Below, one piece after another: positions 1 through 64,000 of a stretch of DNA of 64,000 nucleotides. Each line of letters opens with the position of its first letter. Within the stretch, counting starts at the first letter, position 1. The position numbers were made by a program, and so were the translations under genes. The notes beneath the pieces were generated by a model. It worked only from the letters and a program-made list of their open reading frames with translations, did no database searches and was not told the origin of the DNA. The stretch lies in the IMG/VR virus record IMGVR_UViG_3300017971_000033; one strand, given 5' to 3'. This stretch comes from a virus.

Positions 1-1
1 T

Positions 2-166
2 GAAATCTTCCGGGAAGGAATACTGGCAAAGGAAGCCGAGGCAGGCGTGGAGTTTAGTGTAGCTGATGCGATGTATCATGCAGTCCGCATAGGCGGTTGG
101 GGAGGCTGGGGAAGCCGGTCTCACGACAAGCCAAAAGCGGATCCTTATGCGTGGCCGGTTGAATAA
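2..166 (+). CDS. 3' end of a CDS that starts upstream of the window (last 54 aa); function unknown
   Basis: Frame is open from the window edge to TAA 164-166. Translation ...VADAMYHAVRIGGWGGWGSRSHDKPKADPYAWPVE is protein-like. Absent from the ORF track because there is no start codon in the window. Confidence 0.45.
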   Translation, partial: EIFREGILAKEAEAGVEFSVADAMYHAVRIGGWGGWGSRSHDKPKADPYAWPVE

Positions 167-254
167 GCATTGGTGGTATGAGTTGGGCGTTAAAATCGCC
201 CTTCTCATTCTTTTGATTTTCGTTGCCATAGCCAAGCTGTCTAGACTCGGTTAG
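147..254 (+). CDS. small membrane protein candidate (35 aa)
   Basis: ATG 147 to TAG 252-254. MRGRLNKHWWYELGVKIALLILLIFVAIAKLSRLG has a basic N-terminus plus one TM helix. Below the ORF-track size cutoff; weak SD. Confidence 0.3.
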   Translation: MRGRLNKHWWYELGVKIALLILLIFVAIAKLSRLG

Positions 255-271
255 CGGCAAGAAGATGGGAT

Positions 272-442
272 ATGAAATTTCATATAGAGAACAGGGTCAC
301 AAGATTATTTGTTGAAGCGGTGCTAGAGGTCTTGGTAGCATTGCTATTGATTTATATTTTGTTGATTAGCGGATCATGTTTATGGCACAAGATCCATGAC
401 ACTTGCCCATTCAAGCAGAAGGTCATCAACATGCTTGAGTAG
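272..442 (+). CDS. small membrane protein candidate (56 aa)
   Basis: ATG 272 to TAG 440-442. MKFHIENRVTRLFVEAVLEVLVALLLIYILLISGSCLWHK... has one TM helix. Weak SD. Confidence 0.35.
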   Translation: MKFHIENRVTRLFVEAVLEVLVALLLIYILLISGSCLWHKIHDTCPFKQKVINMLE

Positions 443-489
443 GGTTTCAGCTACGGTAGAGGGCTGTAGCTTAAAACGAAGGAGTGGTT

Positions 490-1800
490 ATGAAGTATGA
501 TGAAGAAGAGATCCTGCGACGGGATCAGGAATATATACAGATTTGCCGTGAGTCGAATTCCGCAGCGGAGGCGATGAAAAAACTCGGGCTAAAGGATACC
601 CGGAATTTCCGCAGGCGTCGGCAGCGATTGGAACATAAATACGGGATAGAACTCCCGCGCTGGACTGGCAACGAAGGCCGCCCCGGATACGAGCCGGCAG
701 AAAAGCCCGAACAATCAGCAGAAGTAGAAAAAGAAAGCCTTTCACTAACCACAACACTCAAGCAGAGAATTAACCAGCAGTCGGCTGAAATTCAGCTACT
801 CCGTGAGCAAGCCGCAAATACCGCCGAACTAAAGAAACTTATTCACGGATGCCTTGAGCGTGACAAAGACATCCCTGATTGGGTTTATACCAAGCCGAAA
901 AGCCGCGCAATGTCGCACGGTGTTCCGACGCTATTCCTTTCAGACTTGCATTGGGATGAGATCGTCACGCCGTCACAGATCAACTTTGTCAACGAGTTTA
1001 ACCGGGACATTGCCATCCAGCGGTTGAAGCGGACGGTTGACACAACCGTATTCTTGTCGAAAGAAGTCTTGTCACAATCGCCATACGAGGGCATTGTGCT
1101 TGCGCTTGGTGGTGATATGTTTTCGGGGTATATCCATGACGAGCTACGTGAGAACAAATCCGGGCCGATTTACGAGGGGCTTATAAACCAGCTCGACAAC
1201 TTAACCGCGGCCATCAATGTGCTTGCTGATGAATTCGGTCAAGTCTTTGTTCCTTGCGTGACTGGTAATCATGGGCGCATCGACAGGAAGCCGCGCGCGA
1301 AGTATGCAGTTCAAGACAATATCGACTGGCTTCTTTATCAACTTTTAAAGCGGGAGTTTTCAGACAGGAAGGAAGTGCAGTTCTTGATTCCTGATGCCAG
1401 CGACGCGTATTACAGAATCTTTCACGTACGCTACATGCTGACGCATGGCAATCAGTTCAGAGGCGGGACGGGAATTGCGGGACCTGCTACGCCGTGGGCG
1501 TTAGGCGACCACAAGAAGCGCAAGCGGCAGGACGCGATCAACCAACCATATGACACATTGATCTTCGGTCATTGGCATACGCTTGCGTGGGGCATCAATA
1601 ATGCGTATGTCTGCAACGGCAGCTTGAAGGGTTATGATGAATACGCTTACATCAACAATTATCCCTACGAGCCGCCGAAGCAAGCATTATGGTTCACACA
1701 TCCGGAATACGGAATAACGCATCAAATGGCTGTCTATACAGACAAGCCAAAGGAATTCTCTGCGACAAGCTGGGTGTCGGTCATGGAGAATCCCGCATAG
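490..1800 (+). CDS. calcineurin-like metallophosphoesterase with an N-terminal HTH-like region
   Basis: ORF 484-1800. ATG 490 lies 6 nt after GAAGGAG. Motifs LSDLHWDE, GGDMFSG, GNHGR, THGN and GHWH match the five metallophosphoesterase motifs in order. Confidence 0.85.
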   Translation: MKYDEEEILRRDQEYIQICRESNSAAEAMKKLGLKDTRNFRRRRQRLEHKYGIELPRWTGNEGRPGYEPAEKPEQSAEVEKESLSLTTTLKQRINQQSAEIQLLREQAANTAELKKLIHGCLERDKDIPDWVYTKPKSRAMSHGVPTLFLSDLHWDEIVTPSQINFVNEFNRDIAIQRLKRTVDTTVFLSKEVLSQSPYEGIVLALGGDMFSGYIHDELRENKSGPIYEGLINQLDNLTAAINVLADEFGQVFVPCVTGNHGRIDRKPRAKYAVQDNIDWLLYQLLKREFSDRKEVQFLIPDASDAYYRIFHVRYMLTHGNQFRGGTGIAGPATPWALGDHKKRKRQDAINQPYDTLIFGHWHTLAWGINNAYVCNGSLKGYDEYAYINNYPYEPPKQALWFTHPEYGITHQMAVYTDKPKEFSATSWVSVMENPA

Positions 1801-2290
1801 CGTCATAGCGGTTGCGCTGTTCGCGCACAGCACCAGTGTCATGCGTTTGATCTCCGAGGTGCCGTGACTTTCTTTTGCCGCGATATTTTGAATTGACTGT
1901 TATGGTTTTGAGAATGGGGTAATGCTCGCCCTTCTCGATGACCAAGCACATCCCTTGCCATCGGTATTTATCCGGGCCAACCTTATCCCTATTCTTTAAG
2001 GCTTCCGAGGTCATCCGTGCGAGCCACGTAGCAAGACCTTCATCCTCCATCATGGTTCTATGCCATATCCTGATAGCGCGGATAGAGGCGCGGTCAATAG
2101 CGTGGCGCGTAACCTCGACATCAGGGAGCTTCTCGCAGCCTCTACGGATCAATTCGGCTTTAGCATACTCGTTCATAGGTGCGCCGTTATTCACCATCCA
2201 GCGGAGATAAGAAAGCGGCAGGCGCGTAAACAGTTCGCCAGCGTGCTTGCCGTAATTAATCTTTACGTGGTGAGTATTGATCTCGTCCAT
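1781..2290 (-). CDS. hypothetical protein with DUF3820-like N-terminus
   Basis: YGKHAGELFTRLPLSYLRWMV resembles the GKYKG..P..YLxW motif of DUF3820 / ExoX C-terminal-like proteins. Last gene of the leftward arm; convergent 20-nt overlap with 490-1800. Confidence 0.7.
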   Translation of the reverse strand: MDEINTHHVKINYGKHAGELFTRLPLSYLRWMVNNGAPMNEYAKAELIRRGCEKLPDVEVTRHAIDRASIRAIRIWHRTMMEDEGLATWLARMTSEALKNRDKVGPDKYRWQGMCLVIEKGEHYPILKTITVNSKYRGKRKSRHLGDQTHDTGAVREQRNRYDAMRDSP

Positions 2291-2291
2291 A

Positions 2292-2642
2292 TCAAATGTC
2301 CTTTAGGTAAAAGGAATTCGATGCGCGCGGAAGGATCATTGCGGATCCGTTTGTATAGACACGCAGGTGCGTTCCGATATGGCCGTCCTTTACTAATGAA
2401 ACTTCGACGCCGGCCCTTTGTCCGAGTTGCCATTTAATGCTGCACCTCTCGGGAAGGTGGATAGGATCCACGGTAAAGCTGTCAAGCATAGTAATCGGGG
2501 ATTCTTTATGCTCGCCTTCAAGCACCTGTATACTTTCCTGCAATTCCTTAACATGAGCGACGAGCCCCATTATCTGCTCTTGCGCCCAAACCGGGAGTTT
2601 TGTGTGGCGGTCATTCAGTTGTGTGTAGTCTATCATTTTCAT
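2292..2642 (-). CDS. hypothetical protein
   Basis: ORF track; same-strand packing (stop 2292, next start 2290); protein-like composition. Confidence 0.8.
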   Translation of the reverse strand: MKMIDYTQLNDRHTKLPVWAQEQIMGLVAHVKELQESIQVLEGEHKESPITMLDSFTVDPIHLPERCSIKWQLGQRAGVEVSLVKDGHIGTHLRVYTNGSAMILPRASNSFYLKDI

Positions 2643-2658
2643 ATTCCTCTTGATGGCT

Positions 2659-2686
2659 AAATCAATAAAGCCGCCCGAAGGCGGCT
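2659..2686 (-). terminator. intrinsic terminator-like hairpin (minus sense AGCCGCC-UUCG-GGCGGCU followed by UUAUUGAUUU)
   Basis: 7-bp GC stem 2669-2675/2680-2686 with a UUCG loop in minus sense, followed by a U-rich tract. Lies between two minus-strand genes. Confidence 0.55.
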
Positions 2687-2701
2687 CGCTTGATTTATAG
2701 G

Positions 2702-2842
2702 TTAATCGGTTGGAGGATTTCTCGGCTTTTTGCGGTTTGCGCGGATCTCAGCAAGCCTCAAGCGTTGCTTTAGCAATTCGATTTTCATTTTGAGGCGAGT
2801 GATCTCATCATTCTTTCTGACGCAATGCGGACAATAAGCCAT
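2702..2842 (-). CDS. small CxxC / coiled-coil protein (46 aa)
   Basis: ATG 2842 preceded by GGGAGA. MAYCPHCVRKNDEITRLKMKIELLKQRLRLAEIRANRKKPRNPPTD. Below the ORF-track cutoff; fills an otherwise empty 250-nt gap. Confidence 0.45.
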   Translation of the reverse strand: MAYCPHCVRKNDEITRLKMKIELLKQRLRLAEIRANRKKPRNPPTD

Positions 2843-2891
2843 GACATTCTCCCGGAACAAAAAACAATTCCGTGTATTTTACAGTCGAAGG

Positions 2892-3272
2892 CTATTCAGA
2901 TTTGTGTTGGTAATCGCAATCTTTACGGATGGCTTGCTCCAAAAGCGCGTCAACCAGTTTCCTGTCGCGCGCTGCTTGGATCTTGTTAATTGCCTCGGGT
3001 GACAGCCCCGGAGCAATCAGCGTAGAGATAAGGTCAAACAGCTTTAAACACTCCCGCCCGTAGAATTCCTTTTCAGCAGAATTCCTGACGGCGATAAACT
3101 GCCACTGCAAATCCTCCTCACCCCATTCCTCTATGCCAACCTTGTAGAGTTTCCCGAAGAACTTAACCATTTGCTCCTCGTCATATTCGGCAAAGATCTC
3201 AGCCAACTGCTCCGGGGTGATTTGCCTTGCTAGTGCGGCAATGCTTACGGTGACATTTACGTTTAATGACAT
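2892..3272 (-). CDS. hypothetical protein
   Basis: ORF track; GAGGA 6 nt upstream of ATG 3272. Confidence 0.85.
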   Translation of the reverse strand: MSLNVNVTVSIAALARQITPEQLAEIFAEYDEEQMVKFFGKLYKVGIEEWGEEDLQWQFIAVRNSAEKEFYGRECLKLFDLISTLIAPGLSPEAINKIQAARDRKLVDALLEQAIRKDCDYQHKSE

Positions 3273-3281
3273 GGCGCATCC

Positions 3282-3458
3282 TCAATGTAATTGTTGCTCG
3301 GACAATACCGCTTCTTCCGGGTGGCCGAAAACAACAGAACCTTTGAATCCGTTGGCGAGCTGGATAGCCTCAACGGCGTTAAAGCACTTCTGCGCATCCT
3401 CTTCATTTTCGCAAATGATAACGGCGACAAAGCGCGGCGGTATGGTTTCATCGGTCAA
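3282..3458 (-). CDS. hypothetical protein (58 aa, TTG start)
   Basis: My own translation: (TTG)MTDETIPPRFVAVIICENEEDAQKCFNAVEAIQLANGFKGSVVFGHPEEAVLSEQQLH. GGAGGA lies 8 nt upstream of TTG 3458. Much more protein-like than the listed overlapping 62-aa ORF 3263-3451. Confidence 0.55.
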   Translation of the reverse strand: MTDETIPPRFVAVIICENEEDAQKCFNAVEAIQLANGFKGSVVFGHPEEAVLSEQQLH

Positions 3459-3819
3459 TGCTGTAGTCCTCCATCAGTTTGTCTAAGCCAGTACGGAAGT
3501 CCTCGATCGCCTCGTATTCCCGGAGCTTGCGCTTCATGCGGCGATAGCTTGCGCGGAGTTGCTGGATAACCTTGGCTCGGTGACTGCTTACCGAAACGAC
3601 AGAATCCATTTGCGCCATATATTCAACGCATGTTTGCTCGTAGTCCTCGACTACATCTTGGAAGGCCTCTATGACGCCTTGCGCGTGTTTTACGATTGTC
3701 ACACGCGGAAGATCGACATTGGCGCGGTAGACATTGCTATACCAAGCATCGAGCGCTTGGTTGAGTGCCTGTTCGGCATCGGTTTGCTGATCAGTAGACA
3801 TTGCGTTTGCTCCAATCAC
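3448..3819 (-). CDS. hypothetical protein
   Basis: ORF track; protein-like; coupled to neighbours. Confidence 0.85.
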   Translation of the reverse strand: MIGANAMSTDQQTDAEQALNQALDAWYSNVYRANVDLPRVTIVKHAQGVIEAFQDVVEDYEQTCVEYMAQMDSVVSVSSHRAKVIQQLRASYRRMKRKLREYEAIEDFRTGLDKLMEDYSIDR

Positions 3820-4063
3820 ACGTCATGCCGACGCTGGAAAAATCCCAATTAGACGTTGCAAGGCATGGCATACCGTCGATGGTGAATTCATACATCCTCA
3901 CCTTCTTCGGCATGATGTTGGTTTTGGCCAACCCCTCACTGATCAAGTTAATTGGCACTTTGGCATGAACGTTTTCCGCGAATGTAAAGCAAATGATTGC
4001 CACGAGTCCAAACAACACAGCAGCAAGGATGCCGACGAGTAACAGTTCAGCTAATCGCTTCAT
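3791..4063 (-). CDS. membrane-anchored hypothetical protein (90 aa)
   Basis: Internal start MKRLAELLLVGILAAVLFGLVAIICF... at 4063, preceded by GAGGAAG. The 59 aa upstream in the listed ORF 3791-4240 are R/S-rich and overlap gene 4047-4298. Confidence 0.7.
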   Translation of the reverse strand: MKRLAELLLVGILAAVLFGLVAIICFTFAENVHAKVPINLISEGLAKTNIMPKKVRMYEFTIDGMPCLATSNWDFSSVGMTCDWSKRNVY

Positions 4064-4298
4064 TGATTTCTTCCTCTGTGAGATCACTATCGACGGGGAT
4101 GACGCCGCGCGGGAAGTGCTCCATGTTCGGCGGCTTGTTGTAATACTCAAAACAGAACTTTGTCCCGAATACCTCGAAGGCACGGCTGCGCCCTTCTCCT
4201 GCATTAGGCGCTCGCAGGACGGCAACGCAGTCCTTGTCAAAGGTCTTTCCGTTTACTGAGTGGACATGCTCTTGTCCAAAGGTGACAAATGTAAACAT
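4047..4298 (-). CDS. hypothetical protein
   Basis: ORF track; protein-like composition. Confidence 0.8.
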   Translation of the reverse strand: MFTFVTFGQEHVHSVNGKTFDKDCVAVLRAPNAGEGRSRAFEVFGTKFCFEYYNKPPNMEHFPRGVIPVDSDLTEEEINEAIS

Positions 4299-4303
4299 AG
4301 CTA

Positions 4304-4507
4304 TTACTCCCTCGTTATGGTCGGTCGGCTTGGATCTCTATATGCCATCTCCATCCAGCCGCGTTTTGTCTTAGACACCTTTAACACAAGCACACAGTTA
4401 AAGAGGTCATGGTAGTTGCCGTTGTAAGGCTTGACGGCAAGAACTTCTGTCTCTTGGCAACCGGCTTCACTCCACCACACCGGCACAAGGTCTCCCGGTT
4501 TTATCAT
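4304..4507 (-). CDS. hypothetical protein
   Basis: ORF track; start overlaps the stop of the upstream gene (ATGA). Confidence 0.8.
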   Translation of the reverse strand: MIKPGDLVPVWWSEAGCQETEVLAVKPYNGNYHDLFNCVLVLKVSKTKRGWMEMAYRDPSRPTITRE

Positions 4508-5082
4508 TGTTTACCTCCTTCGTTAATGAGGCCCATTACCTCTCTTGCTTCTTTGCATAGGTACCTAACCCACAACAACTCACCAGTCCCGGGATAGGTA
4601 TCAAGCCGACTTTCAATGTCTCCGCTACCGTGCCCGTTCATGTAAGCGGTCTTGAGCGATTGCGCCAGCATGGCATGATTAAACTTGCGAAGCCGCTCCT
4701 CGTGCATGGCGATTACCTTCTGTTGTTTGTTGCGGTAATCCTCAACCTCTTTAAGCCTGCAAGTCAGGTAATCAATCTCACTCATTAGTGCATCGGTTCT
4801 TGGTACCCGCTGGCCTCGACCGCAACAGTTTGTATATTCAAATATACTATTCAGACTCAAGAAATATTCATGAACAAACTCAGGGGCGGGCTTGCGGAAA
4901 AATCGCTTGATTATAATTTCGATGTACAAGGATGCCTTGTCATTTTCTACACGTATTTTCCAGCGACCTGTCAAGTCGGCTGGATCTACTTCCTTCCAGA
5001 CTATCACGTCATCGTTTGTATCTGCGTTCCTCATCAGTTTCCACATAAGATCTTCCTCTTTAAAGAAGGCCGCGACAGGCAC
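4504..5082 (-). CDS. hypothetical protein (start uncertain; possibly M13)
   Basis: ORF track. Contains one copy of the 16-bp palindromic core at 4832-4847. Confidence 0.8.
   Translation of the reverse strand: MPVAAFFKEEDLMWKLMRNADTNDDVIVWKEVDPADLTGRWKIRVENDKASLYIEIIIKRFFRKPAPEFVHEYFLSLNSIFEYTNCCGRGQRVPRTDALMSEIDYLTCRLKEVEDYRNKQQKVIAMHEERLRKFNHAMLAQSLKTAYMNGHGSGDIESRLDTYPGTGELLWVRYLCKEAREVMGLINEGGKQ
4831..4848. promoter_or_regulatory. copy 2 of the palindromic motif GTATATTTGAATATACAA (read on the minus strand)
   Basis: Exact 18-nt identity with the site at 19047-19064. Lies inside a CDS. Confidence 0.45.
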
Positions 5083-5150
5083 CGACAGGTAGGGAGGGAA
5101 CCTGTCAGTGATCGTACGCCAATACGTCTACCCTGCCGCAGCCAAACCGG

Positions 5151-5306
5151 TTAAGCGCAAAGGTCTTTGAGAACCTCGTGAATTGTATCGAAGCAATCCA
5201 AGATCGCTTCATTTTGCTGCGGTGAACATTGCGCCCACCGATGCGCCTCAGATATATGCTCGGACAACTCATTGAGCAGATCTGCAAGTTCCGTTGTGCT
5301 GCTCAT
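5151..5306 (-). CDS. hypothetical protein (51 aa)
   Basis: Start MSSTTELADLL... at 5306, preceded by CAGGAGG. Abuts the stop of 5308-5523. Confidence 0.6.
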   Translation of the reverse strand: MSSTTELADLLNELSEHISEAHRWAQCSPQQNEAILDCFDTIHEVLKDLCA

Positions 5307-5307
5307 A

Positions 5308-5523
5308 TCAACCTCCTGCCAGCTTGCCACCATACGGTTGCTGATCGTCATCGACGTATGCGTCTACACATTCCCATGCAATCTTCAACATATTTACATC
5401 AGCCAGTGGCTCATGATGCAAGGCAAGTGCTATAGCATTGTCCCTGTTGCTTGAGTGTCGGTAAGCGAAGTTCATGACTACCGATATTACTTCCCATTCT
5501 CTTTCATCGAATTCCATATTCAT
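5308..5523 (-). CDS. hypothetical protein
   Basis: ORF track. Start region carries the repeated TTTGGAGAGATGA(A)TATG cassette. Confidence 0.75.
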   Translation of the reverse strand: MNMEFDEREWEVISVVMNFAYRHSSNRDNAIALALHHEPLADVNMLKIAWECVDAYVDDDQQPYGGKLAGG

Positions 5524-5555
5524 CTCTCCAAATAGGATACTATTTCTCTATCTCC

Positions 5556-5830
5556 TCAGCCGTCGCCGTAGCCGTAGCCGTCACCGTACCCGGAGCCGTT
5601 GTTAAAGACGGAGTCGTACCCGTATCCGTACCCGGAGCCGTAGCCGCCACCGTAGCCGTAGCCGTAGCCGGAGCCGTCGCCGTAGCCGTAGCCGTAGGTG
5701 TAGCCGTCGCCGTAGCCGGAGCCGTAGGTGTAGCCGTACCCGTACCCGTATCCGTACCCGGAGCCGTTGTTAAAGACGGAGTCGTAGCCGTTGCCGAAGC
5801 TGGAGCCGTAGCCGTAGCCGGAGCCGGAGC
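5556..5830. repeat. hexanucleotide-type repeat tract (GTAGCC / GTACCC variants) encoding the GY repeats
   Basis: Runs of ccgtagccgtagcc and ccgtacccgta are visible directly in the sequence. Confidence 0.8.
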
Positions 5831-5843
5831 CGTCGCTATTCAT
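5556..5843 (-). CDS. Gly/Tyr-repeat low-complexity protein (95 aa)
   Basis: Start [13 protein letters not shown]... at 5843 overlaps the stop of the upstream gene (ATGAATAG). Almost entirely GYGYG repeats, with [12 protein letters not shown] occurring twice. No signal peptide. Confidence 0.6.
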
Positions 5844-6162
5844 CCCAATCCCCAAGAGGATAAAAAAACATTGGGGTCTCAAGAACAACTTCTCCAATAC
5901 TGTCTATGCGATCGTCACCTACCGGGCCATTCTTTGCGAACTCAGGCAAGCCCCCTTCACGCTTTGACCAATACCGCAGGTTGCTGGCATCCTTCAGAAA
6001 TAGATAGCCGCCTTGTTGCCATAACAGGCCGAAGTGGATAAATCCATGCGGCATGATGGCCAATACCCGCCTGCCGTGGTATGGATGGCGATTACTATCA
6101 GTAGATGTATTGCTTGATTCCTGACACAACAATTCCCGTAGATCATTCATTGATAATTCCAT
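5836..6162 (-). CDS. hypothetical protein
   Basis: ORF track. Start preceded by the repeated TTTGGAGAGATGATATG cassette. Confidence 0.8.
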
Positions 6163-6163
6163 A

Positions 6164-6311
6164 TCATCTCTCCAAATTTAGTTGTCCAATACGCTCAATT
6201 AGCCGTTCATTCTCCTGCTCCAGTTCGGCGATGCGCTTTTGCAGATCAACAAACAACATAGATGCGCTTTTGCAGATCAACCAACAACATACCAGCTGAC
6301 TGTGTACTCAT
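6164..6311 (-). pseudogene. small coiled-coil ORF interrupted by a 31-bp tandem duplication
   Basis: ATG 6311 reads MSTQSAGMLLVDLQKRI, then shifts frame and stops at 6246. Removing one repeat copy gives MSTQSAGMLLVDLQKRIAELEQENERLIERIGQLNLER*. The duplicated internal ATG at 6259 can still express MLFVDLQKRIAELEQENERLIERIGQLNLER (6164-6259). Confidence 0.45.
6230..6291. repeat. 31-bp direct tandem duplication (2 copies, 1 mismatch)
   Basis: gatgcgcttttgcagatcaacAaacaacata (6230-6260) and gatgcgcttttgcagatcaacCaacaacata (6261-6291). Confidence 0.95.
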
Positions 6312-6312
6312 A

Positions 6313-6513
6313 TCATCTCTCCAAATAGGGCCTTCGAGGTTTCTCCGCGTATTTTCCATCATGCCATCCGGTTACCCACACGCGGTATTTACGCAGCGCA
6401 GACAAGGGCCACTGCCTGTACGGGCAGGGAGCCATTGGCAAGCCCGCCGCTTCACGCCTGCCTGCCGTAAATCCTCTACGGTAAACAATCGGATACGTTC
6501 TCATATCATTCAC
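6313..6513 (-). CDS. ribosome modulation factor (Rmf)-like small protein
   Basis: RGFTAGRREAAGLPMAPCPYRQ...WVTGWHDG parallels E. coli RMF RGYQAG...CPYQ...WLGGWREA. Confidence 0.6.
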   Translation of the reverse strand: MNDMRTYPIVYRRGFTAGRREAAGLPMAPCPYRQWPLSALRKYRVWVTGWHDGKYAEKPRRPYLER

Positions 6514-6773
6514 TCCTGTAAGGCTTTCTTAAAGTGTGTCACCCATTGATTTGTGGTTTGACAATCAAGGTACTCCTGAATAGCTTTTTGTAGCTTCTTG
6601 TTTTTCTGTTCCAATATCGTACAGTCTTGTGCAACTGCATCATATGATGCTTCAAGTTCGACGATGCGCTCTTGCTGTTTTACAATTAGTCGCTGAGTGT
6701 GCAGCTTTCTATCCCAACAATTACACTTTGGGAAAGTACAATCCGCTTCATTGCATGGTGTCGCTATCGCCAT
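6510..6773 (-). CDS. hypothetical Cys-rich / coiled-coil protein
   Basis: ORF track; ATGA-type overlap with the downstream gene. Confidence 0.8.
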   Translation of the reverse strand: MAIATPCNEADCTFPKCNCWDRKLHTQRLIVKQQERIVELEASYDAVAQDCTILEQKNKKLQKAIQEYLDCQTTNQWVTHFKKALQE

Positions 6774-6777
6774 TTAA

Positions 6778-7107
6778 TTAACCTCCATTCGCTATTTGCG
6801 AATTGCGAAACTCCCGCGCCGTCATATAAGCCTGCTTCGGATGGCACTGCCTCATGCGGCGAGCGCACTCCTGATTGCCAATATGCGGCTTGTATTTGTT
6901 ATTGCTAAGCGCAGGCCAGTAGAAGAACCAGCGGTGAGCGCCGGGATCAATCCGGCTTGGCCCGTATTTGAGCGCCTTGTGGATGGCTGGCATCGGCGCA
7001 GTCCCGGAGAGATCTCCGATATTCCACGGATTCAGCCGCCGTAGAGCGCCTGTAAAGGCCGAAAGGCCCGAGCGCCTGTTAAGCCCCATGCTTCCTTTGT
7101 GTGTCAT
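6778..7107 (-). CDS. hypothetical protein
   Basis: ORF track; AGAGGA upstream of ATG 7107. Confidence 0.75.
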   Translation of the reverse strand: MTHKGSMGLNRRSGLSAFTGALRRLNPWNIGDLSGTAPMPAIHKALKYGPSRIDPGAHRWFFYWPALSNNKYKPHIGNQECARRMRQCHPKQAYMTAREFRNSQIANGG

Positions 7108-7140
7108 TTAGGTGTCCTCTGGTTGGTTGAGAGGCAACCT

Positions 7141-7194
7141 GCCGACTAGCGAGTTTACGGTCGCACCGCAGAGGCTCTGATCTAGCCGACAGAT
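7141..7194 (-). other. stem-loop directly downstream of the beta-barrel gene
   Basis: 11-bp stem from ctgccgactag (7141-7151) and ctagccgacag (7184-7194). The two non-WC positions are G-U in minus sense and A-C/C-A in plus sense. Confidence 0.4.
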
Positions 7195-7203
7195 TGCCAT
7201 TAC

Positions 7204-7878
7204 TCAGTTGTGCGGATTGTCATTCCCGCTGTTTGGTGAATTGTCACGGCCCTTGCCGCGTCCGGGGTTGGTGCCGTCGCCTAATCCCGAGTGACTATTC
7301 GGATTACCGCCACTATCACTACCGCCGTCACCACCGCCATCGCCACCGTCGCCGTCGCCTCCATCATCGCCTGAGTCGCCGCCTCCGTTGCCGTTGTCAC
7401 CGCCTCCGTCCGTGCGGTCATTATCTCCCGAGTTGTTTCGTCCATTGTCATCTCCATCATCGTTAAACCGCGCGCCTGCAAACAGGTACGAGGTGTCCTT
7501 GTTTGCGCCATACGTTACGGCGCCGGCTTCCCAATCATTGTCATAGTCAGCACGGATACCGGCATAAGGCACAAGGTCTTTGTGGTGAGAGGAAAAAGCC
7601 ATACCAGCGGACGGGACAACCGAAGTGAACGCGGTTAGCCCGAGACCGATCTGATAGTTCTTGTTTCCATCGATTCCGGCCCTTGCCTCGGTATTGTCAC
7701 GGCGCACGATAACCTGCGCACCAACTGAGTCAAAGGTAAGCGGAACTGTAATGTGCAAGCCGACATATCTGTCATCGTCATCGGCCATTGCGGCGTTAGA
7801 TCCGAAAATCATAAAGCCAAGCGCAATGCCAATCACAAGCCAAACAAAGTCTCTTGCTATCTGTTTTTCTAACTTCAT
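7204..7878 (-). CDS. secreted Ail/Lom/OmpX-like beta-barrel candidate with a C-terminal Gly/Asp-rich tail
   Basis: Start MKLEKQ... at 7878, preceded by AAAGGAG. Signal peptide ...FGSNAAMA/DDDD. About 150 aa of alternating beta-strand-like sequence ends ...SYLFAGARF, followed by about 90 aa of G/D/N low complexity. Flanked by about 90-nt intergenic gaps on both sides (moron-like). Confidence 0.7.
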   Translation of the reverse strand: MKLEKQIARDFVWLVIGIALGFMIFGSNAAMADDDDRYVGLHITVPLTFDSVGAQVIVRRDNTEARAGIDGNKNYQIGLGLTAFTSVVPSAGMAFSSHHKDLVPYAGIRADYDNDWEAGAVTYGANKDTSYLFAGARFNDDGDDNGRNNSGDNDRTDGGGDNGNGGGDSGDDGGDGDGGDGGGDGGSDSGGNPNSHSGLGDGTNPGRGKGRDNSPNSGNDNPHN

Positions 7879-7966
7879 GGTATTACTCCTTTCGTTTGTC
7901 GGTAAAATCTCCTCCGACAAAAGCTATTTATTATTCTTGTTGTTTTGTTTTTATTATTGCTTGCCT

Positions 7967-8221
7967 TTACTCCTCGTCAGGCCAAGTGTATTCGCCAACA
8001 GCGTTGCGTACCCGTTCGATCGGATAAACCTTATCAGTCTGATCAAGGCGCATGACGCAATACTGTTGAAAGTTAGGTGTAACCTTTGCATCCCGGTAGC
8101 CGTATTGCAGGCACTCGTTTTCGGCCGTAGCGGTCAGGACGGTCAAGATCATCCCGTAAATAACAAGCGCAGCAAGTGAGCCAAGCCCCGAGAACACCAT
8201 GATCGGATACAAGATACGCAT
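7967..8221 (-). CDS. membrane-anchored hypothetical protein (84 aa)
   Basis: Start MRILYPIMVFSGLGSLAALVIYGMILTVL... at 8221, preceded by GGAGGA. Confidence 0.7.
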   Translation of the reverse strand: MRILYPIMVFSGLGSLAALVIYGMILTVLTATAENECLQYGYRDAKVTPNFQQYCVMRLDQTDKVYPIERVRNAVGEYTWPDEE

Positions 8222-8222
8222 G

Positions 8223-8465
8223 TCATTCCTCCGGGGTGCTTTTGTATTTGTATTCGGCGGCAAACTCGGTGAACTCCCTCAGAGAGTTTTCGAGCATCGT
8301 CCGATAGCGGGATGCCTTCTCAAGATTGCGCGACTGGATAAAGGCGTCAATCGTGTCCTTGATATCCATGAGGTCTTGATGCTTTAGAGCATCGAGCCGG
8401 CTGTCGAACTCCGAGCCATCCTCGGTGACAAAGACCGGCTTTTGTTTCTGCGTTATGCTTCCCAT
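8223..8465 (-). CDS. hypothetical protein
   Basis: ORF track; tightly packed. Confidence 0.8.
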   Translation of the reverse strand: MGSITQKQKPVFVTEDGSEFDSRLDALKHQDLMDIKDTIDAFIQSRNLEKASRYRTMLENSLREFTEFAAEYKYKSTPEE

Positions 8466-8624
8466 TTAAAGCTCCTCTGTTGTGGTGAATACGGCCATCC
8501 AGAACTCAAGGATGACATCGGCTAAATGAACAACCCAAGGCACCATGACGACACTAACCACGATAAAGAAGCCAAGGGATATCATTAAATCAAGCAAGTC
8601 AAATTTCCTCCAACGCTTTAGCAT
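8466..8624 (-). CDS. small membrane protein (52 aa)
   Basis: ATG 8624 preceded by GAGGAGGA. MLKRWRKFDLLDLMISLGFFIVVSVVMVPWVVHLADVILEFWMAVFTTTEEL. Its stop TAA abuts the next ATG (TAAATG). Below the ORF-track cutoff. Confidence 0.55.
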   Translation of the reverse strand: MLKRWRKFDLLDLMISLGFFIVVSVVMVPWVVHLADVILEFWMAVFTTTEEL

Positions 8625-8625
8625 T

Positions 8626-9360
8626 TTATGTTTCCTCCTCCTTGGTGTAGCGAGTCACCGCATTATCAAAATCCTGCGGCGTGTTTATTGCCCTTCCTGA
8701 CGTTTTGCAAGATGTCAGCCGCGGACAATATGCGGTCATCCCGTTTTCAAGCACTCGCATTTGCTCCAAGCCTTCTTGCTTCTCCAGCTCCCTGTTTGTC
8801 AACATGGTGTAAGCATCGAGGAAGGTTGGATAGTAGGCATAGATCCCGCAATGGCGTTTGGCCGCTGGTAAACCAACGCGGGTAAAATAAAGCGCCCTGT
8901 CATCCTTGCTGGTTATTACCTTGACTATTCCGGGATCATCGATCTCCGAGGATGATTGAAATTCCTCGTGCATGCAGAACAATGTTCGGTGCCGGTTATG
9001 GACTAGACATTCTTTTGCATACTGGTAGATCTCATCTATCGCCAGCGGATCCACCTCGAACTTGTCGCCTTGGACATTGATGATGACTTCGCTTAGCGGC
9101 AGGTCTAACCGCTTAACAAGATCGGCAACCCGCTCAGTCCCGTTAGCAAGGTTCGCGTATGTCATAGCGGTCTCTGCGCCGAACTGCCGGCAGACCTCCT
9201 CGACCTCCGGGGCATCGGTAGCAATCACAATACGGTTAGCCGAAGCGGCTTGAGCGGCTCGCTCATAGGTATGTTGAATGATTGGCTTGCCGCCGATAAT
9301 CCGCAGCGGTTTGTTCGGTAGGCGGTAGGATGCCGCCCTTGCAGGAATTACTATGATCAT
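8626..9360 (-). CDS. kdsB: KdsB-like cytidylyltransferase (CMP-Kdo / CMP-ulosonic acid synthetase family)
   Basis: Collinear with E. coli KdsB across the protein: IVIPARAASYRLPNKPL, GKPIIQHTYERA, RIVIATD, NGTERVADLV, IINVQGD, ALYFTR, GIYAYY, LEQMRVLENG, INTPQDF. Confidence 0.88.
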   Translation of the reverse strand: MIIVIPARAASYRLPNKPLRIIGGKPIIQHTYERAAQAASANRIVIATDAPEVEEVCRQFGAETAMTYANLANGTERVADLVKRLDLPLSEVIINVQGDKFEVDPLAIDEIYQYAKECLVHNRHRTLFCMHEEFQSSSEIDDPGIVKVITSKDDRALYFTRVGLPAAKRHCGIYAYYPTFLDAYTMLTNRELEKQEGLEQMRVLENGMTAYCPRLTSCKTSGRAINTPQDFDNAVTRYTKEEET

Positions 9361-9393
9361 TTTCCTCTCCGGGCCTTCTGTGGTGACGTATGA

Positions 9394-9454
9394 GCCGCGA
9401 AAGGGGTTGAGGCCTTGTGGTTATACTACCGAGCCTCAGATCCCCTTTCGCGGC
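9394..9454 (-). other. long imperfect hairpin (13 + 6 bp) downstream of gene 9469-9708
   Basis: gccgcgaaagggg (9394-9406) pairs with cccctttcgcggc (9442-9454). tgaggc (9408-9413) pairs with gcctca (9433-9438). No U-tract. Confidence 0.5.
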
Positions 9455-9468
9455 CGCTTATGAGGCCG

Positions 9469-9708
9469 TTATTCGGCCTCCTCCTCGCTTTCCCCCGAGC
9501 CATAAACGTTCTCGGTCGGCTTGATGTCCTCAGGCGGCTCGCCGTTGTCCCTGCGTTCTCGCCATTCGGCCATTAGCGATTTGACCTCGCCGTGACCTAA
9601 GCCATACTCCATGACGATTATGGCCCGAGCGGAATCAAGGTTGTCAGAGACCTCCAACTCATCAAGCAATCGGAAAATCTCGCGGCGGTTACTTTTGAAT
9701 GTACTCAT
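9469..9708 (-). CDS. hypothetical acidic protein (79 aa)
   Basis: Start MSTFKSNRREIF... at 9708, preceded by CGGAGGAAAG. Confidence 0.75.
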   Translation of the reverse strand: MSTFKSNRREIFRLLDELEVSDNLDSARAIIVMEYGLGHGEVKSLMAEWRERRDNGEPPEDIKPTENVYGSGESEEEAE

Positions 9709-9937
9709 GGGCTTTCCTCCGGTTTTGTTCAATCAGGCGGTTTTCAACGGTTGGCCGCATCAGTTGAACGTTAGAGATCATCAAATCCATAAAGACTCGC
9801 TGCTGTTCGTCGCAGCCTTCCTTCATGGCACCTTTCAACAAGGCCTTGAACATATCGAGAGAGGTATCGAATCCTGACATAAAAACCCCTGACAACATAT
9901 CCGCAAGTCCCTGCTGGTCCGTGTTTACTTCAATCAT
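9689..9937 (-). CDS. hypothetical protein (82 aa)
   Basis: Start MIEVNTDQQGL... at 9937 overlaps the stop of the exonuclease gene. The listed 182-aa ORF has a spurious R/K/S-rich N-terminal extension. Confidence 0.7.
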   Translation of the reverse strand: MIEVNTDQQGLADMLSGVFMSGFDTSLDMFKALLKGAMKEGCDEQQRVFMDLMISNVQLMRPTVENRLIEQNRRKAHEYIQK

Positions 9938-10871
9938 CAGCAGCCTCCTTGGTTGCTTCTTCCTTCGCCTTGCGATCTGCCGTTTCTTGTTTGAACTGGT
10001 GGCAGAAGTCTTTAACGTCACAATAACTATTGCAACGCTTATTCTCACCGAGAACAAGCTCAATAGAATATCCCTTCTTGAGACTACCATCCTCGACAAA
10101 GCCCTTCTGCTTGCAGTAGGCTTCCGCTTCCTCGATTGTCGGCAGGTTGCGGATGGATGACTTGCGCCCTTCTTTGCGGATCTTGTAGGTGTCACCGCTA
10201 TACCACTTCTCATCCTTCGCGCAAGGTGGCAATTCATGGTCGGGGTATTCCTTCGCCATAACGTGGAGAGAGAGGCGCTCGTTAATATAGCGCTCTATTT
10301 CCTCGTCAGACTTCGGCTCAATGACAATGCGCTGAACAGCCGCATCAGGCATGTTGGGATCTTCGCGGTGCCTGCGGTTAAAGTCGCGCAGGAAGGCAAC
10401 AATCTCGATGCTGTCAACCTGATAGCCGGAGTGTCGAGCGAGATAGGCGTAGAGATTTAACTGGTCTGACCAGCGCTTGACTGTCTCGTCGCTGTTCATC
10501 GCATAAATACTCGTATCCTTGTAATCAACAAGAGCGGTCTCATCTTCGCTTGTCAGCAGGTCAAACTTGCCGGTCAGGATACCTTGCTCAAACTCCTTGC
10601 GCACTCTGTCCTCAACGATTCCTGTCTTGTTGGCGCGTTCCAGTGCGCCGTGCATTGATTTACCGCGAGCCGCAAAGATCATTTGATCTACGTCAACGAT
10701 AATGTCATTCCAATGGCGACGGCGCAGTTGTACTTGCTGCGGCGGTGACATCAAGGCGGTCACGCTTATGACGAACTTCTCTCCGGGTTTCGGTACATGG
10801 TAATCGTAATCATCGAGCATAATCAGATTAACCAGTGCCTCCGGGAAATTCTGGCGGTTTGTGTATTTCAT
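9930..10871 (-). CDS. PD-(D/E)XK (RecB/Cas4-like) exonuclease
   Basis: GKFDLL...ALVDYKDTS provides the D...D/ExK core, followed by QLNLYAYL (the QxxxY motif). C-terminal Cys cluster CNSYCDVKDFC. Confidence 0.8.
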   Translation of the reverse strand: MKYTNRQNFPEALVNLIMLDDYDYHVPKPGEKFVISVTALMSPPQQVQLRRRHWNDIIVDVDQMIFAARGKSMHGALERANKTGIVEDRVRKEFEQGILTGKFDLLTSEDETALVDYKDTSIYAMNSDETVKRWSDQLNLYAYLARHSGYQVDSIEIVAFLRDFNRRHREDPNMPDAAVQRIVIEPKSDEEIERYINERLSLHVMAKEYPDHELPPCAKDEKWYSGDTYKIRKEGRKSSIRNLPTIEEAEAYCKQKGFVEDGSLKKGYSIELVLGENKRCNSYCDVKDFCHQFKQETADRKAKEEATKEAADD

Positions 10872-11104
10872 CGGCGCACCCCTTTCTTTGGCTTGAACTC
10901 GCCACAGAAATCACCGTCTGTCGTAATTGGACGGACAAAGGAGCAGGCGTTCTCGGTAGCGGCGCAGAAATCCTCTGGCATGTTGCCGACATAAACCGGA
11001 TCAAGGAGCGGCGGGTACCGGTAGCAGAATCCCGTTAGATTATTCTCAATGTTGCTTTGCCACGTATCCCGCCAATAAAAGCAATTGATGCATTTTTCTT
11101 TCAT
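10868..11104 (-). CDS. Cys-rich hypothetical protein
   Basis: ORF track; ATGA overlap with the downstream gene. Confidence 0.75.
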   Translation of the reverse strand: MKEKCINCFYWRDTWQSNIENNLTGFCYRYPPLLDPVYVGNMPEDFCAATENACSFVRPITTDGDFCGEFKPKKGVRR

Positions 11105-11130
11105 TGCAATTCCTCTTTTTAGAAAGGCAA

Positions 11131-11152
11131 CGCACGGGGTGAACCGTGCGCG
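11131..11152 (-). terminator. hairpin downstream of the SSB-like gene (weak terminator or processing site)
   Basis: gcacgg (11131) pairs with ccgtgc (11147). In minus sense it is followed by a moderately U-rich tail. Confidence 0.35.
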
Positions 11153-11168
11153 CCTTGGTTGGGGTTAC

Positions 11169-11846
11169 TTAAAAAGGGATGTCGTCATCGAAGTCGTCAT
11201 CAACATGCGGCGACGGTGCCGATGCGTTGGCTTGCGTTACGCTCTGATCAGTCGGCTCATCGTTACCGTATAACGCACGATATTGCTTGGAATCCTTGAT
11301 CATGCGCTGATAGCCTTGACCTAACTTCTCAAAGGTCTCTTTGTCGAATTCAGACAAATCAAACTTGAGAAGCGGCGTTAAGCGCTTCGGAACATCAACC
11401 CCTGTCGGTGGAGACATGACAACGGTAACTTGCTCGCGGATGTCGCCGTTTTTCTTCTTGGCGTGGATTACACCAATCAGGCCGGGACGACCGAGCAAGC
11501 CATTGGGATTCCCTTCCGGGTCCCACTTATCAACAATGTCATAGTTCTCCGCTTCCTCGTCATTGTCAAAGGCACGACCAAGCCAGCTTTCCACTCGCTT
11601 ACGCAAGTTGGCTTTCTCGTTCATTGACAGAGTTAGAAACTCGGTAACTTGGAAGGGGTATTGTTTCCCCTCGTCGTTTGGTTCCTTGAGGCAAGTGGTT
11701 AGCTCATAAACAAAGCAGACTTTGTGGACATCCTTCGAGTACATCTCATTGAATGTCGTGCCAAGGTCAATGATCTTTGTCAGATATCCGGGATGGTTTC
11801 CGGGTGGCGCCTTCGGGAAGTCAACGGCGTTAGCAGGTGCTTTCAT
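11169..11846 (-). CDS. phage single-stranded-DNA-binding-type protein with a canonical SSB C-terminal tip
   Basis: Start MKAPANAVDF... at 11846, preceded by AAAGGAG. The C-terminus ...DDDFDDDIPF matches the acidic tip of bacterial SSB (E. coli SSB ends DFDDDIPF). Confidence 0.75.
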   Translation of the reverse strand: MKAPANAVDFPKAPPGNHPGYLTKIIDLGTTFNEMYSKDVHKVCFVYELTTCLKEPNDEGKQYPFQVTEFLTLSMNEKANLRKRVESWLGRAFDNDEEAENYDIVDKWDPEGNPNGLLGRPGLIGVIHAKKKNGDIREQVTVVMSPPTGVDVPKRLTPLLKFDLSEFDKETFEKLGQGYQRMIKDSKQYRALYGNDEPTDQSVTQANASAPSPHVDDDFDDDIPF

Positions 11847-11918
11847 AACTTTACTCCTTTCACGGTTTCGTGGATTCACCTCGATTCGGCTTATGCCTTT
11901 GAGGTGTCAATTAAGCTA

Positions 11919-11962
11919 CCATGACGACCGCCTATTTGACAGCCGTCATGGCGAACTTTTTT
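11919..11962. terminator. 8-bp hairpin with the T-run on the plus strand and the A-run on the minus strand (bidirectional-type terminator)
   Basis: ccatgacg (11919-11926) pairs with cgtcatgg (11944-11951). TTTTTT at 11957-11962 overlaps the stop of the minus-strand DUF932 gene. Confidence 0.45.
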
Positions 11963-13022
11963 AGGCGGCTTCTGCTATCCGCTGCCACTCCGAATTCCCG
12001 AGAGTAAGGATCTTCCCGCCTAACTGGTGGAGATCTTCGGCTCGGTCGGCGCCGGTCTTGTTGGCCTGCGCCGTAACCGCGTTCAGAACGCCCCAGCGGC
12101 TGTAATCCTGCGCCTTGATTAAATCCTCAAGGATTCCTTCGGATTCCATCGAGGGGAGCGCATATGCCTTCTGAAGCACCTCTACGGCCTTGATTGGATT
12201 CTCCACCTTGGTTCCCTGCGTGGCTGCACGCATCTCTTCCATCAGCCGGAAGAACAAATTGGGATCTGAGAGGTTGTGGATGGCATCCCGGATCTGCAAG
12301 AGCATTGCCTTATCCAAGGCTTCTTGCGTGTCGGCACGGTAGACAACATTGTCATCATTGCCAACCTTCGGCCCGAGGTGCGTCTTGCGGACTCGACCGC
12401 TGTTGATTTCCTTCGGGACGATCATCCCGTTAGAGCAAACCAGTCTGTAGATAAGCGGCGAAATATCCAAGGCACCAAGCCCGACTTCCGAGTTCCGGAT
12501 CCGCAGACCCCACTGGACGGGATCACCAACGGCCACATCCCCGATGATCTTTGGCATGCGGACATTGATATACAAGTTGCGGTCAGTCACATCGGAACTG
12601 ACAACCTCGTATGAACCGAGCTCCTTATCCATCATCGCCTGCAAGGAAGTCATGGCAACCGGGAGGTTGTCAATTCGCTTGTAATGATCTGACAGGAAGG
12701 CGCGGGCTTCTCCGTCAAGCGTGCGAACCATGCGCCGCTTCGGTTCCTTGTTGAACCAGAAGTTCACATTATCCGCAAGCAGTTCCGGGTTAGCAGACCG
12801 CAGGCGGTCATAGTACCGCGTCGGGATCTTGGTGTGAGTGGCGATCTGCTGATGCGCCAAGTCGTTGGCGGGCATCCCCTCGTCATTGGTAATGCCTTCG
12901 AGGAGTAACGTGGTGTCCGGCGTCATCTCTAAATCGCGGGAATCAATCACAAAATCCTCTTTGACAATTTCACGGCGCTGCAATTCATGCAGTAACTCTT
13001 CGACAGTTTTACCTTGATACAT
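11961..13022 (-). CDS. DUF932-family protein (phage/plasmid-associated)
   Basis: Start MYQGKTVEEL... at 13022, preceded by AAAGAGGAA. AHQQIATHTKIPTRYYDRL ... RAFLSDHYKRIDNLPV matches my recollection of the DUF932 signature. Confidence 0.75.
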   Translation of the reverse strand: MYQGKTVEELLHELQRREIVKEDFVIDSRDLEMTPDTTLLLEGITNDEGMPANDLAHQQIATHTKIPTRYYDRLRSANPELLADNVNFWFNKEPKRRMVRTLDGEARAFLSDHYKRIDNLPVAMTSLQAMMDKELGSYEVVSSDVTDRNLYINVRMPKIIGDVAVGDPVQWGLRIRNSEVGLGALDISPLIYRLVCSNGMIVPKEINSGRVRKTHLGPKVGNDDNVVYRADTQEALDKAMLLQIRDAIHNLSDPNLFFRLMEEMRAATQGTKVENPIKAVEVLQKAYALPSMESEGILEDLIKAQDYSRWGVLNAVTAQANKTGADRAEDLHQLGGKILTLGNSEWQRIAEAA

Positions 13023-13065
13023 TTTAAGATTCCTCTTTAAGGTTAAGTGCGTCAAAAAATACTCG

Positions 13066-13094
13066 TTGACTGAAAAATCGGAAGTGGCTAGTAT
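13066..13094 (+). promoter_or_regulatory. sigma70-type promoter candidate TTGACT-17 nt-TAGTAT
   Basis: -35 TTGACT at 13066-13071, a 17-nt spacer, and -10 TAGTAT at 13089-13094. Located in a 150-nt gap between minus-strand genes. Confidence 0.45.
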
Positions 13095-13101
13095 TCCGCT
13101 T

Positions 13102-13174
13102 GATCACTCCTTCGTTGATCTCGGAAGAACCTCACTTCCAACATTTGCCCCGTCATAACTGGCGGGGCTTTTTT
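13102..13174 (+). ncRNA. candidate ~70-nt small RNA, antisense to the leftward operon
   Basis: The promoter above is followed by hairpins GATCA/TGATC (13102-13120) and GGAAG/CTTCC (13123-13139), then an intrinsic terminator at 13147-13174. Confidence 0.4.
13147..13174 (+). terminator. rho-independent terminator (plus sense)
   Basis: GCCCCGTC (13147-13154) pairs with GGCGGGGC (13161-13168), followed by TTTTTT. The only non-WC pair is U-G in plus sense and C-A in minus sense. Confidence 0.6.
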
Positions 13175-13484
13175 AATGCTCCTCGTATGAATCAATAATC
13201 AACTGCGCAATCTCGGGCCAGTTGACCTTTGAAAATCCAACGCTGAGCAAGTCGTAAAGCAAGCCGGGTCCTTTCACCTCCTTGTCTAACATTGATTGAT
13301 AGTAGGCTTCCATTTGAACGCCGATAAAAATCTCAAGCGGCGAACCAAGTGAAGCGGGGCTTTGTAACTTGACCAACTGCGCGGCAAGGTCAAGCCATCG
13401 GTTGAACTGCGTATCATCAGCGAATAGCCATGACGCAGCCAACCAAGTTTCGTGATTGGAAACCTGATGCGGTGCTATATTCAT
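13173..13484 (-). CDS. hypothetical protein
   Basis: ORF track; ATGA overlap upstream. Confidence 0.8.
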   Translation of the reverse strand: MNIAPHQVSNHETWLAASWLFADDTQFNRWLDLAAQLVKLQSPASLGSPLEIFIGVQMEAYYQSMLDKEVKGPGLLYDLLSVGFSKVNWPEIAQLIIDSYEEH

Positions 13485-13672
13485 TCTCCATCCTCCTCGA
13501 TCATGTAGGTGAAATAGCGGCTATTAATGGTTCGATATCCACCGGAAGCGTAAACTCTGACCTTCTTGATACGCTCACGGACCTGAGCCCCGCGCTCAGC
13601 CAACCGCTTGCGGGCGGTTGACTTTGCGCAGCCTTGCTCCTTGGCATATTCCTCAGCGGTAACTTCCCGCAT
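13481..13672 (-). CDS. small basic protein, possibly DNA-binding
   Basis: ORF track. EQGCAKSTARKRLAERG is HTH-like. Confidence 0.7.
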   Translation of the reverse strand: MREVTAEEYAKEQGCAKSTARKRLAERGAQVRERIKKVRVYASGGYRTINSRYFTYMIEEDGE

Positions 13673-13674
13673 GG

Positions 13675-13989
13675 TTATACCTCAAACGCGGACGGGATGA
13701 CAGCAACAAGCCGCGCATCCTTTTGACAAAAACCGACATCAAACACAGCGTTTGTCGGATCAATCAAGCCAGCATTTTCCAGTGCGTCAAAAGCACCGGC
13801 ATAGATGCCGTTAAGCCGGACAAAGGTAAACCCCGGAGAGATATCTATGTCAATGAGGTTGACAGTCGGCACAAGGATTGGCGAGCCATCTTCCGCGTCA
13901 ACCAACTCGATGGCGGGTCTGCCGTTCGGATAACTCCGCAAAAAGGCCTTGCATGTGTAGTCTTGGAATTTAAGTGTCGGTGCCTTCAT
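13675..13989 (-). CDS. hypothetical protein
   Basis: ORF track; tight packing. Confidence 0.8.
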   Translation of the reverse strand: MKAPTLKFQDYTCKAFLRSYPNGRPAIELVDAEDGSPILVPTVNLIDIDISPGFTFVRLNGIYAGAFDALENAGLIDPTNAVFDVGFCQKDARLVAVIPSAFEV

Positions 13990-13990
13990 A

Positions 13991-14287
13991 TCATTCTCCC
14001 GTTTTAAAAGTATCCATGTAATGCGACCAAGCGATGTCTGACAGAAGCTCAGCCGTCTTTACGCACTCGTAAAGGTAAGCGGCTTTGTCATAGTCGCGGC
14101 ATATCAATGATCCCTTCGCTTGTTCACGCAAAAGCGTGACAATCCCGGAGAGCCGGTTAGAGATCATGTTCCACTCGACTGCGGTGGCATCATGTCCTGC
14201 GCCGCCCCACGTTATGTAGAGGGCGCTTTCCTCGTCGGTTAGCCGCGCAAGCGGCAGTTCATTTTCAGCCGGTATGACAAACATCAT
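13991..14287 (-). CDS. hypothetical protein
   Basis: ORF track; tight packing. Confidence 0.8.
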   Translation of the reverse strand: MMFVIPAENELPLARLTDEESALYITWGGAGHDATAVEWNMISNRLSGIVTLLREQAKGSLICRDYDKAAYLYECVKTAELLSDIAWSHYMDTFKTGE

Positions 14288-14610
14288 TCAATGTCCGGCA
14301 GCATGGTGTAGAGGTCATACTGCGCCGACTCAAAATCCTCTTGGTATTTGAGCAGCGTTTTGATTTGGTGCTCCAAGTGCTTTAGATCAATTTCCTCATC
14401 AGCAATCTTGGATCCAGTCGGATACTCGACGCCATACACGGAAAAGGTAAGGTCATCATAATCGCAATCAAATGCGAGCATGTGAGCCTTTCCGCTTGTC
14501 GGGAAGCCGGCCAGCATCAACCAAGAATAAAACGCATCAGACGGCGTATATTCATCTTTGGCGTAGTAGTTCAATCCTATTACGGCGTATGCAGTCATAA
14601 GGCACCTCAA
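14284..14610 (-). CDS. hypothetical acidic protein
   Basis: ORF track; ATGA overlaps on both sides. Confidence 0.8.
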   Translation of the reverse strand: MRCLMTAYAVIGLNYYAKDEYTPSDAFYSWLMLAGFPTSGKAHMLAFDCDYDDLTFSVYGVEYPTGSKIADEEIDLKHLEHQIKTLLKYQEDFESAQYDLYTMLPDIE

Positions 14611-15155
14611 ACGTTGTTGTTGCGGATTATGCGGGATGCACCTTGCAGCGTGGCGATGGCTTCCTCGATATAGACATCGACCTCCCGGAGCGCGTCATAA
14701 CGCTCGTTAGATTCCTCTGCGGCCTCGATCATCATCTCAAGGCGCTGACGGTCAAGATCCTGCTCCACGATGATATCAATCAGTGGAGCGTTTTCCTCCA
14801 TCGCTTCTAGATACTCGCAAAGCTCGGAGTCGGTATATTCGCTATTGCCATCGAGGTAGTCATAGACTCCATCGTATTCTTCCACCATCGTGCGAGCGGC
14901 AGAGGAAATATCGAGATCGTCAAGCGTGTCAATGCCAACCTCCTTCGCCTTGTCAACAAACTCCTGCGAGGAGTCATGGAGCTGCAAGGCATTAATGACA
15001 TACTCAGAGGAAAGGCCGCGGGTGTTGATATAAGCGATGGTGTCACCATGCTTTGCCAACTGGTCGGAAGCGTAGCGCTTCTCTTGTCGGATATATCCGG
15101 CAATCAGATCAAAGATGTCCCGGATAGTAATCTGTTTCTGTGTTGGTGCGTTCAT
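14607..15155 (-). CDS. hypothetical, strongly acidic protein
   Basis: ORF track. The D/E-rich second half reads ...DTLDDLDISS...EEYDGVYDYLDGNSEYTDSELCEYLEAMEEN... Confidence 0.85.
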   Translation of the reverse strand: MNAPTQKQITIRDIFDLIAGYIRQEKRYASDQLAKHGDTIAYINTRGLSSEYVINALQLHDSSQEFVDKAKEVGIDTLDDLDISSAARTMVEEYDGVYDYLDGNSEYTDSELCEYLEAMEENAPLIDIIVEQDLDRQRLEMMIEAAEESNERYDALREVDVYIEEAIATLQGASRIIRNNNV

Positions 15156-15207
15156 TCTAAACTCCTTTCAGGATTCACCTGTCTCAGTTTGTGGTCTCGT
15201 CATCAGT

Positions 15208-15253
15208 ATGCGGCGACCATCCCGCATAGACCGCATGTAGGGATGTCATGCGG
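15208..15253. other. pair of hairpins built from repeated ATGCGG/CCGCAT segments
   Basis: atgcgg (15208-13) pairs with ccgcat (15222-27). ccgcatg (15231-37) pairs with catgcgg (15247-53), followed by tttctgtt on the plus strand. Alternative pairings are possible. Confidence 0.35.
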
Positions 15254-15265
15254 TTTCTGTTGGTG

Positions 15266-15388
15266 TTACTCCTCCGAGTCGTGGGAATTAATTCTGTCGA
15301 AATCGGTAAAGAATTCGGCAAGCCCGATTATTATTAAAATAATGGCAATAATTACCACGGACACTGCAAGCGCTTTTATTAAGCTCAT
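15266..15388 (-). CDS. small membrane protein (40 aa)
   Basis: ATG 15388 overlaps the upstream stop (TGATG). MSLIKALAVSVVIIAIILIIIGLAEFFTDFDRINSHDSEE. Below the ORF-track cutoff. Confidence 0.5.
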   Translation of the reverse strand: MSLIKALAVSVVIIAIILIIIGLAEFFTDFDRINSHDSEE

Positions 15389-15933
15389 CACTCCACCTCC
15401 TCCTTTTTCCACTCGTCACCATAAATGAGCAAGTCGTGGTTTGTAATGCACCTTTCGGCTTCCTCCTTCCAACGCGGTCGCTGAGCAATCACAAACTCGG
15501 TAAACCGCGACTTTTGTCTTGCCATCTCTTCATCGCTTTCAAACGGGAAACTACCAAAGTCAAGCGCCTCTGCTTCGTGGACTGGAATCCGCAAGTGATC
15601 GGCTAGAACCTTGTTGTTGCGGCCAGCCCACTTTGTACCGCCGTAGTGATACCAGCCGTTGTCAATGGAGTGCATTGGTTCGCCGTTGATATCGGACGAG
15701 TGCAGAGCGGCCATGTCCTTTAGATCCGGGAACTGCTCCGTGATAAAGGCATGATCAGCGCCGCCGCCGATATCCTTTCCTTCGCGGTTGTAGATATCGC
15801 ACGTTAAGGAAAAATAGGGAAGTGAATTTCCCTTGATGTAATGCAGGCCACCGACAACTCTTAGGTAGCAATTCGTGTAACAACTTAAACTGTCAGTGAT
15901 GAACTTCCTTGCTTTTAGGATTGGTGCTTTCAT
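15388..15933 (-). CDS. hypothetical protein
   Basis: ORF track; protein-like; no family recognised. Confidence 0.85.
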   Translation of the reverse strand: MKAPILKARKFITDSLSCYTNCYLRVVGGLHYIKGNSLPYFSLTCDIYNREGKDIGGGADHAFITEQFPDLKDMAALHSSDINGEPMHSIDNGWYHYGGTKWAGRNNKVLADHLRIPVHEAEALDFGSFPFESDEEMARQKSRFTEFVIAQRPRWKEEAERCITNHDLLIYGDEWKKEEVE

Positions 15934-15936
15934 ATC

Positions 15937-16188
15937 TCACCTCTTGAAAGAATGGCTTTCGCGGTTTAAAAGGTCATCCACCCGAGCGGAATATACCCGA
16001 GGGCTTTGTGCAGAATCCTCTGCATGCGCACAAGCGGCATCGAAGTCGTCATAATGCTCTTCTTCAAAGTTTCCGTTTGTGAATTCGATGACGACCAAAA
16101 AGGACATTTGCGCCCGTTCGTCTTTATAGTCATCGGCAAAGGAGTCGCCGGATTTTGCTTTAAGCCAGATTGAGGATGCAATACTCAT
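15937..16188 (-). CDS. hypothetical acidic protein
   Basis: ORF track. The overlapping 71-aa ORF in another frame is rejected. Confidence 0.8.
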   Translation of the reverse strand: MSIASSIWLKAKSGDSFADDYKDERAQMSFLVVIEFTNGNFEEEHYDDFDAACAHAEDSAQSPRVYSARVDDLLNRESHSFKR

Positions 16189-16508
16189 GGATTGCCTCCT
16201 CCGTAATGCTTGCGCTCTTCGTATTCAAAAGACTGCTCGCACAGGTCGGCTTCGTAGTCGTCAACAACGCAAAGCGCAGAGCGCACTTCGTCATCATTCA
16301 TGCGGCTAATAAGCCAGCGGAAGTTCTCCGGGGTGTCGGTATAATCCACTGAACTCTCCCTTCCTTTGACAGAGAACAGCATTGACATCATGCGGCCACT
16401 GCAAGAAGCGTGGTCACAAGCCATGCGGAAAAGTTCTTCCCGGTCGGCGGTATCAACAAAGCGCATATCACGCTTGAACTTGCTCGTTTGTCTATGTTTG
16501 GATTTCAT
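16185..16508 (-). CDS. hypothetical protein
   Basis: ORF track; ATGA overlap. Confidence 0.8.
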   Translation of the reverse strand: MKSKHRQTSKFKRDMRFVDTADREELFRMACDHASCSGRMMSMLFSVKGRESSVDYTDTPENFRWLISRMNDDEVRSALCVVDDYEADLCEQSFEYEERKHYGGGNP

Positions 16509-16518
16509 AGTCCTCTCC

Positions 16519-16731
16519 CTAAATGGTGTTGATCAGAGTCTGCGCACGGTCATACGTGCGACGGTCGCAGCGGTAGACAATCACGCGGTCACCAATAGTT
16601 GTGAAGTTGCGCCACATGATTATGTAGAAGGATCCTGCGGGACCTTTGACGGCATCCCACGTTGAAACGGACTCGGAGTTAAAACCAAGATCCGACAGGA
16701 ACTCAAGAATTTTAGCGTTTGTTTCGTGCAT
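16519..16731 (-). CDS. hypothetical protein
   Basis: ORF track. Confidence 0.75.
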   Translation of the reverse strand: MHETNAKILEFLSDLGFNSESVSTWDAVKGPAGSFYIIMWRNFTTIGDRVIVYRCDRRTYDRAQTLINTI

Positions 16732-16746
16732 AACTATTTCCTCTAA

Positions 16747-16956
16747 TCAATTAACCGGATGATCCATTGAAACAATATCGGTATCAAGGTTCAGCCATCC
16801 GTGAAGATGGCGCGCAGGATTGTAGACATAAAGCCACCGTACGCCGTCATAAATAAAAGGCCGCTCGTCGCCGCCGCAAGCGGAAACCCAGCGGTCAGCC
16901 TTTTCAGCAACAGCGATTTCATACTCGCCGCCGTAGTTGTAGGTAAACTCGCTCAT
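16747..16956 (-). CDS. hypothetical protein
   Basis: ORF track. Confidence 0.75.
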   Translation of the reverse strand: MSEFTYNYGGEYEIAVAEKADRWVSACGGDERPFIYDGVRWLYVYNPARHLHGWLNLDTDIVSMDHPVN

Positions 16957-17201
16957 TTGACCGTCCTCTCAATTGGCTCGTGGATACGCAGAGAATTATG
17001 GTTGCCGAACTCTCTGACCTTCAAGCCGACATTCCTTGCGTAGTCGGCCATTGCGTTTAATTGTTTGCTATCGGTGCAGACAACATCAAGAACCCGCTTC
17101 CCGGTTGTACGGTTGCGGAATTCATCAACTTGCTCCGCTTCGTGTTTCGTCCACACGTAGAGGTAAGCGAAACCGGCTAACTGTTGGGTATACATTTTCA
17201 T
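16953..17201 (-). CDS. hypothetical protein (82 aa)
   Basis: Start MKMYTQQLAG... at 17201 overlaps the upstream stop (ATGA). Confidence 0.75.
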   Translation of the reverse strand: MKMYTQQLAGFAYLYVWTKHEAEQVDEFRNRTTGKRVLDVVCTDSKQLNAMADYARNVGLKVREFGNHNSLRIHEPIERTVK

Positions 17202-17506
17202 TTGCCGCCCCTCGTAAGACCGCCCGCAAGCGGATGCCACTCATAAGCGCCGTTGTCATATTGATCCATGACTGCATCGCGCACGGCCATGACATCGCTC
17301 ATGACAACCTCAATTGTTCCGAGCGGGTCGGAGTCGAAGTTAGGATCATCAAATACGATGTTGTGTTTTACCTTTCCGTAAACGCACCGCGAATGATCAT
17401 TGAAAACCAAATCGCCTTCATCAGTGAAGCCGCAAGTAATGACTTGACCTTCTGCGGAGTATTGGCGACCGGTATTAAAAGTGAATTGTGCGACGATCTC
17501 AGACAT
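17198..17506 (-). CDS. hypothetical protein, paralog of 17506-17757
   Basis: Start MSEIVAQFTF... at 17506 overlaps the upstream stop (TGATG). LVFNDHSRCVYGKV matches VLFKDHSTQQCGKV in the neighbouring gene. Confidence 0.75.
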   Translation of the reverse strand: MSEIVAQFTFNTGRQYSAEGQVITCGFTDEGDLVFNDHSRCVYGKVKHNIVFDDPNFDSDPLGTIEVVMSDVMAVRDAVMDQYDNGAYEWHPLAGGLTRGGK

Positions 17507-17757
17507 CAGACTTCCCTCCATACTGGTTTCAGTCCGGCAGCGACTGCGTTCCAATCAAAGAAGCCGACAGAGCGTGAAGAGTCAACAATGTCTTGCACGG
17601 TTTCCTGCGGCGTGTCGGTATTAAGAAGGCAGAAGGCGACCTTGCCGCACTGCTGCGTTGAATGGTCTTTGAATAAAACCGCACCGTCATCCAATACGGC
17701 GACGGTGACGGCTTTTGATTCGTCATTGGTGTAGGTGAATTTAAGTTTCATAATCAT
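17506..17757 (-). CDS. hypothetical protein, paralog of 17198-17506
   Basis: ORF track. GGGAGA upstream of the MIMKLKF start region. Confidence 0.75.
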   Translation of the reverse strand: MIMKLKFTYTNDESKAVTVAVLDDGAVLFKDHSTQQCGKVAFCLLNTDTPQETVQDIVDSSRSVGFFDWNAVAAGLKPVWREV

Positions 17758-17799
17758 TCTCCCTTTAAGTAAGAAGTCTAAAACCAGTTGGCGCAGGTT

Positions 17800-17871
17800 T
17801 TAGTGAGTGGCGTGGATGTAGTAAAGCGTTGCGGACAAAACAACAACGATCAAAAGAGCAAAAGTAGTCAT
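17800..17871 (-). CDS. tiny hydrophobic peptide candidate (23 aa), first ORF of the leftward unit
   Basis: GAGGAAATCACC precedes ATG 17871. MTTFALLIVVVLSATLYYIHATH. Confidence 0.3.
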   Translation of the reverse strand: MTTFALLIVVVLSATLYYIHATH

Positions 17872-17895
17872 GGTGATTTCCTCGATATGCGGTTG

Positions 17896-17923
17896 ATAAA
17901 GACACCGTAAGCGGTGCCTTTAT
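17896..17923 (-). terminator. 12-bp hairpin (AUAAAGGCACCG-CUUA-CGGUGUCUUUAU in minus sense), terminator or attenuator-like
   Basis: Its one non-WC pair is G-U in minus sense and A-C in plus sense. Lies 25 nt upstream of the first leftward start codon. Confidence 0.4.
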
Positions 17924-18105
17924 TGCCGCACACCTTTCGGCGTGCAGTCCTTCCGGGAAGTTGGCAGACAATCCGTGACACTGCGATGCGTTTTAGCGGT
18001 CGCGCCATGTCATTCTGTTGTCGGCGATCTTCCGTTCCGGTTGGGTTTGGTCCTTTTCGGTTTCCCCTAACAAGGCGGCTCGTGGTTGTTCTCAACTCAG
18101 CCTTG

Positions 18106-18138
18106 TCGCCGCTATCCGTGCGGCGGGGGTTTTCTTTT
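18106..18138 (+). terminator. terminator-like hairpin in plus sense (UCGCCGC-UAUCCGU-GCGGCGG, then GGG UUUUCUUUU)
   Basis: 7-bp GC-rich stem 18106-18112/18120-18126 followed by a T-rich run at 18130-18138. It conflicts with the minus-sense evidence, so the strand of the region is unresolved. Confidence 0.35.
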
Positions 18139-18783
18139 GGTCTTGGTGGAAGGTGGCGGGGAGGGTTTTAAAAATCTTGACTAAAGATCTTTTAGGTTTC
18201 CGCTTTTAGTTTGCCGCTCGCTCTTTTAACCTTGAATCGGCTTGCGCCTCGGTCCGCTCGTCTTAGGGAGGTTGGATTCTTCCGGGAAGTTTCCGTGGGG
18301 GCTTGCTGCGTTCCAGTTGGACGGTCTTGGCAATTCCATTCAACCCTGTCTCGAGTCGGATGCGGTTTGGCAATCATCTTGCTATTCCACTTTGACTCAG
18401 CCGCGCTTTAGCGTTTCCTGATCCTCTTCGGATCCCCGATCACCTCGGTCCCCTTTCGCGCTGTTGACAGGTGAGATGGTTTCCCGACTTACTCCCTGCA
18501 ATAAATCCGCTAATCAGTTTGGCGTTTCTTCCGCGGCTTACTGCTCTTGAAGGCGTCCTTGCCTTCCCTTCTAATCCCGCGGTGGCTGGCTTGGTCTCAA
18601 GCCCTTGCCCCGTTCGGGATGACGTCATGCCTGACGCCAGATTTAATATTGCCTTGCCTATTTCCATATGTACATAGTTATGGTAGCTTATCTATCGGCT
18701 CGGGAACTGGATGCCTTAATTCATCCTAACTCCTTGATCCGTAAAGCGAAAAACAGCCGAAAATACAGAGACCTCTGAACTGG

Positions 18784-18824
18784 CTGACTCCTGCTTTTGC
18801 TCATAATACTAATTAATTCAGCAA
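18784..18824 (+). promoter_or_regulatory. candidate rightward early promoter (CTGACT-17-TACTAA) overlapping an AT-rich inverted repeat TTGCT-N18-AGCAA
   Basis: -35 at 18784-18789 and -10 at 18807-18812. Inverted repeat at 18797-18824. Lies 16-56 nt upstream of the Cro-like start. Confidence 0.35.
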
Positions 18825-18839
18825 CTTAGGAGTGATATC

Positions 18840-19040
18840 ATGCTAGAAGCCCGTAGCCTTAAAATCGTAATAAAGCAAGCCGGCGGTCCTTCCGCAGTTT
18901 CCCGGAGAACCGGATTCTCACGGCAAGCTATCCATTCATGGATTAACCGCGGAGACATCCCACGCGCCACAAGGCGCAAGTTAGAAGCCGCTGGTATTTC
19001 AACAACAACGCTGCTGCCGTTTGGCACTGACTGGAAATAG
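18840..19040 (+). CDS. Cro / YdaS-type helix-turn-helix regulator
   Basis: AGGAG lies 7 nt upstream of ATG. GGPSAVSRRTGFSRQAIHSWINRGDIP is a typical Cro/YdaS HTH. First gene of the rightward unit. Confidence 0.8.
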   Translation: MLEARSLKIVIKQAGGPSAVSRRTGFSRQAIHSWINRGDIPRATRRKLEAAGISTTTLLPFGTDWK

Positions 19041-19042
19041 TG

Positions 19043-19066
19043 AATTGTATATTTGAATATACAATT
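19043..19066. promoter_or_regulatory. 24-bp palindrome AATTGTATAT-TTGA-ATATACAATT (copy 1 of the repeated motif); candidate operator
   Basis: Perfect 10-bp arms. Sits immediately after the Cro-like stop and spans the first possible start codon of the next gene. A TTGACA hexamer follows at 19069-19074. Confidence 0.5.
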
Positions 19067-19382
19067 GCTTGACACTCCAAACAGTTCGCTTCCCGGTTTA
19101 CTGTCACAGCTTGGCTGTGTCGTTTGCCTTCGCTTAGGTTATGGCGAAACGCCCGCAGAGATTCACCACTTGCGCAGCGGCGCAGGTATCGCGCAGCGAA
19201 GCGACAACAGCCGTGCCATTCCCCTATGCCACCTTCACCATCGCAATGGCGGTTATGGTGTTGCGTTCCACGCAGGGCCAAGGGAGTTTGAACGGCTGTT
19301 CGGCACTGAGGAGGAGTTGTTGGAATACACGCACAACTTACTCGAAACCAAAATCAAACGAGGTGAGATATGTACGAAGTAA
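19053..19382 (+). CDS. Ref-like HNH endonuclease (start codon uncertain; TTG 19053 or 19065)
   Basis: CVVCLRLGYGETPAEIHHLRSGAG...IPLCHLHHRNG matches the CxxC...HH...PLCxxHH pattern of P1 Ref-type nucleases. There is no ATG before the CxxC. Confidence 0.7.
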   Translation: MNIQLLDTPNSSLPGLLSQLGCVVCLRLGYGETPAEIHHLRSGAGIAQRSDNSRAIPLCHLHHRNGGYGVAFHAGPREFERLFGTEEELLEYTHNLLETKIKRGEICTK

Positions 19383-19699
19383 ACTCTGAAACAATCGATA
19401 TCTTTGAGCGCGTCCCGTATTACCTTTGGGACGATAACAATCTGACGCGCTCCGCGCTCGCAGTATTCGCTTACATCATGGACAACCGCAGTGATGACGG
19501 TCTTTGTCATAAATCAAACCCGGAAATAGCAAAGGCGTTAGGCTACAAACACGCGAGGAGCGTTCAGTATCCGCTCAAGGCACTGGAAGCCGCAGGTTAT
19601 ACAACCCGCGACCACCGAGGCCCTTATCGTTGGATCCAGTTAACCGAGAAGGCGCTTGATGTTATTGAACGCAGCAACGACGAGAGGCAAATCGCATGA
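19370..19699 (+). CDS. winged-helix DNA-binding protein
   Basis: GAGGTGAG upstream of ATG. NPEIAKALGYKHARSVQYPLKALEAAGY is wHTH-like. Confidence 0.75.
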   Translation: MYEVNSETIDIFERVPYYLWDDNNLTRSALAVFAYIMDNRSDDGLCHKSNPEIAKALGYKHARSVQYPLKALEAAGYTTRDHRGPYRWIQLTEKALDVIERSNDERQIA

Positions 19700-20505
19700 A
19701 TGACGAGCGTTATGGTTTCAAGGGCGTCTTTATCCCGGCCGCAGTGTGGAAGGATCATCGGCTAAACGCACTGGAGATGGTGTTACTGACAGAAATCTTC
19801 TATCTGTCAAACGGGAAAACACCTTGCATTGCGTCAAACCAGTATTTGGCGACATTCATCAAGCGGGATAAGCGGACTGCTAAACGGATAGTTAGCAAGT
19901 TAGAGGAGTGCGGTTATATTCGCACCGAGGTTGACCGGGACGATCAGAGAGTAGTTACGCAAAGACGTATATTTGTGGATGCCGCTTTGTATCATGGAGT
20001 TGATACCCCTAGTGACAAAAATGTCCCCACCCCTCGTGACAAAAATGTCCCTACCCCTAGTGACAAAAATGTCCCCTATAGTAATAAAAGACCTTTTAGT
20101 AATAATAAAACCATATTGTGCGAAAACAACAAAAAGGAATCAGTGGAACGGTTTGAGGAATTCTGGCAGGCTTACCCCTCGGGATACCGAAAGGGAGGGA
20201 AAAAGAAAGCCCGAGATATTTGGAAACGTAAAAACCTCGATAAGATCGCTGACGCACTTATTGCTGATGTCGGTCTCCGGGCTGCAAAAGACCGGTCATG
20301 GCTTGACGGCTATATTCCGATGACGACAACATACCTGAACCAAGAGAGGTGGCAAGACGATATACAAACCGCAGGACCGAAACAAAAGGAAACCGCAGAA
20401 GATCGGCGACAAGCCCGACGCAAGCGGATTGAGGAAAGAGAAAACAAAATCAACGGCAAAATCATCGAGGGGGAATACCATGCAGAAATTAATAAACTTG
20501 TCTGA
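19696..20505 (+). CDS. replication initiator / replisome organiser with internal iterons
   Basis: The N-terminus is a wHTH paralogous to the preceding gene. The central TPSDKNVP repeat is encoded by three 24-bp iterons. C-terminal FEEFWQAYPSGYRKGGKKKA motif. Confidence 0.75.
   Translation: MNDERYGFKGVFIPAAVWKDHRLNALEMVLLTEIFYLSNGKTPCIASNQYLATFIKRDKRTAKRIVSKLEECGYIRTEVDRDDQRVVTQRRIFVDAALYHGVDTPSDKNVPTPRDKNVPTPSDKNVPYSNKRPFSNNKTILCENNKKESVERFEEFWQAYPSGYRKGGKKKARDIWKRKNLDKIADALIADVGLRAAKDRSWLDGYIPMTTTYLNQERWQDDIQTAGPKQKETAEDRRQARRKRIEERENKINGKIIEGEYHAEINKLV
20005..20076. repeat. three tandem 24-bp iterons (ACCCCTAGTGACAAAAATGTCCCC); probable replication origin
   Basis: Copies at 20005-20028, 20029-20052 and 20053-20076 with 2-3 mismatches. 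They lie inside the initiator gene, as in lambda O / ori. Confidence 0.8.
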
Positions 20506-21064
20506 CGACATCCAGCAACAAGCCTATGACCGATTTTGGGTTGCAATGGGCGAGATCTATGGCGAACAGTTTTTTACTGAATTCGGCCCGGAGATGCCAG
20601 ACCAGTGGCGCATGGCTGTTGGCTCGCTGAACCTTGAGCAAATCAAGCGCGGCATCGATCTTTGTCGTGATTCAGGCGACAGCTATATTCCGCGGCTTCC
20701 GCAATTCATGGGAAGGGCCCGCACAGCTCCTCAGCGGTCACCAGAGGCGCAAAAGCGGATAACCAGTGGCAAAGCATCCACCGAGGTGCAGGAGCGGCTA
20801 CACGCCTTCGTGGAACGGCACCGTGAGGATCCGTCCCGAGGTGTTCGGTCGGTATTGCATGGTGGCGAGTCGATGGTGGATTACAAAGCCGCACTCTCCA
20901 AGGCCCGCCGCAATGGCAAAACCACGTTTGAATTCAAGTGGGAGCGCCTTAACGCCAATGGCTGGACGATGGAAGATGAAAAGCGATTCTACGATGCGGC
21001 CAAGGTGTGCGGGATTTCCCTTTACAACGGCACTACCAACTTGCTGAGGGATTGCAATGAATAA
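20480..21064 (+). CDS. lambda P-like replication protein (helicase loader candidate)
   Basis: Start MQKLINLSDD... at 20480, preceded by GAGGGGGAA. WRMAVGSLNLEQIKRGIDLCRDSGDSYIPRLPQFMGRAR resembles the lambda P core W...G...FLPSPGQF. Confidence 0.55.
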   Translation: MQKLINLSDDIQQQAYDRFWVAMGEIYGEQFFTEFGPEMPDQWRMAVGSLNLEQIKRGIDLCRDSGDSYIPRLPQFMGRARTAPQRSPEAQKRITSGKASTEVQERLHAFVERHREDPSRGVRSVLHGGESMVDYKAALSKARRNGKTTFEFKWERLNANGWTMEDEKRFYDAAKVCGISLYNGTTNLLRDCNE

Positions 21065-21440
21065 TCCAGTTTGCTTAAAGCGGATCTACTTGACTGGCTA
21101 CCAGTTGAAGCAGGCGCTCGAAGTCCTTGGCTACGATTTTGATTTGTCTGCGTTCCCGCAATGCGATGTGCTTGAAACGCATGCTTGTCTGTCTCGGTAC
21201 GATGACGGCGCATTGACAGTCCATTATGCCGAATACCCCGAAGAAGGCGCGCAGGAACTGGTTGACCCGGAGGAACTGGTTGAGAAGTATGACCAGCCAT
21301 ACGGCATCCGTGCTGACGAATTCACGGAAGCGATGAACGAACACATAGTGCAGGAAAGGGAGCTAATCTTCCACATGAAAAAAATCACTGCGATTAACAA
21401 GATCATCGCGCAGCCGTTTTATGACGGCCCGGAGGTGTAG
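21057..21440 (+). CDS. hypothetical protein
   Basis: ORF track; overlaps the upstream stop. Confidence 0.8.
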   Translation: MNNPVCLKRIYLTGYQLKQALEVLGYDFDLSAFPQCDVLETHACLSRYDDGALTVHYAEYPEEGAQELVDPEELVEKYDQPYGIRADEFTEAMNEHIVQERELIFHMKKITAINKIIAQPFYDGPEV

Positions 21441-21501
21441 TCATGGGAGTGCCAATTTACCAAACCGAAAATAACCTAAGTATTGAGAGAGAGGTAGCAA
21501 C

Positions 21502-22077
21502 ATGGATCTAGCGATATACAGCAAAGTAGCGTTCACGGAGTTTGCCATCTACCCCGAGGCCGGCGACGATATTGTTTACCCGTTACTCGGGCTTGTTGGT
21601 GAAGTCTCCGAGGTCAATGACAAGCTGCTATCCTACAACGGCTGTTCGGCCTTTGACCCGGAGGCGCAGCCATTACTCCGGGAACTTGGCGATGTCTTGT
21701 GGTATTGCAATGCGTTCATCAGATCAATCGAGCTTGATTTTGTGAAGATGGTGCCGCGGTCAGAAGGCTGGGACAACTTCCCCGGAGACAATCTGGTTCA
21801 GCGCATGAACTCTGGCGGGAATTTCCTCGTGCACGCCGCTGGACATATTGCCGAACAGGTCAAGAAGATGATCCGCGGCCGGGAGCCATTCGGCGGGGAG
21901 CGCGGGCAGGATTGCGCCAACCACTTGTCGGCCATCCTTGGTTGCATAGCAGTCATGGCTGAGATGCTGGATTCATCGCTTGAGGAAATAGCCGAGATGA
22001 ATTACACCAAGTTGTCTGAGCGCAAGCAGAAAGACATGATCCACGGCGACGGTGACAACCGCGAAAGGATAAACTGA
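21502..22077 (+). CDS. MazG-like nucleotide pyrophosphohydrolase
   Basis: LGLVGEVSEVNDK and RELGDVLWYCNAF match the EExxE / ExxD helices of the all-alpha NTP-PPase fold. Confidence 0.75.
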   Translation: MDLAIYSKVAFTEFAIYPEAGDDIVYPLLGLVGEVSEVNDKLLSYNGCSAFDPEAQPLLRELGDVLWYCNAFIRSIELDFVKMVPRSEGWDNFPGDNLVQRMNSGGNFLVHAAGHIAEQVKKMIRGREPFGGERGQDCANHLSAILGCIAVMAEMLDSSLEEIAEMNYTKLSERKQKDMIHGDGDNRERIN

Positions 22078-22089
22078 CGGAGGGAAGGT

Positions 22090-22329
22090 ATGAGCGGGCT
22101 GACAACAGAGGAGGCCTTGCGTATGTTTGAACGCGGTGAAAGGCCGGAGCGCCGTGAATATTTCGAGCTACTGCAAGCAGAACACCCGGATCTTCTAGCG
22201 ATAGTGATCGAGGCCAAGGAGGTTTTTGGCCGTGTCTCGATGCCAAGGCTACTAAGAAACCCGCCCGACTATGGGCGTCCATTGTTCCACGTGGAACACA
22301 AACCAAGAGAAGGAGCAGAAACCGCATGA
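22090..22329 (+). CDS. hypothetical protein
   Basis: ORF track; GGAGGGAAGG upstream. Confidence 0.75.
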   Translation: MSGLTTEEALRMFERGERPERREYFELLQAEHPDLLAIVIEAKEVFGRVSMPRLLRNPPDYGRPLFHVEHKPREGAETA

Positions 22330-22829
22330 CTAAATCGCTCACAACGATTGAAGGCGTACAAGCCACCCCGACCGCGTTGCTGATTAGCCGGCAAATGGAT
22401 TTTGGCGAATGGGAGCAAGTAGGGAAGGATCTCGGACGCATTAACCAAGGCCTCCTTTGGTGGATAGGGGATTGGCTGAACTACGGCGAGCGGGCTTATG
22501 GGGAGTCCTACGCGCAAGCGATGGAAGTAACCGGAAAGGCTTATGCCACCGTAAAGCAAGCAGCCTACATCGCAAAGAAGTTCCCGCCCGAGGTTCGGCG
22601 TGAAGGCGTGACATTCAGCCATTACGGCGTAATTGCCGGATTGCCGGATGACATCGGAGACCGGCTGATCAAACTGGCAGAAGGCAACCAGTGGTCGGTG
22701 ACCGAGCTCAAGGAGCAACGCGCAAAGGTGGAAAACAAAGAAGAGCCAAAGCGCGAGAAGGATCCGGAAACAATAATCTGCCCGCACTGCAACAAGGAAT
22801 TCTTGCTTTCAGAGGCCGGTAGCTTGTGA
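22326..22829 (+). CDS. hypothetical protein with a C-terminal CPHC zinc-ribbon-like tail
   Basis: ORF track; ATGA overlap; WWIGDWLNYGERAYG motif. Confidence 0.8.
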   Translation: MTKSLTTIEGVQATPTALLISRQMDFGEWEQVGKDLGRINQGLLWWIGDWLNYGERAYGESYAQAMEVTGKAYATVKQAAYIAKKFPPEVRREGVTFSHYGVIAGLPDDIGDRLIKLAEGNQWSVTELKEQRAKVENKEEPKREKDPETIICPHCNKEFLLSEAGSL

Positions 22830-23206
22830 GTTCCCGCGTATCAAGGCGTGCGGCCAAGGTCGATGCGAATCAACCCGGAATTGTGGATGCTCTCCGGGAG
22901 ATTCCCGGGATGTCTGTCGAGGTAGACCATGACGATATTTTGGTCGGCTATAAAGGCCGCACGTATTGGTACGAAATAAAAGCAGAGTGTCATCGCAACA
23001 AGATGACCAAGGCTTGCAATTACGGCGCGCTCAAGGATAAGCAGAAAGATCTTTTGCGCGACTGGAAAGGCCACTACAAGATTGTCTTTACCGTTGACGA
23101 AATCCTCAAGGACATTGGAATCACGCAGGAGGACTTGCGGCGCATGGAGCTGCTCAAGCCTTGGGGCTATGTTGACGGGGAAATACCGGATAAAATCGAG
23201 GAATGA
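22826..23206 (+). CDS. PD-(D/E)XK nuclease (VRR-NUC / Holliday-junction-resolvase-like)
   Basis: KVDANQPGIVDALREIPG..., then DDILVGYKGRTYWYEIKAE (D...ExK), then KQKDLL. GTG start overlaps the upstream stop. Confidence 0.65.
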   Translation: MSSRVSRRAAKVDANQPGIVDALREIPGMSVEVDHDDILVGYKGRTYWYEIKAECHRNKMTKACNYGALKDKQKDLLRDWKGHYKIVFTVDEILKDIGITQEDLRRMELLKPWGYVDGEIPDKIEE

Positions 23207-23643
23207 TATCCACGAAGGAATTGAATGAATTACGTGACAAGCGCGGGCTGTCAGAAATTCCTGACGGCGACGAAGCTACCATGCTATTCAGAACGGCGCA
23301 GCTAAGCGGCTATCTATTCTTGTGGGAGCGAATTCCATCAGACCATACCAGTGACAACGGCGCACTCTATGGCCGAATCTCGCGGGCTATGGAGGAGCAC
23401 TTTGGTGTTTCACCGAAAGGCTACAAGGGGGAGAGTGATCTCGACAAACTCAGAGAGGCAGGAGTTTTGTCCGGCTACTTTATGGCGAGCGAGGATTATT
23501 GGAGTATTCTCGGAGAAGATGTCTTCACACATCGTTGCGGTTATATCAGCTCAAGATACTGGAATGACGCGGCCTTCTACCTAACCAAGAGCAAAAGTGG
23601 ATTTGTCATATGGCCAAGCGCGTCAGCAAGTCGAAATCAATAA
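23203..23643 (+). CDS. hypothetical protein
   Basis: ORF track; ATGA overlap. Confidence 0.8.
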   Translation: MISTKELNELRDKRGLSEIPDGDEATMLFRTAQLSGYLFLWERIPSDHTSDNGALYGRISRAMEEHFGVSPKGYKGESDLDKLREAGVLSGYFMASEDYWSILGEDVFTHRCGYISSRYWNDAAFYLTKSKSGFVIWPSASASRNQ

Positions 23644-23966
23644 AGCAAATTGTCTGCGTCTGTTGGGAGGATATCCACTTCCATCAGAACTGGAACGAGC
23701 ATGACCCGCAAGCCCTGCTCAACACGGATTTGCCAATATTCCGCAGCATTGGTATTTTAATCCGCAAAAGTAATCCGGTAACGATTGCCGCAACCGTTAC
23801 ACCCGACGAGGACGGCAAGCCGGTGTACTCGGATATAACACGCTTCCCGAAAGGCTGCATACAAAGCATTGACACTATCGGGGAGCTGGATATATCACCA
23901 TGCGAACGAGGGAACTATGGATCACAAAACGCAAAACAACGTTGTCAACGCAATCGTCGCCGTTAG
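23610..23966 (+). CDS. hypothetical protein
   Basis: ORF track. The 3' end overlaps the next gene by about 50 nt. Confidence 0.7.
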   Translation: MAKRVSKSKSIKQIVCVCWEDIHFHQNWNEHDPQALLNTDLPIFRSIGILIRKSNPVTIAATVTPDEDGKPVYSDITRFPKGCIQSIDTIGELDISPCERGNYGSQNAKQRCQRNRRR

Positions 23967-24156
23967 AAAGGCAAAGGCGAAAACGCAGGAAGAAATCAGA
24001 AAGGCTGTAGCTTTGGCCGCATCGCAGTTTGAGGAAGAGACCGGCCTTTCAATCACTGCCGTCGATATCCGGATTAATGAATACCACGCGCACGGCTACA
24101 AGCCACAATTCACCGTGGCTGAATGTCATATCAACACAACCTTCGAGCACTACTAA
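23917..24156 (+). CDS. hypothetical protein (79 aa)
   Basis: Start MDHKTQNNVV... at 23917, preceded by GAGGGAA. Confidence 0.6.
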   Translation: MDHKTQNNVVNAIVAVRKAKAKTQEEIRKAVALAASQFEEETGLSITAVDIRINEYHAHGYKPQFTVAECHINTTFEHY

Positions 24157-24171
24157 CCAAGGAGTAAAGCA

Positions 24172-24675
24172 ATGAGCGATTGGAAAAACCGTATTGTAGG
24201 CAGCGGAGAAGAGAACCCCGAGCAGTTACTTGCCAACCCGAAGAACTGGCGAGTACATCCGCAATTCCAGCAGGATTCACTGGAAGCGGTTTTAGACTCG
24301 GTTGGTTTCGTCGCTCCTGTGCGCGTCAACAAGAACACGGGGCATATCGTGGATGGCCACCTGCGTGTGCAGATCGCCATGCGCAAAGGTCAGCCGACAG
24401 TCCCGGTCGACTACCTTGACCTTACCCCGGAAGAGGAGGATCTTGTTCTTGCGACCTTTGACCCAATCGCCGCGTTAGCCGTGTCAGACAATGAGAAGAT
24501 TGAAGAACTCATGGCCGACATCGAGGTCGATGACGAAAGGCTGCAAGACTTGTTGAGCACGCTGGACATCAACAAGGCAATCAAGGATCTCAAGAACAAG
24601 TCGAAAGAACTGGATCCGAACGACTACAACGATTTCGAGCACAAGTGTCCAAAATGCGGATTTGAATATGATTAA
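24172..24675 (+). CDS. ParB-like nuclease-domain protein with a C-terminal CxxC
   Basis: LLANPKNWRVHPQFQQDSLEAVLDSVGFVAPVRVN..GHIVDGHLRVQIA matches the ParB N-terminal domain pattern. Confidence 0.75.
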   Translation: MSDWKNRIVGSGEENPEQLLANPKNWRVHPQFQQDSLEAVLDSVGFVAPVRVNKNTGHIVDGHLRVQIAMRKGQPTVPVDYLDLTPEEEDLVLATFDPIAALAVSDNEKIEELMADIEVDDERLQDLLSTLDINKAIKDLKNKSKELDPNDYNDFEHKCPKCGFEYD

Positions 24676-25687
24676 ACCATGCAAGCATAGCTGGTACCTT
24701 AAGGATCTTGAGAAGGTGCCGAAAAACGGCAAGACCGTTTTCTCAGCTTTCCATTGCGGTGGCGGCTCTAGCATGGGCTATAAGCTCGCAGGATATAACG
24801 TGCTCGGCGGGGTCGAGATCGACAAAGACATGATGACGATCTACCGCAAGAACTTCAATCCAGTCCGCTCGTACCTCATGGGCGTGCAGGATTTCAACAA
24901 GATCCCGAACGATGAACTGCCGAAGGAATTATTCAACCTCGACATCCTTGACGGCTCGCCACCATGCAGCAACTTCTCCCTCTCCGGGAACCGTGAAAAG
25001 GATTGGGGCAAAGAAAAGTATTTCCGGGAAGGCCAAGCCAAGCAGGTTCTTGATGACCTGTTTTTCCACTTCATCGACATGGCCGACAAGCTACAGCCAA
25101 AAGTTATCGTTGCGGAGAATGTCAAAGGCCTGCTAATCGGCGCCGCAAAGGGCTATGTCAAGATGATCCTCCAGCAGTTCAAGGAAATCGGCTATGAGGT
25201 TCAAATGTTCCTGCTGAATTCGGCCTTCATGGAAGTGCCGCAACGCAGGGAGCGCGTATTCTTCATCGCGCACAAGACCGGCAAGAGGCTCCAGCTTGAT
25301 TTCAACTACAAGCCAATCCCGTGCAAGGATGTCGTATTACACGACCGATCGGGCAAGGATTTATCCAAGGCCGCGGCATATACAACGTGGAAGCGCGTAA
25401 AGCCCGGACAGTCACTAAGCCACGGACACCCCAAGGGATCTTATTTCAACTGGTACCGCATCGACGGCAACCAGCCTTTCCCGACACTGGCCTCGGGTAG
25501 CTGGGGTTGTCAAATGTATTGGGACGAGCCATATGGATTTGCCCCGATGGATTTCACGCGGATCCAGTCATTCCCCGATGACTATGACTACGGCAAGGAG
25601 GAGGCCGGCTATGTTTGCGGGATGTCGGTACCGCCGAAAATGATGATGCACATCGCCAAAGAGATCGAAATTCAATTACTAAGCTAG
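24668..25687 (+). CDS. dcm: DNA (cytosine-5)-methyltransferase
   Basis: FSAFHCGGGSSMGY (motif I), DGSPPCSNFS (motif IV, PC), ENVKGL (motif VI), QRRERVFFIA (motif VIII). ATG 24668 is preferred over TTG 24662. Confidence 0.92.
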   Translation: MIKPCKHSWYLKDLEKVPKNGKTVFSAFHCGGGSSMGYKLAGYNVLGGVEIDKDMMTIYRKNFNPVRSYLMGVQDFNKIPNDELPKELFNLDILDGSPPCSNFSLSGNREKDWGKEKYFREGQAKQVLDDLFFHFIDMADKLQPKVIVAENVKGLLIGAAKGYVKMILQQFKEIGYEVQMFLLNSAFMEVPQRRERVFFIAHKTGKRLQLDFNYKPIPCKDVVLHDRSGKDLSKAAAYTTWKRVKPGQSLSHGHPKGSYFNWYRIDGNQPFPTLASGSWGCQMYWDEPYGFAPMDFTRIQSFPDDYDYGKEEAGYVCGMSVPPKMMMHIAKEIEIQLLS

Positions 25688-25699
25688 AGGACGCCCCTT

Positions 25700-26038
25700 A
25701 TGGATATCAAAACCGCGCTTGACTTTATCAAGAAATACGCCCCGGAGGATTTACGGGAAGCCTACCGTGAAATCGCTGAAGAGCATAGCTTACGAACACA
25801 AGCCGAATTAGCAATAATCCGGGATGCCGCGAGCCAAGAGATAAACCATAAAGCCGTGTCATACTGGATGGACATGGCAATAGAAGCGCAAAGGCAAACC
25901 GCGCGAAGCTACAAGATCGGGGTAACTGCCGGACGCATGGAGAGTATGCTTTACCTCGAAAACCGAATGGAGACCTATAGCAGCAACCTGTTACGAGACA
26001 AGTTCTTCCCGCAGGAGCAGACCAATGGCCGGGGATAA
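25700..26038 (+). CDS. hypothetical protein
   Basis: ORF track. Confidence 0.75.
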   Translation: MDIKTALDFIKKYAPEDLREAYREIAEEHSLRTQAELAIIRDAASQEINHKAVSYWMDMAIEAQRQTARSYKIGVTAGRMESMLYLENRMETYSSNLLRDKFFPQEQTNGRG

Positions 26039-26522
26039 GCGCGGAAGGAATTACAAGCTGAACCCGAAGATGGTTGAGCAGATCGTTGAACTCATAAGGG
26101 CCGGAAACTATGCAAGGACCGCATGCGAGGCTGTTGGAATATCCGAGCAGACATATTACACGTATCTCAACCGTGGAAAGCGAGAAGCAACCCGGAGACA
26201 ACGACTTACCGATCTCGGTCATCCAGTGGACGACAATGGCGAGGGGATCTTTCTAGAATTCCTTGAGGCTGTCAAAAGAGCCGAAGCCGAATCGGAGTCT
26301 GTTGCGGTCATGCACGTACGCCGTGCGATGTCGGATTCATGGCAGGCTGCAATGACTTACCTTGAACGCAAACACCCCGATCGCTGGGGCAGGCGGGACA
26401 AGAACATCAATGTCAACGTGGATGCCAGCAAGCAACTAGACCTCACCAAGCTCGATGACGACCAGCTAGAGAAGCTGGAGGAGTTGCTTATGGAAGCGGC
26501 CCCGGACGAGGATGATGGCTGA
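26025..26522 (+). CDS. terS: terminase small subunit
   Basis: N-terminal HTH (VELIRAGNYARTACEAVGISEQTYYTYLNRG), an acidic C-terminus, and a position just upstream of the large terminase. Confidence 0.7.
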   Translation: MAGDKRGRNYKLNPKMVEQIVELIRAGNYARTACEAVGISEQTYYTYLNRGKREATRRQRLTDLGHPVDDNGEGIFLEFLEAVKRAEAESESVAVMHVRRAMSDSWQAAMTYLERKHPDRWGRRDKNINVNVDASKQLDLTKLDDDQLEKLEELLMEAAPDEDDG

Positions 26523-26697
26523 AATTATAGACATGGAAAGGATGCGCAAGAAAAAACGCCATGACGTTGTATGGCAATGCGGTTGCGGCAATCAGACCTT
26601 TTTCCTTGTCAAAGGCGGTACCGTCCAGTGCGCTCGGTGTGATTCGGTATCCAAGACAAAGCGCTGGTATGACGAAACGCCGCAAGAAGCCGGATGA
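26512..26697 (+). CDS. small zinc-ribbon protein
   Basis: WQCGCGNQTFFLVKGGTVQCARCDS. Lies between terS and terL. Confidence 0.65.
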   Translation: MMAEIIDMERMRKKKRHDVVWQCGCGNQTFFLVKGGTVQCARCDSVSKTKRWYDETPQEAG

Positions 26698-28131
26698 ATG
26701 GAGCAGGGGTATTTAACAACCGTCCAAGCCGAACGGGCGCGACGGGACCTGACACGCTTTCTCCAAGAATCATGGAAGGTTGTTGAGCCGCATACCCCGT
26801 ATCAGCATAACTGGCATGTAGACCTTATCTCCGAATACCTGATGGCGGTTACGCTTGGGGAAATCAAGCGGCTGATCATCAACATTTGCCCGCGTATCGG
26901 TAAGTCCCGACATATCACGACCGCATGGCCCGTTTGGGAATGGATTGAGAACCCGCAATACCGCTACCTGTTTTCCTCGTATTCCAAAGACCTTGCACGC
27001 GACCACTCACGCGAGCGCAGGCTGATCATTGAAAGCGATTGGTACCAAGAGCGTTGGGGCAGTCGGTTTGTTCTCCAAGGCGATCAGAACGTTGTCACCT
27101 ACTTCGCCAACAACATGGGCGGCAGGATGCAGGCGCGCGGCACAAGCGGCGCAGGTACCGGCAAGGGCGGCTCACGGGTCATTGTCGATGATCCGCATAA
27201 CGTCAAGCAGGCTGAATCCGCAGTCCAGCGAGAACAGGCCTTGCATGATTTCGACAAGAACCTGTCTACCCGCCTCGATGATCCGACTAAGGGCGCCATA
27301 GTCCTTGTCATGCAGCGATTACATTACAACGATCTGACGGGACACATCCTTTCCCGTATGCAAGGCTGGACGCATGTTGTCATCCCGACAATTCAGCCGA
27401 AGGATCAGGTTTACATAATGCCGCGCTCCGGGAAAGAGATTGAGCGGAAGAAGGATCAGGTGCTAATGCCGTCGCGGCAAGACGATGCTTTTATCCAAGA
27501 GCAGAAGATGGCGCTTGGCTCTAATGGTTTTGCTGCGCAGCACCAGCAGGATCCGGCACCGGAAGGCGGCAACCGTATCAAGCTCGACTGGTTCCCGCGT
27601 TACAAATACAACCCCGGAGACAACTACAAAAACGTCATCATCTCTTGGGATACCGGCCTCAAGCCGAAGGATACCTCTGCGCCGTCTGTCGGCCTTGTAT
27701 TTGGCGAATTCAAGGAACGCTGGCGGCTTATTGATATTTACCGCGATCAGGTTGGCTACCCCGAGCTACGCCGACAGGTGATCAAGAAGTTCAATAAATA
27801 CTTGCCTACCGCGGTATTGATAGAGGATAAGGCGAGCGGCATCAGCCTTATTCAAGAACTGAAAGCCGACTATGCCCGCATCCCGGTTATTGCTATCGAG
27901 CCGGAAGCGGACAAGGTAACGCGCATGGAAACACAGTCGCCGCACGTTGAAGCCGGACAGATCGAATTGCCGGAAGAGAACAGCGTGTCATGGCTTGCGG
28001 ACTTCCAGCAAGAGATTATGTTCTTCCCGGATCCTCCCTTCTGGGACCAGATCGATGCGCTAAGCCAGTTCTTGAAGTACCAGTACGGCCGCAAGCGTGA
28101 AATCATACAAACCAAGCTGACAGGATTGTAG
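26698..28131 (+). CDS. terL: terminase large subunit
   Basis: Walker A-like CPRIGKS, Walker B VIVDDPH, a C-terminal nuclease-like half (ISWDTG..., EDKASG), and the size and position. Confidence 0.88.
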   Translation: MEQGYLTTVQAERARRDLTRFLQESWKVVEPHTPYQHNWHVDLISEYLMAVTLGEIKRLIINICPRIGKSRHITTAWPVWEWIENPQYRYLFSSYSKDLARDHSRERRLIIESDWYQERWGSRFVLQGDQNVVTYFANNMGGRMQARGTSGAGTGKGGSRVIVDDPHNVKQAESAVQREQALHDFDKNLSTRLDDPTKGAIVLVMQRLHYNDLTGHILSRMQGWTHVVIPTIQPKDQVYIMPRSGKEIERKKDQVLMPSRQDDAFIQEQKMALGSNGFAAQHQQDPAPEGGNRIKLDWFPRYKYNPGDNYKNVIISWDTGLKPKDTSAPSVGLVFGEFKERWRLIDIYRDQVGYPELRRQVIKKFNKYLPTAVLIEDKASGISLIQELKADYARIPVIAIEPEADKVTRMETQSPHVEAGQIELPEENSVSWLADFQQEIMFFPDPPFWDQIDALSQFLKYQYGRKREIIQTKLTGL

Positions 28132-28209
28132 CCATAGCAGTTTTTTGTTAAGGTCGCAACATACCGAGTGGCGGGGCCGCTCTTTCTGAACAACAGAAGG
28201 GGGCAGGTT

Positions 28210-29697
28210 ATGCCGGTCAACTCAGAACATCCGCAATACAAAATCCGCAAAGACCAGTGGCGCAAGTGCCGCCATACCATCGCCGGATCTGACACGATCA
28301 AAAAGCACACCACGGAATATCTGCCGCCGCTGGCAGAGCAGACCGATGGTGAATACCACGCCTACCTGTCACGCGCGTTGTTCTATGGCGCTTCCAGCCG
28401 TACCGTACAAGCCTTGATGGGCGCGATATTCCGCAAGCCCTACAACGTCAAATACCCCGAAGAACTCGAATACCAGCTAGAGAACATTACCAAGGACGGC
28501 AAAGACCTTGATACCTTTGTCCGCGATGTTGTTTACGAGATCATATCCGCAGGCCGCGTTGCCATTCTCCCGGATGCGTTAAAGCTAAAGGAAAACGAAA
28601 CGGCAACGACATCGAACGCAAGACCTTATCTCGCGGTATATACCACGGAAGCGCTTATCAACTGGCGAACCATGCTGCTGGAAGGCGAAGAGCAAGTCAT
28701 TATGGCCGTGCTGGAGGAGTCCTACACGGAGCAGAAGCAGAATGATGAATATGAGCTGGAGGTCAAGACGCAATACCGCGTGCTGCGTATCGGCATGGAA
28801 GGCAGAGGCCAAGGCGCGCGGTATCAGCAAGACGTTTATCGCAAAGTCCGTGACAAGTGGGTTGTCGTCCCGGAACTGCATGCGGCCCCTGTGCGTATTG
28901 GTACGCCGCTGACGAATATCCCGCTGGAAATCATAAACACCTACGATCTGACAACCGATGCAGACAAGCCGCCGCTGCTGGATCTTATTGAAGTCAACCT
29001 GTCTCACTTCCGCACCTCTGCTGATCTTGAGCATGGTGCACATTACACCGCGTTGCCTACCGCTTGGGTTGCCGGATTCCCGAAGGGTAGCAAGTTGCGT
29101 ATCGGCTCAAGTTCCGCATGGATGACAGAAGAGACTGATGCCAAGGCCGGCTTCTTGGAATACACCGGCAAGGGATTAAGCACCCTGCAAGAAATCAAGC
29201 GCGACAAGGAACAGTTGATGGCTATCCTTGGCGCTCGGTTACTGGAGGAAAACAAGAAAGCCGCCGAAGCCGCTGACACGCTCAAGATCCGCGCAGCAAG
29301 CGAGACAGGTTCACTGACCGCGATGGCAAAGAATATTTCTTCCGGGATTACCGAGGCGCTCAAGACGCTGGCGTGGTGGAGCGGTGCGAGTGACCAGCAG
29401 ATTGAAGAGATTGCCTTTGAGCTGAATACCGACTTCATCGACACCAAGCTGTCACCGCAGGAGATGCAGGCGCTTATGCAGCTATACCAAGGCGGCAGTA
29501 TTTCGCAGGATACTTTCCTCTATAACCTCAAGCGCGGCGAAGTTCTCCCGGATGATGTCACTATCGATGACGAAAAGGATCTCATTGAGATGGACGAGGA
29601 GCAGGAGCCGGATATGACTAACGTAACGCCGTTCAAGCGCAGCTTCTCTGTCGAGCGTGACGAGCAAGGCCAGCTTGTCGGCGTCAACGAGGAATAA
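28210..29697 (+). CDS. portal protein (DUF4055-type)
   Basis: Start MPVNSEHPQYK... at 28210, preceded by GGGGGCAGG. YHAYLSRALFYGASSRTVQALMGAIFRKP matches the DUF4055 portal N-terminal signature. Lies directly after terL. Confidence 0.85.
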   Translation: MPVNSEHPQYKIRKDQWRKCRHTIAGSDTIKKHTTEYLPPLAEQTDGEYHAYLSRALFYGASSRTVQALMGAIFRKPYNVKYPEELEYQLENITKDGKDLDTFVRDVVYEIISAGRVAILPDALKLKENETATTSNARPYLAVYTTEALINWRTMLLEGEEQVIMAVLEESYTEQKQNDEYELEVKTQYRVLRIGMEGRGQGARYQQDVYRKVRDKWVVVPELHAAPVRIGTPLTNIPLEIINTYDLTTDADKPPLLDLIEVNLSHFRTSADLEHGAHYTALPTAWVAGFPKGSKLRIGSSSAWMTEETDAKAGFLEYTGKGLSTLQEIKRDKEQLMAILGARLLEENKKAAEAADTLKIRAASETGSLTAMAKNISSGITEALKTLAWWSGASDQQIEEIAFELNTDFIDTKLSPQEMQALMQLYQGGSISQDTFLYNLKRGEVLPDDVTIDDEKDLIEMDEEQEPDMTNVTPFKRSFSVERDEQGQLVGVNEE

Positions 29698-29700
29698 ACT

Positions 29701-30048
29701 ATGGCAAGCATGACACCCTACGGACGGAAGGCTTTTCAAAATGCGATCTTGTCAGTGCCGCATAAAGTCCACCTCTACGTTGAGTCCGGCGAGCTCACGG
29801 GTTTTGGTTATTCGCCCAAACGACTTGTCGCCGCCGAATTCGATGATAACGGCCTTTATCCTGAGCAGATTTGGGTTTTCAATTCAGAAGCAGAAGCAGC
29901 TATGGTTCTCGGCTTATATGTCACAGACGCTGATGGACAAGTGCTCTACTCTGACCAGTTCCCCGAGCCGTATAAAATCCAGAACCAAGGGGACCGCATC
30001 GGGGTCTCGGTGAATATGTCTTTCCTCGGTGCGTTGGGTAGCGAGTAA
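29701..30048 (+). CDS. hypothetical protein
   Basis: ORF track. Confidence 0.8.
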   Translation: MASMTPYGRKAFQNAILSVPHKVHLYVESGELTGFGYSPKRLVAAEFDDNGLYPEQIWVFNSEAEAAMVLGLYVTDADGQVLYSDQFPEPYKIQNQGDRIGVSVNMSFLGALGSE

Positions 30049-30212
30049 TGCCAGTTCAGCCATGCAGGGTAGATGGAAAGCCGGGATATAAGTGGGGGCA
30101 GTCCGGGAAGTGTTATCCGTACACGAAGGGAAACAAACAAAGCGAAGCCAATGCAATGGCTAAAGCCCAACTGCAAGGCCGAGCGGTTGAAGCTAACAAG
30201 GGAACACGATGA
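30048..30212 (+). CDS. small conserved-looking phage protein (54 aa)
   Basis: TAATG and ATGA coupling on both sides. MPVQPCRVDGKPGYKWGQSGKCYPYTKGNKQSEANAMAKAQLQGRAVEANKGTR. Below the ORF-track cutoff. Confidence 0.6.
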   Translation: MPVQPCRVDGKPGYKWGQSGKCYPYTKGNKQSEANAMAKAQLQGRAVEANKGTR

Positions 30213-30397
30213 CAAACCAAGACGGGGATATTATTTACTCAGGGGATGAACTGGAACTCAGAGCGGCCGTTACAGAAAGCGGCCGCATTGGTATCGAGCT
30301 TGATTCTTGCATGGCAACGACGCCGCACGAACCCGAGGAGGTTCAGGCGTTACGCAACTTGCTAAGCAATTTCCTGATTGAGAACGGTTACGAATAA
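30209..30397 (+). CDS. hypothetical protein
   Basis: ORF track; ATGA overlap. Confidence 0.7.
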   Translation: MTNQDGDIIYSGDELELRAAVTESGRIGIELDSCMATTPHEPEEVQALRNLLSNFLIENGYE

Positions 30398-32401
30398 ATG
30401 GCAGCAAGAACCCAATTAGCAAACAGTGCAAGCGTGGTGGTCACTTCGGCCACCGCGTCAACTATTGCTGGTTCGGGTTTGGGCGCATGGCTCGGTTATC
30501 ATATGGCGATCGCTAGCTCCTCTAGCACGAGTCCCTCACCGTGGGGACAGCCGCGGTATATGTATGCAAGCGCAGGACCAGCCGATACGCTCCGGGTCTC
30601 CCCGGAGTTTGACGTTATACCGTCTATCGGCGATGACCTGATTGTTGCATGGAATCAGGACGACTATGACGGCGGTTGGGGTAATGATTTCAAGCTGGTG
30701 CTAAAGGCCGCGGCTGAATGGGATGTCGGTGCATCGCCTGCAACAATCGGCGACGGCACGGATATGTATGTAGGCGGCATCTACAACCAAGCCTTCTCGC
30801 AGGATGAATATTGGGACATCCTTGCCGGTAGCGTATTTGTAGTCGGCTCGCTTAGCGCAGACGAGTCACTCGGTGGATGGTATTGGAACTCCAACAACGC
30901 AAACTCAACGCTCGGCTTCCAGTATATCCGCGTACAAGCCAGCGCCATCCTTGCGGTCTATAACACCAACTGCGGCACCGTATTCCCGCATGCGATTATT
31001 TGCCATCCCGGAAGTTTCAATTATTTCTATGACGCTTCCTTCACCAATCTCATGTATAACGGCTCGCGGCTAAAGGGAAACACCTATGGCCGCAACCTGA
31101 AATTCCAAGGAACAGCGAGCGCGGTTGACTACGTTGTTGTCGCTTCCGGGATTGAGAATTTCTACGGCCCGCTGATCCTGTCTGACAGTTACGGCATAAG
31201 GTCATCAGTGACAGCCGAATTCCTGCGCATCAATCGCTTTGTCGGCGTCAACAATACCTATGACGTTGAGGCTAACAACTCGACAAGCTGGACGTTTGCT
31301 AACCCGACATGGGACGCTAACTTCTTGTGGACGCAGACAGACGGCTCTTCGGATATCACCGAGCTCTTTACCGTCAGCGCAAACGTGGCGCAAACCGATG
31401 GCGCGGTAATCGCAAGCGCGGTATTCCATATCACGACAGACATCCTTGAGAACGGATCCAGCACGTTGAGGCAGCGCCATATATTCGCTACGGCAGGAGT
31501 GAGCGGCCTTGTCTCGCAGGATGTCACGCGCCGCTATTGGGCAAGCTCAACGGCCTCGACGCTGTATTACAATCACATTACCCGCGCATGGAAGTACGGC
31601 TATCAACCGTATGAAGCGGCAGGTGATTACACCAGCGAGTCCGTATTCACCATCGCCATGTCGCCAGATAGCGAGATCACCACATCGACACCGGCCAGTG
31701 CCTTGCTGCATGAGGCCAGCTTCTCGAATCATGCGACTGACTACGACGGCATTTGGCGCGTGCAGGTCAGCATCACCACGACGGCAACGGTGAGCGCACT
31801 GGTGAGCACGGGCGGTTCCTACGAAGGCGTTATCCAAGAGATTTACCAAGCAGGTGACGGTCTGACTGCCGAATGGATTCTTGCCAAGACGTCATCGACG
31901 ACCGGGCAACCGGCTTCGACGGCAACCGCGTGGCAAGAGTTTGGCATCACGTATGGCACCAATGTTGCCGGTGAAGGCCACAAGTTCTCGTGGCACATCG
32001 ATGCGCAGAACGAGGCATTGTGGGAAGCCTATGACAAGCAGCAGGCGTATTTCGCCGACGCAAGCACGACGACCGCATGGGTCAGCACCGTGAGGACTCA
32101 GCGCACCGAGTTGATAGAAAAGACCGGCACCAATTACGTGACCGAGGCGTATTACTCGGCTGGTTGTTTCGTTACCAACCGAGGAACCGGCACGGTTAAC
32201 TACATGACTGCCGATGACGGTTGGACGTTCACGCCGCCAACGCAGTACACGTTCACGTTGACGGGCGTTAAAGCCGGAACCGAAGTACGTTTGTTTCATG
32301 CCAGCACAAGGGATGAGATTACAGGCGTCGAGGAGTTATATGCCAACAGTTATGTTGACGATAGCGGCTTCGATACGCCGGGGAGCTGGGTGACGGTATG
32401 A
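30398..32401 (+). CDS. large Ser/Thr/Ala-rich virion-associated candidate (667 aa)
   Basis: ORF track; TAAATG coupling; S/T/A/G-rich, fibre-like composition. Confidence 0.85.
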   Translation: MAARTQLANSASVVVTSATASTIAGSGLGAWLGYHMAIASSSSTSPSPWGQPRYMYASAGPADTLRVSPEFDVIPSIGDDLIVAWNQDDYDGGWGNDFKLVLKAAAEWDVGASPATIGDGTDMYVGGIYNQAFSQDEYWDILAGSVFVVGSLSADESLGGWYWNSNNANSTLGFQYIRVQASAILAVYNTNCGTVFPHAIICHPGSFNYFYDASFTNLMYNGSRLKGNTYGRNLKFQGTASAVDYVVVASGIENFYGPLILSDSYGIRSSVTAEFLRINRFVGVNNTYDVEANNSTSWTFANPTWDANFLWTQTDGSSDITELFTVSANVAQTDGAVIASAVFHITTDILENGSSTLRQRHIFATAGVSGLVSQDVTRRYWASSTASTLYYNHITRAWKYGYQPYEAAGDYTSESVFTIAMSPDSEITTSTPASALLHEASFSNHATDYDGIWRVQVSITTTATVSALVSTGGSYEGVIQEIYQAGDGLTAEWILAKTSSTTGQPASTATAWQEFGITYGTNVAGEGHKFSWHIDAQNEALWEAYDKQQAYFADASTTTAWVSTVRTQRTELIEKTGTNYVTEAYYSAGCFVTNRGTGTVNYMTADDGWTFTPPTQYTFTLTGVKAGTEVRLFHASTRDEITGVEELYANSYVDDSGFDTPGSWVTV

Positions 32402-32913
32402 GCGTAGCAAGTCATGAGTACGTGATCGAGGGGCCGAATGGCAATCGGAACTATGTGCTGTTCACGCTGACGGCTCACAATAGCGATACGTACCAAATCC
32501 GCAAGTTGCTGATAAACACAACCGATCTCGATACGTATGCGCTGACGTTGTATGACCTTGCCGTGGCAAGCTGGGAGCAGTTGGAGCGCGACTATGCGAT
32601 TGATCGATTAATCCAATACCTCGACCCGGATTACGTAACGCAGCACTTGGCGCAAGCTGATTATGACCGCTTCGTGTTGCTTGAACTTATGCAGGAAATC
32701 GACCCGCACCGTGTTAATTCAGCAATGACATTTTGGACGAACGTACAGATACGTAATGGCGCGAACGCATCGCAGCGAGCCGCAAGCCTTGGTGTTGCCT
32801 TGGTCGAGTATCAAGAAGTCGAGGACAGGATGAACGCTTACATTGGCGTGTCATCGTTCCTGACCGCAGACAAAGCGGCGGTGTGGACGTATATACCCGA
32901 GGGGTGGGAATAA
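32398..32913 (+). CDS. hypothetical protein
   Basis: ORF track; ATGA overlap. Confidence 0.8.
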   Translation: MSVASHEYVIEGPNGNRNYVLFTLTAHNSDTYQIRKLLINTTDLDTYALTLYDLAVASWEQLERDYAIDRLIQYLDPDYVTQHLAQADYDRFVLLELMQEIDPHRVNSAMTFWTNVQIRNGANASQRAASLGVALVEYQEVEDRMNAYIGVSSFLTADKAAVWTYIPEGWE

Positions 32914-34310
32914 TGGCCTTTTTCTACATAAGGGAAGATGGCACGGCAACGGGCAATGGCGGTCGTTATGTTTCAGCCCTTACCAGCTCATGGGCATCAG
33001 CCTTTGCAGCGACAACGGCTTATTATTCCAGCATTCAGCATTGTTATGCTGCAACATCAGCACCGATCAAAGGCGACCACCTCATGCTCGCGCACACCGC
33101 TTCAACGACTGAGGTGTTTGTTTCAAACCGGGATGTGGTAAGCCCCGCATGGCATAGCGTCGATGAAGATGCTGTGAACGAATCCCGTATTGGTGCGCGG
33201 GTGATAAATCCATCCAACCTGTTCGGTTTCAGGATAGAGGGCGAGGCGTTTATTGGCGGCATTTATTTTTCCAATACCGGCAATGGCGATGTGTTTTCAA
33301 TATACGGCAACAATGCTTTTGCGCGCTGGAAAGATTGCACGCTTCACCTCGACCATAACGACACAACCGAGTACCTGATCCCCAACATGGGATCGAATAC
33401 GTATGGCGGCTATAGCATTTTTGAGGGCTGCACCTTCGTGTCGAACTCAGCCAATAACAGATTCTTCGGTTTGAATAATCGGAACTATGCTCGCTTTATC
33501 GCTTGCAAGTTTGACCAAGGCGGCTTGGACGGTGGTGGTACGGCCACACTGCTCAATGGTGGGAATGGTCATACCGGAATCTTCGAACATTGCGACATGA
33601 AGAACTGCAATATCGCCGGCACGTCATTGCTGGGCGATAATTTGATTTATTCGCTGGTTGATTGTTTGCTGCCAACAGGATACACCGCTCCGACAACAGC
33701 TTTTGGTCAAAACATTTTTTCGATGGTCGGTTGTGATGATGGAGCTGGCGGGGTATCGCATCGGTTTGAGTTTGTGAGGGTGGGCGGCACGGCACGAAAC
33801 AACGACTCAACCTATGTGGCTTCGTCGCCATCGTGGAATGACGGCTCAACACAGTCATCGATTGAGGTGTTTACCACGGCCAGTGCAACGCGCCACTTGC
33901 CCTTTGTGTTCGACATGCCGATCATGTACGTGAACCTGTCGTCCACATCCGAGGATGTATTGACGCTTAACTTTGTCTCATCGGCAACGCTTACCGATGC
34001 GGACATCTCGGCATATGTCATCTATGAAGATCAGACGGTATTCAAGCAAGGCAACGTAGTGCATAGCGTGTCCGCGCTCGGCAGTGCGGTCTTTGGTAAT
34101 TGCACCGGCACAGGTTCGGCACTTGCATCATCAACGCTGACGGCAGCGGACTGGACGGGTGAACCCGCAGCAGGAAAGTTCTACCGGATTGATCTTGATA
34201 CATCGATAGACCGTGGTCGCGCCGCATTTACGAAGGTGCGCGTTGAGGTCGGCAAGACGAGCCTTGGCTCGGGCAAGCTGTTCATCCATCCGGTGATTGA
34301 CATTGGCTAA
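32913..34310 (+). CDS. right-handed beta-helix-like protein (tailspike / depolymerase-like candidate)
   Basis: Start MAFFYIREDGTATGNGG... at 32913 (TAATG). Successive rung-like motifs WKDCTLHL, FEGCTFVS, FIACKFDQ, FEHCDMKN. Confidence 0.75.
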   Translation: MAFFYIREDGTATGNGGRYVSALTSSWASAFAATTAYYSSIQHCYAATSAPIKGDHLMLAHTASTTEVFVSNRDVVSPAWHSVDEDAVNESRIGARVINPSNLFGFRIEGEAFIGGIYFSNTGNGDVFSIYGNNAFARWKDCTLHLDHNDTTEYLIPNMGSNTYGGYSIFEGCTFVSNSANNRFFGLNNRNYARFIACKFDQGGLDGGGTATLLNGGNGHTGIFEHCDMKNCNIAGTSLLGDNLIYSLVDCLLPTGYTAPTTAFGQNIFSMVGCDDGAGGVSHRFEFVRVGGTARNNDSTYVASSPSWNDGSTQSSIEVFTTASATRHLPFVFDMPIMYVNLSSTSEDVLTLNFVSSATLTDADISAYVIYEDQTVFKQGNVVHSVSALGSAVFGNCTGTGSALASSTLTAADWTGEPAAGKFYRIDLDTSIDRGRAAFTKVRVEVGKTSLGSGKLFIHPVIDIG

Positions 34311-34923
34311 GCTAGGAACAGTAAATGGGCAACTCGTTTACGCTGACGTTACCAAGCTGGGGGCAGTTCCCAATGACTCGTCATGGGAAGGCGCAGCCTT
34401 ACTGTACGCCACTCAGGGCGAAGCAGGTGGCCCGCCTCAATCCGGCTTGTGGACAATTACCGGAAGCCAAGCATGGGCTGACGGTACAAGCGACTTGCTC
34501 TACATGGCTTCGACAACTTCGTTTGTGCCGACTAATGCTACAGACTACCGAATGGTGTTCGATATTGTCAGTTATTCAAGCGGCGGTGTTTATCCTGTAT
34601 TCGGCAGCACGGTTGTTGGTGGCGAGGTTGATGGTGTCGGCCATTATGAATTCAATTTCACCGCTTCGGCTGGCACTAGCAGCAAGGTTCACGGATTACA
34701 AGCGAGTGCGCTTAATGCGTATATCGATAATTTCCAGATTTACGATGTTGATGACACGCTCTTCCAGTACACGTATATCTACCAAGGTTCAGACATCCCG
34801 GTTTATGCCGTGTTATTCAACCTTGCGTATCGAGAGCGACGCCTCACGGGGCTTTCATTGTCGAATAACAACCAGTCGATTCCGATTATCCAACGCACAG
34901 ACCGAGTGTACCGAAATCCATGA
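34297..34923 (+). CDS. hypothetical protein, paralog A (start uncertain; TTG)
   Basis: Aligns along its length with 34920-35402. The C-terminus ends ...QRTDRVYRNP. Confidence 0.75.
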   Translation: MTLAKLGTVNGQLVYADVTKLGAVPNDSSWEGAALLYATQGEAGGPPQSGLWTITGSQAWADGTSDLLYMASTTSFVPTNATDYRMVFDIVSYSSGGVYPVFGSTVVGGEVDGVGHYEFNFTASAGTSSKVHGLQASALNAYIDNFQIYDVDDTLFQYTYIYQGSDIPVYAVLFNLAYRERRLTGLSLSNNNQSIPIIQRTDRVYRNP

Positions 34924-35402
34924 CATGGACAGTGACAGGTAGCCAAGCAGAAGCTGTGAACGCTTCGACTACGTTAGCGATGGCGTCAACGGTATCGTTC
35001 TTGCCGGTTGAGAGTAATCGATACCGCATCTCATTCGCCGTGGCAAGCTATGCTGGCGGTTCGGTGCAACCGGTATTCGGCAGTGCGCTTGTTGGCTCAG
35101 AGATAAAGACGTCAGGCGTATTTGAGTTCGACGTCACAGCTAACGCCGCGCAGGCATTGAGCAAAGTACATGGAGTGAAGGGCAGCGCATTAACCGCTGA
35201 TATTGATAACTTCCAGATTTTCAGTTTGGCTGATAGCGATTGGACGTACAATTACACGTATCAGGGAAGCGATGTTCCGATTTATGCTGTACTATTCAAC
35301 CTCAAATTTCAGGAAATAAGGCAAACCGGATTGGCATTGTCCAATGAAGATCAATCAATACCAGTGCAGCAAGAAACAGATCGGGTTTTTAGTAATCCAT
35401 AA
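34920..35402 (+). CDS. hypothetical protein, paralog B
   Basis: ATGA overlap. YQGSDVPIYAVLFNL...SNEDQSIPVQQETDRVFSNP matches YQGSDIPVYAVLFNL...SNNNQSIPIIQRTDRVYRNP in paralog A. Confidence 0.8.
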   Translation: MTWTVTGSQAEAVNASTTLAMASTVSFLPVESNRYRISFAVASYAGGSVQPVFGSALVGSEIKTSGVFEFDVTANAAQALSKVHGVKGSALTADIDNFQIFSLADSDWTYNYTYQGSDVPIYAVLFNLKFQEIRQTGLALSNEDQSIPVQQETDRVFSNP

Positions 35403-35456
35403 GACTTCTTCACCGAAGTAGGGGATTGTTAATGTTAAGCAACAGGAGTAAAGGTC

Positions 35457-37913
35457 ATGGCTATTGTCGTCGATCCTGACAACCTAGACCGCGATCAAGT
35501 CATATTCGCAACCAACCCGCAGGAGCTTTCGCTTTATCCTGTCGGTGCTTTGGTAAGTGCGGCGGCGTCAAGCCAAACCGCATGGACAAGCACGGGAGCT
35601 GGCGCGACAACTTTCCATGACAATGGCGCGGATTTTGTAACGTGGGGCGTGGCGCAGGGAGATATCCTTGTTCTAAGAAACGGCCCGGACGCAGCACACT
35701 TGATTGTGAGCGCAGTGACAAACTCATCTACACTGGAGATTTCCACGGATGACGGATTCACTACGTTTAGTAATGCGAGTGCGCTGGTCTATTCCATCAA
35801 CGAGCCGACTGGTGGATCCATCGCGGACGGCGTAACGAAGCAGGCGGTATATTCCTTTGCAAAAGAGGAATGGCATACTGACGCCTATGCGACGGTGCTG
35901 ACTGATGACCTCATCAAGCACGAGTTTCCATACGAGGCCATTACGCGCGAGTCAATGGAAATCGGCGGCGGTACCGCTCACGCGGATTGGGTGTACTTTA
36001 ACGACTACACCCGGAAGAAGATCAGAACGGGCGGTTGGGCAGACAAGAACGCTGCGGCAACGGCCTCGACTGAATACGCTGGTATCGTAACTCTCGGCTC
36101 GCTCGATGCGGATACGCAGGTCTATTACCAGCAGACTTCTGCGCAGAACACGCCGGTTGACTTTACCTTCCTTGGTGCGGTGAATGAGCCGATCTTGATC
36201 TACTCTTCGGCTACGGTTGACTTCCGCACCTTCCTCAAGCTGTTTGCCCGTAAGAAGGGAAAGACCTATGTCCAGTCTGAAATCGCTGATATCGGTGTTA
36301 CGCAACTTGAATCCATTGTTAACCGCTTCCCGCTTGCGCACGCGGATGATGCAGCCATTACGGCTAGCGATGCGCAGATTATCGGAGCTAGCCCGTTCCG
36401 TACTGGCGCATCGGTTGTAACCGCATCCACTGGCGAAGCAAGCGCGGTTTCCAGTGCGGTCGGTATATTCCGAAGCTCTGCTACGGCACCGTTTACCGGA
36501 TCCGCAGTTGTGGTCGGCGATACGTTGCAGATTACCAATGACGAGATCGCTGGTTACTACACTATCCTCTCCGTGCTAAACGCCTCGACGGTTCATGTTG
36601 ATACGACCGAGTATGCGGTTGTTGACGGTAATGGCCCGTGGTCGTCCACTGTCGGCCTCAACTTCGATGTGTTCTCAATCATCAAGTCGGCCAACAAGGC
36701 AAGCAATATTGCCTCGGCGCTGGAAGATGGCACGACCGCAGCCGGCGCATCGGCCACCGTGGCAAGGTTCTCATCGCTTACTGGCGACTTTGTGAACCGT
36801 GGCGTAGTGGCTGGTGACACACTGGCGATTGTCAGCGGTAACGGAACTCCGGAAGGCGTTTATGTTATTGCCTCGGTAGAGGATGCCAGCAACCTGATTG
36901 TCAATTCTTTTGACCATCCTTTCAGCACGACATCGGGCAATGATTTCTTTGTCTATGCGGCGGGTATGTTCCTCGAATACAAGCAAGAGGACATTACCGT
37001 GACCGGCGTCAGTGCCTTGACCTTCGATGCGATTAACCCCGCATACTCCTCCGCGCCGACGATTGCACGCGCTTCCGGGAGCTGGGCGGGTGACGGCGTA
37101 ACGGAAGGAACGGTATTGGTCTTTGCTTCGACAACCAGCAACAATCTGTCATTCACGGTTGCCTCGACGCCGAACGCCTCTACGGTGACCTGTGTCCCGG
37201 CTGATTCTACGCGGATGACTGACGAGGCTACCGTTGTCGGTGCCAGCGTAACGGCCTATGACGCCTTCAAGCGGACGATTAACAACGTTGTGTATTCCTT
37301 CCGCTGGAAGTTGCTCGGCAATGCCGGATCCGCGTTGAACTGCTACCAGTTCATTCAGCACCAGCTACGGCAAAGCACTGATATCGATTGGGGCGCGGCA
37401 TCGTTCCGCGGGGATGTGACTGACCTGCTGATGTCATACGCTACCCCGACCGGTACCACGGCTGATCTGATCATCGACAACATCGATGCTGACGACACCA
37501 ACAATGTCACCTATGTGGACTCGACCGGCGTCAGCAGGGCTTTCCCGTTCGTGGCATCGCTTACGTTGAACTTCAACACCAACCTCCAGAATGACGCCAA
37601 TGCGAAATACTGGATGTATTACACGACCAATCCTTCCGGGAACTTCTCCAGCAAGGATGCCGTGTTGGTGAATGACTCGAACAACAACCCGATTCAGGGA
37701 TCTGTTGGCGGGAGTCCATCGGTGCAGTTCACGTATGACTATGATGGCAACGCTGATGGTGGCAGGACTCCTGCGACCGATGCGGACTTCACGGTTGTCG
37801 CCATTGGTCTTGAGACTGCGCAGTATGTTATCGCGACAGGCTCGATTACACGCGCGAAAGGCTTGAGCTTCTCGCTTGTGTCGAACCTTGAACGTAACTA
37901 CAGCAATCCGTAA
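35457..37913 (+). CDS. large Ser/Thr/Ala-rich repeat-containing protein (818 aa)
   Basis: AGGAG upstream. Four ~35-aa repeats of type G(D/T)xLxh...GxYxIxSVxxxSxLxV. The C-terminus ...LERNYSNP is shared with the two preceding genes. Confidence 0.88.
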   Translation: MAIVVDPDNLDRDQVIFATNPQELSLYPVGALVSAAASSQTAWTSTGAGATTFHDNGADFVTWGVAQGDILVLRNGPDAAHLIVSAVTNSSTLEISTDDGFTTFSNASALVYSINEPTGGSIADGVTKQAVYSFAKEEWHTDAYATVLTDDLIKHEFPYEAITRESMEIGGGTAHADWVYFNDYTRKKIRTGGWADKNAAATASTEYAGIVTLGSLDADTQVYYQQTSAQNTPVDFTFLGAVNEPILIYSSATVDFRTFLKLFARKKGKTYVQSEIADIGVTQLESIVNRFPLAHADDAAITASDAQIIGASPFRTGASVVTASTGEASAVSSAVGIFRSSATAPFTGSAVVVGDTLQITNDEIAGYYTILSVLNASTVHVDTTEYAVVDGNGPWSSTVGLNFDVFSIIKSANKASNIASALEDGTTAAGASATVARFSSLTGDFVNRGVVAGDTLAIVSGNGTPEGVYVIASVEDASNLIVNSFDHPFSTTSGNDFFVYAAGMFLEYKQEDITVTGVSALTFDAINPAYSSAPTIARASGSWAGDGVTEGTVLVFASTTSNNLSFTVASTPNASTVTCVPADSTRMTDEATVVGASVTAYDAFKRTINNVVYSFRWKLLGNAGSALNCYQFIQHQLRQSTDIDWGAASFRGDVTDLLMSYATPTGTTADLIIDNIDADDTNNVTYVDSTGVSRAFPFVASLTLNFNTNLQNDANAKYWMYYTTNPSGNFSSKDAVLVNDSNNNPIQGSVGGSPSVQFTYDYDGNADGGRTPATDADFTVVAIGLETAQYVIATGSITRAKGLSFSLVSNLERNYSNP

Positions 37914-38043
37914 CCGCGAGCCATGACCGCACCAAGGCTCAAACAGTTTGCACGGCGTACTTCCTCTGCGCTGGTGAGCTGGTTTTCCGTGGGGTTTCCA
38001 GCGTGCAGAAATAACCCCTTATCACTTTTCGAGGAGGAACATT

Positions 38044-38418
38044 ATGGCTTCTGAACTTACCGATGACGAAGCGCAACACATTATCGAGCTAAAGGAACAA
38101 GCAGCAAGAGCTAGTGGGCGGCAACTTCGCCATTTAAGGCGGGTTATCCGCAACAGGATTTTCAGGATTCGGCAAGGCCGGGATGGCTTTGATAACGGAT
38201 TGAAGAAGTTTATTGAAGCGCAGCTTTCTCCGGACCAGTCGCTTGATACCTTTACATTCAATTGGGATATTGCGCCTAATGATCCGATGAAGGTTGTTTC
38301 CCCTTACGAGTGGACTGATTGCGGCGGTACGTTTGAAACGGTCATGGTCTTATGTCAAGACGGCATAACGAGACCGGAACGGCAATGTGATCCGACTGCG
38401 TTCACCAAGCAGGAGTAA
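38044..38418 (+). CDS. hypothetical protein
   Basis: GAGGAGGAA upstream of ATG. Confidence 0.8.
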   Translation: MASELTDDEAQHIIELKEQAARASGRQLRHLRRVIRNRIFRIRQGRDGFDNGLKKFIEAQLSPDQSLDTFTFNWDIAPNDPMKVVSPYEWTDCGGTFETVMVLCQDGITRPERQCDPTAFTKQE

Positions 38419-38424
38419 ATCCTG

Positions 38425-39804
38425 ATGGCCGCAAAGGCTACTTTTGATCTTGATAATTTGCTTATCATATTCGACCAAGTTGCCCCTGATGGCAATGGCA
38501 AGGTGTCGATAGATACGCAGGTTGATATCTATTCCGACGCAAAGGAAGTATGGAACACCTCTGCGCTATATCCGGGCTTTGAGTTTCCGTTTAACACGAT
38601 TGGCGGCGAGGATCTCGGTGGAGGTCTTGGCGCTGGTGACTATTACTTCTTGCGCACAGATCTTGGTTGGAGGATTCGCCCGTATGAAGCCGACCATGAG
38701 TTGACCATAACCGGGAACCTTTACCCTGTCGATGCTAATGACCCGCTTGTGGTGCCGACATCTTCGGCTTATACCGTGCCGGTTATTTTTGAACGCTCCC
38801 AGCTTACGCAGACTGTGACACCAACCACTTCGGTTGTGGTTTCCGCGGTAGTCTCTGCAACGACCGACAACACGGCCATCGCTTCTGCTGTTTGGGCAAG
38901 GAATGTCAGCGCGACTGTCTCAGGGAGTTACGGCGAAGCCATGCGGACGGTTGTATTCGGCCATGTGATTTACTTCGATGGCGATCTTGGTACGGCAGGA
39001 ACGGCGTATCCGCTTGGCACAAAGAAATACCCTGTCAACAACTTTGCTGATGCCGTTGCTATTGCTTCGACTGAGAACGCGCCTATCATCCACATGGAAT
39101 CAGAAGGCATTGTTCAATCGACGGACAGCATAGACGGGATGATTGTCGAGGGACATCATCCGCTAAAAGTACAAGTACAGGTATCGGCAGGCGCATCGAC
39201 CGTTCATACCCAATTCCGCACCTTGTACCTACGCAATGCTGCGCTTAATGGATGGGTTGTCTGTCGAGATGCCGTGCTTGAGAACGTGACAGGCTTTCAA
39301 GGCGTAGCGCATCAGTGTATGCTCAACCCCGGAACGATCACGTTGACCGGATCGCAATCATCACACTTCCTTGATTGCTATTCAGGTGTGCCGGGAACAT
39401 CAACGCCAGTTATTGATGCGGATGGGAAGAATGTCGATTTCGCCCTCCGCAATTACAATGGCGGCATAGAGATACAAAACAACACAGCAGCAAATAATAT
39501 CTCTATTGACATGAACTCCGGGCAGATCATTCTGGCGTCAACGTGTACGGCAGGAACGATTGTTTGCCGGGGTACAGGCAAGCTGATCGATAACAGCAAC
39601 GGTGCTACGGTCATTGATGAGATTACAGACACAGGCGCATTGTCAGCCGACCAAGATGAACGTCTGCGCGAGCTTCATCAAATCCAAGGCCTTGAGTCAG
39701 GAGTACCGCTGGTGACAACGACCAGCACAAGAACCGCAGGCGCTTCGGTAACTCAAACCATAGCCGGGGATCCTGCAACTTCAATCACCATAACGAGGAC
39801 ATAG
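38425..39804 (+). CDS. fibre/spike-like protein (459 aa)
   Basis: ORF track. Its T/S/V-rich central tract and beta-rich C-terminal half resemble receptor-binding proteins. No family recognised. Confidence 0.8.
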   Translation: MAAKATFDLDNLLIIFDQVAPDGNGKVSIDTQVDIYSDAKEVWNTSALYPGFEFPFNTIGGEDLGGGLGAGDYYFLRTDLGWRIRPYEADHELTITGNLYPVDANDPLVVPTSSAYTVPVIFERSQLTQTVTPTTSVVVSAVVSATTDNTAIASAVWARNVSATVSGSYGEAMRTVVFGHVIYFDGDLGTAGTAYPLGTKKYPVNNFADAVAIASTENAPIIHMESEGIVQSTDSIDGMIVEGHHPLKVQVQVSAGASTVHTQFRTLYLRNAALNGWVVCRDAVLENVTGFQGVAHQCMLNPGTITLTGSQSSHFLDCYSGVPGTSTPVIDADGKNVDFALRNYNGGIEIQNNTAANNISIDMNSGQIILASTCTAGTIVCRGTGKLIDNSNGATVIDEITDTGALSADQDERLRELHQIQGLESGVPLVTTTSTRTAGASVTQTIAGDPATSITITRT

Positions 39805-39806
39805 CG

Positions 39807-40493
39807 ATGGGATTACAAGACGCAATAGCAAGAGAGAAGCAACTCCGTAGTGCGATGGAACACATCGACGGCTTCCGCGCCCGCCACGGATTGCCGCCTT
39901 TCGATTTTGAAGTCAAGCGCATTGCTGGCGGCGACTTCGAGGCTGCACCGATCATCGGCCCCGGACGGTATGACCCGGACGAGGAAACAGCACTTGATTG
40001 TTGTCCGTGGGATATGTCAGAAGCCGCAAAGGAATTAGCGAAGGAAATTGACAAGGATATTCTTGACAGTTTCATGGCCGACAGGGAAAGCGCGGAACTG
40101 TTCAATGAGCTGGCATCAGACCTCGAAACCGTGAACAAGTTAATCGAGGAAGGCGACAGAAGTGTTTATGCTCCGGACTTACTGCGCAAGGCCGCAGATA
40201 CCATAGCCGACCGAGCGGCTGCAAGAGACTCGGATAAGGGCGGCAGATCGATGCACAAAGCCGTTGCCACCTTCAATGCCATGACTGGCCACAATCTCAG
40301 CATAGAGGATGGATGGCTTTTCATGGTTTACTTGAAGCACGCGCGGATGCGTGGCGGTCACTTCCACGGTGACGACTACGTTGATGGCGTGGGGTATGAA
40401 GCACTCATGGCAGAGGAAGCATACAGATCAAAGGGGCAGAGCAATGCTGGAGAACATAGCCGCTTATCTCAATCCGTTCGACCCGAAGAATGA
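39807..40493 (+). CDS. hypothetical protein with a DUF6378-like C-terminal half
   Basis: ADRAAARDSDKGGRSMHKAVATFNAMTGHNLSIEDGWLFMVYLKHARM...DDYVDGVGYEAL pattern. Confidence 0.75.
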   Translation: MGLQDAIAREKQLRSAMEHIDGFRARHGLPPFDFEVKRIAGGDFEAAPIIGPGRYDPDEETALDCCPWDMSEAAKELAKEIDKDILDSFMADRESAELFNELASDLETVNKLIEEGDRSVYAPDLLRKAADTIADRAAARDSDKGGRSMHKAVATFNAMTGHNLSIEDGWLFMVYLKHARMRGGHFHGDDYVDGVGYEALMAEEAYRSKGQSNAGEHSRLSQSVRPEE

Positions 40494-40674
40494 CGCGGTA
40501 CCTAATGCAGAAGATGTCTGGTATCTAGAGGTCGAGTTTGTACCGTCAGCGGAATATGAAAGCAAGTCACATATCCTTGCGCTGAAAGGCGACATGACGC
40601 GCGCGGAGATTGCGCGTGACATCCGGATCTTCGCCGATCAGATTGAACGGGACATCCCTGACATAGTTCAATAA
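40444..40674 (+). CDS. hypothetical protein (76 aa)
   Basis: Start MLENIAAYLNPF... at 40444, preceded by AAGGGGCAGAG. Confidence 0.6.
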   Translation: MLENIAAYLNPFDPKNDAVPNAEDVWYLEVEFVPSAEYESKSHILALKGDMTRAEIARDIRIFADQIERDIPDIVQ

Positions 40675-41555
40675 TGGCGACCTTCTCTGACAGGGCTTTA
40701 ACGGTAGCAACGCGCGGCGTCTTATCAGGCGTCGCGCTTACCATTGCGACCAATGGAATTCTGCAACTCCCGCAGGATGTCCCGGTTGTTGTCGAGCCTA
40801 CTCCGCAACCGGTTGCCGCGGCGCCAGCGCGTGTCAGGGGTCCGCTTTCCTTCGAGTATTCCAACCAGTACCGGATCCAGTCAGAGATCAGGCTGGGGCT
40901 GGGGCTCGATGTCGAGGCCAGATATCTCCCTGTCCCTCTGGAAGAATACCGTGACACGGCAAACTTCTTCTGGAGTCTGGACCTCTCCGGGGAGTCTGGT
41001 GCAAGTCGGTACCAGTCGAGACAGTCGGACTATACATGGGGAATTGACCTCTCCGGGGCTTCCCGAGCCGATTATCAAGGAATCCTGAATCCGGCCCCGC
41101 TCAAATGGGCGGTTGACCTCAGTGGGGCCTCATACGGCTCACAGGCCACCAGAGGCCTTGTGCTTACCTCAGTTTCCCTCGGAATCTCCCCAGAAGGCCG
41201 CTCACGCGGTCTGGCGGCATCTCCGGGCTCGGTGGAATATCACCATATTGCCTCCCCGTGGGATCTTCGGATCCAGTCCCGGAGCTGGGCCGATTTGCTA
41301 CAGGTGGAGGAGTACCGGTACCTGTCACACCTCCCTGTCAAGGCCGGTTTCCAGATAAACACCAGTCACCAGACAGTCGGCGCCAGTCAGGGCCAGTCAC
41401 AAAAGTTTTACTGGAGAAATCGCCTTGACACGGGATTGCGCCTTGACACACCTTCATTCCACGAGCCAATCCCTGTAATTCCGCGGACGGATGACGAGGA
41501 GGTGTTGTTTGCGGTAATCCAGATCCTGCTCAGCGAGGATGATGACCTTGCCTGA
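40674..41555 (+). CDS. hypothetical protein with three (I/V)DLSG(A/E)S repeats
   Basis: ORF track; TAATG coupling. Confidence 0.8.
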   Translation: MATFSDRALTVATRGVLSGVALTIATNGILQLPQDVPVVVEPTPQPVAAAPARVRGPLSFEYSNQYRIQSEIRLGLGLDVEARYLPVPLEEYRDTANFFWSLDLSGESGASRYQSRQSDYTWGIDLSGASRADYQGILNPAPLKWAVDLSGASYGSQATRGLVLTSVSLGISPEGRSRGLAASPGSVEYHHIASPWDLRIQSRSWADLLQVEEYRYLSHLPVKAGFQINTSHQTVGASQGQSQKFYWRNRLDTGLRLDTPSFHEPIPVIPRTDDEEVLFAVIQILLSEDDDLA

Positions 41556-43800
41556 GAACATGACAACAATAATCAGGGATCTGCTAGTCAACAGCGACAT
41601 CGATCTGCAACGAGTTGACGCCGCAACGCGTAAGGAAGTCACGGGGCTTTTGAATTCCTTGTCAAAGGAAATAAAAGACAAGCTGACCAAGTGGGACTTT
41701 GACGCAGCCGACACGCAGGTGTTCAATCGCAAGCTGAATCAGATTGTACGTGTGACCGCGCCGAACATTGAAAGAGCTTACCGCGTCATTGAAGATACCG
41801 TAGCGGCAGACCTTTCCGATGTCGCGCAGCTATCGCAGGAGCAGGTTACTGATGCGGTCAATAGCGCGACCAACATTGAGCTTGTAAGCAATAAGGTTCA
41901 CTTGTCAAAGCTAAGGGCGCTCGCGGGAAATTCCATGATAGAAGGCGCGCCGATCAATGAATGGTGGGGCAGGCAAACCGATGTATTCAAGCAGGAGTTT
42001 AAAGACCAAATCAGGCAAGGCATGCTGAATGGCGAAACTATCCCGGACATGATCCGCAGGGTACAAGGTAGCCGCGCCAACCGCTTTCAAGACGGCATCA
42101 TTGCCCGCGCCGGTAAACGCGCGCACCGCCTTGTGAGAACCTCTGTGCTGACCGTTGCCAATCAAGCCCGCATGGAAACCTACAAAACCAATGCCAGAGT
42201 GATCAAAGGCGTTCAGTGGCTTTCCACGCTCGACTCCCGCACGAGTGATATCTGCATGGGGCTTGACGGACAAGCGTGGACACTGGAAGGAAAGAAGATG
42301 ACCGGCACAACCGTGTCATGGAGTGGCCCGCCTCCAGCGCACTGGAATTGCCGCAGCACGCTCATCCCAGTGGTCAAGACTTTCACCGAGCTGGCGAAAG
42401 AGAAAGGCATCAACAAGAAATTCACGAAGCTAGACCGCAAGCTACGGATCCGCGCCAGAGCCGCTATGGACGGCAAGCAGGCGCAGGCTATTACATACGA
42501 AGGCTGGCTGCGGAAACAATCGCAGGCGCGTCAGCAGGAGGTTTTAGGGATAACGAAGTGGCGCTTGTGGAGTGCCGGCAAGATTACCGTCCGGGATCTG
42601 ATAGACCAATCCGGGAATCCACGCACGGCAAAGCAACTACTCGATGACTTTGGTGGTGGCACTATTAAGCCGCCGCCGATTATTAAGCCGCCACCGCCGC
42701 CACCGCCGCCAGTTATCAAGCCGCCGCCGCCGCCTAAGCCTAAGCCGAAGCCAAAGAAGGATCCTTCACCAGCGCCTAAGCCGACGCCTAAGCCGAAGCC
42801 AGCACCAGCACCTGCGCCAGCACCGACCGCGGCCAAGGTTGAGAAATACCGTACCAATACCATGACGGGCGAGGAGGTTGATGCGCGGAATTACAACAGG
42901 TATGCGGCAGTGGGCCGTCAGAAGATCGATTCAGCGTTTAAGGGCTTGCTATCGCAAGACGAGCTGAATGATTTGCGGCTTTCCGGCGATGATGTCCGCA
43001 AGCACGCTATCGGCAAGCAGATATGGGAGAACCGCGTCGATGATGATGCGGCAATCAATATTTCCAAAACAATGTCAAAGAGCGCCGTGCCGCGCGACCT
43101 CGAGGATGTGAACTTCACCAATACCGAGTTACTTAGCAAGCATCGGCTCAAGATCAAGAAAGCTATGCAGAAAATCCGCAAGGATCTACGCTCGCGCTGG
43201 CGTGACGAGGTTAAGTGGAAAAGGAACGGCAAGATGGTGACGACCACGCTGGAGGAAAAAACAAACGACTTTACCAGCCTCTTCAAGTACGGCGACAAGT
43301 CGGCTGTTGACAATGCCGGATCTATTCGCTGGGCGATTGAGGAAGCCTACACAATGGCTGGCGGGCAGATAGCCCCCGGAGCAATCGTCAAGATTATAGC
43401 GACAGGCCGCGCCTATGCTAACAAGTTCAAGCGTGTGCTGAATGTCGGCAGAAGGAAGAAATCAACCATCTTCCACGAGCTCGGCCACTTTATCGAGTTC
43501 AATGCCATTCGCGTCGAGAAGGCTGCGCATGAATTCCTCGACTCCCGGAAAGCGATTAACTCGCAACGTGGTCTTGACAAGTTCTTCCCGAAGCACGGCT
43601 ACCGCAACGACGAGTATGCTTACCCCTCGGATGTCCTGCATGCCTACATGGGCAAGACTTACCCTGACGGCGCGACCGAAGTGATCTCTATGGGCTTTGA
43701 ATCATTTGCCAGTGTGGATGGCATGATCGATCTGTTCTACAAAGACCGCGACTTGTTTGAGATGATCTTGGGAATACTTTACCGCAAACCCGGAGGATAG
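41539..43800 (+). CDS. MuF / SPP1 gp7-like head morphogenesis protein fused via a poly-proline linker to a C-terminal HExxH (zincin-like) domain
   Basis: WLSTLDSRTSDICMGLDGQ...GPPPAHWNCRSTLIPV is the MuF signature. The PPPIIKPPPPPPPPVIKPPPPPKPKPKPK...PAPAPAPAP linker is at about nt 42650-42830. The C-terminal region contains STIFHELGHFIEF. Confidence 0.85.
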   Translation: MMTLPENMTTIIRDLLVNSDIDLQRVDAATRKEVTGLLNSLSKEIKDKLTKWDFDAADTQVFNRKLNQIVRVTAPNIERAYRVIEDTVAADLSDVAQLSQEQVTDAVNSATNIELVSNKVHLSKLRALAGNSMIEGAPINEWWGRQTDVFKQEFKDQIRQGMLNGETIPDMIRRVQGSRANRFQDGIIARAGKRAHRLVRTSVLTVANQARMETYKTNARVIKGVQWLSTLDSRTSDICMGLDGQAWTLEGKKMTGTTVSWSGPPPAHWNCRSTLIPVVKTFTELAKEKGINKKFTKLDRKLRIRARAAMDGKQAQAITYEGWLRKQSQARQQEVLGITKWRLWSAGKITVRDLIDQSGNPRTAKQLLDDFGGGTIKPPPIIKPPPPPPPPVIKPPPPPKPKPKPKKDPSPAPKPTPKPKPAPAPAPAPTAAKVEKYRTNTMTGEEVDARNYNRYAAVGRQKIDSAFKGLLSQDELNDLRLSGDDVRKHAIGKQIWENRVDDDAAINISKTMSKSAVPRDLEDVNFTNTELLSKHRLKIKKAMQKIRKDLRSRWRDEVKWKRNGKMVTTTLEEKTNDFTSLFKYGDKSAVDNAGSIRWAIEEAYTMAGGQIAPGAIVKIIATGRAYANKFKRVLNVGRRKKSTIFHELGHFIEFNAIRVEKAAHEFLDSRKAINSQRGLDKFFPKHGYRNDEYAYPSDVLHAYMGKTYPDGATEVISMGFESFASVDGMIDLFYKDRDLFEMILGILYRKPGG

Positions 43801-43801
43801 G

Positions 43802-44101
43802 ATGATCGGAATCGAAGTAAGGAAAGGAAGGAACCGCGCAATAGTCAGCGTCAACAAGCGATGGAATGACGCAGGAAAAATCCAGTTTGAAGGCGATGAC
43901 CCTCTTGTCAAGGAACTCCGCGCTAGTGTACCTTTGCTGCGCGGGGCTTTTGGACATATCCTTGGCCGATACGCAGAGCCTGCTGACGTTTGGCATGCGT
44001 TAACAATGCAAGGGCCGTTTTATGGCTGGGAGCTGACCGTGGTAGAAGGGGCGATCGGGGAAAAACTCACCTATCCCGAAGAGCGCAATTCGGTAACCTA
44101 G
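43802..44101 (+). CDS. hypothetical protein
   Basis: ORF track. Confidence 0.75.
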   Translation: MIGIEVRKGRNRAIVSVNKRWNDAGKIQFEGDDPLVKELRASVPLLRGAFGHILGRYAEPADVWHALTMQGPFYGWELTVVEGAIGEKLTYPEERNSVT

Positions 44102-44113
44102 AGGAATACGACT

Positions 44114-45202
44114 ATGATGACAGAGCCAATGATGGCGCCAATCCATGTGCGCCATATGTCGCTGATCCACGCGCAGCAATATGAACGCGGCCACACCAAT
44201 CAGACGACCATGCAAACGGGCGGGCAAAAGATTAAGTTTGTCAATCCGAACATCGACAACTACCCCGACAATCTGGATTTCTATGCCAAGCGCGTGGAAG
44301 AAGGCACTCCGATCTACAAAGCCGGGATGTTGCAGCCGAACACAACCGCTTATGTCATTGGATCCGGGCCGTCGCTAAAGGAAGAGGATTCGGTCAAGGA
44401 AATCCGCAAGGCTTCCAAGGCTGGCAACAAGGTGCTGTTTGCGTGCAAGCAAGCCATCAAATTCCTGCATGACCAAGGGATCAAGATGGAGTATGGCGTC
44501 AGCATGGATCCCGGGGCACATATTGCAAGACCGGAAAAGATCTATAAAGCTCCCGGCATGACGCACATCATTGCAAGCTCAAGTGATCCTCTGCTATACA
44601 AATACCTAAAGGCCGGGATGCCTTTCGCCGATTGGTTAGGTACACTGACCGACCAAGAGGCGCAGCGAGTCCTTGAGGATGACTATGACTCTTGGAAAGC
44701 TGGTGAGTACGAACCCCCGGACGCTGGGGAGGATGCCGCGGAAGTCATGATATTCCACTCAGCGACCGGTTATAAAAACGAAGTCGAGATGTATAACACC
44801 AGATTCCCGACTCATGACTGCATGGGCGGCGGGTATAACGTAGTCAACCGTGCCCTGTCAGCGGCGATCTTCATGGGGGCTGCTGATGCCGTGCTGGTAG
44901 GGACAGACTGCGGATGGCGAGAGGATTCCAGCTTCTATGTTGACGGGGTTGCGCAGCGCAAAGGCGTTGACATGACCGACAAAGGGCTTGTCGAGGGAAC
45001 TGACGAGAATGGCAATCCACTGGAAAACACCGAAGGCGCAGGCGTATGGAATACCCGCCCCGACATGCTGGCGAGCGGAGTTGCGCTTGCAAAGCTGGCA
45101 AAAAGGAATCCGGGGAAGATCCACTTCTACGGCCACACGCTTCCCGCGTTACTGGAAAAGAAATCAATGGAATTTCTAGACAAGTGCGCTGAATTTGGTT
45201 AG
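44114..45202 (+). CDS. DUF115 (MptE-like / motility-accessory-factor Maf-like) protein
   Basis: AYVIGSGPSLKEEDSVKEIRKASKAGNKVLFACKQAIKFLHDQGIKMEYGVSMDPG matches the DUF115 core (vIxGxGPSL ... a.n.a...L...gi.Pd....D). Confidence 0.75.
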   Translation: MMTEPMMAPIHVRHMSLIHAQQYERGHTNQTTMQTGGQKIKFVNPNIDNYPDNLDFYAKRVEEGTPIYKAGMLQPNTTAYVIGSGPSLKEEDSVKEIRKASKAGNKVLFACKQAIKFLHDQGIKMEYGVSMDPGAHIARPEKIYKAPGMTHIIASSSDPLLYKYLKAGMPFADWLGTLTDQEAQRVLEDDYDSWKAGEYEPPDAGEDAAEVMIFHSATGYKNEVEMYNTRFPTHDCMGGGYNVVNRALSAAIFMGAADAVLVGTDCGWREDSSFYVDGVAQRKGVDMTDKGLVEGTDENGNPLENTEGAGVWNTRPDMLASGVALAKLAKRNPGKIHFYGHTLPALLEKKSMEFLDKCAEFG

Positions 45203-45212
45203 CGTCAAGGTC

Positions 45213-45242
45213 TAGTCATGTAGGGACGTTTGTATTTATAAT
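45213..45242 (+). promoter_or_regulatory. candidate promoter TAGTCA-18-TATAAT upstream of scaffold/coat
   Basis: Perfect -10 TATAAT at 45237-45242 and -35 TAGTCA at 45213-45218, in a 66-nt gap. Confidence 0.3.
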
Positions 45243-45268
45243 ACTTCACCACTTGAGGAGTTTGGATT

Positions 45269-46084
45269 ATGGCACTAAAGACAATCATCAAAAACCTGAC
45301 TGACGTTGCCGAACCGCTACGCGATCTTTACACCAAGCAAGGTGATTCTTATGTTCTTGACATCGATGACAAGGACTACAAGGCCAAGCTAGATGAGTTC
45401 CGCAACAACAATATCGACCTCCGTAAGAAGGTGGAGTCACTGACCGAAGCGGAGAAGGAAGCCGCGGCGCTGAAAGAGCAAATGGGGCAGTACAAGGATA
45501 TTGACCCGGAGCGGGCTCGTGAAGCGATTGAGAAGATGTCGGCGATCGAGGAACAGAAACTTATTGAGGCCGGCCGCATCGACGAAGTTGTCGAAGAGCG
45601 GATTGGCCGCAGGCTTGAGAGGCTCAAGTCTGATTACGATGGAAGAATCCACAAGCTGGAATCTGAACTTGAAAACTCGCAGGGGTCCGCTGGCAAATAC
45701 CGCGAGCGGCTCGAGGATGTGTTAATCAACTCTTCCCTGCAAAACGCTGTCATGGAAGTGGGCACCCCGAAGAAAGGCGCATTGGTTGATATTATTAACC
45801 GCGGCAAATCGGTGTGGACGCTGGACGATGACAGCAATCCCTTGCCCAAAGCTGACGGCGAAGTCATCTACGGAAAGGACGGTAAACAGCCTATCACAAT
45901 GGAGGAGTGGGCTCGTTCTCTCTTGATGGATTCTCCGTTTTTATTTGAGGGCAGTGCTGGAGGCGGTGCCAACGGCAATCTCGGTGTAGACTCCGAAAGG
46001 GGTGTTATCAGCAGAAGCAATCAGGACGCGCTGAATGACAACATCGAGGCAATCGCCAAAGGTGATTACACCATAGGCGAATAG
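45269..46084 (+). CDS. scaffolding protein
   Basis: A charged, coiled-coil-type sequence immediately upstream of the coat gene. GAGGAG upstream. Confidence 0.75.
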   Translation: MALKTIIKNLTDVAEPLRDLYTKQGDSYVLDIDDKDYKAKLDEFRNNNIDLRKKVESLTEAEKEAAALKEQMGQYKDIDPERAREAIEKMSAIEEQKLIEAGRIDEVVEERIGRRLERLKSDYDGRIHKLESELENSQGSAGKYRERLEDVLINSSLQNAVMEVGTPKKGALVDIINRGKSVWTLDDDSNPLPKADGEVIYGKDGKQPITMEEWARSLLMDSPFLFEGSAGGGANGNLGVDSERGVISRSNQDALNDNIEAIAKGDYTIGE

Positions 46085-46145
46085 TAGTAAATGTCCCGGG
46101 GGGACAAGAGACCTATTTTCTTTTAACGCAATTGGAGACTGACCA

Positions 46146-47288
46146 ATGTCGAATACTCTTGACAACATTATGGCCAAAATCCTCGCGCGTGGTCTGCTTG
46201 CCCTTCGTGAGCAGGCTTCCATGCCGCGACTGGTGAATGGTGACTACTCACGCGAAGCTGCCGAAAAGGGTGACACGATTGATGTGCCGATTCCTTCCGG
46301 TATTACCGCCTCGGATGTTACTCCTGCGCCTGTTTATTCCAGCGCTTCTAACTCCACTCCGGGCAAGGTTCAGATTCCTCTGGACAACTGGAAAAAGACC
46401 AACTTCTATCTGACCGACAAGGACATGGTAGAAATCGACCGCAACGAGCACTTCATTCCCATGCAAATGAGCGAGGCCATTCGTGCTCTTGCCAATGCCG
46501 TGAATGAGGACATCTTTGCGGAGTATAAGGGCGTCTACGGCTATACCGGCACCGCTGGTACTACGCCTTTCGCCTCTACCGTTGTGGCAGCTACAAACGC
46601 TCGCAAGGTCCTGCACCAGCAGCTTGCCCCGCGCGACAATCGCCGCGGTGTGCTGAGCTACGATGCGGAAGCCAACGCACTCGCGCTGGCACCGTTCGCT
46701 GATGCGGAAAAGACCGGCAGCACCGGCGTCAAGATCGAAGGTGAGATCGGCCGCAAGTACGGCATTGACTGGTATGCGGATGATGCCGTGCCGGTTCATA
46801 CCGCTGGTGGCGCGACTGCTTCTGCTATTGTGGTCGGTAGCGCGGTTGCCGCTGGTACCTCCTCGATCGATATGACTGGTGGCAACAACACAACTTTGCT
46901 TCCGGGTGACATCTTCACCATTGCAGGTGATACGCAGACTTACGTGGTCAATGCCACTGCCGTCATCGTTTCCACCGGCAATGTCGCTGTCAGCATTACG
47001 CCTAACCTCAAGGCTGATGCTTCCAGTGAAGCCGTAACGGTTGTGGGTGATCATACGGTCAATCTGGCTTTCCACCGTGACGCCTTTGCTTTTGCAAACC
47101 GTCCGCTGATGCAGAGCACTGCCGACATGCAGCTCGGTAGCCGCATCATGGCAATGACTGATCCGCAGACCGGTATCAGCCTGCGCCTTGAGGTGTCCCG
47201 CCAGTACAAGCAGGTCACTTGGGAACTGGATATCCTGTGGGGTGCCAAGCTGGTCCGTCCGGAACTGGCAACCCGTATTGCAGGTTAA
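46146..47288 (+). CDS. major capsid protein (P22 coat-protein-like family)
   Basis: The N-terminus LDNIMAKILARGLLALREQASMPRLVNGDYSREAAEKGDTIDVPIP matches the P22 gp5-like family signature. Followed by a strong terminator. Confidence 0.85.
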   Translation: MSNTLDNIMAKILARGLLALREQASMPRLVNGDYSREAAEKGDTIDVPIPSGITASDVTPAPVYSSASNSTPGKVQIPLDNWKKTNFYLTDKDMVEIDRNEHFIPMQMSEAIRALANAVNEDIFAEYKGVYGYTGTAGTTPFASTVVAATNARKVLHQQLAPRDNRRGVLSYDAEANALALAPFADAEKTGSTGVKIEGEIGRKYGIDWYADDAVPVHTAGGATASAIVVGSAVAAGTSSIDMTGGNNTTLLPGDIFTIAGDTQTYVVNATAVIVSTGNVAVSITPNLKADASSEAVTVVGDHTVNLAFHRDAFAFANRPLMQSTADMQLGSRIMAMTDPQTGISLRLEVSRQYKQVTWELDILWGAKLVRPELATRIAG

Positions 47289-47324
47289 TCTCTAACCGGG
47301 TAGGCTCAAACGCGAGCCATTGCA

Positions 47325-47360
47325 GCCCCGCTCCTTCTCCCGAGGGCGCGGGGTTTTTTT
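47325..47360 (+). terminator. rho-independent terminator after the coat gene
   Basis: CCCCGC (47326-31) pairs with GCGGGG (47348-53), followed by TTTTTTT (47354-60). Confidence 0.8.
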
Positions 47361-47380
47361 ATAACTACGAGGAGTAAAGT

Positions 47381-47785
47381 ATGAAACTTTCTACAGTCAA
47401 AATCCGCAACAAGAAAACCGGCGCAACGACCGTGATCAATGAAGTCGATTGGGCGCATGATCTTGGTCGTGGTCAGTGGCGCGGATGGGAACGCTATGGC
47501 GAGATGCACACGGGCCTTGTAAAAGACAAGCTCGTGCTGTCAGACAATATGGATACCGCCGACAAAACGCTGCACAAAGCCGTACTGGATTCGATACCGC
47601 AAGGGGTTGACATCGAAGAGCCGTCAGGGCAGAGTCTCTCCAGCGACGAGAAATCTGCTCAACAAGAGCCTGCGTTCATTATTAATGAACAAGCGGAAAC
47701 GGTGAACAAACCGCGTGGTGTCACAGCAGACAGTGACGCAAAGAAACCACGCCGCCGCCGCCGTCGCAAAACCGAGGAAAGCTAA
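47381..47785 (+). CDS. hypothetical protein with an Arg-rich C-terminus (KKPRRRRRRKTEES)
   Basis: GAGGAG upstream; ORF track. Confidence 0.75.
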   Translation: MKLSTVKIRNKKTGATTVINEVDWAHDLGRGQWRGWERYGEMHTGLVKDKLVLSDNMDTADKTLHKAVLDSIPQGVDIEEPSGQSLSSDEKSAQQEPAFIINEQAETVNKPRGVTADSDAKKPRRRRRRKTEES

Positions 47786-47798
47786 CCTATCAGGGGAA

Positions 47799-47833
47799 GT
47801 ATCAATACCTATCAATCCTCACCAGATTGATAG
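47799..47833. promoter_or_regulatory. TATCAAT repeats and inverted repeat CTATCAAT-N9-ATTGATAG ahead of the sugar-enzyme island
   Basis: ctatcaat (47809-16) and attgatag (47826-33), plus a direct copy gtatcaata (47799-807). Confidence 0.35.
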
Positions 47834-47854
47834 TTCACCATAGAGGAGCACAGC

Positions 47855-48658
47855 ATGATTATTACTTCCTTCTCGCAGAAGGGCTATCATGAATACGGGA
47901 AGCGGTTTATAGAAGGCTTCCTAAAGCACTGGAAGGATCAAACACTCACGGTCTACTATGAGCATGGCATCCCGTCAGCCGCGCCGAAGGATGACCGCAT
48001 TATCTACAAAGACCTTTACTCATTCGATGATTTCAAGCAGATCGAGGCTGTGCTGAATAACAGTGATCCGATTTACTCCGGGAAACATATCAACCCGCAG
48101 AATCCGCAGCAGCAGGTCTACAACTTCCGATATGACGCTAATCGGTTCTACCGAAAAGTGTTCGCTATCTGCGACGCATGCCACTCGCAAAACGGAATCG
48201 TTGCGTGGGTTGATGCGGACGTAGTATTCAAGGCCGATATCCCGCCGAACTTCCTGCAAGGCATATTTGCCGTAAAGGAAGGTGAGCCAGAATTCTATAT
48301 GGCCGTGCTTGAGCGCAAGTGGCTCTACAGCGAAAACGGTTTTGTCGGCTTCAATACCAACCATCCCGCAAACAATTTCTTTATGCCGCTTTGGTATAAC
48401 ACCTATGCGGAAGGCGCGTTCAAATACCTCGGAGAATTCCATGATTGTTACTCAATGGACTTTATCCGCACGGCGATGGCTATCCCGTACAAGAACCTGA
48501 ATCCGAATGAGCAAAGCAACCATCCCTTTCAGGAGTCAATACTCGGGGAATACATGGAGCACCTCAAAGGCCCGGAGCGGAAAGCGCAAGGCGGTCTGCT
48601 AGACAAGGATCCGGGAGTAGAAAAACCGGAAACACAAAGGCCGAAGGTGTTGTCATGA
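47855..48658 (+). CDS. putative nucleotide-sugar-dependent transferase (DXD-containing; family not recognised)
   Basis: GAGGAG upstream. IVAWVDADVVF is a DXD-like motif in a GT-A-like context. The functional call is weak. Confidence 0.5.
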   Translation: MIITSFSQKGYHEYGKRFIEGFLKHWKDQTLTVYYEHGIPSAAPKDDRIIYKDLYSFDDFKQIEAVLNNSDPIYSGKHINPQNPQQQVYNFRYDANRFYRKVFAICDACHSQNGIVAWVDADVVFKADIPPNFLQGIFAVKEGEPEFYMAVLERKWLYSENGFVGFNTNHPANNFFMPLWYNTYAEGAFKYLGEFHDCYSMDFIRTAMAIPYKNLNPNEQSNHPFQESILGEYMEHLKGPERKAQGGLLDKDPGVEKPETQRPKVLS

Positions 48659-49689
48659 AAAAGACCGCGCTTGTCACCGGCGCCTCGGGGCAGGATGCCG
48701 CTTACCTAATCGAGCTATTACTGCAAAAGGGTTACGAGGTCTATGCAGGCATGCGCAGGACGGCCAGCATGAACCTCTGGCGGCTCAAGGAGCTTAGTCT
48801 TGTCACGGAGTCAGAGTATGAGGAACACAATCCAGCACAAGGCCTGACCTTCCTTAATTTCGATGTGACATGCTCCGCGCAGGTCAACAATGTGATTGAT
48901 GAGGGACAATTCGACGAGGTATATAACCTTGCAGCCATGTCCTTTGTCCCGGAGTCATTCGCTTCGCCGGTTGCCACGTTTCAAATAAACGCCGTTGGCG
49001 CGCTGAACATCATGGCCGCGATCAACCAGTTCTCGCCATCCACGAGACTCTACCAAGCTAGCACCTCGGAGATGTTCGGCCTTGTCAATGTCGAGTCACA
49101 GGGAGAGGATACGCCATTCCACCCGCGCAGCCCCTATGCGGTTGCGAAGGTAGCCGCGCACTATGCCGTGCAGAATTACCGCGAAGCATACGAGAATTTC
49201 TTTTGCTCCGGGATTCTGTTTAACCATGAATCACCGCTCCGGGGTGAAGAGTTTGTAACGCGGAAAATCACCAAGGCTGTTGCGCGTATCGTTGCCGGCA
49301 AGCAGCAGTTCCTTGAACTCGGGAACCTCGATGCCTACCGCGATTGGGGCCATGCTCGTGATTATGTTTATGCCATGTACCTCATGCTGCAACAGGACGA
49401 GCCGGAGGACTTTGTGATTGCCACGGGCGAAAAGCATAGGGTTTGGGATGTCGTCCACACGGCCTTCACCTATGTCGGCATCGATGTCTGGGCCGAACAC
49501 CTGATGAAAAACCCGGATCTGATGCGGCCGTCAGAAGTTCCGCTGTTACTCGGTAATCCAGCAAAGGCGCAGGACAAACTTGGTTGGAAGCGAGCTTATG
49601 ATTTCGAGACCATGATTCGTGAGATGGTTGACTACGACTTATCGAGAGAGGGCGTGGATCCGATCATATACCACGCGCAACTCGCATGA
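48655..49689 (+). CDS. gmd: GDP-mannose 4,6-dehydratase
   Basis: Collinear with E. coli Gmd: ALVTGASGQDAAYLIELLLQKGYEV, EVYNLAAMSFV, LYQASTSEMFG, PFHPRSPYAVAK, GILFNHESPLRGEEFVTRKIT, LGNLDAYRDWGHARDYV, QQDEPEDFVIATG. Confidence 0.93.
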   Translation: MKKTALVTGASGQDAAYLIELLLQKGYEVYAGMRRTASMNLWRLKELSLVTESEYEEHNPAQGLTFLNFDVTCSAQVNNVIDEGQFDEVYNLAAMSFVPESFASPVATFQINAVGALNIMAAINQFSPSTRLYQASTSEMFGLVNVESQGEDTPFHPRSPYAVAKVAAHYAVQNYREAYENFFCSGILFNHESPLRGEEFVTRKITKAVARIVAGKQQFLELGNLDAYRDWGHARDYVYAMYLMLQQDEPEDFVIATGEKHRVWDVVHTAFTYVGIDVWAEHLMKNPDLMRPSEVPLLLGNPAKAQDKLGWKRAYDFETMIREMVDYDLSREGVDPIIYHAQLA

Positions 49690-49937
49690 ATATAGAACTC
49701 GATTTTATAAACAAGATCCTCTACATCAAGGAAGGTATGCGGCTTGCTGAAATCTTTTTGGAGGTTAAAGACCTTTATGCCGATGACCCGGATGTAGAGT
49801 TCCCGTTCAAGACCCTTGAGCAACTTGAGGACGGGACCGAAGTCTTTTATCTTCACCCCGACTGGAAGTGTTTACCATTCACCAAGAAAGGAGATCCGCT
49901 ATATGTTGCCCCAGACCGGAGAAAGACAAGTAGCTGA
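49686..49937 (+). CDS. hypothetical protein
   Basis: ORF track; ATGA overlap. Confidence 0.65.
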   Translation: MNIELDFINKILYIKEGMRLAEIFLEVKDLYADDPDVEFPFKTLEQLEDGTEVFYLHPDWKCLPFTKKGDPLYVAPDRRKTSS

Positions 49938-50568
49938 AACGCTGGACGGTATCAAGCCGAACCACAAGCATAGATATAACTTCGCTATAAACCAGATCAA
50001 GGCATTGTTCGGTGACAACCCCAGCATCAACATTGTTGACTGCGCCTGCGGTATTGGATACGGCACCTATATGCTCGCCACCGCTTTCCCGGAAGCGCGT
50101 GTAATCGGCATCGATATCCATCAGCCTGCTGTAGATGCTGCTACCCGTGCTTATGGGGAAGGCAATAATAGATTCCAGCAAGCAGACCTCAGCAAGCGCG
50201 AAGAGTTTGAGGCTGCGTTGGTGGATGGCTTTGACGGGGAAAAGCAGAAGGTTGATGTAATCGTCAGCATAGAAACCATCGAGCATGTCAAGGATGATGA
50301 GGCATTAATCCAAATGTACGGCGAACATGCTTCTGTGCTGGTTGGTTCGGTGCCTAACGAGGAAGTGGTACCGTTCAACCGTGACACGCATCCCTTCCAC
50401 TTTCGCCATTACACAAAAGACGAGTTCACTGAACTCTTGTCAAAGTCTGAATACACGGTCAAGCAATGGGCTACTCAGTACGAGAAGATCCCGGGCCATG
50501 TCTATGATGCTGATGACGGCATGGGTTTTGTGGTAACAGCCATTCAAGGCGAAGCTGTCAACGCATAG
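49903..50568 (+). CDS. class I SAM-dependent methyltransferase
   Basis: Start MLPQTGERQV... at 49903, preceded by AAAGGAGA. IVDCACGIGYGTYMLA is SAM motif I, followed by VIGIDI and DVIVSIETIEHV. Confidence 0.8.
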   Translation: MLPQTGERQVAETLDGIKPNHKHRYNFAINQIKALFGDNPSINIVDCACGIGYGTYMLATAFPEARVIGIDIHQPAVDAATRAYGEGNNRFQQADLSKREEFEAALVDGFDGEKQKVDVIVSIETIEHVKDDEALIQMYGEHASVLVGSVPNEEVVPFNRDTHPFHFRHYTKDEFTELLSKSEYTVKQWATQYEKIPGHVYDADDGMGFVVTAIQGEAVNA

Positions 50569-50604
50569 CAACTTCTGGAAAACACCACGCAGGAGGAAGC
50601 AGCC

Positions 50605-51480
50605 ATGAAGGTAGGAATATTTACTCCGGGGGATAACAAGGTTCACCAAAAGGCGCTCAAGGCTTTTGCGGAAGGCGTGGCAAAGGTCAACGAAGATGTC
50701 ACCATCTACTCGGTTGATAACTACACGCCGGTCGATGTCGCCATTGTTTTCGGTATCGGCAAGCAGGGAGTCCCGTGTTCCTATGCTCGCGGCAACGTTA
50801 TACGCCAACAGCGCCTTGCAGGGAAAGATGTCATTGTCATCGAGAAGGGCTTTGTCAAGCGCGATGAGTATTACATGGTCGGTCTGAACGGACTGAACAA
50901 CCATGCTGAATTCCATAACCTTGCGTGTCCGGCCGATCGGTGGGAACTCCTCGATGTGAACCTGCATCCCCGGAGAACCGAAGGTCAGCACATTATTGTT
51001 TGCGGACAGGTCCCGTCAGACGCCAGCGTGCAAGACATTGACATTATCCAGTGGTGCCAAAAGACCTGCACTGACCTGAGATCCATGACTGACAAGCCGG
51101 TTGTATTCCGTGCACATCCGCTTGCCCGCAGCAGGACACCTGACATGCTAGGGGTAATCAACTCCCGCAATGACACGCTGATGGATGATTTATACGGAGC
51201 TTATGCCTGTATTACATATAATTCCAACGCGGCTGTTGAGGCGGTCATCGCAGGAGTGCCGGCCTTTTCTTTTAACGCGGGGAGTATGGCGCACAACGTT
51301 ACAAGCCACGATCTGCGAATGATCAACAACCCCTTCTTCCCGTCAGAGTCGGCCCGTAAGCAATGGGCTTGCGATCTTGCTTATACGCAATGGACTCTTG
51401 ATGAGATGCGTACCGGTAGACCTTACCTGCGGCTGATGTCTAGCGGCTTCTCTTTCAGCGAGGTTCAGAATGGAGATTAA
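50605..51480 (+). CDS. glycosyltransferase-like protein resembling capsule KpsS/KpsC (Capsule_synth) Kdo-transferase-type enzymes
   Basis: IIVCGQVPSDASV, FRAHPL and ITYNSNAAVEAVIAGVPAFSFNAGSMA parallel the LQVxxDSQ / HP / TxNSxxGxEAxxxGxPV pattern. Recognised from memory only. Confidence 0.5.
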   Translation: MKVGIFTPGDNKVHQKALKAFAEGVAKVNEDVTIYSVDNYTPVDVAIVFGIGKQGVPCSYARGNVIRQQRLAGKDVIVIEKGFVKRDEYYMVGLNGLNNHAEFHNLACPADRWELLDVNLHPRRTEGQHIIVCGQVPSDASVQDIDIIQWCQKTCTDLRSMTDKPVVFRAHPLARSRTPDMLGVINSRNDTLMDDLYGAYACITYNSNAAVEAVIAGVPAFSFNAGSMAHNVTSHDLRMINNPFFPSESARKQWACDLAYTQWTLDEMRTGRPYLRLMSSGFSFSEVQNGD

Positions 51481-51763
51481 CACCATGCAAGCAGGCATAG
51501 CTCTTGTCATAACGATTGTCGGCGGTACCGTAGCGACAACCAGTTACTTTGTAACAAAGGAAAGCCACGAGAAAGAGATGGTCGTAATGGAACAGCAATC
51601 AGGCGACATCTACCGCGGCATCCGTATTGAGCAGCTTGAGGATAGGGTTTACATCCTCGAAGAAGCAAGGAAGGGACGCGCATTGACTACTGACGAAAAG
51701 ATCCGGCTAGACGCTGCGCAGGAATCACTGAAAGAACTCTACAAACAGGAGGAAAGACGATGA
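51470..51763 (+). CDS. membrane-anchored coiled-coil protein (alternative start 51485)
   Basis: MQAGIALVITIVGGTVATTSYFV TM segment followed by charged helix-forming sequence. Confidence 0.7.
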   Translation: MEINTMQAGIALVITIVGGTVATTSYFVTKESHEKEMVVMEQQSGDIYRGIRIEQLEDRVYILEEARKGRALTTDEKIRLDAAQESLKELYKQEERR

Positions 51764-52071
51764 GCGAAGAGCAGCAAATGATTATGGCGCATGATATGAC
51801 GATTGCCCCGAAATTCCAGATTGACACGGGTATGCACGTGCTTGCCATGAATACCATCATCAGCCATGTGGCTGTGCCGCCTGATTTCAATGCGGCATCG
51901 AAAGACGCGCCCAAGCCGCGCTTTATAAAGCAGCAGCTTTTTAACCTGACGCTTCCGACAGAGATGGATCCGCGTGAACTGGCAACCGCCTTGCGTAATT
52001 ACGCCGACAATCTGGACAAGTATGTTGACGATAATCCACAAGCTGAGGAGTCCTCCGATGCGGTGGGATAA
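51760..52071 (+). CDS. hypothetical protein
   Basis: ORF track; ATGA overlap. Confidence 0.75.
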   Translation: MSEEQQMIMAHDMTIAPKFQIDTGMHVLAMNTIISHVAVPPDFNAASKDAPKPRFIKQQLFNLTLPTEMDPRELATALRNYADNLDKYVDDNPQAEESSDAVG

Positions 52072-53086
52072 TCCGATCTATTGCAAGTGGCTTGAGTTGC
52101 CCGATGTGGCATCGCTCTATCCAGAGGAAAAGCAAAACCGACTTGATGATGACTATGACCCTTGGATCCTCGATGTCGCGGTTACGCGCGGCGATGAGCA
52201 CTCCTTCATGGAGGAGATCCGGTTTGCTATGCACGGCCTCGATGATCCGGCTTTGTTCGACAGGATCCGAAAGCAGTTCCGGGTATATCGCAACAACATG
52301 GTCAGACCGCCGCACAGCAACCATGAGATGATCTTGACACGGGAGCCGGCCAACTCGGTTTTCCAGTCGATCTATAACAATGGGATCTGGATGGGGCAGG
52401 TTGACACAAGCAAGATCAATGTCGGCAAGCTGGTAGACAAGTGGCTGGCAAAGCCTGATTGGCAACCGCCTCCGGGAACCTATGACCGCGGCGAGATGCT
52501 TGGAGCTGAATACATCAAGACGCTACAAGCCGAACTCACCAAGCGCGGAATACTGGAAGCGGCAAGCGCCTATAAGGGGAAGCCGCTAAAAGTCGCAGGA
52601 GCTTATCTGCATATCAGCACGCCGACCGATCAGCACTACCGGCAATTCGGCGGCTATGACGCACCAGTCAATCCGTGGATCAATACACACATCGACCCCA
52701 AGGAGGATTGCATGAAGGCGATCATCTACCTTGAGGGCATCGAAATTAACAACGGCCCTTTTCACTTCATCGAAGGAAGCCATCGCTTTGTTATACCAGC
52801 GCACAAGGAAATACTTGGCAGGGCGTTATGCACCGGCAACTACATGCAGACCCCGGAAGAACGCGCGCCGATTCTTGCCATGCCGAAACCGTTGCGGGTC
52901 TCGTATAACTTTGGCCGCTTTGTCGAAGAGAACTCAGTCTTGAGCCAAGAGATGCTTTTATTCAGACGGACACTTTTGTCCGCAGCAGAGACAAACATCG
53001 CAGTGTTCGATGCAGGCGCAGGCATCCATCAAGGCGGGGTTGTCGAGAAAGGGCGCCGCGTCAACCTGCAAGTGCTAATGAAATAA
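52058..53086 (+). CDS. PhyH-like Fe(II)/2-oxoglutarate dioxygenase
   Basis: Start MRWDNPIYCK... at 52058, preceded by GAGGAG. NTHIDPKED supplies HxD, and IEINNGPFHFIEGSHRF matches the PhyH GxxxxxPGSH region. Confidence 0.7.
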   Translation: MRWDNPIYCKWLELPDVASLYPEEKQNRLDDDYDPWILDVAVTRGDEHSFMEEIRFAMHGLDDPALFDRIRKQFRVYRNNMVRPPHSNHEMILTREPANSVFQSIYNNGIWMGQVDTSKINVGKLVDKWLAKPDWQPPPGTYDRGEMLGAEYIKTLQAELTKRGILEAASAYKGKPLKVAGAYLHISTPTDQHYRQFGGYDAPVNPWINTHIDPKEDCMKAIIYLEGIEINNGPFHFIEGSHRFVIPAHKEILGRALCTGNYMQTPEERAPILAMPKPLRVSYNFGRFVEENSVLSQEMLLFRRTLLSAAETNIAVFDAGAGIHQGGVVEKGRRVNLQVLMK

Positions 53087-53123
53087 AACGCCGATAATTT
53101 TAATCACACAGAGGAGCATTAAA

Positions 53124-53861
53124 GTGACCTTGAATCTATCTGACTCCGTATTGCAGCGACGGGTATTCAATCAAAATATCTACAACCTTCACCGGCAGCA
53201 CTATATGCTCGGGCAAACCGCGAAGTTCATTGACAAGAATTCCATTGTTCTCGATATCGGCGCGGCGGTTGGTATGTATACGCACTTCTGGGCCGGTCTT
53301 GCCAAGCATGTATATTCCTTCGAGGCTGTGCCGCCAGTTTATGAGCAGCTCAAGCTGGTTGCCGACAGGAATGACAATGTGACCGCGATCAACTACGCCG
53401 TTGGTAGAGAGGACAAGGATGAAGTTACTTTCTACGTTGATGACAAGCGGCTATCCAATAGCGGTCTCCGGGATCTTGTCGGCGGTCAGCCGATAACCGT
53501 TGAGATGGTGTCTATTGACTCATGGGCGCAGTCATGGATTGATAGCTCACCGGATAACATGGGAATTGGTCTCATCAAGATCGATGTCGAAGGCAATGAA
53601 CTGGATGTCTTGCGCGGCGCTACGTTGACCATATCAAACGAGCGGCCAGCGGTTATGTGCGAGGTTTATCCGAAATTCAATGACGGCCCTGTTGCTGATA
53701 CCTTCCACTTCCTGATGGATATTGGATACCGGTGCTTTTATAACATCCGGGGACAAGGCTTAAAGGAAATCACCTCGGTCGCAGAAGGCGTCGATGTCGC
53801 CAGCAACGAGCAGCTTATTCCGCTGCATGACGGCGACTTCCTGTTTGTCTACAAGGACTGA
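53124..53861 (+). CDS. FkbM-family methyltransferase
   Basis: GTG start preceded by AGAGGAG. VLDIGAAVGMYTHFWA...VYSFEAVPPVYEQL...IKIDVEGNELDVLRGA is the FkbM pattern. Confidence 0.82.
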   Translation: MTLNLSDSVLQRRVFNQNIYNLHRQHYMLGQTAKFIDKNSIVLDIGAAVGMYTHFWAGLAKHVYSFEAVPPVYEQLKLVADRNDNVTAINYAVGREDKDEVTFYVDDKRLSNSGLRDLVGGQPITVEMVSIDSWAQSWIDSSPDNMGIGLIKIDVEGNELDVLRGATLTISNERPAVMCEVYPKFNDGPVADTFHFLMDIGYRCFYNIRGQGLKEITSVAEGVDVASNEQLIPLHDGDFLFVYKD

Positions 53862-53863
53862 GC

Positions 53864-53980
53864 ATGAACGTTGAACTTCTAATCGGCCTCGGGCTTTTCC
53901 TGATAGCATTAGCGGCTATTGTCAAGTTATATGTTCGGTGGTGGTGCGAGAACGCGCACAGGTTAGGCGATGGCGATTGA
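53864..53980 (+). CDS. small membrane protein candidate (38 aa)
   Basis: MNVELLIGLGLFLIALAAIVKLYVRWWCENAHRLGDGD. Overlaps the next start. Below the ORF-track cutoff. Confidence 0.4.
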   Translation: MNVELLIGLGLFLIALAAIVKLYVRWWCENAHRLGDGD

Positions 53981-54596
53981 ACTAGAGAACTCGATCTTCA
54001 TTCATATTCCCAAAACGGGAGGCCGTTGGGTTGCCAATGTCTTGAGGAAAATGGGATACAAGGACATCGGTGATCCTATCTATCAGGCGCATGAATGTCC
54101 GCAGGTGGATGGCAAGCCGGCCTTTGCTTTTGTCCGGCATCCTGTAACGATGCTGAATAGTCTTTGGCACCACCGCGCGCGTAAGCACACCAACACCAGA
54201 CACAAGGATTGGAACTGGCAGCAGGATCATCGGCTGGAGAAGGAGTGCGGGTGTCCCGATCTCCGGGAATTCTATGGCCGCGTCGCAGAACGTCCGGGGA
54301 TTGTTTGGGAATATTACATGGAGTGGATGCATTACTATGATTCCTTTTCCCTATGGAAATACGAGGATCTTGCAAACGAGTTGATCCGCGCCTTGCAGTA
54401 TTACGAGGAGCGCTTTGACGCAGACTTTATCAGGGCCAGCGCAAAGCAGGTTATCGGTGGCACAAAGAACCCGCTACGGATAATGCAGGAAGCGCCTTAT
54501 TATGCTTACCGGATTATTGCTAATGAATCGCAGCTATACCGGCGATTTGGCTATGACGATTTTATGCTCAAGAGGATCTTGGAAAATGAAACGTAG
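53970..54596 (+). CDS. sulfotransferase (carbohydrate sulfotransferase-like)
   Basis: IFIHIPKTGGRW is the PAPS 5'-phosphosulfate loop (compare HIQKTGGT in HS6ST-type enzymes). FAFVRHPVTMLNSLWHH is the 3'-phosphate-binding RxPxxRxxS-like motif. Confidence 0.75.
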   Translation: MAIELENSIFIHIPKTGGRWVANVLRKMGYKDIGDPIYQAHECPQVDGKPAFAFVRHPVTMLNSLWHHRARKHTNTRHKDWNWQQDHRLEKECGCPDLREFYGRVAERPGIVWEYYMEWMHYYDSFSLWKYEDLANELIRALQYYEERFDADFIRASAKQVIGGTKNPLRIMQEAPYYAYRIIANESQLYRRFGYDDFMLKRILENET

Positions 54597-54960
54597 AGAG
54601 TTCTTCAAGCTGTTCGGCAAGGCCGCAGGTGCCGTAGGACTCGGTGCTATAGCAAACAAAATACCGGCAGCTACTCCTGCTGTCATGGAACCAGCACCGA
54701 AGGCAGTAAGCAGTGAAGGGGAGTGGGTGTGTTTTTCGTTTTATCCGCAAAGCATCGAGATGGGATTAGAGCCGGGAGATGTGGTGCAGGTGTCTCGGGG
54801 CCTAATTATCGGGATGGACGATGACGGCCGCGTGACCGAGTGCATGATTAAACCAAAGCAGCAACTCATCAACGTGAGAATTCACGAAATCGAATACGAG
54901 GCCGGATGGACGGGCTATGACGGCCCGATTGTTTGCCGCGTAAAGGGGAAAGTAGCATGA
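54586..54960 (+). CDS. small exported protein with a twin-arginine (Tat) signal peptide
   Basis: Start MKRREFFKLFGKAAGAVGLGAIANKIPAATPA... at 54586. KRREFFK fits the S/T-R-R-x-F-L-K motif. Confidence 0.65.
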   Translation: MKRREFFKLFGKAAGAVGLGAIANKIPAATPAVMEPAPKAVSSEGEWVCFSFYPQSIEMGLEPGDVVQVSRGLIIGMDDDGRVTECMIKPKQQLINVRIHEIEYEAGWTGYDGPIVCRVKGKVA

Positions 54961-55691
54961 TCAGAATCTTCATCGGCTATGACTATGCGGAAGCCGCCGC
55001 ATACCATACGCTATGCCATAGCATCATTGAGAGGTCATCGGTGCCGGTATCAATCACGCCGATCGCCAAGCGACACTTTAAGCATATCCACGACAGGCCG
55101 ACAGACCCAAACCAGTCAAACGAGTTTGCCTTCACGCGCTGGCTAGTGCCGTACCTTTGCGGGTACAAGGGTTGGGCCATCTTCATGGACTGCGACATGC
55201 TCGTGCTCGATGACATCAATAACCTCTGGAAAATCAGGGACGAGAACTACGCGGTGCAGGTTGTCAAGCACGACCATCAGCCGAAGAACAAGATCAAATA
55301 CCTTGGCACCAAGCAAACGCTCTACCGTTACAAGAACTGGTCATCGGTCATGCTGATGAATACCGCAAAATGCAAGCAGCTAACCCCGGAAGTGATAAAT
55401 GAGATGCACGGGCTGGATCTCCACCAGTTCAAGTGGCTGGACGGCCTACACCAAATCGGTGACTTGCCACTAGAATGGAATTACCTTGTGGATTATTATC
55501 ACAACAGGAGCGCAGACACCCTGAGCTTACTGCACTACACAGAGGGAGGCCCGTATTTCCGGGATTATACTGACTGCGATTTTGCAGACCTCTGGTGGCG
55601 CGAGTGGCATGCGATGAACCATTGCAATAATGCCAGCTTCGACACGCACCGGGACATAAGGATCAGGAGCGATAGAGATGGCGACGATTGA
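54957..55691 (+). CDS. GT8-like glycosyltransferase
   Basis: Start MIRIFIGYDYAEAAAYH... at 54957 (ATGA). FAFTRWLVPYLCGYKGWAIFMDCDMLVLDDI provides DXD. KNWSSVMLMN and DLPLEWNYLV match the phage GT8-like family pattern. Confidence 0.82.
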   Translation: MIRIFIGYDYAEAAAYHTLCHSIIERSSVPVSITPIAKRHFKHIHDRPTDPNQSNEFAFTRWLVPYLCGYKGWAIFMDCDMLVLDDINNLWKIRDENYAVQVVKHDHQPKNKIKYLGTKQTLYRYKNWSSVMLMNTAKCKQLTPEVINEMHGLDLHQFKWLDGLHQIGDLPLEWNYLVDYYHNRSADTLSLLHYTEGGPYFRDYTDCDFADLWWREWHAMNHCNNASFDTHRDIRIRSDRDGDD

Positions 55692-56193
55692 TGCGACGAT
55701 AGGCGGGGCAAATAGCAATAGTTATGTCACGCATGCTTATGCTTCTTCCTTCTGGGCTGATTCGATTTATTCAGCCAATTGGGATGGATACACGGCAGAC
55801 GATCAGAACAAGCTGCTCATCATGGCGACGCGCACGCTGGATGACTGGTATGACTGGAAAGGCTCGAAGGCAACCGACACGCAGGCGCTACGCTGGCCGC
55901 GTTACGGAGTCGATGATCAAGATGGCTACTGGATTGACAGCGATGCGCTTCCGGTAAACCTCAAGGATGCCACGGTTGAGCTTGCTGGATACCTTGCCAA
56001 TGTAAATCCAAGCGCTGAACCTGACACAAAGGGATTCAGACGGATCAAGGTTGATGTGCTTGAGCTGGAGATCGACAAAGCAGACCGCGACAGCACGACC
56101 GCAATCCCGGATTCAGTTATGAAGATGCTAGATCACCTCGGGGCGGTAAAGTCCCGCGGCGGCGATGCTAGCGTCAAGCTGGTGAGGACTTAA
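55678..56193 (+). CDS. head-tail adaptor / connector protein (gp6-like)
   Basis: GGANSNSYVTHAYASSFW is a typical N-terminus of this family. First structural gene after the island. Confidence 0.7.
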   Translation: MATIDATIGGANSNSYVTHAYASSFWADSIYSANWDGYTADDQNKLLIMATRTLDDWYDWKGSKATDTQALRWPRYGVDDQDGYWIDSDALPVNLKDATVELAGYLANVNPSAEPDTKGFRRIKVDVLELEIDKADRDSTTAIPDSVMKMLDHLGAVKSRGGDASVKLVRT

Positions 56194-56196
56194 CCA

Positions 56197-56571
56197 GTGG
56201 GTCTCCGGGAAACAATGTCAAAGGCCGCTCAGACGGCCTTCACGGCGGCTGGTGACATACCTGTTGCTACCACGTACTACCAACGCGGTTCTACCGTCTA
56301 TGACGCCTCTACGGGCACCGTGTCAGCCGGTGTGAACACGTATCTATTCTCCATGATCTTCGCCGCGTTCAAGAGCAACGAAATAGACAACGAACATATT
56401 TTGGCGACCGATCAAAAGGGATTAGTGCCGCAGGCGAATTTCAGCACTATCCCGGCCGTTGGAGATTACCTCTTCATTGTCGAAAGTGGCGCTAGTGTTC
56501 GCTATGACGTTCAAGGATTCAAGAAGGATCCTGCTGACGCGCTTTGGACGTTGCAACTCCGTAAACCATGA
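56197..56571 (+). CDS. head-tail joining protein candidate (start GTG 56197 or ATG 56215)
   Basis: ORF track; position in the neck module. Confidence 0.7.
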   Translation: MGLRETMSKAAQTAFTAAGDIPVATTYYQRGSTVYDASTGTVSAGVNTYLFSMIFAAFKSNEIDNEHILATDQKGLVPQANFSTIPAVGDYLFIVESGASVRYDVQGFKKDPADALWTLQLRKP

Positions 56572-57032
56572 CAAAGATAAGGTTCACAAATGTTAAGCAA
56601 TTTGAAAAAGACCTCCGTACCATTGCGCGCGAGTTTGAGGATGACATTGAGCTTGTCATTAGCAACGTTGCTTTGCGGCTTTATGCTGGGATTACTAAAC
56701 GCACACCTGTTGATCTTGGCTATGCTCGTGCTAATTGGAATCTCTCGATTGGAGACATCGATACCTCAACAACCCCGCGGGATGCGTGGAACGATGGCGG
56801 CGAAGAGGCTGCTACATCCATCAACGACGCCAGAGCCTCGCAATTTGCACAGCAATCGGTTTTAACGACTCCCCGTGTATGGATCACCAACAGCGTCCCG
56901 TATATCATCTTCCTCGAGATGGGGCGCACAAAACAAATCGACCAAGACAGAGGCTTCATGGTTCAGCGTACTTTTGCGACGGTGCAGAAAGCGATTTTTG
57001 AAGAAGCCAAGAACATAAGGAATTTTGAATGA
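56568..57032 (+). CDS. HK97 gp10-like neck / tail-completion protein
   Basis: TPVDLGYARANWNLSIG matches the gp10-family P.DTGxLRxSW motif. Confidence 0.7.
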   Translation: MTKIRFTNVKQFEKDLRTIAREFEDDIELVISNVALRLYAGITKRTPVDLGYARANWNLSIGDIDTSTTPRDAWNDGGEEAATSINDARASQFAQQSVLTTPRVWITNSVPYIIFLEMGRTKQIDQDRGFMVQRTFATVQKAIFEEAKNIRNFE

Positions 57033-57430
57033 CGCCGGACGACGCCCGCAGGGCTATTGAGCAAAGGCTGGTTGATAATTGGGTCTCCACCGATATCGAC
57101 ATCAATGCCAATGTGCCTTTCTCTGCGCCGCCGCTGGATGCGAGTTATATAAAACTCGATATATTGAGAGATGACCGTGAGCGGCTCAACATCGGAACGG
57201 ACAAGCCGGTTGTGCGTCAGCATGGAACAATCGTCATCAGGATCTACACGCCGCCAGAGGCCGGCACGAGGCTCGGCATTGACTATGGCAACACGCTTGC
57301 GGAATTATTCCGGGAAGTAAAGTTCGGCGGTGTAAAAACACGCCAGCCTAATGTCAAGAGCGCTGGTGAATTTCAAAAGCGGTGGCAGACAAATATGCTT
57401 GTGTCTTTCCAGTGGGAGAGTGACACATGA
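57029..57430 (+). CDS. tail terminator-like protein (DUF4128-like), paralog 1
   Basis: IEQRLVDNWVSTDIDINANVPF... is closely paralogous to the next gene. Confidence 0.75.
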   Translation: MTPDDARRAIEQRLVDNWVSTDIDINANVPFSAPPLDASYIKLDILRDDRERLNIGTDKPVVRQHGTIVIRIYTPPEAGTRLGIDYGNTLAELFREVKFGGVKTRQPNVKSAGEFQKRWQTNMLVSFQWESDT

Positions 57431-57831
57431 GTTTTTCCACGGTAGAGCGTGACATAGAACAACGGCTGCTTGACAATTGGGTTGCCACGGAAGTCGATAT
57501 CAATCCAAATGTAGACTTTGAAACGCCAGCCCCGGGAACAGACTGGATCAAGTTGGAGATCCTCCATGACGGAGCGCAACGCGCAGGGCCGGGACAGCCT
57601 GCCGTGATTCGGCATAGGGGAAGGATCCGCGTTGATATCTTTACATCGTTAGACACCGGGACGGCTGGATCAAATGTATATTTGAATATACTTTTCAGCT
57701 TATTCGAGGAGGCGCAATTTGGCGGGGTCATTTGCGAGACAGCAATCACCAACGGAGGCGGTCAACATCGTGGATGGTGGAGGGAGCGTGTAGAGTTTCC
57801 CTTCTGGTGGGATGGCCGATATAACACTTGA
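57427..57831 (+). CDS. tail terminator-like protein (DUF4128-like), paralog 2
   Basis: IEQRLLDNWVATEVDINPNVDF... Contains copy 3 of the palindromic motif. Confidence 0.75.
   Translation: MSFSTVERDIEQRLLDNWVATEVDINPNVDFETPAPGTDWIKLEILHDGAQRAGPGQPAVIRHRGRIRVDIFTSLDTGTAGSNVYLNILFSLFEEAQFGGVICETAITNGGGQHRGWWRERVEFPFWWDGRYNT
57675..57691. promoter_or_regulatory. copy 3 of the palindromic motif (TGTATATTTGAATATAC)
   Basis: Exact 17-nt identity with 19047-19063. Lies inside a CDS, about 350 nt upstream of the tail tube gene. Confidence 0.4.
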
Positions 57832-58044
57832 AACCTCATACCCGAGTCCTGCATGAGACTCTACTCAGAATTCTAAAAGGACTCGTCAAGGCTTACGGGC
57901 AATGGCTTGCTGCCGCTATTGCGGACACCGAAAAAAACAAGGATAATTAGTCTCTAGTCAGCTCGCCCTTCGGCAACGTTCAAACGCCGCACCGAATACT
58001 CAGCCACCTGACTCCATACAATCTGAAACTGATGGAGGCTACCA

Positions 58045-59238
58045 ATGGCTGATTTTGCTGACAGTAATCTAGTTGCGCTTCGCTACTTCCCAGAGACCAC
58101 ATGGGGAGTCGAGGCCAGCTCCGAAACAATGCAGGCGCTGAACTATTCGTCTGAATCCCTCAAGTCTAACGTTCAAACCGTTACCTCGGAGACAATCCGC
58201 TCAGACCGCAACGTGTCCGACATCACTCCTGTCGGTGGTGGCGCTGGCGGCGATGTCGGTTTTGAACTGCGTTACGGCGACATCGATGAACTGATTGCCG
58301 GGGCCATGCTCAACGATTGGGTGTCGGCTCGCGTTTCCACCGCGGTTGCATCCGCTTACTTCTCCGGGACGACCGTAACGATCTCCGATCAGGTGCACAA
58401 CGGTGCATATCAGGTCGGTCAGTTCTTCCGTGTATCCAATGCAACCACTTCCGGCAATGATGGCGACTTCCGCGTGAGTGCGGTAACAAGCGTTGATGTC
58501 AGCACGGTAACGCTTAGCCTTGCTACGGCGAGCTCGGGCGCTGATATCGCCTTTGCTGGTGAGGTCTTTGGTGCATCGACCAAGCTGCAAGGCAACAATA
58601 TCCGCAACGGCACTACCAAGAAATCCTATACGATTGAGAAGTCGTTTTCCGATGTCAGCACGACTGCGGTCTATACCGGCATGCGCGTGACCTCGATGGC
58701 GCTGAACTTCGAGTCTCAGTCAATTCTTTCCGGTAGCTTCGGCTTTACTGGTAAGACGCAGACCACGGCAAGCGCAACTATTGCTTCCGCCGTCGCGGCT
58801 GCGGCCACAACCGATATCATGAACGCATCGGGTAATGTCGGCAGTGTATGGGAGGGTGGACAGGCCGTGACAGGTGTTTGTTTCCAGACCCTGAGCATTG
58901 ATCTGAACAACAACCCGCGTGAGCAGGCTTGTGTCGGTAGTGACACGCTGCAAGGTGTCGGCCTTGGCCGTTGCGAGATTACCGGAAACATTACCGCGTA
59001 TTTCGAGAACAACGCGCTGATCGACAAGTTCACATCGAATACCAAGAGCAACTTCCGCTTCCAAGTTACCGACAACGCTGGCAACAGCTATATTGTCGAT
59101 GTTCCGCGAGTCACTTACACTGACTTCACGATTGCAGCCGGTGGCGGCAATCAGGACATCGTGCAGGATGGCACATGGGGTGCTTCGGTAGACAGCAGCG
59201 GTTCTTATGCAATCCAGATCACTTCGCTGGAAGGCTAA
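58045..59238 (+). CDS. major tail (tube) protein
   Basis: GGAGG upstream, after a 213-nt gap. Position before the chaperone and tape measure. N-terminal pattern ALRYFPETTWG...TSETIRSDRNVSD...GGDVGFELRYGD. Confidence 0.75.
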   Translation: MADFADSNLVALRYFPETTWGVEASSETMQALNYSSESLKSNVQTVTSETIRSDRNVSDITPVGGGAGGDVGFELRYGDIDELIAGAMLNDWVSARVSTAVASAYFSGTTVTISDQVHNGAYQVGQFFRVSNATTSGNDGDFRVSAVTSVDVSTVTLSLATASSGADIAFAGEVFGASTKLQGNNIRNGTTKKSYTIEKSFSDVSTTAVYTGMRVTSMALNFESQSILSGSFGFTGKTQTTASATIASAVAAAATTDIMNASGNVGSVWEGGQAVTGVCFQTLSIDLNNNPREQACVGSDTLQGVGLGRCEITGNITAYFENNALIDKFTSNTKSNFRFQVTDNAGNSYIVDVPRVTYTDFTIAAGGGNQDIVQDGTWGASVDSSGSYAIQITSLEG

Positions 59239-59278
59239 GGATTAACTTGACCAACTCACCAACAGAGAGGATGGAATT

Positions 59279-59674
59279 ATGGATCTTAATTCGTTCAAGA
59301 CTGACCTCAACAAAGTTGAGGATGGCGTATGGGTCGATGTAGGCGACGGCCGTCTTTTGATTGCCAGATTTGGCAACAAAAAGTTTCAGCGGTACCTGCA
59401 AACACTCATGGCGCCATACAAGCGCATGCAAGGCAGCGAGGAGCAAAAAGACGCGATTGCCGAAAAGCAGTTGATAAAGGCAATTGCAAAGTATGTGGTT
59501 CTTGGTTGGGAGGGGATGGTTCTTGACGGTCAGGAGCTGGATTACAGCGAGCAGTCTGTCATTGATATTCTTTCCAACCCGCAATTCGTTGACTTCCGCA
59601 ACTGGATTGTCACTACCGCACAAGATGGCGATTTGTTCCGGGCGCAGGAGGTTGAAGGGGTTGTGGGGGAGTAA
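59279..59674 (+). CDS. tail assembly chaperone (G-like)
   Basis: Position immediately upstream of the tape measure, and its size. GAGAGGA upstream. Confidence 0.75.
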   Translation: MDLNSFKTDLNKVEDGVWVDVGDGRLLIARFGNKKFQRYLQTLMAPYKRMQGSEEQKDAIAEKQLIKAIAKYVVLGWEGMVLDGQELDYSEQSVIDILSNPQFVDFRNWIVTTAQDGDLFRAQEVEGVVGE

Positions 59675-60009
59675 TAGGCTGGTTTGAATGGAATGTTGAA
59701 TGGGGGAAATATGAGGAGTTCTTGCAGGATGTCGAGAAGTCCACTGGCAAGGCACCTCAGGCACTCCAGAACAAACCAGATTATCCATCGGAGCACGGAG
59801 AATATCTTGAAGCGTTTGACTTACTATCGAGGGGAAGGAGGCAAGGATTTGGCGTAGGGTTTATCCCGCTTTCGGAGATAGAAGTTTATTGCCGAATGTT
59901 TGACGTTGTTGATGTCGAGTTGTTTGTGCGGGTTATTGTTGAACTTGACTCGGTATTCATGCAACACATCGAAAGGCTGAGAAAAGAACGGGAGCGGAAG
60001 CATGGCTGA
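59279..60009 (+). CDS. tail assembly chaperone frameshift product (GT-like; -1 shift near 59663-59669)
   Basis: The -1 frame is open from 59656 to 60009 with no credible own start. A G-run gtggggga lies just before the G stop. The end overlaps the tape-measure start. Confidence 0.55.
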
Positions 60010-63000
60010 CATACGCGCAATTGGAATCGGGCTTGACGCCAGCAACTTTAGCAAGGGCGTAGACCAAGTTGACAGCGGTCTTGACCGGTTAGCCCGTAAC
60101 ACCAATCAAAAAACCGGGAAGATCTCCCGGAGCTTCAAGGATCTCGCAAAATCATTGAACCCGCTTCGCGGTGGCATCCAGTCACTGGTCGCGGGTATTT
60201 CTTTCGGTGCAGTAATCAAGAACGCATCGAACTTCCAAGCCAAGATCGCCGAAGTCAAGACGCTGGTGGATGACACCAGTCAGATTGACAATATGACCAG
60301 CTCATTGCGCGACCTCGCTGTTGAGTTCGGGCAGTCTCCGGTTGGTCAGGCGGCATCGACTTACGACATCTTTTCTGCTGGCGCGGCCAATGCAGCCGAA
60401 GCGCTTGACACATTAACCGCGGCGAACAAGCTGGCGGTCGGTGGTGTCACGGATGTTGCCACGGCAACTGGCGGCTTAACTTCGTTTCTTAATGCCTATG
60501 CAGAAGATGGTTTGTCGGCAACTGAGATTAGCGACAGTTTATTTGTCGCAATGCGCGCCGGTAAGACGACTATCGGCGAGTTATCAACAACGCTCGGTAA
60601 GGTTGCGCCGTTAGCGGTTGCGGTTGGCGTGTCCTTTGACGAGCTAACTTCGAGTATTGCCGCACTGACAAAGGGCGGTATCACAACGAAAGAATCTGTC
60701 ACGGGTGTCCGCGCCATCCTCGCTGCGGTAGCCAAGCCTACCAGTGAAGCGGTTGAGCAAGCTGAAAAGCTGGGACTGGAATTTAATGCGGCCGCGATCG
60801 AGGCGAAAGGCTTTCAAGGATTCCTCAAGGATGTTGTTGACGCGACTGGCGGCAGCAATGAAGCACTCGCTCAGTTGTTCGGTGGCGTCGAGGCATTAAT
60901 CCCGATCATGGCATTGGCCGGTCAAGCTGGTGTTGATATGAATGACATCCTTGACCAAATGGCGATGAAGGGCGGCGCGACAGAGGAAGCCGTCACAAAG
61001 ATCCGGGAATCTTTTGACTTTAAGCTGGGGCAGTTCACCGCGGCCTTCTCTGCGTTCACCATTGAGCTCGGTGGTGCATTGCTTCCCGCGTTGACTGCTG
61101 TGGCAGAGGCCGGCACGGCATTGATCTCTGTGATCCGCGGATTAAGCGATGAGTTTGCCTTGCTGGCGAAACTGGTTGTCATCGGTGGTGCGTTATCTAT
61201 CGCCATGAAAACCTATCCGCTCTTGCTGACCGCATACGGTGCTGCTGCACTTGCTGCGACCAAGGCAACCTTCTCGTTTGCCGCTGCTCAAACCTTCCTG
61301 CTTGGTACCTTCGCCAAAGTCCGCGGCGGTATTGGCCCGACGATCAAATCTTTCGGCCTGATTAACACGGCAATGGCTGGTGTTGCTGCGGCTGCTGCTG
61401 GTTGGCAGTTCGGGACGTACCTCCGGGAGAAGTTCTTGGAGGTTCGGCTATTCGGAATTGCAATGGTAGAAGGGTTAATCGTTTCATGGGAGCGGTTGAA
61501 AGGTGCATGGCGCGCAGTCAAGGCCGTGTTCGCGCTTAACTTCGACGAAGTGAAAACAATCGCCTTCGAGACCGAGCAAGCTGTCAAGAAGATCCAAAAG
61601 GATTTCAGCGACCTTGCTGACGCGGAAATAGAAGCCGAAGCAAGGATCACTGTCACGAAGCCGGATAGCTTGAGTGGAGGAGCGCAACCGGAAATCCCGG
61701 AACCGCCGCCTGCTGGCCCTTCGCCGATCTCTGACGAGGTAAAGACCGCGCAAGACGCCATCAATAGTCTGCTCCAGCAGTATCAGAAGGAAGCCGCGCT
61801 TGCCTCGGACGCTACCGAGATGCAGCGTGTCCAGTATGAATTGCTGAACGGTGAACTTGCCAAGGCTAACGGATTCAGGAATGAGGAACTGCTGACTGCT
61901 GCCGCGCAGGTGGATCAGATCCGTGCCGTGCGCGATGCCGACAAGGTGCTTGAGGGTTACTCCAAGACGCTGGCGCTTTCGTCCGACAATTCCGAGGAAG
62001 CGCGGATCCGCTATGAGTTGCTCGCCGGTTCTTTGAAGAACCTCGGGGATGAAGCAAAGAAGGTCGAACTGATCGATGCGGCCATGCTGCAAGATCAGAA
62101 CAAGCTGGTCATGGACGCGACCACGCTGATTAAGAACATGACAACGCAGGTGGAGACCGCGGGCTTTACCACGCGCGAGCAAGCTGTCGCTTATGAGTTT
62201 GCCAGCGGCCGACTTGCCGGACTCAATGATGAATTCGGAAACCTCGAGGAGCAGGCGCTTGATGCGGCTCGTGCCTTGGATCAAATCAACTTGCAGAAAG
62301 AGGGCGATGCGCTGACGCAGGCGATTGACCCTGCTGCGCGTTATGCAGCCGCAATCGAACGGCTGAACCGGTTGCGCGATGCTGGCGTGATTTCCGCGGA
62401 GACCTACAGCGAGGCCGTGTGGAATGAGACCAAGCGCAGCAACGAGGCGATTGGTGTATTCCGGGATTCCTTCGCGGATTTCTTCGGGGATATTCGGGAA
62501 GGTACCATGTCGGTCTCGGATGCCTTCGGGGCGATGGCCGACAATATCCTTGACAGGCTTTTCCAGTTGTCAGCCGAAGCCGCGGCTGATGACCTTGCTC
62601 AGCTCCTCTTCTCCGGGGCGGCGCCGGCTCCCGGGGATTCGGTCGGCCTTTCCGGGATATTCGGCCAGTTCACAGGGGCCGGTGGCGAGTCTGGGGCTCC
62701 TGTGGGGCCGTCTGGGGCGCTTTCCGACATTACCCCTTCTAATCCCCTTCCGGTGCAAGAGGTCAGTCCCGTGGAGTCTTTAGGGGCCGCAGGGGACCTG
62801 CTTGGGGGATTCGGTGGCGAGAATGGCGATCAGGAGGCCGCACAAGCCACACAGGAGGCGATAAAGACCGGCTATGAAAACGTATTCACGGAAACCGAAG
62901 CGGCCTCACAAGGCCTCTGGAGCCGTCTGGGGGCGGGCTGGGATGGATTGCTGGATTCCTTCGGCAGCGGCTTCTCCCGGATCACCGAGACCATAAGCGG

Positions 63001-63601
63001 CTTGTTTTCCTCCGGGGGAGCTGGCGCCTCGACTGGCGGCGCTGGTGGATCCGCGGGGGGATTTTCCCAGCTAGCCACAATGGCTTTGTCATTCTTTGCC
63101 GCTCATGGCGCCGTGGCGAATATCGGCAACGGCCATGCTGATGTCATGCGCTTTGCCAGTGGTGGCAGTTTCCGCGTTGGTGGATCTGGCGGGATAGACT
63201 CTCAGCTTGTCAGCATGAAGGCTGACCCCGGGAGTCTTGTCACGATTACTCGTCCCGAGCAAAAGTCCCGGATGAAGGGTTATGCCCACGGCGGGAAGGT
63301 TGCTACCCAAAACGGGTATCTGTCTTTTCTTGCCAGCCCGAATGAGCAAGTTGATATTCACACCCCGCGCTTTGCCAGCGGCGGCGCTATCGGTTCGCTC
63401 AATATGTTCTCGGATCTTCCGGGAGGCCAGCCGTCAACACCGCAGAAATCCAGCGAGGAAGGTGCAACAACGCAGCAGTCCTATACCGTCAACAATACTT
63501 TCGTCTTACCGAAAGACGGCAATGTGTCGAAATCATCGCAGCAGCAGATTGCTAGCAAAGCTAGTGGATCACTTGCCGCCGCTCAGCGGAGACTACAGTA
63601 A
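60002..63601 (+). CDS. tail tape measure protein
   Basis: 1199 aa, Ala/Gly-rich and helical with hydrophobic central segments. Position after G/GT. Confidence 0.9.
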   Translation: MADIRAIGIGLDASNFSKGVDQVDSGLDRLARNTNQKTGKISRSFKDLAKSLNPLRGGIQSLVAGISFGAVIKNASNFQAKIAEVKTLVDDTSQIDNMTSSLRDLAVEFGQSPVGQAASTYDIFSAGAANAAEALDTLTAANKLAVGGVTDVATATGGLTSFLNAYAEDGLSATEISDSLFVAMRAGKTTIGELSTTLGKVAPLAVAVGVSFDELTSSIAALTKGGITTKESVTGVRAILAAVAKPTSEAVEQAEKLGLEFNAAAIEAKGFQGFLKDVVDATGGSNEALAQLFGGVEALIPIMALAGQAGVDMNDILDQMAMKGGATEEAVTKIRESFDFKLGQFTAAFSAFTIELGGALLPALTAVAEAGTALISVIRGLSDEFALLAKLVVIGGALSIAMKTYPLLLTAYGAAALAATKATFSFAAAQTFLLGTFAKVRGGIGPTIKSFGLINTAMAGVAAAAAGWQFGTYLREKFLEVRLFGIAMVEGLIVSWERLKGAWRAVKAVFALNFDEVKTIAFETEQAVKKIQKDFSDLADAEIEAEARITVTKPDSLSGGAQPEIPEPPPAGPSPISDEVKTAQDAINSLLQQYQKEAALASDATEMQRVQYELLNGELAKANGFRNEELLTAAAQVDQIRAVRDADKVLEGYSKTLALSSDNSEEARIRYELLAGSLKNLGDEAKKVELIDAAMLQDQNKLVMDATTLIKNMTTQVETAGFTTREQAVAYEFASGRLAGLNDEFGNLEEQALDAARALDQINLQKEGDALTQAIDPAARYAAAIERLNRLRDAGVISAETYSEAVWNETKRSNEAIGVFRDSFADFFGDIREGTMSVSDAFGAMADNILDRLFQLSAEAAADDLAQLLFSGAAPAPGDSVGLSGIFGQFTGAGGESGAPVGPSGALSDITPSNPLPVQEVSPVESLGAAGDLLGGFGGENGDQEAAQATQEAIKTGYENVFTETEAASQGLWSRLGAGWDGLLDSFGSGFSRITETISGLFSSGGAGASTGGAGGSAGGFSQLATMALSFFAAHGAVANIGNGHADVMRFASGGSFRVGGSGGIDSQLVSMKADPGSLVTITRPEQKSRMKGYAHGGKVATQNGYLSFLASPNEQVDIHTPRFASGGAIGSLNMFSDLPGGQPSTPQKSSEEGATTQQSYTVNNTFVLPKDGNVSKSSQQQIASKASGSLAAAQRRLQ

Positions 63602-64000
63602 TGGCTTTCTACGATACCAACTTCCCGGATGATATAAGCTACGGTTCCCGAGGCGGTCCGAGGTTCGACACAACTGTTATCAAACTCCGCTCCGGTCACC
63701 AACAGCGTAACGCTAATTGGGAATACCCGTTGCATGAATACGATGTGGCTTACGGGATTCGGAATAATACGCAGCTAGGTGCAGTGCGGAATTTCTTTTT
63801 GGCGATGCTCGGTCGCGCCCATTCGTTTCGTTTCAAGGATTGGGGTGATTACAAGAGCACGATTGGCGCAAGCACAACGGCAGCGACCGATCAGCGGGTA
63901 AGCGTTGCCGGTACCTCAACGACTGGCAGCTATTGGCAATTGCAGAAGGTATACACCATCAGCAGCGCCGTCTTTACCCGCACGATCACGAAGCCGGTAA
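63601..64000 (+). CDS. distal tail protein, DUF2460 / GTA orfg12-like (5' part; continues past the window)
   Basis: MAFYDTNFPDDISYGSRGGPRFDTTVIKLRSGHQQRNANWEYPLHEYDVAYGIR...FRFKDWGDYKS parallels the DUF2460 N-terminus known from the Rhodobacter GTA and related phages. Confidence 0.8.
   Translation, partial: MAFYDTNFPDDISYGSRGGPRFDTTVIKLRSGHQQRNANWEYPLHEYDVAYGIRNNTQLGAVRNFFLAMLGRAHSFRFKDWGDYKSTIGASTTAATDQRVSVAGTSTTGSYWQLQKVYTISSAVFTRTITKPV

What the first reader, a model, noticed from the sequence alone, without database searches (positions are those of the whole stretch)
17872..18839. About 0.97 kb with no credible gene, packed with hairpins, between the two divergent operons: candidate large structured RNA or giant leader
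About 970 nt separate the first SD-preceded leftward start (17871) from the Cro-like start (18840), and they hold no convincing CDS. Every six-frame ORF here is 85 aa or shorter, R/S/P/G-rich, lacks an SD and overlaps other ORFs. Elsewhere in the window genes are separated by about 0-200 nt and often overlap. The stretch is not AT-rich like a plain promoter region. It is dense in perfect local hairpins: 17896-17923 (12 bp), 17928-17945 (7 bp), 18106-18126, 18420-18434, 18549-18566 nested inside a CCGCGG/CCGCGG pairing (18531-18536 with 18576-18581), and 18588-18603. In 17896-17923 and 17928-17945 the single non-Watson-Crick position is G-U on the minus strand but A-C on the plus strand. The minus-sense loop of 17928-17945 is GAAA (GNRA). 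Minus sense also carries five GGAAAC motifs and several GAAA/GAAGA loops. CTTCCGGGAAGTT occurs twice (near 17950 and 18279). The 17896-17923 hairpin lies 25 nt upstream of the first leftward ORF. The region could therefore be a very long structured leader or attenuator. It could also be a stand-alone ncRNA in the size class of the phage-associated ornate RNAs GOLLD and ROOL. I cannot claim homology to any family. One signal conflicts: 18106-18126 is followed by TTTTCTTTT on the plus strand, so the transcribed strand, or strands, is unresolved.
Basis: partly seen in the sequence, partly recalled or inferred. Interest (0 to 1): 0.85.

Follow-up and report, generated by a model that had tools for sequence, protein, structure and literature searches.

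The report
Orphan gene-free hairpin-rich phage leader
An uncultured phage has about 1 kb with no gene between its two divergent early operons, and the sequence suggests a long folded RNA read leftward, but no relative exists to confirm this.

Summary
Window 17872-18839 has no credible gene: ORFs are 85 aa or shorter, all have negative codon-usage scores, and no frame hits Pfam or PHROGs. It matches no Rfam family and no DNA in any collection I could reach.

The 0.75-kb core (17896-18642) is the most compositionally skewed stretch of the 64 kb, with 31% A and 14% U on the minus sense.

Several tests favour a minus-sense RNA:
- Long stems are enriched on that strand only.
- Non-Watson-Crick positions in the six best hairpins are G-U on minus 9 times against 1.
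- The folding z-score is -3.9 on minus against -2.3 on plus.
- The core ends in a 12-bp terminator-like hairpin 25 nt before the first leftward Shine-Dalgarno sequence.

The support is limited. Some coding windows fold as well, and the GGAAAC and GNRA claims are not above chance.

The phage is an orphan. Its flanking proteins have no homologues among 5.8 billion sequences, and other assemblies of it are 99.99% identical, so covariation cannot be tested.

The best reading is a long structured leader or non-coding RNA of the leftward early operon (confidence about 0.4). It is not a member of GOLLD, ROOL or any other curated family.

The parts
17896..18642 (-). Core of the candidate structured RNA or leader (about 747 nt): A 31%, U 14%, G 28%, C 27% in minus sense
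   Evidence: It has the most extreme AT skew of the 64 kb. The folding z-score is -3.94 on minus against -2.27 on plus. Ensemble diversity is 96 against 176 +/- 33 in shuffles on minus, with no difference on plus. It has no coding potential.
18643..18839 (.). AT-richer divergent control region (GC about 0.45), the probable site of both early promoters. It holds the direct repeats GAACTGGATGCCT (18704) and GAACTGGCTGACT (18777) and the palindrome CCATA..TATGG (18664-18683).
   Evidence: Sequence, composition, repeats. No E. coli-type sigma-70 consensus was found, so promoter placement is inferred.
18620..18639 (-). Hairpin at the 5' edge of the skewed core (8 bp, loop GGCA, one G-U on minus)
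   Evidence: Pair probability 0.99.
18575..18619 (-). Extended irregular hairpin of 17 predicted pairs in four helices (5 + 3 + 3 + 6), tipped by 18588-18603 (loop AGAC)
   Evidence: Pair probabilities 0.97-1.00.
18549..18566 (-). Hairpin GAAGGC-AAGGAC-GCCUUC (6 bp)
   Evidence: probability 1.00.
18498..18544 (-). 12-bp interrupted hairpin (8 + 4 bp) with a 22-nt loop
   Evidence: probability 0.99-1.00.
18420..18434 (-). Hairpin GAUCC-GAAGA-GGAUC (5-bp stem). By my recollection of the lambda sequence (not tested here), this is the same stem length and loop as lambda nutL boxB.
   Evidence: probability 0.99. No boxA lies on the same strand (read).
18353..18398 (-). Stacked three-helix hairpin domain (5 + 4 + 4 bp)
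   Evidence: probability 0.96-0.99.
18170..18192 (-). 9-bp A/U-rich hairpin (one G-U on minus)
18107..18125 (-). 6-bp G+C hairpin. Read on the plus strand it is followed by GGGTTTTCTTTT and looks like a terminator.
   Evidence: The number of plus-strand terminator-like sites is not clearly above shuffles.
17956..18033 (-). Nested four-helix domain (5 + 5 + 6 + 4 bp). Its outermost helix uses part of the first CTTCCGGGAAGTT copy.
   Evidence: probability 0.81-0.97.
17950..17962 (.). 13-mer CTTCCGGGAAGTT, copy 1
   Evidence: an exact 13-nt repeat is reached in 0.7% of shuffles.
18279..18291 (.). 13-mer CTTCCGGGAAGTT, copy 2
17926..17947 (-). 9-bp hairpin with a GAAA tetraloop and two G-U pairs on minus
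   Evidence: (probability 0.99).
17896..17923 (-). Terminator-like hairpin: 12 bp in all, with a G+C core of 7 bp, then UUUAUCAA. It lies 25 nt upstream of the first leftward ATG.
   Evidence: probability 0.98. On plus, an A-C mismatch cuts it to 5 bp. The U-tract is too weak to pass the scan's rule on minus.
17800..17871 (-). First Shine-Dalgarno-preceded leftward ORF, 23 aa and hydrophobic (MTTFALLIVVVLSATLYYIHATH). The metagenome gene caller did not call it.
   Evidence: (codon score +0.12).

Best explanation
The gap is non-coding. Its 0.75-kb core is transcribed leftward (minus strand) from an early promoter in the AT-richer 18643-18839 segment. That gives a 0.75-0.9 kb multi-hairpin RNA rich in unpaired A.

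The RNA is the 5' leader of the leftward early operon. It ends in a GAAA-tetraloop hairpin followed by a terminator-like hairpin 25 nt before the first ribosome-binding site.

Most likely the terminator with its weak U-tract splits transcription into two products: a terminated leader RNA that accumulates, and read-through mRNA for the roughly 17-kb early-left operon. The folded leader would then gate or time early-left expression.

Shown: absence of genes, strand-asymmetric hairpins and composition, and the position of the terminator-like hairpin. Inferred: transcription itself, the promoter position, partial termination and the regulatory role.
For: **Non-coding**
- ORFs are 85 aa or shorter.
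- Codon-usage scores of the gap ORFs are -0.07 to -0.32. The 25 long genes used for training score +0.17 to +0.49.
- No Pfam or PHROG hit in any of the six frames.
- No Shine-Dalgarno-plus-ATG small ORF inside the gap.

**Minus sense**
- A is 31% and U 14% on the minus sense, an AT skew of +0.38. This is the extreme of the window. It is opposite in sign to the skew at four-fold degenerate sites of both operons, which is -0.14 to -0.18.
- Stems of 7 bp or more: 12 against 1.9 +/- 1.7 on minus, not significant on plus.
- Folding z-score -3.94 on minus against -2.27 on plus.
- Ensemble diversity and positional entropy give z = -2.4 on minus against -0.1 on plus. 35% of bases have a pair with probability above 0.9, against 13.5% in shuffles.
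- In the six best hairpins, internal transition mismatches are G-U on minus 9 times and A-C once. Shuffles expect 1.7 to 3.4, and the genome background is about 1:1.

**Layout**
- The hairpin 17896-17923 is stronger on minus and lies 25 nt from the first Shine-Dalgarno sequence, leaving no room for a promoter.
- The only AT-richer, repeat-bearing control DNA is 18643-18839.
- The replication origin is probably elsewhere: 24-nt x3 iterons lie inside the rep gene.
- A distant relative with the same divergent layout has only a 372-nt gap, so the extra 0.7 kb is an addition and not a standard spacer.
- A hammerhead ribozyme lies in the same leftward transcript, so RNA-level processing of this operon is plausible.
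Against: - No transcript data exist.
- No sigma-70-like promoter was found on either strand.
- The U-tract UUUAUCAA is weak.
- Folding z-scores of -3 to -5.7 also occur in coding windows at 10.5-13.7 kb.
- A coding window at 29000 has similarly low ensemble entropy.
- 13 of 168 windows also carry five or more hairpins by the same rule.
- GGAAAC and GNRA are not enriched.
- There is no homologue, so there is no evidence of conservation or covariation.
- No known aptamer or antitermination motif was detected.
- The strongly skewed composition could instead mark foreign or decaying DNA.
Confidence: 0.4

Rival explanations
1. It is a stand-alone, trans-acting large non-coding RNA of about 750 nt on the minus strand, in the size class of GOLLD, ROOL and the ICP1 800-nt RNA. 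It is made early and ends at its own terminator. It acts on host or phage factors, for example as a scaffold, a multimer or a protein decoy, and does not regulate the downstream operon in cis.
For: - It shares all the strand and structure evidence of the best explanation.
- It has its own terminator-like 3' end.
- Its size matches known phage large RNAs. An abundant RNA of about 800 nt from a 1-kb ORF-less gap is documented in phage ICP1 (PMC7567579).
- The palindrome-containing 13-mer that occurs twice could mediate self-association (inference only).
Against: - No Rfam family matches, including GOLLD, ROOL, OLE and HEARO.
- There are no tRNA genes nearby.
- The early-left operon has no promoter of its own after the terminator, so read-through is needed anyway.
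- No homologue occurs in other phages, which is unlike the widespread ornate RNAs.
Confidence: 0.2
2. It is DNA with no selected RNA structure: a foreign or decaying insert, or a non-transcribed spacer with protein-binding sites between the two early promoters. The hairpins would then be ordinary inverted repeats and the skew a relic of the DNA's origin.
For: - No homologue or conservation can be shown.
- Thermodynamic scores are within the range of some coding windows.
- The motif claims are at chance level.
- No promoter was detected.
- A relative manages with a 372-nt gap.
Against: - The G-U against A-C asymmetry of 9 to 1 runs against what the composition predicts.
- Stems are enriched on one strand only.
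- The skew is opposite in sign to the neutral four-fold-site skew for leftward sense, and more than twice its size for rightward sense.
- No remnant of any Pfam or PHROG family is present.
- Phage genomes rarely keep 0.7 kb of inert DNA (general knowledge).
- The leftward operon then lacks any plausible promoter region close to it.
Confidence: 0.22
3. It is a plus-strand transcript: either a long U-rich leader of the cro-like operon, or a short rightward RNA ending at the 18106-18126 hairpin with its T-run.
For: - A terminator-like site lies on plus at 18106-18126.
- A boxA-like CGCTCTTTTAAC lies on plus at 18219-18230 (read).
- The plus-sense folding z-score is -2.27.
- The T>A skew has the same sign as rightward four-fold sites.
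Against: - Plus-sense stems, ensemble diversity and entropy do not differ from shuffles.
- Hairpin mismatches become A-C on plus.
- The A-poor plus strand has no promoter-like -10 element.
- The count of terminator-like sites is not clearly above shuffles.
- A 7-8-nt boxA-like word is expected by chance about once in ten such regions (my estimate).
Confidence: 0.08
4. It holds one or more unrecognised small protein genes. One candidate is the basic arginine-rich 46-75-aa frame at 18095-17868, whose stop codon overlaps the ATG at 17871. This would resemble lambda N placed downstream of a boxB-like hairpin.
For: - The frame stays open for 98 codons.
- It shows an ATGA stop/start overlap with the 23-aa ORF.
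- A boxB-like GAAGA hairpin lies upstream at 18420-18434.
Against: - The codon score is -0.19.
- It has only a TTG start with a weak AAGG, or an ATG with no Shine-Dalgarno sequence.
- U-poor sequence yields long stop-free R/K-rich frames by chance.
- There is no Pfam or PHROG hit.
- The metagenome gene caller did not call it.
- No boxA lies on that strand.
Confidence: 0.05

Closest known systems
GOLLD and ROOL (large ornate phage-associated RNAs; Rfam families)
   Same: Similar size class (0.6-0.8 kb), phage-borne, non-coding, with many hairpins and A-rich unpaired regions.
   Different: There is no covariance-model match even at E <= 10 and no nearby tRNA gene. It sits directly upstream of an operon as a leader. 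No relatives are known.
ICP1 ~800-nt abundant non-coding transcript in a ~1-kb ORF-less gap (PMC7567579)
   Same: A phage-encoded ORF-less stretch of about 1 kb. In ICP1 this gives an RNA of about 800 nt of unknown function.
   Different: There is no sequence similarity to any record in the phage collection. The position differs: between divergent early operons here, next to the lysis cluster in ICP1. Transcription is not shown here.
Lambda nutL leader with N antitermination, and HK022 put RNA (processive antitermination elements just downstream of early promoters)
   Same: It lies at the start of the leftward early operon. It contains a 5-bp hairpin with a GAAGA pentaloop, which by my recollection matches lambda nutL boxB. 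A terminator-like hairpin lies ahead of the first gene.
   Different: No boxA lies on the same strand and no N-like protein is evident. The element is about ten times longer than nut or put. The operon shows few strong internal terminators.
Terminator-ended regulatory leaders (riboswitch or attenuator leaders, some of which also act in trans)
   Same: The layout is promoter, folded leader, intrinsic-terminator-like hairpin, Shine-Dalgarno sequence, then the first ORF.
   Different: No known aptamer was detected. The length is several times that of typical leaders.
RNA-based immunity of P4 (CI RNA) and of P1/P7/N15 (c4-type RNAs processed from a leader)
   Same: A non-coding leader occupies the place where a repressor gene is expected. 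No CI-type repressor or integrase was found in the proteins screened.
   Different: No significant internal or target complementarity was found. Those RNAs are under 100 nt.

Membership tests
GOLLD / ROOL / OLE / HEARO and all other Rfam 15 families | Covariance-model score at or above the family's gathering threshold | tested here: not met
   The whole-window gathering scan finds only a hammerhead at 15190-15258. The permissive scan of 17500-19100 gives nothing better than E = 0.29, far below threshold.
GOLLD / ROOL | Frequent neighbourhood of tRNA genes in phages or prophages | tested here: not met
   ARAGORN finds no tRNA or tmRNA in the 64 kb.
Lambda-type nut site | boxB hairpin (5-bp stem with a GNRA-like pentaloop such as GAAGA or GAAAA) on the transcript | tested here: met
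   GAUCC-GAAGA-GGAUC at 18434-18420 on minus sense, pair probability 0.99. It could arise by chance in an A-rich, hairpin-rich RNA.
Lambda-type nut site | boxA (CGCUCUUA / GCUCUUUAACAA) a few nucleotides upstream of boxB on the same strand | tested here: not met
   The only boxA-like word, CGCTCTTTTAAC at 18219-18230, is on the opposite (plus) strand and about 200 nt away (read).
Lambda-type nut site | N-like arginine-rich antiterminator encoded downstream | tested here: inconclusive
   A basic 46-75-aa frame exists at 18095-17868. It has a negative codon score, no good start and no family hit.
Intrinsic-terminator attenuator / riboswitch leader | G+C-rich hairpin followed by a U-tract between promoter and first ORF | tested here: inconclusive
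   The hairpin 17896-17923 is strong (12 bp) and correctly placed. Its tail UUUAUCAA fails the scan's rule of 5 T in 8 on minus.
Intrinsic-terminator attenuator / riboswitch leader | Recognisable ligand- or factor-binding aptamer | tested here: not met
   No riboswitch or leader family match.
Type I toxin-antitoxin (small hydrophobic peptide, long structured 5' UTR, antisense RNA) | Small hydrophobic peptide ORF behind a structured untranslated region | tested here: met
   The 23-aa ORF MTTFALLIVVVLSATLYYIHATH with a GAGG Shine-Dalgarno sequence follows the leader.
Type I toxin-antitoxin | Cognate antisense small RNA with its own promoter and terminator | tested here: not met
   No promoter-plus-terminator unit lies on the plus strand over or next to 17800-17900. 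The peptide ORF is also followed by further operon genes.
P4 / P1-type RNA immunity | Repeated complementary sequence blocks between the leader RNA and its target sites | tested here: not met
   Only chance-level short matches, within the gap and to the rest of the window.
Decayed protein gene (e.g. CI repressor) | Residual similarity to a protein family in some frame | tested here: not met
   Six-frame translations give no hit against Pfam (E <= 1) or PHROGs (E <= 0.1). A U content of 14% is too low to encode normal hydrophobic content (inference).
Any conserved structured RNA class | Homologues with compensatory base changes in the helices | not testable with these tools
   No homologue was found. 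Other assemblies of the same phage differ by 1-2 SNPs per 16-20 kb.

The most novel reading that the evidence does not exclude
This is a previously undescribed class of large (about 0.75 kb) structured phage RNA. It sits where lambdoid phages carry their repressor gene. It is made from the early leftward promoter and either gates the whole early-left operon or acts in trans as an RNA-only regulator or decoy. The phage shows no protein repressor and has a hammerhead ribozyme in the same transcript.
Probability: 0.2. Interest if true: 0.75.

Novelty: new variant of a known kind. Interest (0 to 1): 0.45.

Why it matters
Large structured RNAs in phages, such as GOLLD, ROOL and the ICP1 RNA, are few, and their functions are largely unknown. 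A new one tied to a defined regulatory position, as the leader of an early operon in place of a repressor gene, would offer a testable functional context. At present it is a single-sequence candidate from an uncultured phage, probably of an alphaproteobacterium, in a JGI metagenome. Its value depends on finding relatives or on obtaining transcript and structure-probing data.

Tried and rejected
**Known RNA families.** Rfam found nothing in the region, in both gathering and permissive modes.

**Similar DNA.** blastn or megablast against phage, plasmid and E. coli collections gave no match.

**Relatives through neighbouring genes**
- The Cro-like protein, the 81-aa protein and Rep have no homologue above 45% identity among 5.8 billion proteins.
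- IMG/VR relatives found through the Ref-like nuclease, Rep and TerL reach at most 64%, 43% and 51% identity. A scan with the 181-aa early-left protein found none.
- nhmmer of the region against all fetched loci found nothing.
- L038-L040 showed a similar AT skew, but the stretch read in L039 is an E/K-rich coding gene.

**Direct pattern scans**
- Two 13-mers with a gap, and a 19-mer, found nothing in IMG/VR.
- An 18-mer gave 48 chance hits in metagenome contigs.
- The two-13-mer pattern hit one Roseivirgaceae MAG in genome contigs. That hit is an unrelated 165-nt tandem hairpin repeat.

**Microdiversity.** The three assemblies of this phage are 99.99% identical.

**Motif and site ideas**
- GGAAAC and GGA as sponge motifs: not significant.
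- TTCCGGGAA occurs 6 times in the window, but four copies outside the gap fall inside ORF intervals, so this probably reflects coding sequence.
- nut site: the boxB-like and boxA-like elements lie on opposite strands.
- Replication origin: iterons lie inside rep instead.
- N4-type hairpin promoters: the genome is lambdoid with an RcGTA-like tail and not N4-like.
- Base-pairing of the candidate small RNA at 13.1 kb with the gap: the duplex energies were uninformative.
Full report
**Source and context**

The window is a circularly permuted phage genome of about 74.7 kb, assembled from JGI metagenome 3300017963 (contig Ga0180437_10000512) and from two ENA assemblies. The copies differ by 1-2 SNPs in 16-20 kb.

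Rightward from 18840 lie a Cro/YdaS-like helix-turn-helix protein, a Ref-like RecA-dependent nuclease, two replication-initiator proteins, a C5-methylase, terminase, portal and an RcGTA-like tail module. Leftward from 17871 runs a long operon of small orphan genes. It also holds a PD-(D/E)XK nuclease and a DUF932 protein.

TerL is at most 38% identical to that of any cultured phage. The best matches are Roseobacter and Paracoccus phages. No integrase or CI-type repressor appeared among the proteins I screened with Pfam and PHROGs or in the gene-call Pfam tables.

**Observation**

- The gap 17872-18839 has only ORFs of 85 aa or fewer.
- The metagenome gene caller also left 17752-18839 empty.
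- With a codon-usage log-odds score trained on 25 long genes of this phage, all ten ORFs lying within the gap score -0.07 to -0.32 per codon. The training genes score +0.17 to +0.49.
- Six-frame translations hit nothing in Pfam or PHROGs.
- No Shine-Dalgarno-plus-ATG small ORF exists inside the gap.
- A crude genome-wide scan shows this is the only truly ORF-poor stretch. The other low-scoring stretch, 5898-7203, holds plausible genes.
- All listed hairpins and the 13-mer repeat are present, with two small coordinate corrections.

**What is unusual, and on which strand**

*Composition.* The core 17896-18642 is 31% A, 14% U, 28% G and 27% C on the minus sense. This is the most extreme AT skew and the lowest single-base frequency of any 748-nt window. 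Four-fold degenerate sites in both operons have T>A on the sense strand (skew -0.14 to -0.18). The gap's skew is therefore not a neutral mutational equilibrium in either orientation.

*Stems.* On the minus sense, stems of 7 bp or more number 12 against 1.9 +/- 1.7 in 500 dinucleotide shuffles. Stems of 6 bp or more number 17 against 5.9 (P = 0.002). On the plus sense nothing is enriched.

*Folding energy.* The z-score is -3.94 on minus and -2.27 on plus, from 120 shuffles. This agrees.

*Ensemble definition.* On minus, ensemble diversity is 96 against 176 +/- 33, positional entropy is 0.56 against 1.01, and 35% of bases are paired with probability above 0.9 against 13.5%. The plus strand does not differ from shuffles.

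*Mismatch asymmetry.* In the six best hairpins, internal transition-type mismatches are G-U on minus nine times and A-C once. The composition predicts the opposite ratio (1.7 to 3.4 in shuffles), and the rest of the genome is about 1:1.

*The 3' end.* The 3'-terminal hairpin 17896-17923 has 12 bp on minus but only 5 on plus. It is followed by UUUAUCAA, 25 nt before the first ribosome-binding site.

**Calibration and caveats**

The thermodynamic signals are not unique.
- Among 40 other 748-nt windows, the coding stretch at 10.5-13.7 kb reaches z = -3 to -5.7.
- A coding window at 29000 has equally low entropy.
- 13 of 168 windows carry five or more hairpins by the same rule.

Other points also weaken the case.
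- Five GGAAAC copies are expected once all hexamers are considered (P = 0.26). GGA is only mildly enriched.
- GNRA loops are not enriched.
- No sigma-70-type promoter is detected on either strand. The host is probably not E. coli-like.
- The plus-strand 'terminator' at 18106-18126 is one of a number of such sites that is not clearly above chance in T-rich sequence.

**Homology**

Nothing related was found.
- Rfam, including GOLLD, ROOL, OLE, HEARO, introns and riboswitches, gives no match.
- blastn against phages, plasmids and E. coli gives no match.
- The Cro-like protein, the adjacent 81-aa protein and Rep have no relatives beyond 45% identity in a collection of 5.8 billion proteins.
- IMG/VR relatives reached through three other genes are distant and lack the region. 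A scan with a fourth gene found none.
- Pattern scans of IMG/VR, metagenome contigs and GTDB genomes gave either nothing or chance hits.
- A distant relative with the same divergent layout (L177) has only a 372-nt intergenic gap.

Covariation, which would be the decisive test, therefore cannot be run with the data reachable here.

**Interpretation**

The only AT-richer segment with repeats and palindromes typical of control DNA is 18643-18839. The replication origin is probably the 24-nt x3 iteron array inside the rep gene. No promoter-like sequence fits between the last hairpin and the first leftward ORF.

The most economical reading is that leftward early transcription starts in 18643-18839 and runs through the 0.75-kb core. 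The core would then be a long, folded leader with unpaired A-rich segments, ending in a GAAA-tetraloop hairpin and a terminator-like hairpin with a weak U-tract. Partial termination would yield both a discrete RNA of 0.75-0.9 kb and read-through mRNA.

I cannot decide whether the RNA acts in cis (gating or timing the early-left operon) or in trans like other large phage RNAs. I favour cis because of the position: 0.4 for cis against 0.2 for trans.

A hammerhead type II ribozyme lies 2.6 kb downstream in the same transcript. This shows that the operon is subject to RNA-level processing.

The alternatives are inert or foreign DNA (0.22), a plus-strand transcript (0.08) and hidden small basic proteins (0.05).

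**Comparison with known systems**

In size and context the region resembles GOLLD, ROOL and the ICP1 RNA of about 800 nt (PMC7567579). It fails the only testable membership criteria for these families.

It contains a boxB-like GAUCC-GAAGA-GGAUC hairpin, but there is no boxA on that strand and no N-like gene, so it is not a nut site.

The 23-aa hydrophobic ORF behind a structured leader recalls type I toxins. No antisense RNA unit was found, and the ORF is followed by further operon genes.

**Verdict**

This is a real, compositionally and structurally unusual non-coding region, and most probably a minus-strand structured leader or non-coding RNA of a new, so far singleton, type. The evidence comes from one sequence only, so interest is moderate.

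Noticed in passing
window 15190-15258 (minus strand): A hammerhead type II ribozyme (Rfam RF02276, 42.1 bits against a gathering score of 37, with an intact CUGAUGA / GAAAC / GUC core). It lies in a 110-nt intergenic gap of the leftward early operon, in the same sense as the genes, so it would self-cleave the polycistronic early mRNA.
   Followed up: partly
window 13066-13175 (plus strand): A unit that looks like a small RNA, antisense to the leftward operon. It has a promoter-like TTGACT-17-TAGTAT (13066-13094), then about 50 nt, then a strong terminator GCCCCGTCATAACTGGCGGGGC plus T6 (13147-13168). The predicted 5' end carries AUCACUCCU, which is complementary to the cro-like gene's Shine-Dalgarno region AGGAGUGAU (18828-18836).
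   Followed up: partly
window 10500-13750: A coding stretch (ORFs 11169-11879, 11961-13055 DUF932, 13173-13484) with folding z-scores of -3 to -5.7 on both strands, as strong as or stronger than the gap. It contains several long-range inverted repeats (for example 12578-12600 with 12780-12802). This is unexplained.
   Followed up: partly
window 20005-20076: A 24-nt x3 tandem repeat inside the replication-initiator gene, encoding (T)PSDKNVP repeats, next to an AT-rich stretch. It is probably a lambda-O-style iteron origin.
   Followed up: no
L176 3730-4100 (CAYMWA010000254.1, Roseivirgaceae MAG): A 165-nt tandem repeat. Each unit carries the perfect hairpin AACTTCCGGGAAGTT-caa-AACTTCCCGGAAGTT. 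It shares only the 13-mer with the window, and no wider similarity was detected.
   Followed up: partly
window 5556-5897 and 7204-7920 (minus strand): Two ORFs of very low complexity in the leftward arm. One is a run of G/Y repeats ([18 protein letters not shown]...). The other has a D/G/N-rich tail (GGGDNGNGGGDSGDDGGDGDGG...).
   Followed up: no
window 8, 17951, 18280, 25022, 37634, 57308 (plus strand) and 50086 (reverse): The 9-mer TTCCGGGAA occurs six times on the plus strand, where about 0.24 is expected. Four copies outside the gap fall inside ORF intervals, two of them reading F-R-E, so this probably reflects coding sequence and not a binding site.
   Followed up: partly
L179 13600-23600 (beyond window position 64000): The tail module is RcGTA-like (DUF2460, Phage_BR0599, Rcc01698_C). 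A 176-aa protein with a Sigma70_r4 domain follows the lysis genes. The likely host is an alphaproteobacterium. No integrase was seen.
   Followed up: no

What the first reader, a model, noticed from the sequence alone, without database searches (positions are those of the whole stretch)
47855..55691. An island of about 8 kb of sugar-modifying enzymes inserted between the coat gene and the head-tail joining genes
The island sits between the coat-gene terminator (47325-47360) and the head-tail adaptor gene (55678). It is a co-oriented, translationally coupled block with no virion-structure signatures. It contains a DXD transferase candidate (47855-48658) and GDP-mannose 4,6-dehydratase (48655-49689, all hallmark motifs present). 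It also has a class I SAM methyltransferase (49903-50568) and a KpsS/KpsC-like transferase candidate (50605-51480). A PhyH-type Fe/2OG dioxygenase (52058-53086) and an FkbM methyltransferase (53124-53861) follow. The block ends with a sulfotransferase (53970-54596), a Tat-signal protein (54586-54960) and a GT8-like glycosyltransferase (54957-55691). Small membrane proteins are interspersed. With the DUF115/Maf-like gene (44114-45202) and the KdsB-like gene (8626-9360), this looks like a toolkit for a methylated or sulfated deoxyhexose/ulosonic-acid glycan. Its position inside the morphogenesis operon implies late co-expression with virion proteins. Two readings fit: glycosylation of virion proteins (the Ser/Thr-rich giants at 30398-39804 are obvious candidate acceptors) or late remodelling of host envelope glycans. 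Virion glycosylation is documented for some mycobacteriophages. I am not aware of a described system with a sulfotransferase and dioxygenase embedded like this.
Basis: partly seen in the sequence, partly recalled or inferred. Interest (0 to 1): 0.82.

Follow-up and report, generated by a model that had tools for sequence, protein, structure and literature searches.

The report
Phage Kdo-glycan cassette beside coat gene
An uncultured tailed phage carries, between its coat gene and its head-tail adaptor gene, a real 8-kb block of sugar-building and sugar-tailoring enzymes built around a Kdo-transferase-like enzyme, and related cassettes sit at the same head-neck position in several unrelated phage lineages, which suggests (but does not prove) that these phages put a sugar coat on their own particles.

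Summary
Window 47855-55691 is a co-oriented, overlapping gene block. Every enzyme call is supported at family or fold level: GT-A glycosyltransferase, GDP-mannose 4,6-dehydratase, class I methyltransferase, retaining beta-Kdo-transferase-like enzyme, PhyH-type dioxygenase, FkbM methyltransferase, sulfotransferase and GT8-like transferase. KdsB (8626-9360) and a DUF115/Maf-like gene (44114-45202) are also confirmed. Only the Tat-signal ORF is an orphan.

The block is an insertion relative to distant relatives, where the coat gene, a small ORF and the adaptor are adjacent. It is not a one-off. About 346 IMG/VR contigs encode the Kdo-transferase-like protein. In three unrelated structural-module lineages the cassette lies in the head-to-neck region, between coat and adaptor in most, with a constant core and variable tailoring enzymes. 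The core is the Kdo-transferase-like gene, usually with a methyltransferase and a GT-A or DUF115 partner. Prophage-like loci and the cultured Caulobacter phages CcrColossus and CcrPW carry related sets.

My best reading is late-expressed, cytoplasmic assembly of a Kdo-containing, methylated and sulfated glycan on a virion protein (confidence about 0.45-0.5). Remodelling of host envelope glycolipids is the main rival. Pelagibacter phage Mosig keeps a similar cassette outside its structural genes, and bacterial chromosomes carry it too. I rate it a new variant of a known kind, with interest 0.7.

The parts
8626..9360 (-). KdsB, CMP-Kdo synthetase. It lies outside the island in the leftward early arm and supplies the activated donor.
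   Evidence: NCBIfam NF003952, 201.9 bits (cut-off 193). Pfam CTP_transf_3, 1.1e-38.
44114..45202 (+). DUF115/MptE-like (Maf-like) protein between the MuF head-morphogenesis gene and the scaffold gene. Candidate CMP-ulosonic-acid transferase.
   Evidence: PF01973, 3.9e-16. Family profile A6 against PDB: Maf 5mu5 at 2.1e-6 and MptE 8sd5 at 3.7e-5. It was found only in island-bearing relatives; where the DNA upstream of the scaffold gene was available, every one had it.
46146..47288 (+). Major capsid protein (left boundary of the island).
   Evidence: PHROG 283, 5.9e-77. 45-50% identity to P22-coat-like capsid proteins of Vibrio SSP002-like phages.
47338..47360 (+). Intrinsic-terminator-like hairpin plus T-run after the coat gene.
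   Evidence: It is the only clear stem plus T7 on the + strand in 43.5-58.5 kb.
47381..47785 (+). Small protein after the coat gene, with a conserved N-terminal domain of about 45 aa and a disordered acidic/basic tail. It is ancestral and not island-specific.
   Evidence: Alignment A7 includes both island-bearing and island-lacking relatives.
47855..48658 (+). GT-A fold glycosyltransferase (DAD motif), resembling retaining GT6/GT8 enzymes. Part of the conserved core.
   Evidence: AF2 pLDDT 94. Foldseek PDB: a3GalT 5nre at 3.6e-7, XXYLT1, GTA/GTB, LARGE1. D122 invariant and D120 nearly invariant. Present in 32 of the clustered loci.
48655..49689 (+). GDP-mannose 4,6-dehydratase.
   Evidence: PF16363, 1.8e-113, covering residues 6-324 of 344.
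49686..49937 (+). Small ORF (83 aa) of unknown function. It overlaps the start of the methyltransferase gene.
   Evidence: No Pfam hit. Called as a gene on the ENA contig.
49903..50568 (+). Class I SAM-dependent methyltransferase. Part of the conserved core.
   Evidence: Methyltransf_12/25/23/31/11, 3e-11 to 1e-8. Adjacent to the Kdo-transferase-like gene in many loci.
50605..51480 (+). Retaining beta-Kdo-transferase-like glycosyltransferase (KpsC/KpsS/WbbB fold). The signature gene of the cassette.
   Evidence: AF2 pLDDT 94.9. The top 26 Foldseek PDB hits are KpsC, WbbB and KrkA. The profile aligns GQVPSDAS and RAHP to the KpsC motifs. Q135, D139, H171 and P172 are conserved in 72-79 of 83 viral relatives.
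51470..51763 (+). Small protein (97 aa) with one N-terminal hydrophobic helix.
   Evidence: Kyte-Doolittle 19-residue maximum 1.83 at residues 10-28. No family hit.
51760..52071 (+). Small ORF (103 aa) of unknown function.
   Evidence: No Pfam hit.
52058..53086 (+). PhyH-type Fe(II)/2-oxoglutarate dioxygenase (variable tailoring enzyme).
   Evidence: Homologues P0092-P0095 carry PF05721. H211, D213 and H324 are invariant. Best PDB profile hit is HygX 4xc9, E 0.015.
53124..53861 (+). FkbM-family methyltransferase (variable tailoring enzyme).
   Evidence: PF05050, 1.5e-16.
53970..54596 (+). PAPS-type sulfotransferase (variable tailoring enzyme).
   Evidence: 604 relatives in the representative library. 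The profile hits SULT4A1 and HS6ST3. 16 of 60 relatives match Sulfotransfer_2. P14, K15 and G18 are nearly invariant; R56, P58 and S64 are invariant.
54586..54960 (+). Orphan ORF with a twin-arginine-like N-terminus (MKRREFFK...). Probably not part of the system.
   Evidence: Motif read from the sequence. No homologue in the 138 fetched loci. An HNH gene occupies this position in L016.
54957..55691 (+). GT8-like GT-A glycosyltransferase (DCD motif).
   Evidence: PF01501, 25.4 bits (cut-off 24.3). PHROG 28018, 5.9e-39. 53% identity to the Pelagibacter phage Mosig glycosyltransferase.
55678..56193 (+). Head-tail adaptor Ad1 (right boundary of the island).
   Evidence: PHROG 477, 2.6e-37. PF20557, 1.1e-30.

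Best explanation
The block is a phage-borne glycan-assembly cassette. It is transcribed with the late (morphogenesis) genes and made of soluble cytoplasmic enzymes.

Proposed path:
1. The phage KdsB makes CMP-Kdo.
2. The DUF115/Maf-like protein encoded next to the scaffold and coat genes, and/or the retaining beta-Kdo-transferase-like enzyme (QxxxD Asp nucleophile, HP motif), attach and extend Kdo.
3. The two GT-A enzymes (47855 and 54957) add hexose or 6-deoxyhexose units. Gmd supplies GDP-4-keto-6-deoxymannose for these.
4. The two methyltransferases, the PAPS sulfotransferase and the PhyH-type oxygenase tailor the glycan.

Shown here: the enzyme families, the conserved catalytic motifs, the insertion status, and the recurrence of the cassette in the head-to-neck region of three unrelated phage lineages.

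Inferred: the order of the steps, the sugar identities beyond Kdo and a 6-deoxyhexose, and the acceptor.

I think the acceptor is most likely a virion surface protein (the coat protein, the small post-coat protein or another head/neck component), O-glycosylated in the cytoplasm during assembly. That would give the particle an acidic, LPS-core or capsule-like glycan coat.
For: Enzyme identities.

The enzymes are soluble. None has a hydrophobic 19-mer above 1.5 on the Kyte-Doolittle scale. No initiating lipid-carrier transferase, flippase or exporter was recognised among the window ORFs that were scanned.

Late-operon embedding: overlapping genes, one terminator after the coat gene, and no excess promoters.

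Comparative evidence:
- The island sits between coat and adaptor in clade A (capsid protein 67-75% identical) and in clade B (about 51%), with different accessory genes.
- In lineage C (HK97-like capsid PHROG 10, portal PHROG 12, protease), a DUF115-like gene plus the Kdo-transferase-like gene lie between the capsid gene and the gp6-like connector, Hc1, Neck1 and tail-terminator genes.
- In lineage D (capsid PHROG 1328) the cassette lies between the capsid gene and a SU10-type adaptor.
- 46 of 68 viral loci have a recognisable capsid gene within 6 kb upstream and/or a connector or neck gene downstream, within 5 kb in all but two.
- 10 of 38 hits in bacterial genomes show the same arrangement in prophage-like loci.
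- In the cultured phage CcrColossus, a DUF115 homologue, two Kdo-transferase-like genes, a GT8-like gene and a GT9 gene directly follow the tail genes.

The DUF115 family is closest to the flagellin O-glycosyltransferase Maf. Maf enzymes have been shown to O-link Kdo from CMP-Kdo to Ser/Thr (bioRxiv 10.1101/2020.06.03.131540; PMC11339370).

Precedent: phage-encoded transferases glycosylate the capsid and tail-tube subunits of mycobacteriophages (summarised in PMC12619734 and PMC12363180).
Against: There is no direct evidence for any acceptor.

Coat proteins of island-bearing phages show no C-terminal extension or Ser/Thr insert relative to island-lacking relatives. Mycobacteriophage glycans, by contrast, sit on capsid and tail-tube C-termini. 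The small post-coat protein is not island-specific.

The position could reflect a permissive insertion hot spot. HNH and GIY-YIG endonuclease genes lie in and beside the island, and an intein interrupts Gmd, in L016 and L018.

In Pelagibacter phage Mosig a related cassette (two methyltransferases, GT-A, GT8-like, two Kdo-transferase-like genes, a sulfotransferase) lies next to ribonucleotide reductase genes and not among structural genes. In podovirus MW202713 it lies upstream of the terminase gene.

Planctomycetota and Myxococcales chromosomes carry the same gene set with no phage structural gene detected nearby.

Known beta-Kdo transferases act on glycolipids or lipid-linked glycans, not on proteins. 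The DUF115 profile also matches the pterin kinase MptE at 3.7e-5.
Confidence: 0.48

Rival explanations
1. Host-envelope remodelling. The cassette modifies a host glycolipid late in infection: the LPS core or O-antigen terminus, or a Kdo-linker/capsule intermediate on phosphatidylglycerol. Possible purposes are masking the receptor on debris and vesicles so that progeny are not lost, or excluding competing phages.
For: The structurally closest enzymes (KpsC, WbbB, KrkA) all act on lipid-linked glycans. Clade B and CcrColossus add a GT9 (heptosyltransferase family) gene, and clade B also a SIS-domain isomerase, which recalls Kdo-heptose LPS inner-core chemistry. In Pelagibacter phage Mosig the cassette lies outside the structural genes. 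Comparable gene sets in T4-like cyanophages are conventionally read as host cell-surface modification (PMC12801897). Bacterial chromosomes carry the same cassette.
Against: No lipid-carrier initiating transferase, flippase or ABC exporter was recognised among the window ORFs scanned. Expression from inside the head-tail operon leaves little time before lysis. The repeated head-to-neck placement and the DUF115/Maf-like partner next to the scaffold and coat genes are not explained by this reading.
Confidence: 0.3
2. Passenger island at a permissive hot spot. The coat-adaptor junction simply tolerates insertions, and the cassette is a mobile auxiliary gene set. Its benefit is unrelated to its position, and its target could be either of the above or something else.
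For: The accessory content turns over quickly between close relatives: Gmd, PhyH, FkbM, sulfotransferase, radical SAM, DegT, GT9, SIS and cupin genes come and go. L016 has three HNH genes inside the island and inteins in Gmd and MuF, and L018 has a GIY-YIG gene beside it. Other large insertions occur elsewhere in the head module: 30398-39804 in the window, and 6.5 kb between MuF and the scaffold gene in L007.
Against: The same core genes occupy the same kind of position in three structural lineages with unrelated capsid proteins, and in many prophage-like loci. This is hard to obtain by neutral insertion alone. The DUF115 gene occupies a second, separate slot in the head module and was found only in island-bearing phages.
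Confidence: 0.15
3. Non-glycoprotein, non-envelope target. The enzymes hypermodify phage DNA or make a soluble sugar-derived metabolite.
For: Phage glycosyltransferases that modify DNA are common (cited in PMC12619734). The window also encodes a C5 DNA methylase and a MazG-like protein.
Against: The genes lie in the late structural operon and not with the replication genes. Kdo transferases, sulfotransferases and Gmd have no known role in DNA modification. No base-hydroxymethylating or base-excising enzyme was found in the scanned ORFs.
Confidence: 0.05

Closest known systems
Retaining beta-Kdo transferases KpsC/KpsS (GT107) and WbbB (GT99)
   Same: The predicted fold matches; the top 26 PDB fold hits are all from this group. 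The QxxxD motif (Asp nucleophile position) and the HP motif align and are conserved. A CMP-Kdo synthetase is encoded in the same genome.
   Different: Sequence similarity is marginal: best profile E-value 0.029, and no match to any Pfam capsule-synthesis model. It is a single 291-aa domain. It sits in a phage late operon and not in a kps or O-antigen locus. The acceptor is unknown and possibly not a lipid.
Maf flagellin nonulosonic-acid O-glycosyltransferases (DUF115/PF01973)
   Same: Pfam domain hit above the cut-off. The best solved relative is Maf 5mu5, at 2.1e-6 with the family profile. Maf enzymes can transfer Kdo from CMP-Kdo to Ser/Thr.
   Different: The phage proteins are 200-362 aa against 666 aa for the solved Maf, and only the central domain matches. 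The pterin kinase MptE scores almost as well (3.7e-5). No flagellin is involved.
Mycobacteriophage virion glycosylation (Che8, Corndog, Myrna; Freeman et al. 2023, as summarised in PMC12619734, PMC12363180 and PMC11256854)
   Same: Phage-encoded glycosyltransferases that act during virion production. This is the only documented case of glycosylated tailed-phage particles that I found in the library.
   Different: Those systems are in actinobacteriophages. In cluster F1 the transferase genes lie near the 3' end of the genome. The glycans sit on capsid and tail-tube C-termini. No Kdo transferase, DUF115, KdsB, sulfotransferase or dioxygenase was reported in the citing papers I could read (the primary paper is not held). 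Here the coat protein has no C-terminal extension.
Glycan gene clusters of cultured phages: Caulobacter phage CcrColossus/CcrPW gp126-131 and Pelagibacter phage Mosig 00183-00191
   Same: Homologous genes. CcrColossus has a DUF115 homologue (32% identity, 1.5e-26), two Kdo-transferase-like genes, a GT8-like gene and a GT9 gene. Mosig has GT-A, GT8-like (54% identity), two Kdo-transferase-like genes, a sulfotransferase and two methyltransferases.
   Different: Those Kdo-transferase-like genes are annotated only as hypothetical proteins. The positions differ: after the tail genes in CcrColossus and beside ribonucleotide reductase genes in Mosig. I found no functional study.
Virus-encoded capsid glycosylation in giant viruses (chloroviruses, mimivirids)
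   Same: The concept is a virus-encoded sugar-nucleotide enzyme set (including GMD in PBCV-1; from my own knowledge) plus transferases and methyltransferases that build virion glycans. Tetraselmis virus 1 proteins are the closest viral fold matches to the Kdo-transferase-like model (1e-21, TM 0.79).
   Different: These are eukaryotic viruses with unrelated capsids. There is no synteny with the structural genes.

Membership tests
Retaining beta-Kdo transferases (GT99/GT107) | Fold resembling KpsC/WbbB | tested here: met
   AF2 model with pLDDT 94.9. Foldseek PDB ranks 1-26 are all KpsC, WbbB or KrkA, with E from 9e-10 to 2e-5 and TM 0.45-0.55.
Retaining beta-Kdo transferases (GT99/GT107) | QxxxD motif carrying the Asp nucleophile (KpsC D160, WbbB D232), plus the HP motif | tested here: met
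   GQVPSDAS aligns to KpsC GQVESDAS, and RAHP aligns to KPHP. Conservation: Q135 in 79/83, D139 in 72/83, H171 in 74/83 and P172 in 76/83 viral relatives.
Retaining beta-Kdo transferases (GT99/GT107) | Significant sequence match to a curated family model | tested here: not met
   No Pfam, NCBIfam or PHROG hit. The only Pfam match is DUF6716 at E 0.17. The best profile-to-PDB E-value is 0.029.
Retaining beta-Kdo transferases (GT99/GT107) | Transfers Kdo from CMP-beta-Kdo with retention of configuration | not testable with these tools
   Needs an enzyme assay. KdsB in the same genome is only circumstantial.
Maf-type protein O-glycosyltransferases (PF01973) | DUF115/MptE-like central domain | tested here: met
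   PF01973 at 59.7 bits (cut-off 34.6). Profile against Maf 5mu5 gives 2.1e-6.
Maf-type protein O-glycosyltransferases (PF01973) | Flanking N- and C-terminal domains of full-length Maf, and specificity for Maf over MptE | tested here: not met
   The phage protein is 362 aa against 666 aa, and the match covers only the central domain of 5mu5 (about residues 264-440). MptE 8sd5 scores 3.7e-5.
Phage virion glycosylation systems (mycobacteriophage type) | Glycan covalently attached to capsid or tail-tube subunits | not testable with these tools
   Requires virion mass spectrometry or glycoprotein staining.
Phage virion glycosylation systems (mycobacteriophage type) | Acceptor region at the C-terminus of the capsid subunit | tested here: not met
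   Coat proteins of island-bearing and island-lacking relatives end at the same conserved C-terminus (...RIAG) and show no Ser/Thr insert.
GDP-mannose 4,6-dehydratase | Full-length match to the Gmd model | tested here: met
   PF16363, 379.8 bits, model positions 1-332 of 332.
PAPS-dependent sulfotransferases | 5'-phosphosulfate-binding (PKTGG) and 3'-phosphate-binding (R-x-P...S) motifs | tested here: met
   P14, K15 and G18 are nearly invariant; R56, P58 and S64 are invariant. Both motifs align to HS6ST3 and SULT4A1. 16 of 60 relatives match Sulfotransfer_2. The window protein alone gives only E 0.021 against Sulfotransfer_1.
PhyH-type Fe(II)/2OG dioxygenases | HxD...H iron-binding triad and a family-model match | tested here: met
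   H211, D213 and H324 are invariant. Four homologues carry PF05721. The window protein itself has no direct Pfam hit.
Tat-exported proteins | Twin-arginine signal peptide | tested here: inconclusive
   RREFFK followed by a moderately hydrophobic stretch, read by eye. No predictor was available, and there are no homologues.

The most novel reading that the evidence does not exclude
Tailed phages of Gram-negative and aquatic bacteria, in at least three unrelated capsid lineages plus prophages and Caulobacter jumbo phages, build a Kdo-based glycan directly on their virions in the cytoplasm. The glycan is variably methylated, sulfated and oxidised, and resembles LPS core or capsule. A two-enzyme core does the work: a DUF115/Maf-like transferase and a retaining beta-Kdo transferase. 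This would be the first virion glycosylation system outside actinobacteriophages, and the first natural protein-linked beta-Kdo and sulfated glycan on a bacterial virus.
Probability: 0.4. Interest if true: 0.85.

Novelty: new variant of a known kind. Interest (0 to 1): 0.7.

Why it matters
If these cassettes decorate virions, particle glycosylation would be a widespread phage trait and not a mycobacteriophage curiosity. That would bear on phage stability, adsorption, aggregation, grazing and immune recognition, and on how metagenomic 'auxiliary metabolic' sugar genes are interpreted.

The Kdo-transferase-like family is poorly annotated. It has no Pfam or PHROG assignment, and its members are hypothetical proteins in the cultured phages. 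It could serve as a simple genomic marker for the system.

The finding is directly testable, because related gene sets exist in cultured Caulobacter phages (CcrColossus, CcrPW), in Pelagibacter phage Mosig, and in prophage-like loci of cultured bacteria such as Filomicrobium insigne.

If the target is instead the host envelope, this would be a new kind of late-expressed receptor-masking chemistry.

Tried and rejected
- Megablast of the region against 50,697 GenBank phages found no match. The phage has no close sequenced relative.
- Direct Pfam, NCBIfam and PHROG scans failed for 47855, 50605 and 52058, and for 53970 gave only sub-threshold hits (PHROG 3347 at 8e-4; Sulfotransfer_1 at 0.021). 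Single-sequence PDB searches failed for the dioxygenase, the sulfotransferase and the GT8-like protein. Profiles, transitive Pfam hits and structure prediction were needed.
- A profile of the 47855 family against PDB sequences gave only noise, with convulxin and solanesyl-diphosphate synthase as top hits.
- A KdsB pattern scan of IMG/VR found no confirmed relative. I could not test whether KdsB co-occurs with the cassette beyond L047.
- I looked for an island-specific acceptor feature. The coat-protein alignment shows no extension or insert. The small post-coat protein is ancestral.
- The 30398-39804 giants have no Pfam or PHROG family and no homologues in the related loci. I rejected them as the obligatory acceptor because L016 has the island but no large genes between portal and MuF.
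- Misassembly is rejected because the order recurs in independent assemblies.
- The host could not be assigned. There are no tRNAs. The closest cellular Kdo-transferase-like genes are in Planctomycetota (40-46% identity), but no phage structural genes were found around them.
- The primary mycobacteriophage paper (PMC10527164) is not held, so comparisons rely on papers that cite it.
- Literature searches for phage with Kdo transferase, DUF115, KdsB or sulfotransferase together with capsid glycosylation found no description of this cassette.

Full report
**1. What is in the window**

The window is most of an uncultured tailed-phage genome.
- A leftward early arm includes KdsB at 8626-9360.
- The rightward late arm runs TerL (26698), portal (28168, DUF4055), a run of large unassigned ORFs (30398-39804), MuF head-morphogenesis protein (41539), a DUF115/MptE-like gene (44114), scaffold (45269), major capsid protein (46146, PHROG 283), a 134-aa ORF, the block in question (47855-55691), head-tail adaptor Ad1 (55678, PHROG 477), neck genes, tail tube (58045, Phage_tube_2) and a 1199-aa ORF at 60002-63601 (not scanned; by size and position probably the tape measure).
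- G+C is flat across the block at 0.50-0.53, the same as the flanks.
- Megablast against GenBank phages finds nothing. The coat protein is at most 49.5% identical to any deposited phage: a Manatee Spring siphovirus and Vibrio SSP002-like phages.

**2. Checking the observation**

They are co-oriented and mostly overlap by 4-14 nt, and most are preceded by GAGG-like sequences. An independent gene call on an ENA contig carrying the same genes uses the same starts.

Four assignments pass curated models directly:
- Gmd: PF16363, 1.8e-113.
- Class I methyltransferase.
- FkbM methyltransferase: PF05050, 1.5e-16.
- GT8-like transferase: just above the Pfam cut-off, and PHROG 28018 at 6e-39.

The other four needed deeper work.
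- 47855 has no family hit. Its AlphaFold model (pLDDT 94, built on 37 homologues) matches retaining GT-A enzymes of families GT6 and GT8. The D-A-D motif is conserved, with D122 invariant and D120 nearly so.
- 50605 has no family hit. Its model (pLDDT 94.9) has KpsC, WbbB and KrkA as its 26 best PDB matches, and all of these are retaining beta-Kdo transferases. The family profile aligns GQVPSDAS and RAHP onto the KpsC QxxxD and HP motifs. Q135, D139, H171 and P172 are kept in 72-79 of 83 viral relatives.
- 52058: four homologues at E around 1e-50 carry the Pfam PhyH domain. H211-x-D213...H324 is invariant. The best solved relative is the sugar-modifying oxygenase HygX, though weakly at E 0.015.
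- 53970: an exhaustive HMMER search finds 604 relatives. Their profile hits SULT4A1 and HS6ST3 across the PAPS-binding motifs, and 16 of 60 relatives match Sulfotransfer_2.

KdsB passes its NCBIfam cut-off. The DUF115 gene passes PF01973.

The Tat-like ORF (54586-54960) rests only on an RREFFK motif and has no homologue in any of the 138 loci I fetched. The only convincing terminator is the one after the coat gene, and promoter-like and terminator-like sites are at chance level inside the block. None of the enzymes has a membrane-spanning segment; only the 97-aa ORF at 51470 does.

**3. It is an insertion, and an old, widespread one**

In SSP002, in MW202657 and in IMG/VR relatives with 52-64% coat identity, the order is coat, small ORF, adaptor, with nothing between.

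Relatives with 65-75% coat identity carry the island with the same order but different content:
- Constant genes: the GT-A gene, the methyltransferase and the Kdo-transferase-like gene.
- Variable genes: Gmd, GT8-like, PhyH, FkbM and the sulfotransferase come and go.
- L018 instead has a radical-SAM/SPASM enzyme, a second methyltransferase and a 665-aa protein.
- L016 has the full window set, interrupted by three HNH genes and an intein in Gmd.

A profile of the Kdo-transferase-like family finds 346 relatives in IMG/VR, and I analysed the best 80 loci. A second clade with about 51% coat identity keeps the coat-to-adaptor position with a different set: GT9-like, Kdo-transferase-like, PhyH, FkbM, methyltransferase and a SIS-domain isomerase.

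**4. The same cassette in the head-to-neck region of unrelated phages**

I clustered all ORFs of these loci and annotated cluster representatives. This shows two further structural lineages.
- Lineage C runs TerL, portal (PHROG 12), protease (PHROG 1684), HK97-type capsid (PHROG 10), a 150-aa ORF, a 200-aa DUF115-like gene, sometimes a methyltransferase or Sulfotransfer_2 gene, the Kdo-transferase-like gene, gp6-like connector, Hc1, Neck1, tail terminator and major tail protein.
- Lineage D runs capsid (PHROG 1328), other genes, GT-A, methyltransferase, the Kdo-transferase-like gene, a DegT aminotransferase and a SU10-type adaptor.

The 200-aa lineage-C protein is homologous to the window's DUF115 protein (hhalign 92.6%, E 4.6e-7).

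Of 68 viral loci, 46 have a recognisable capsid gene within 6 kb upstream and/or a connector or neck gene downstream, within 5 kb in all but two. Nineteen have both, and many of the rest are cut by contig ends.

In bacterial genomes, 10 of 38 hits show the lineage-C arrangement and look like prophages, including one in the cultured Filomicrobium insigne.

In the cultured Caulobacter phage CcrColossus, gp126 is a DUF115 homologue that its depositors called sialyltransferase-like. It is followed by two Kdo-transferase-like genes, a GT8-like gene and a GT9 gene. The set follows the tail genes and precedes the lysis cassette.

Some loci carry three to five tandem Kdo-transferase-like paralogues, and L047 also has a KdsB gene nearby.

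**5. Counter-examples**

- In Pelagibacter phage Mosig a related cassette lies next to ribonucleotide reductase genes. It has two methyltransferases, GT-A, GT8-like (54% identity), two Kdo-transferase-like genes and an annotated sulfotransferase.
- In podovirus MW202713 the cassette is upstream of the terminase gene.
- Planctomycetota chromosomes and a Myxococcales MAG carry GT-A, methyltransferase, Kdo-transferase-like and GT8-like genes. The Myxococcales MAG also has FkbM, radical-SAM and DUF115 genes. No phage structural gene was detected nearby in any of these.

So the cassette is not confined to phage head modules, and it probably exchanges with cellular glycan loci.

**6. Mechanism**

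Shown:
- A CMP-Kdo synthetase.
- A Kdo-transferase-like enzyme with the catalytic motifs intact.
- A DUF115 protein whose closest solved relative is the flagellin O-glycosyltransferase Maf (2.1e-6).
- Two GT-A transferases, Gmd, two methyltransferases, a sulfotransferase and an oxygenase.
- All are soluble and sit in one late transcription unit.

Established elsewhere:
- Maf enzymes can O-link Kdo from CMP-Kdo to Ser/Thr.
- KpsC and WbbB use an Asp nucleophile in the QxxxD motif; this follows from the PDB entry titles.

Inferred: the enzymes assemble a Kdo-containing, deoxyhexose-bearing, methylated and sulfated glycan in the cytoplasm on a soluble acceptor, most likely a virion protein.

No reductase or aminotransferase for the Gmd product was found in the window. 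The host may supply it, or the viral Gmd may be bifunctional, as I recall being reported for chlorovirus PBCV-1.

I could not identify the acceptor.
- Coat proteins of island-bearing and island-lacking phages are collinear to the last residue.
- The post-coat protein is ancestral.
- The large ORFs at 30398-39804 are not shared with L016, which has the island.

**7. Rivals**

The main rival is late remodelling of host LPS or capsule intermediates. It is favoured by four points: all solved beta-Kdo transferases act on lipid-linked glycans, the GT9 and SIS genes of clade B recall Kdo-heptose core chemistry, Mosig keeps its cassette outside the structural genes, and bacterial chromosomes carry cellular copies. 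It is disfavoured by three: no initiating transferase, flippase or exporter was recognised among the ORFs scanned, the genes are placed late in the operon, and the head-to-neck position recurs together with the DUF115 partner.

A neutral 'hot-spot passenger' reading explains the endonucleases and the gene turnover, but not the convergence across capsid lineages.

DNA or metabolite modification has little support.

**8. Comparison with what is known, and novelty**

Documented phage virion glycosylation is limited, in the literature I could search, to mycobacteriophages. Their transferase genes lie elsewhere in the genome and their glycans sit on subunit C-termini. Giant viruses glycosylate their capsids with their own enzymes, and Tetraselmis virus 1 proteins are the closest viral fold matches to the Kdo-transferase-like model. 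T4-like cyanophage sugar-gene clusters, including KdsA and KdsB, are read as host-surface modification.

I found no description of a Kdo-transferase/DUF115 cassette in phage structural modules. Its members in cultured phages are annotated as hypothetical proteins.

I classify it as a new variant of a known kind (virus-encoded glycosylation cassettes) with an unresolved target.

**9. Verdict**

- Interest is 0.7. The comparative pattern is strong, unannotated and testable in cultured phages, but the key claim of virion glycosylation remains an inference.

Noticed in passing
L016 11184-13199 and 4248-5759 (ENA ERZ27251083 k141_623775; same contig as IMG/VR L011 and L021): In a relative with the same island, the Gmd gene is 671 aa with its two halves about 1 kb apart, consistent with an intein. 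The MuF gene carries Hint/intein domains. Three HNH genes sit between island genes.
   Followed up: partly
window 30398-39804: A run of large ORFs (667, 475, 818 and 459 aa, among others) lies between the portal and MuF genes. They have no convincing Pfam or PHROG assignment (one weak PHROG hit to an unknown-function family), 19-21% Ser+Thr, and no homologues in the related loci. This is a second large insertion in the head module. They may be fibres or receptor-binding proteins.
   Followed up: partly
window 54586-54960: An orphan ORF with a twin-arginine-like N-terminus (MKRREFFKLFGKAAGAVGLGA...) overlaps both neighbouring genes. It has no homologue in any fetched locus. An HNH gene occupies this slot in L016.
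   Followed up: partly
window 24662-25687 and 21502-22077: A C5 cytosine DNA methyltransferase (PF00145, 2.7e-42) and a weak MazG-like ORF lie upstream of the terminase genes.
   Followed up: no
L047 7977-12860 and 16244; L055; L072; L067: Some viral contigs carry three to five tandem paralogues of the Kdo-transferase-like gene. L047 also has a KdsB gene nearby. This suggests oligo- or poly-Kdo products.
   Followed up: no
L132 (Myxococcales MAG QZKR01000020.1) 7887-13129; L102 (Pirellulaceae SH449 chromosome): Bacterial contigs carry the same cassette genes with no phage structural gene detected nearby. L132 has the Kdo-transferase-like gene plus FkbM, methyltransferase, radical-SAM, GT8-like, GT-A and DUF115 genes. 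These are either cellular glycan loci or unrecognised prophages. The closest cellular Kdo-transferase-like genes are in Planctomycetota (40-46% identity).
   Followed up: partly
L007 2677-9166: An island-lacking relative has about 6.5 kb inserted between the MuF and scaffold genes. The head module therefore tolerates large insertions at several junctions.
   Followed up: no
window 46146-47288, coat residues about 58-72: Most island-bearing coat proteins read PAPVYSSA(S/P)NS in a surface-loop-like region where island-lacking relatives read PP(T/A)PGDTTP. L018 is an exception. This is too weak to call an acceptor site.
   Followed up: no
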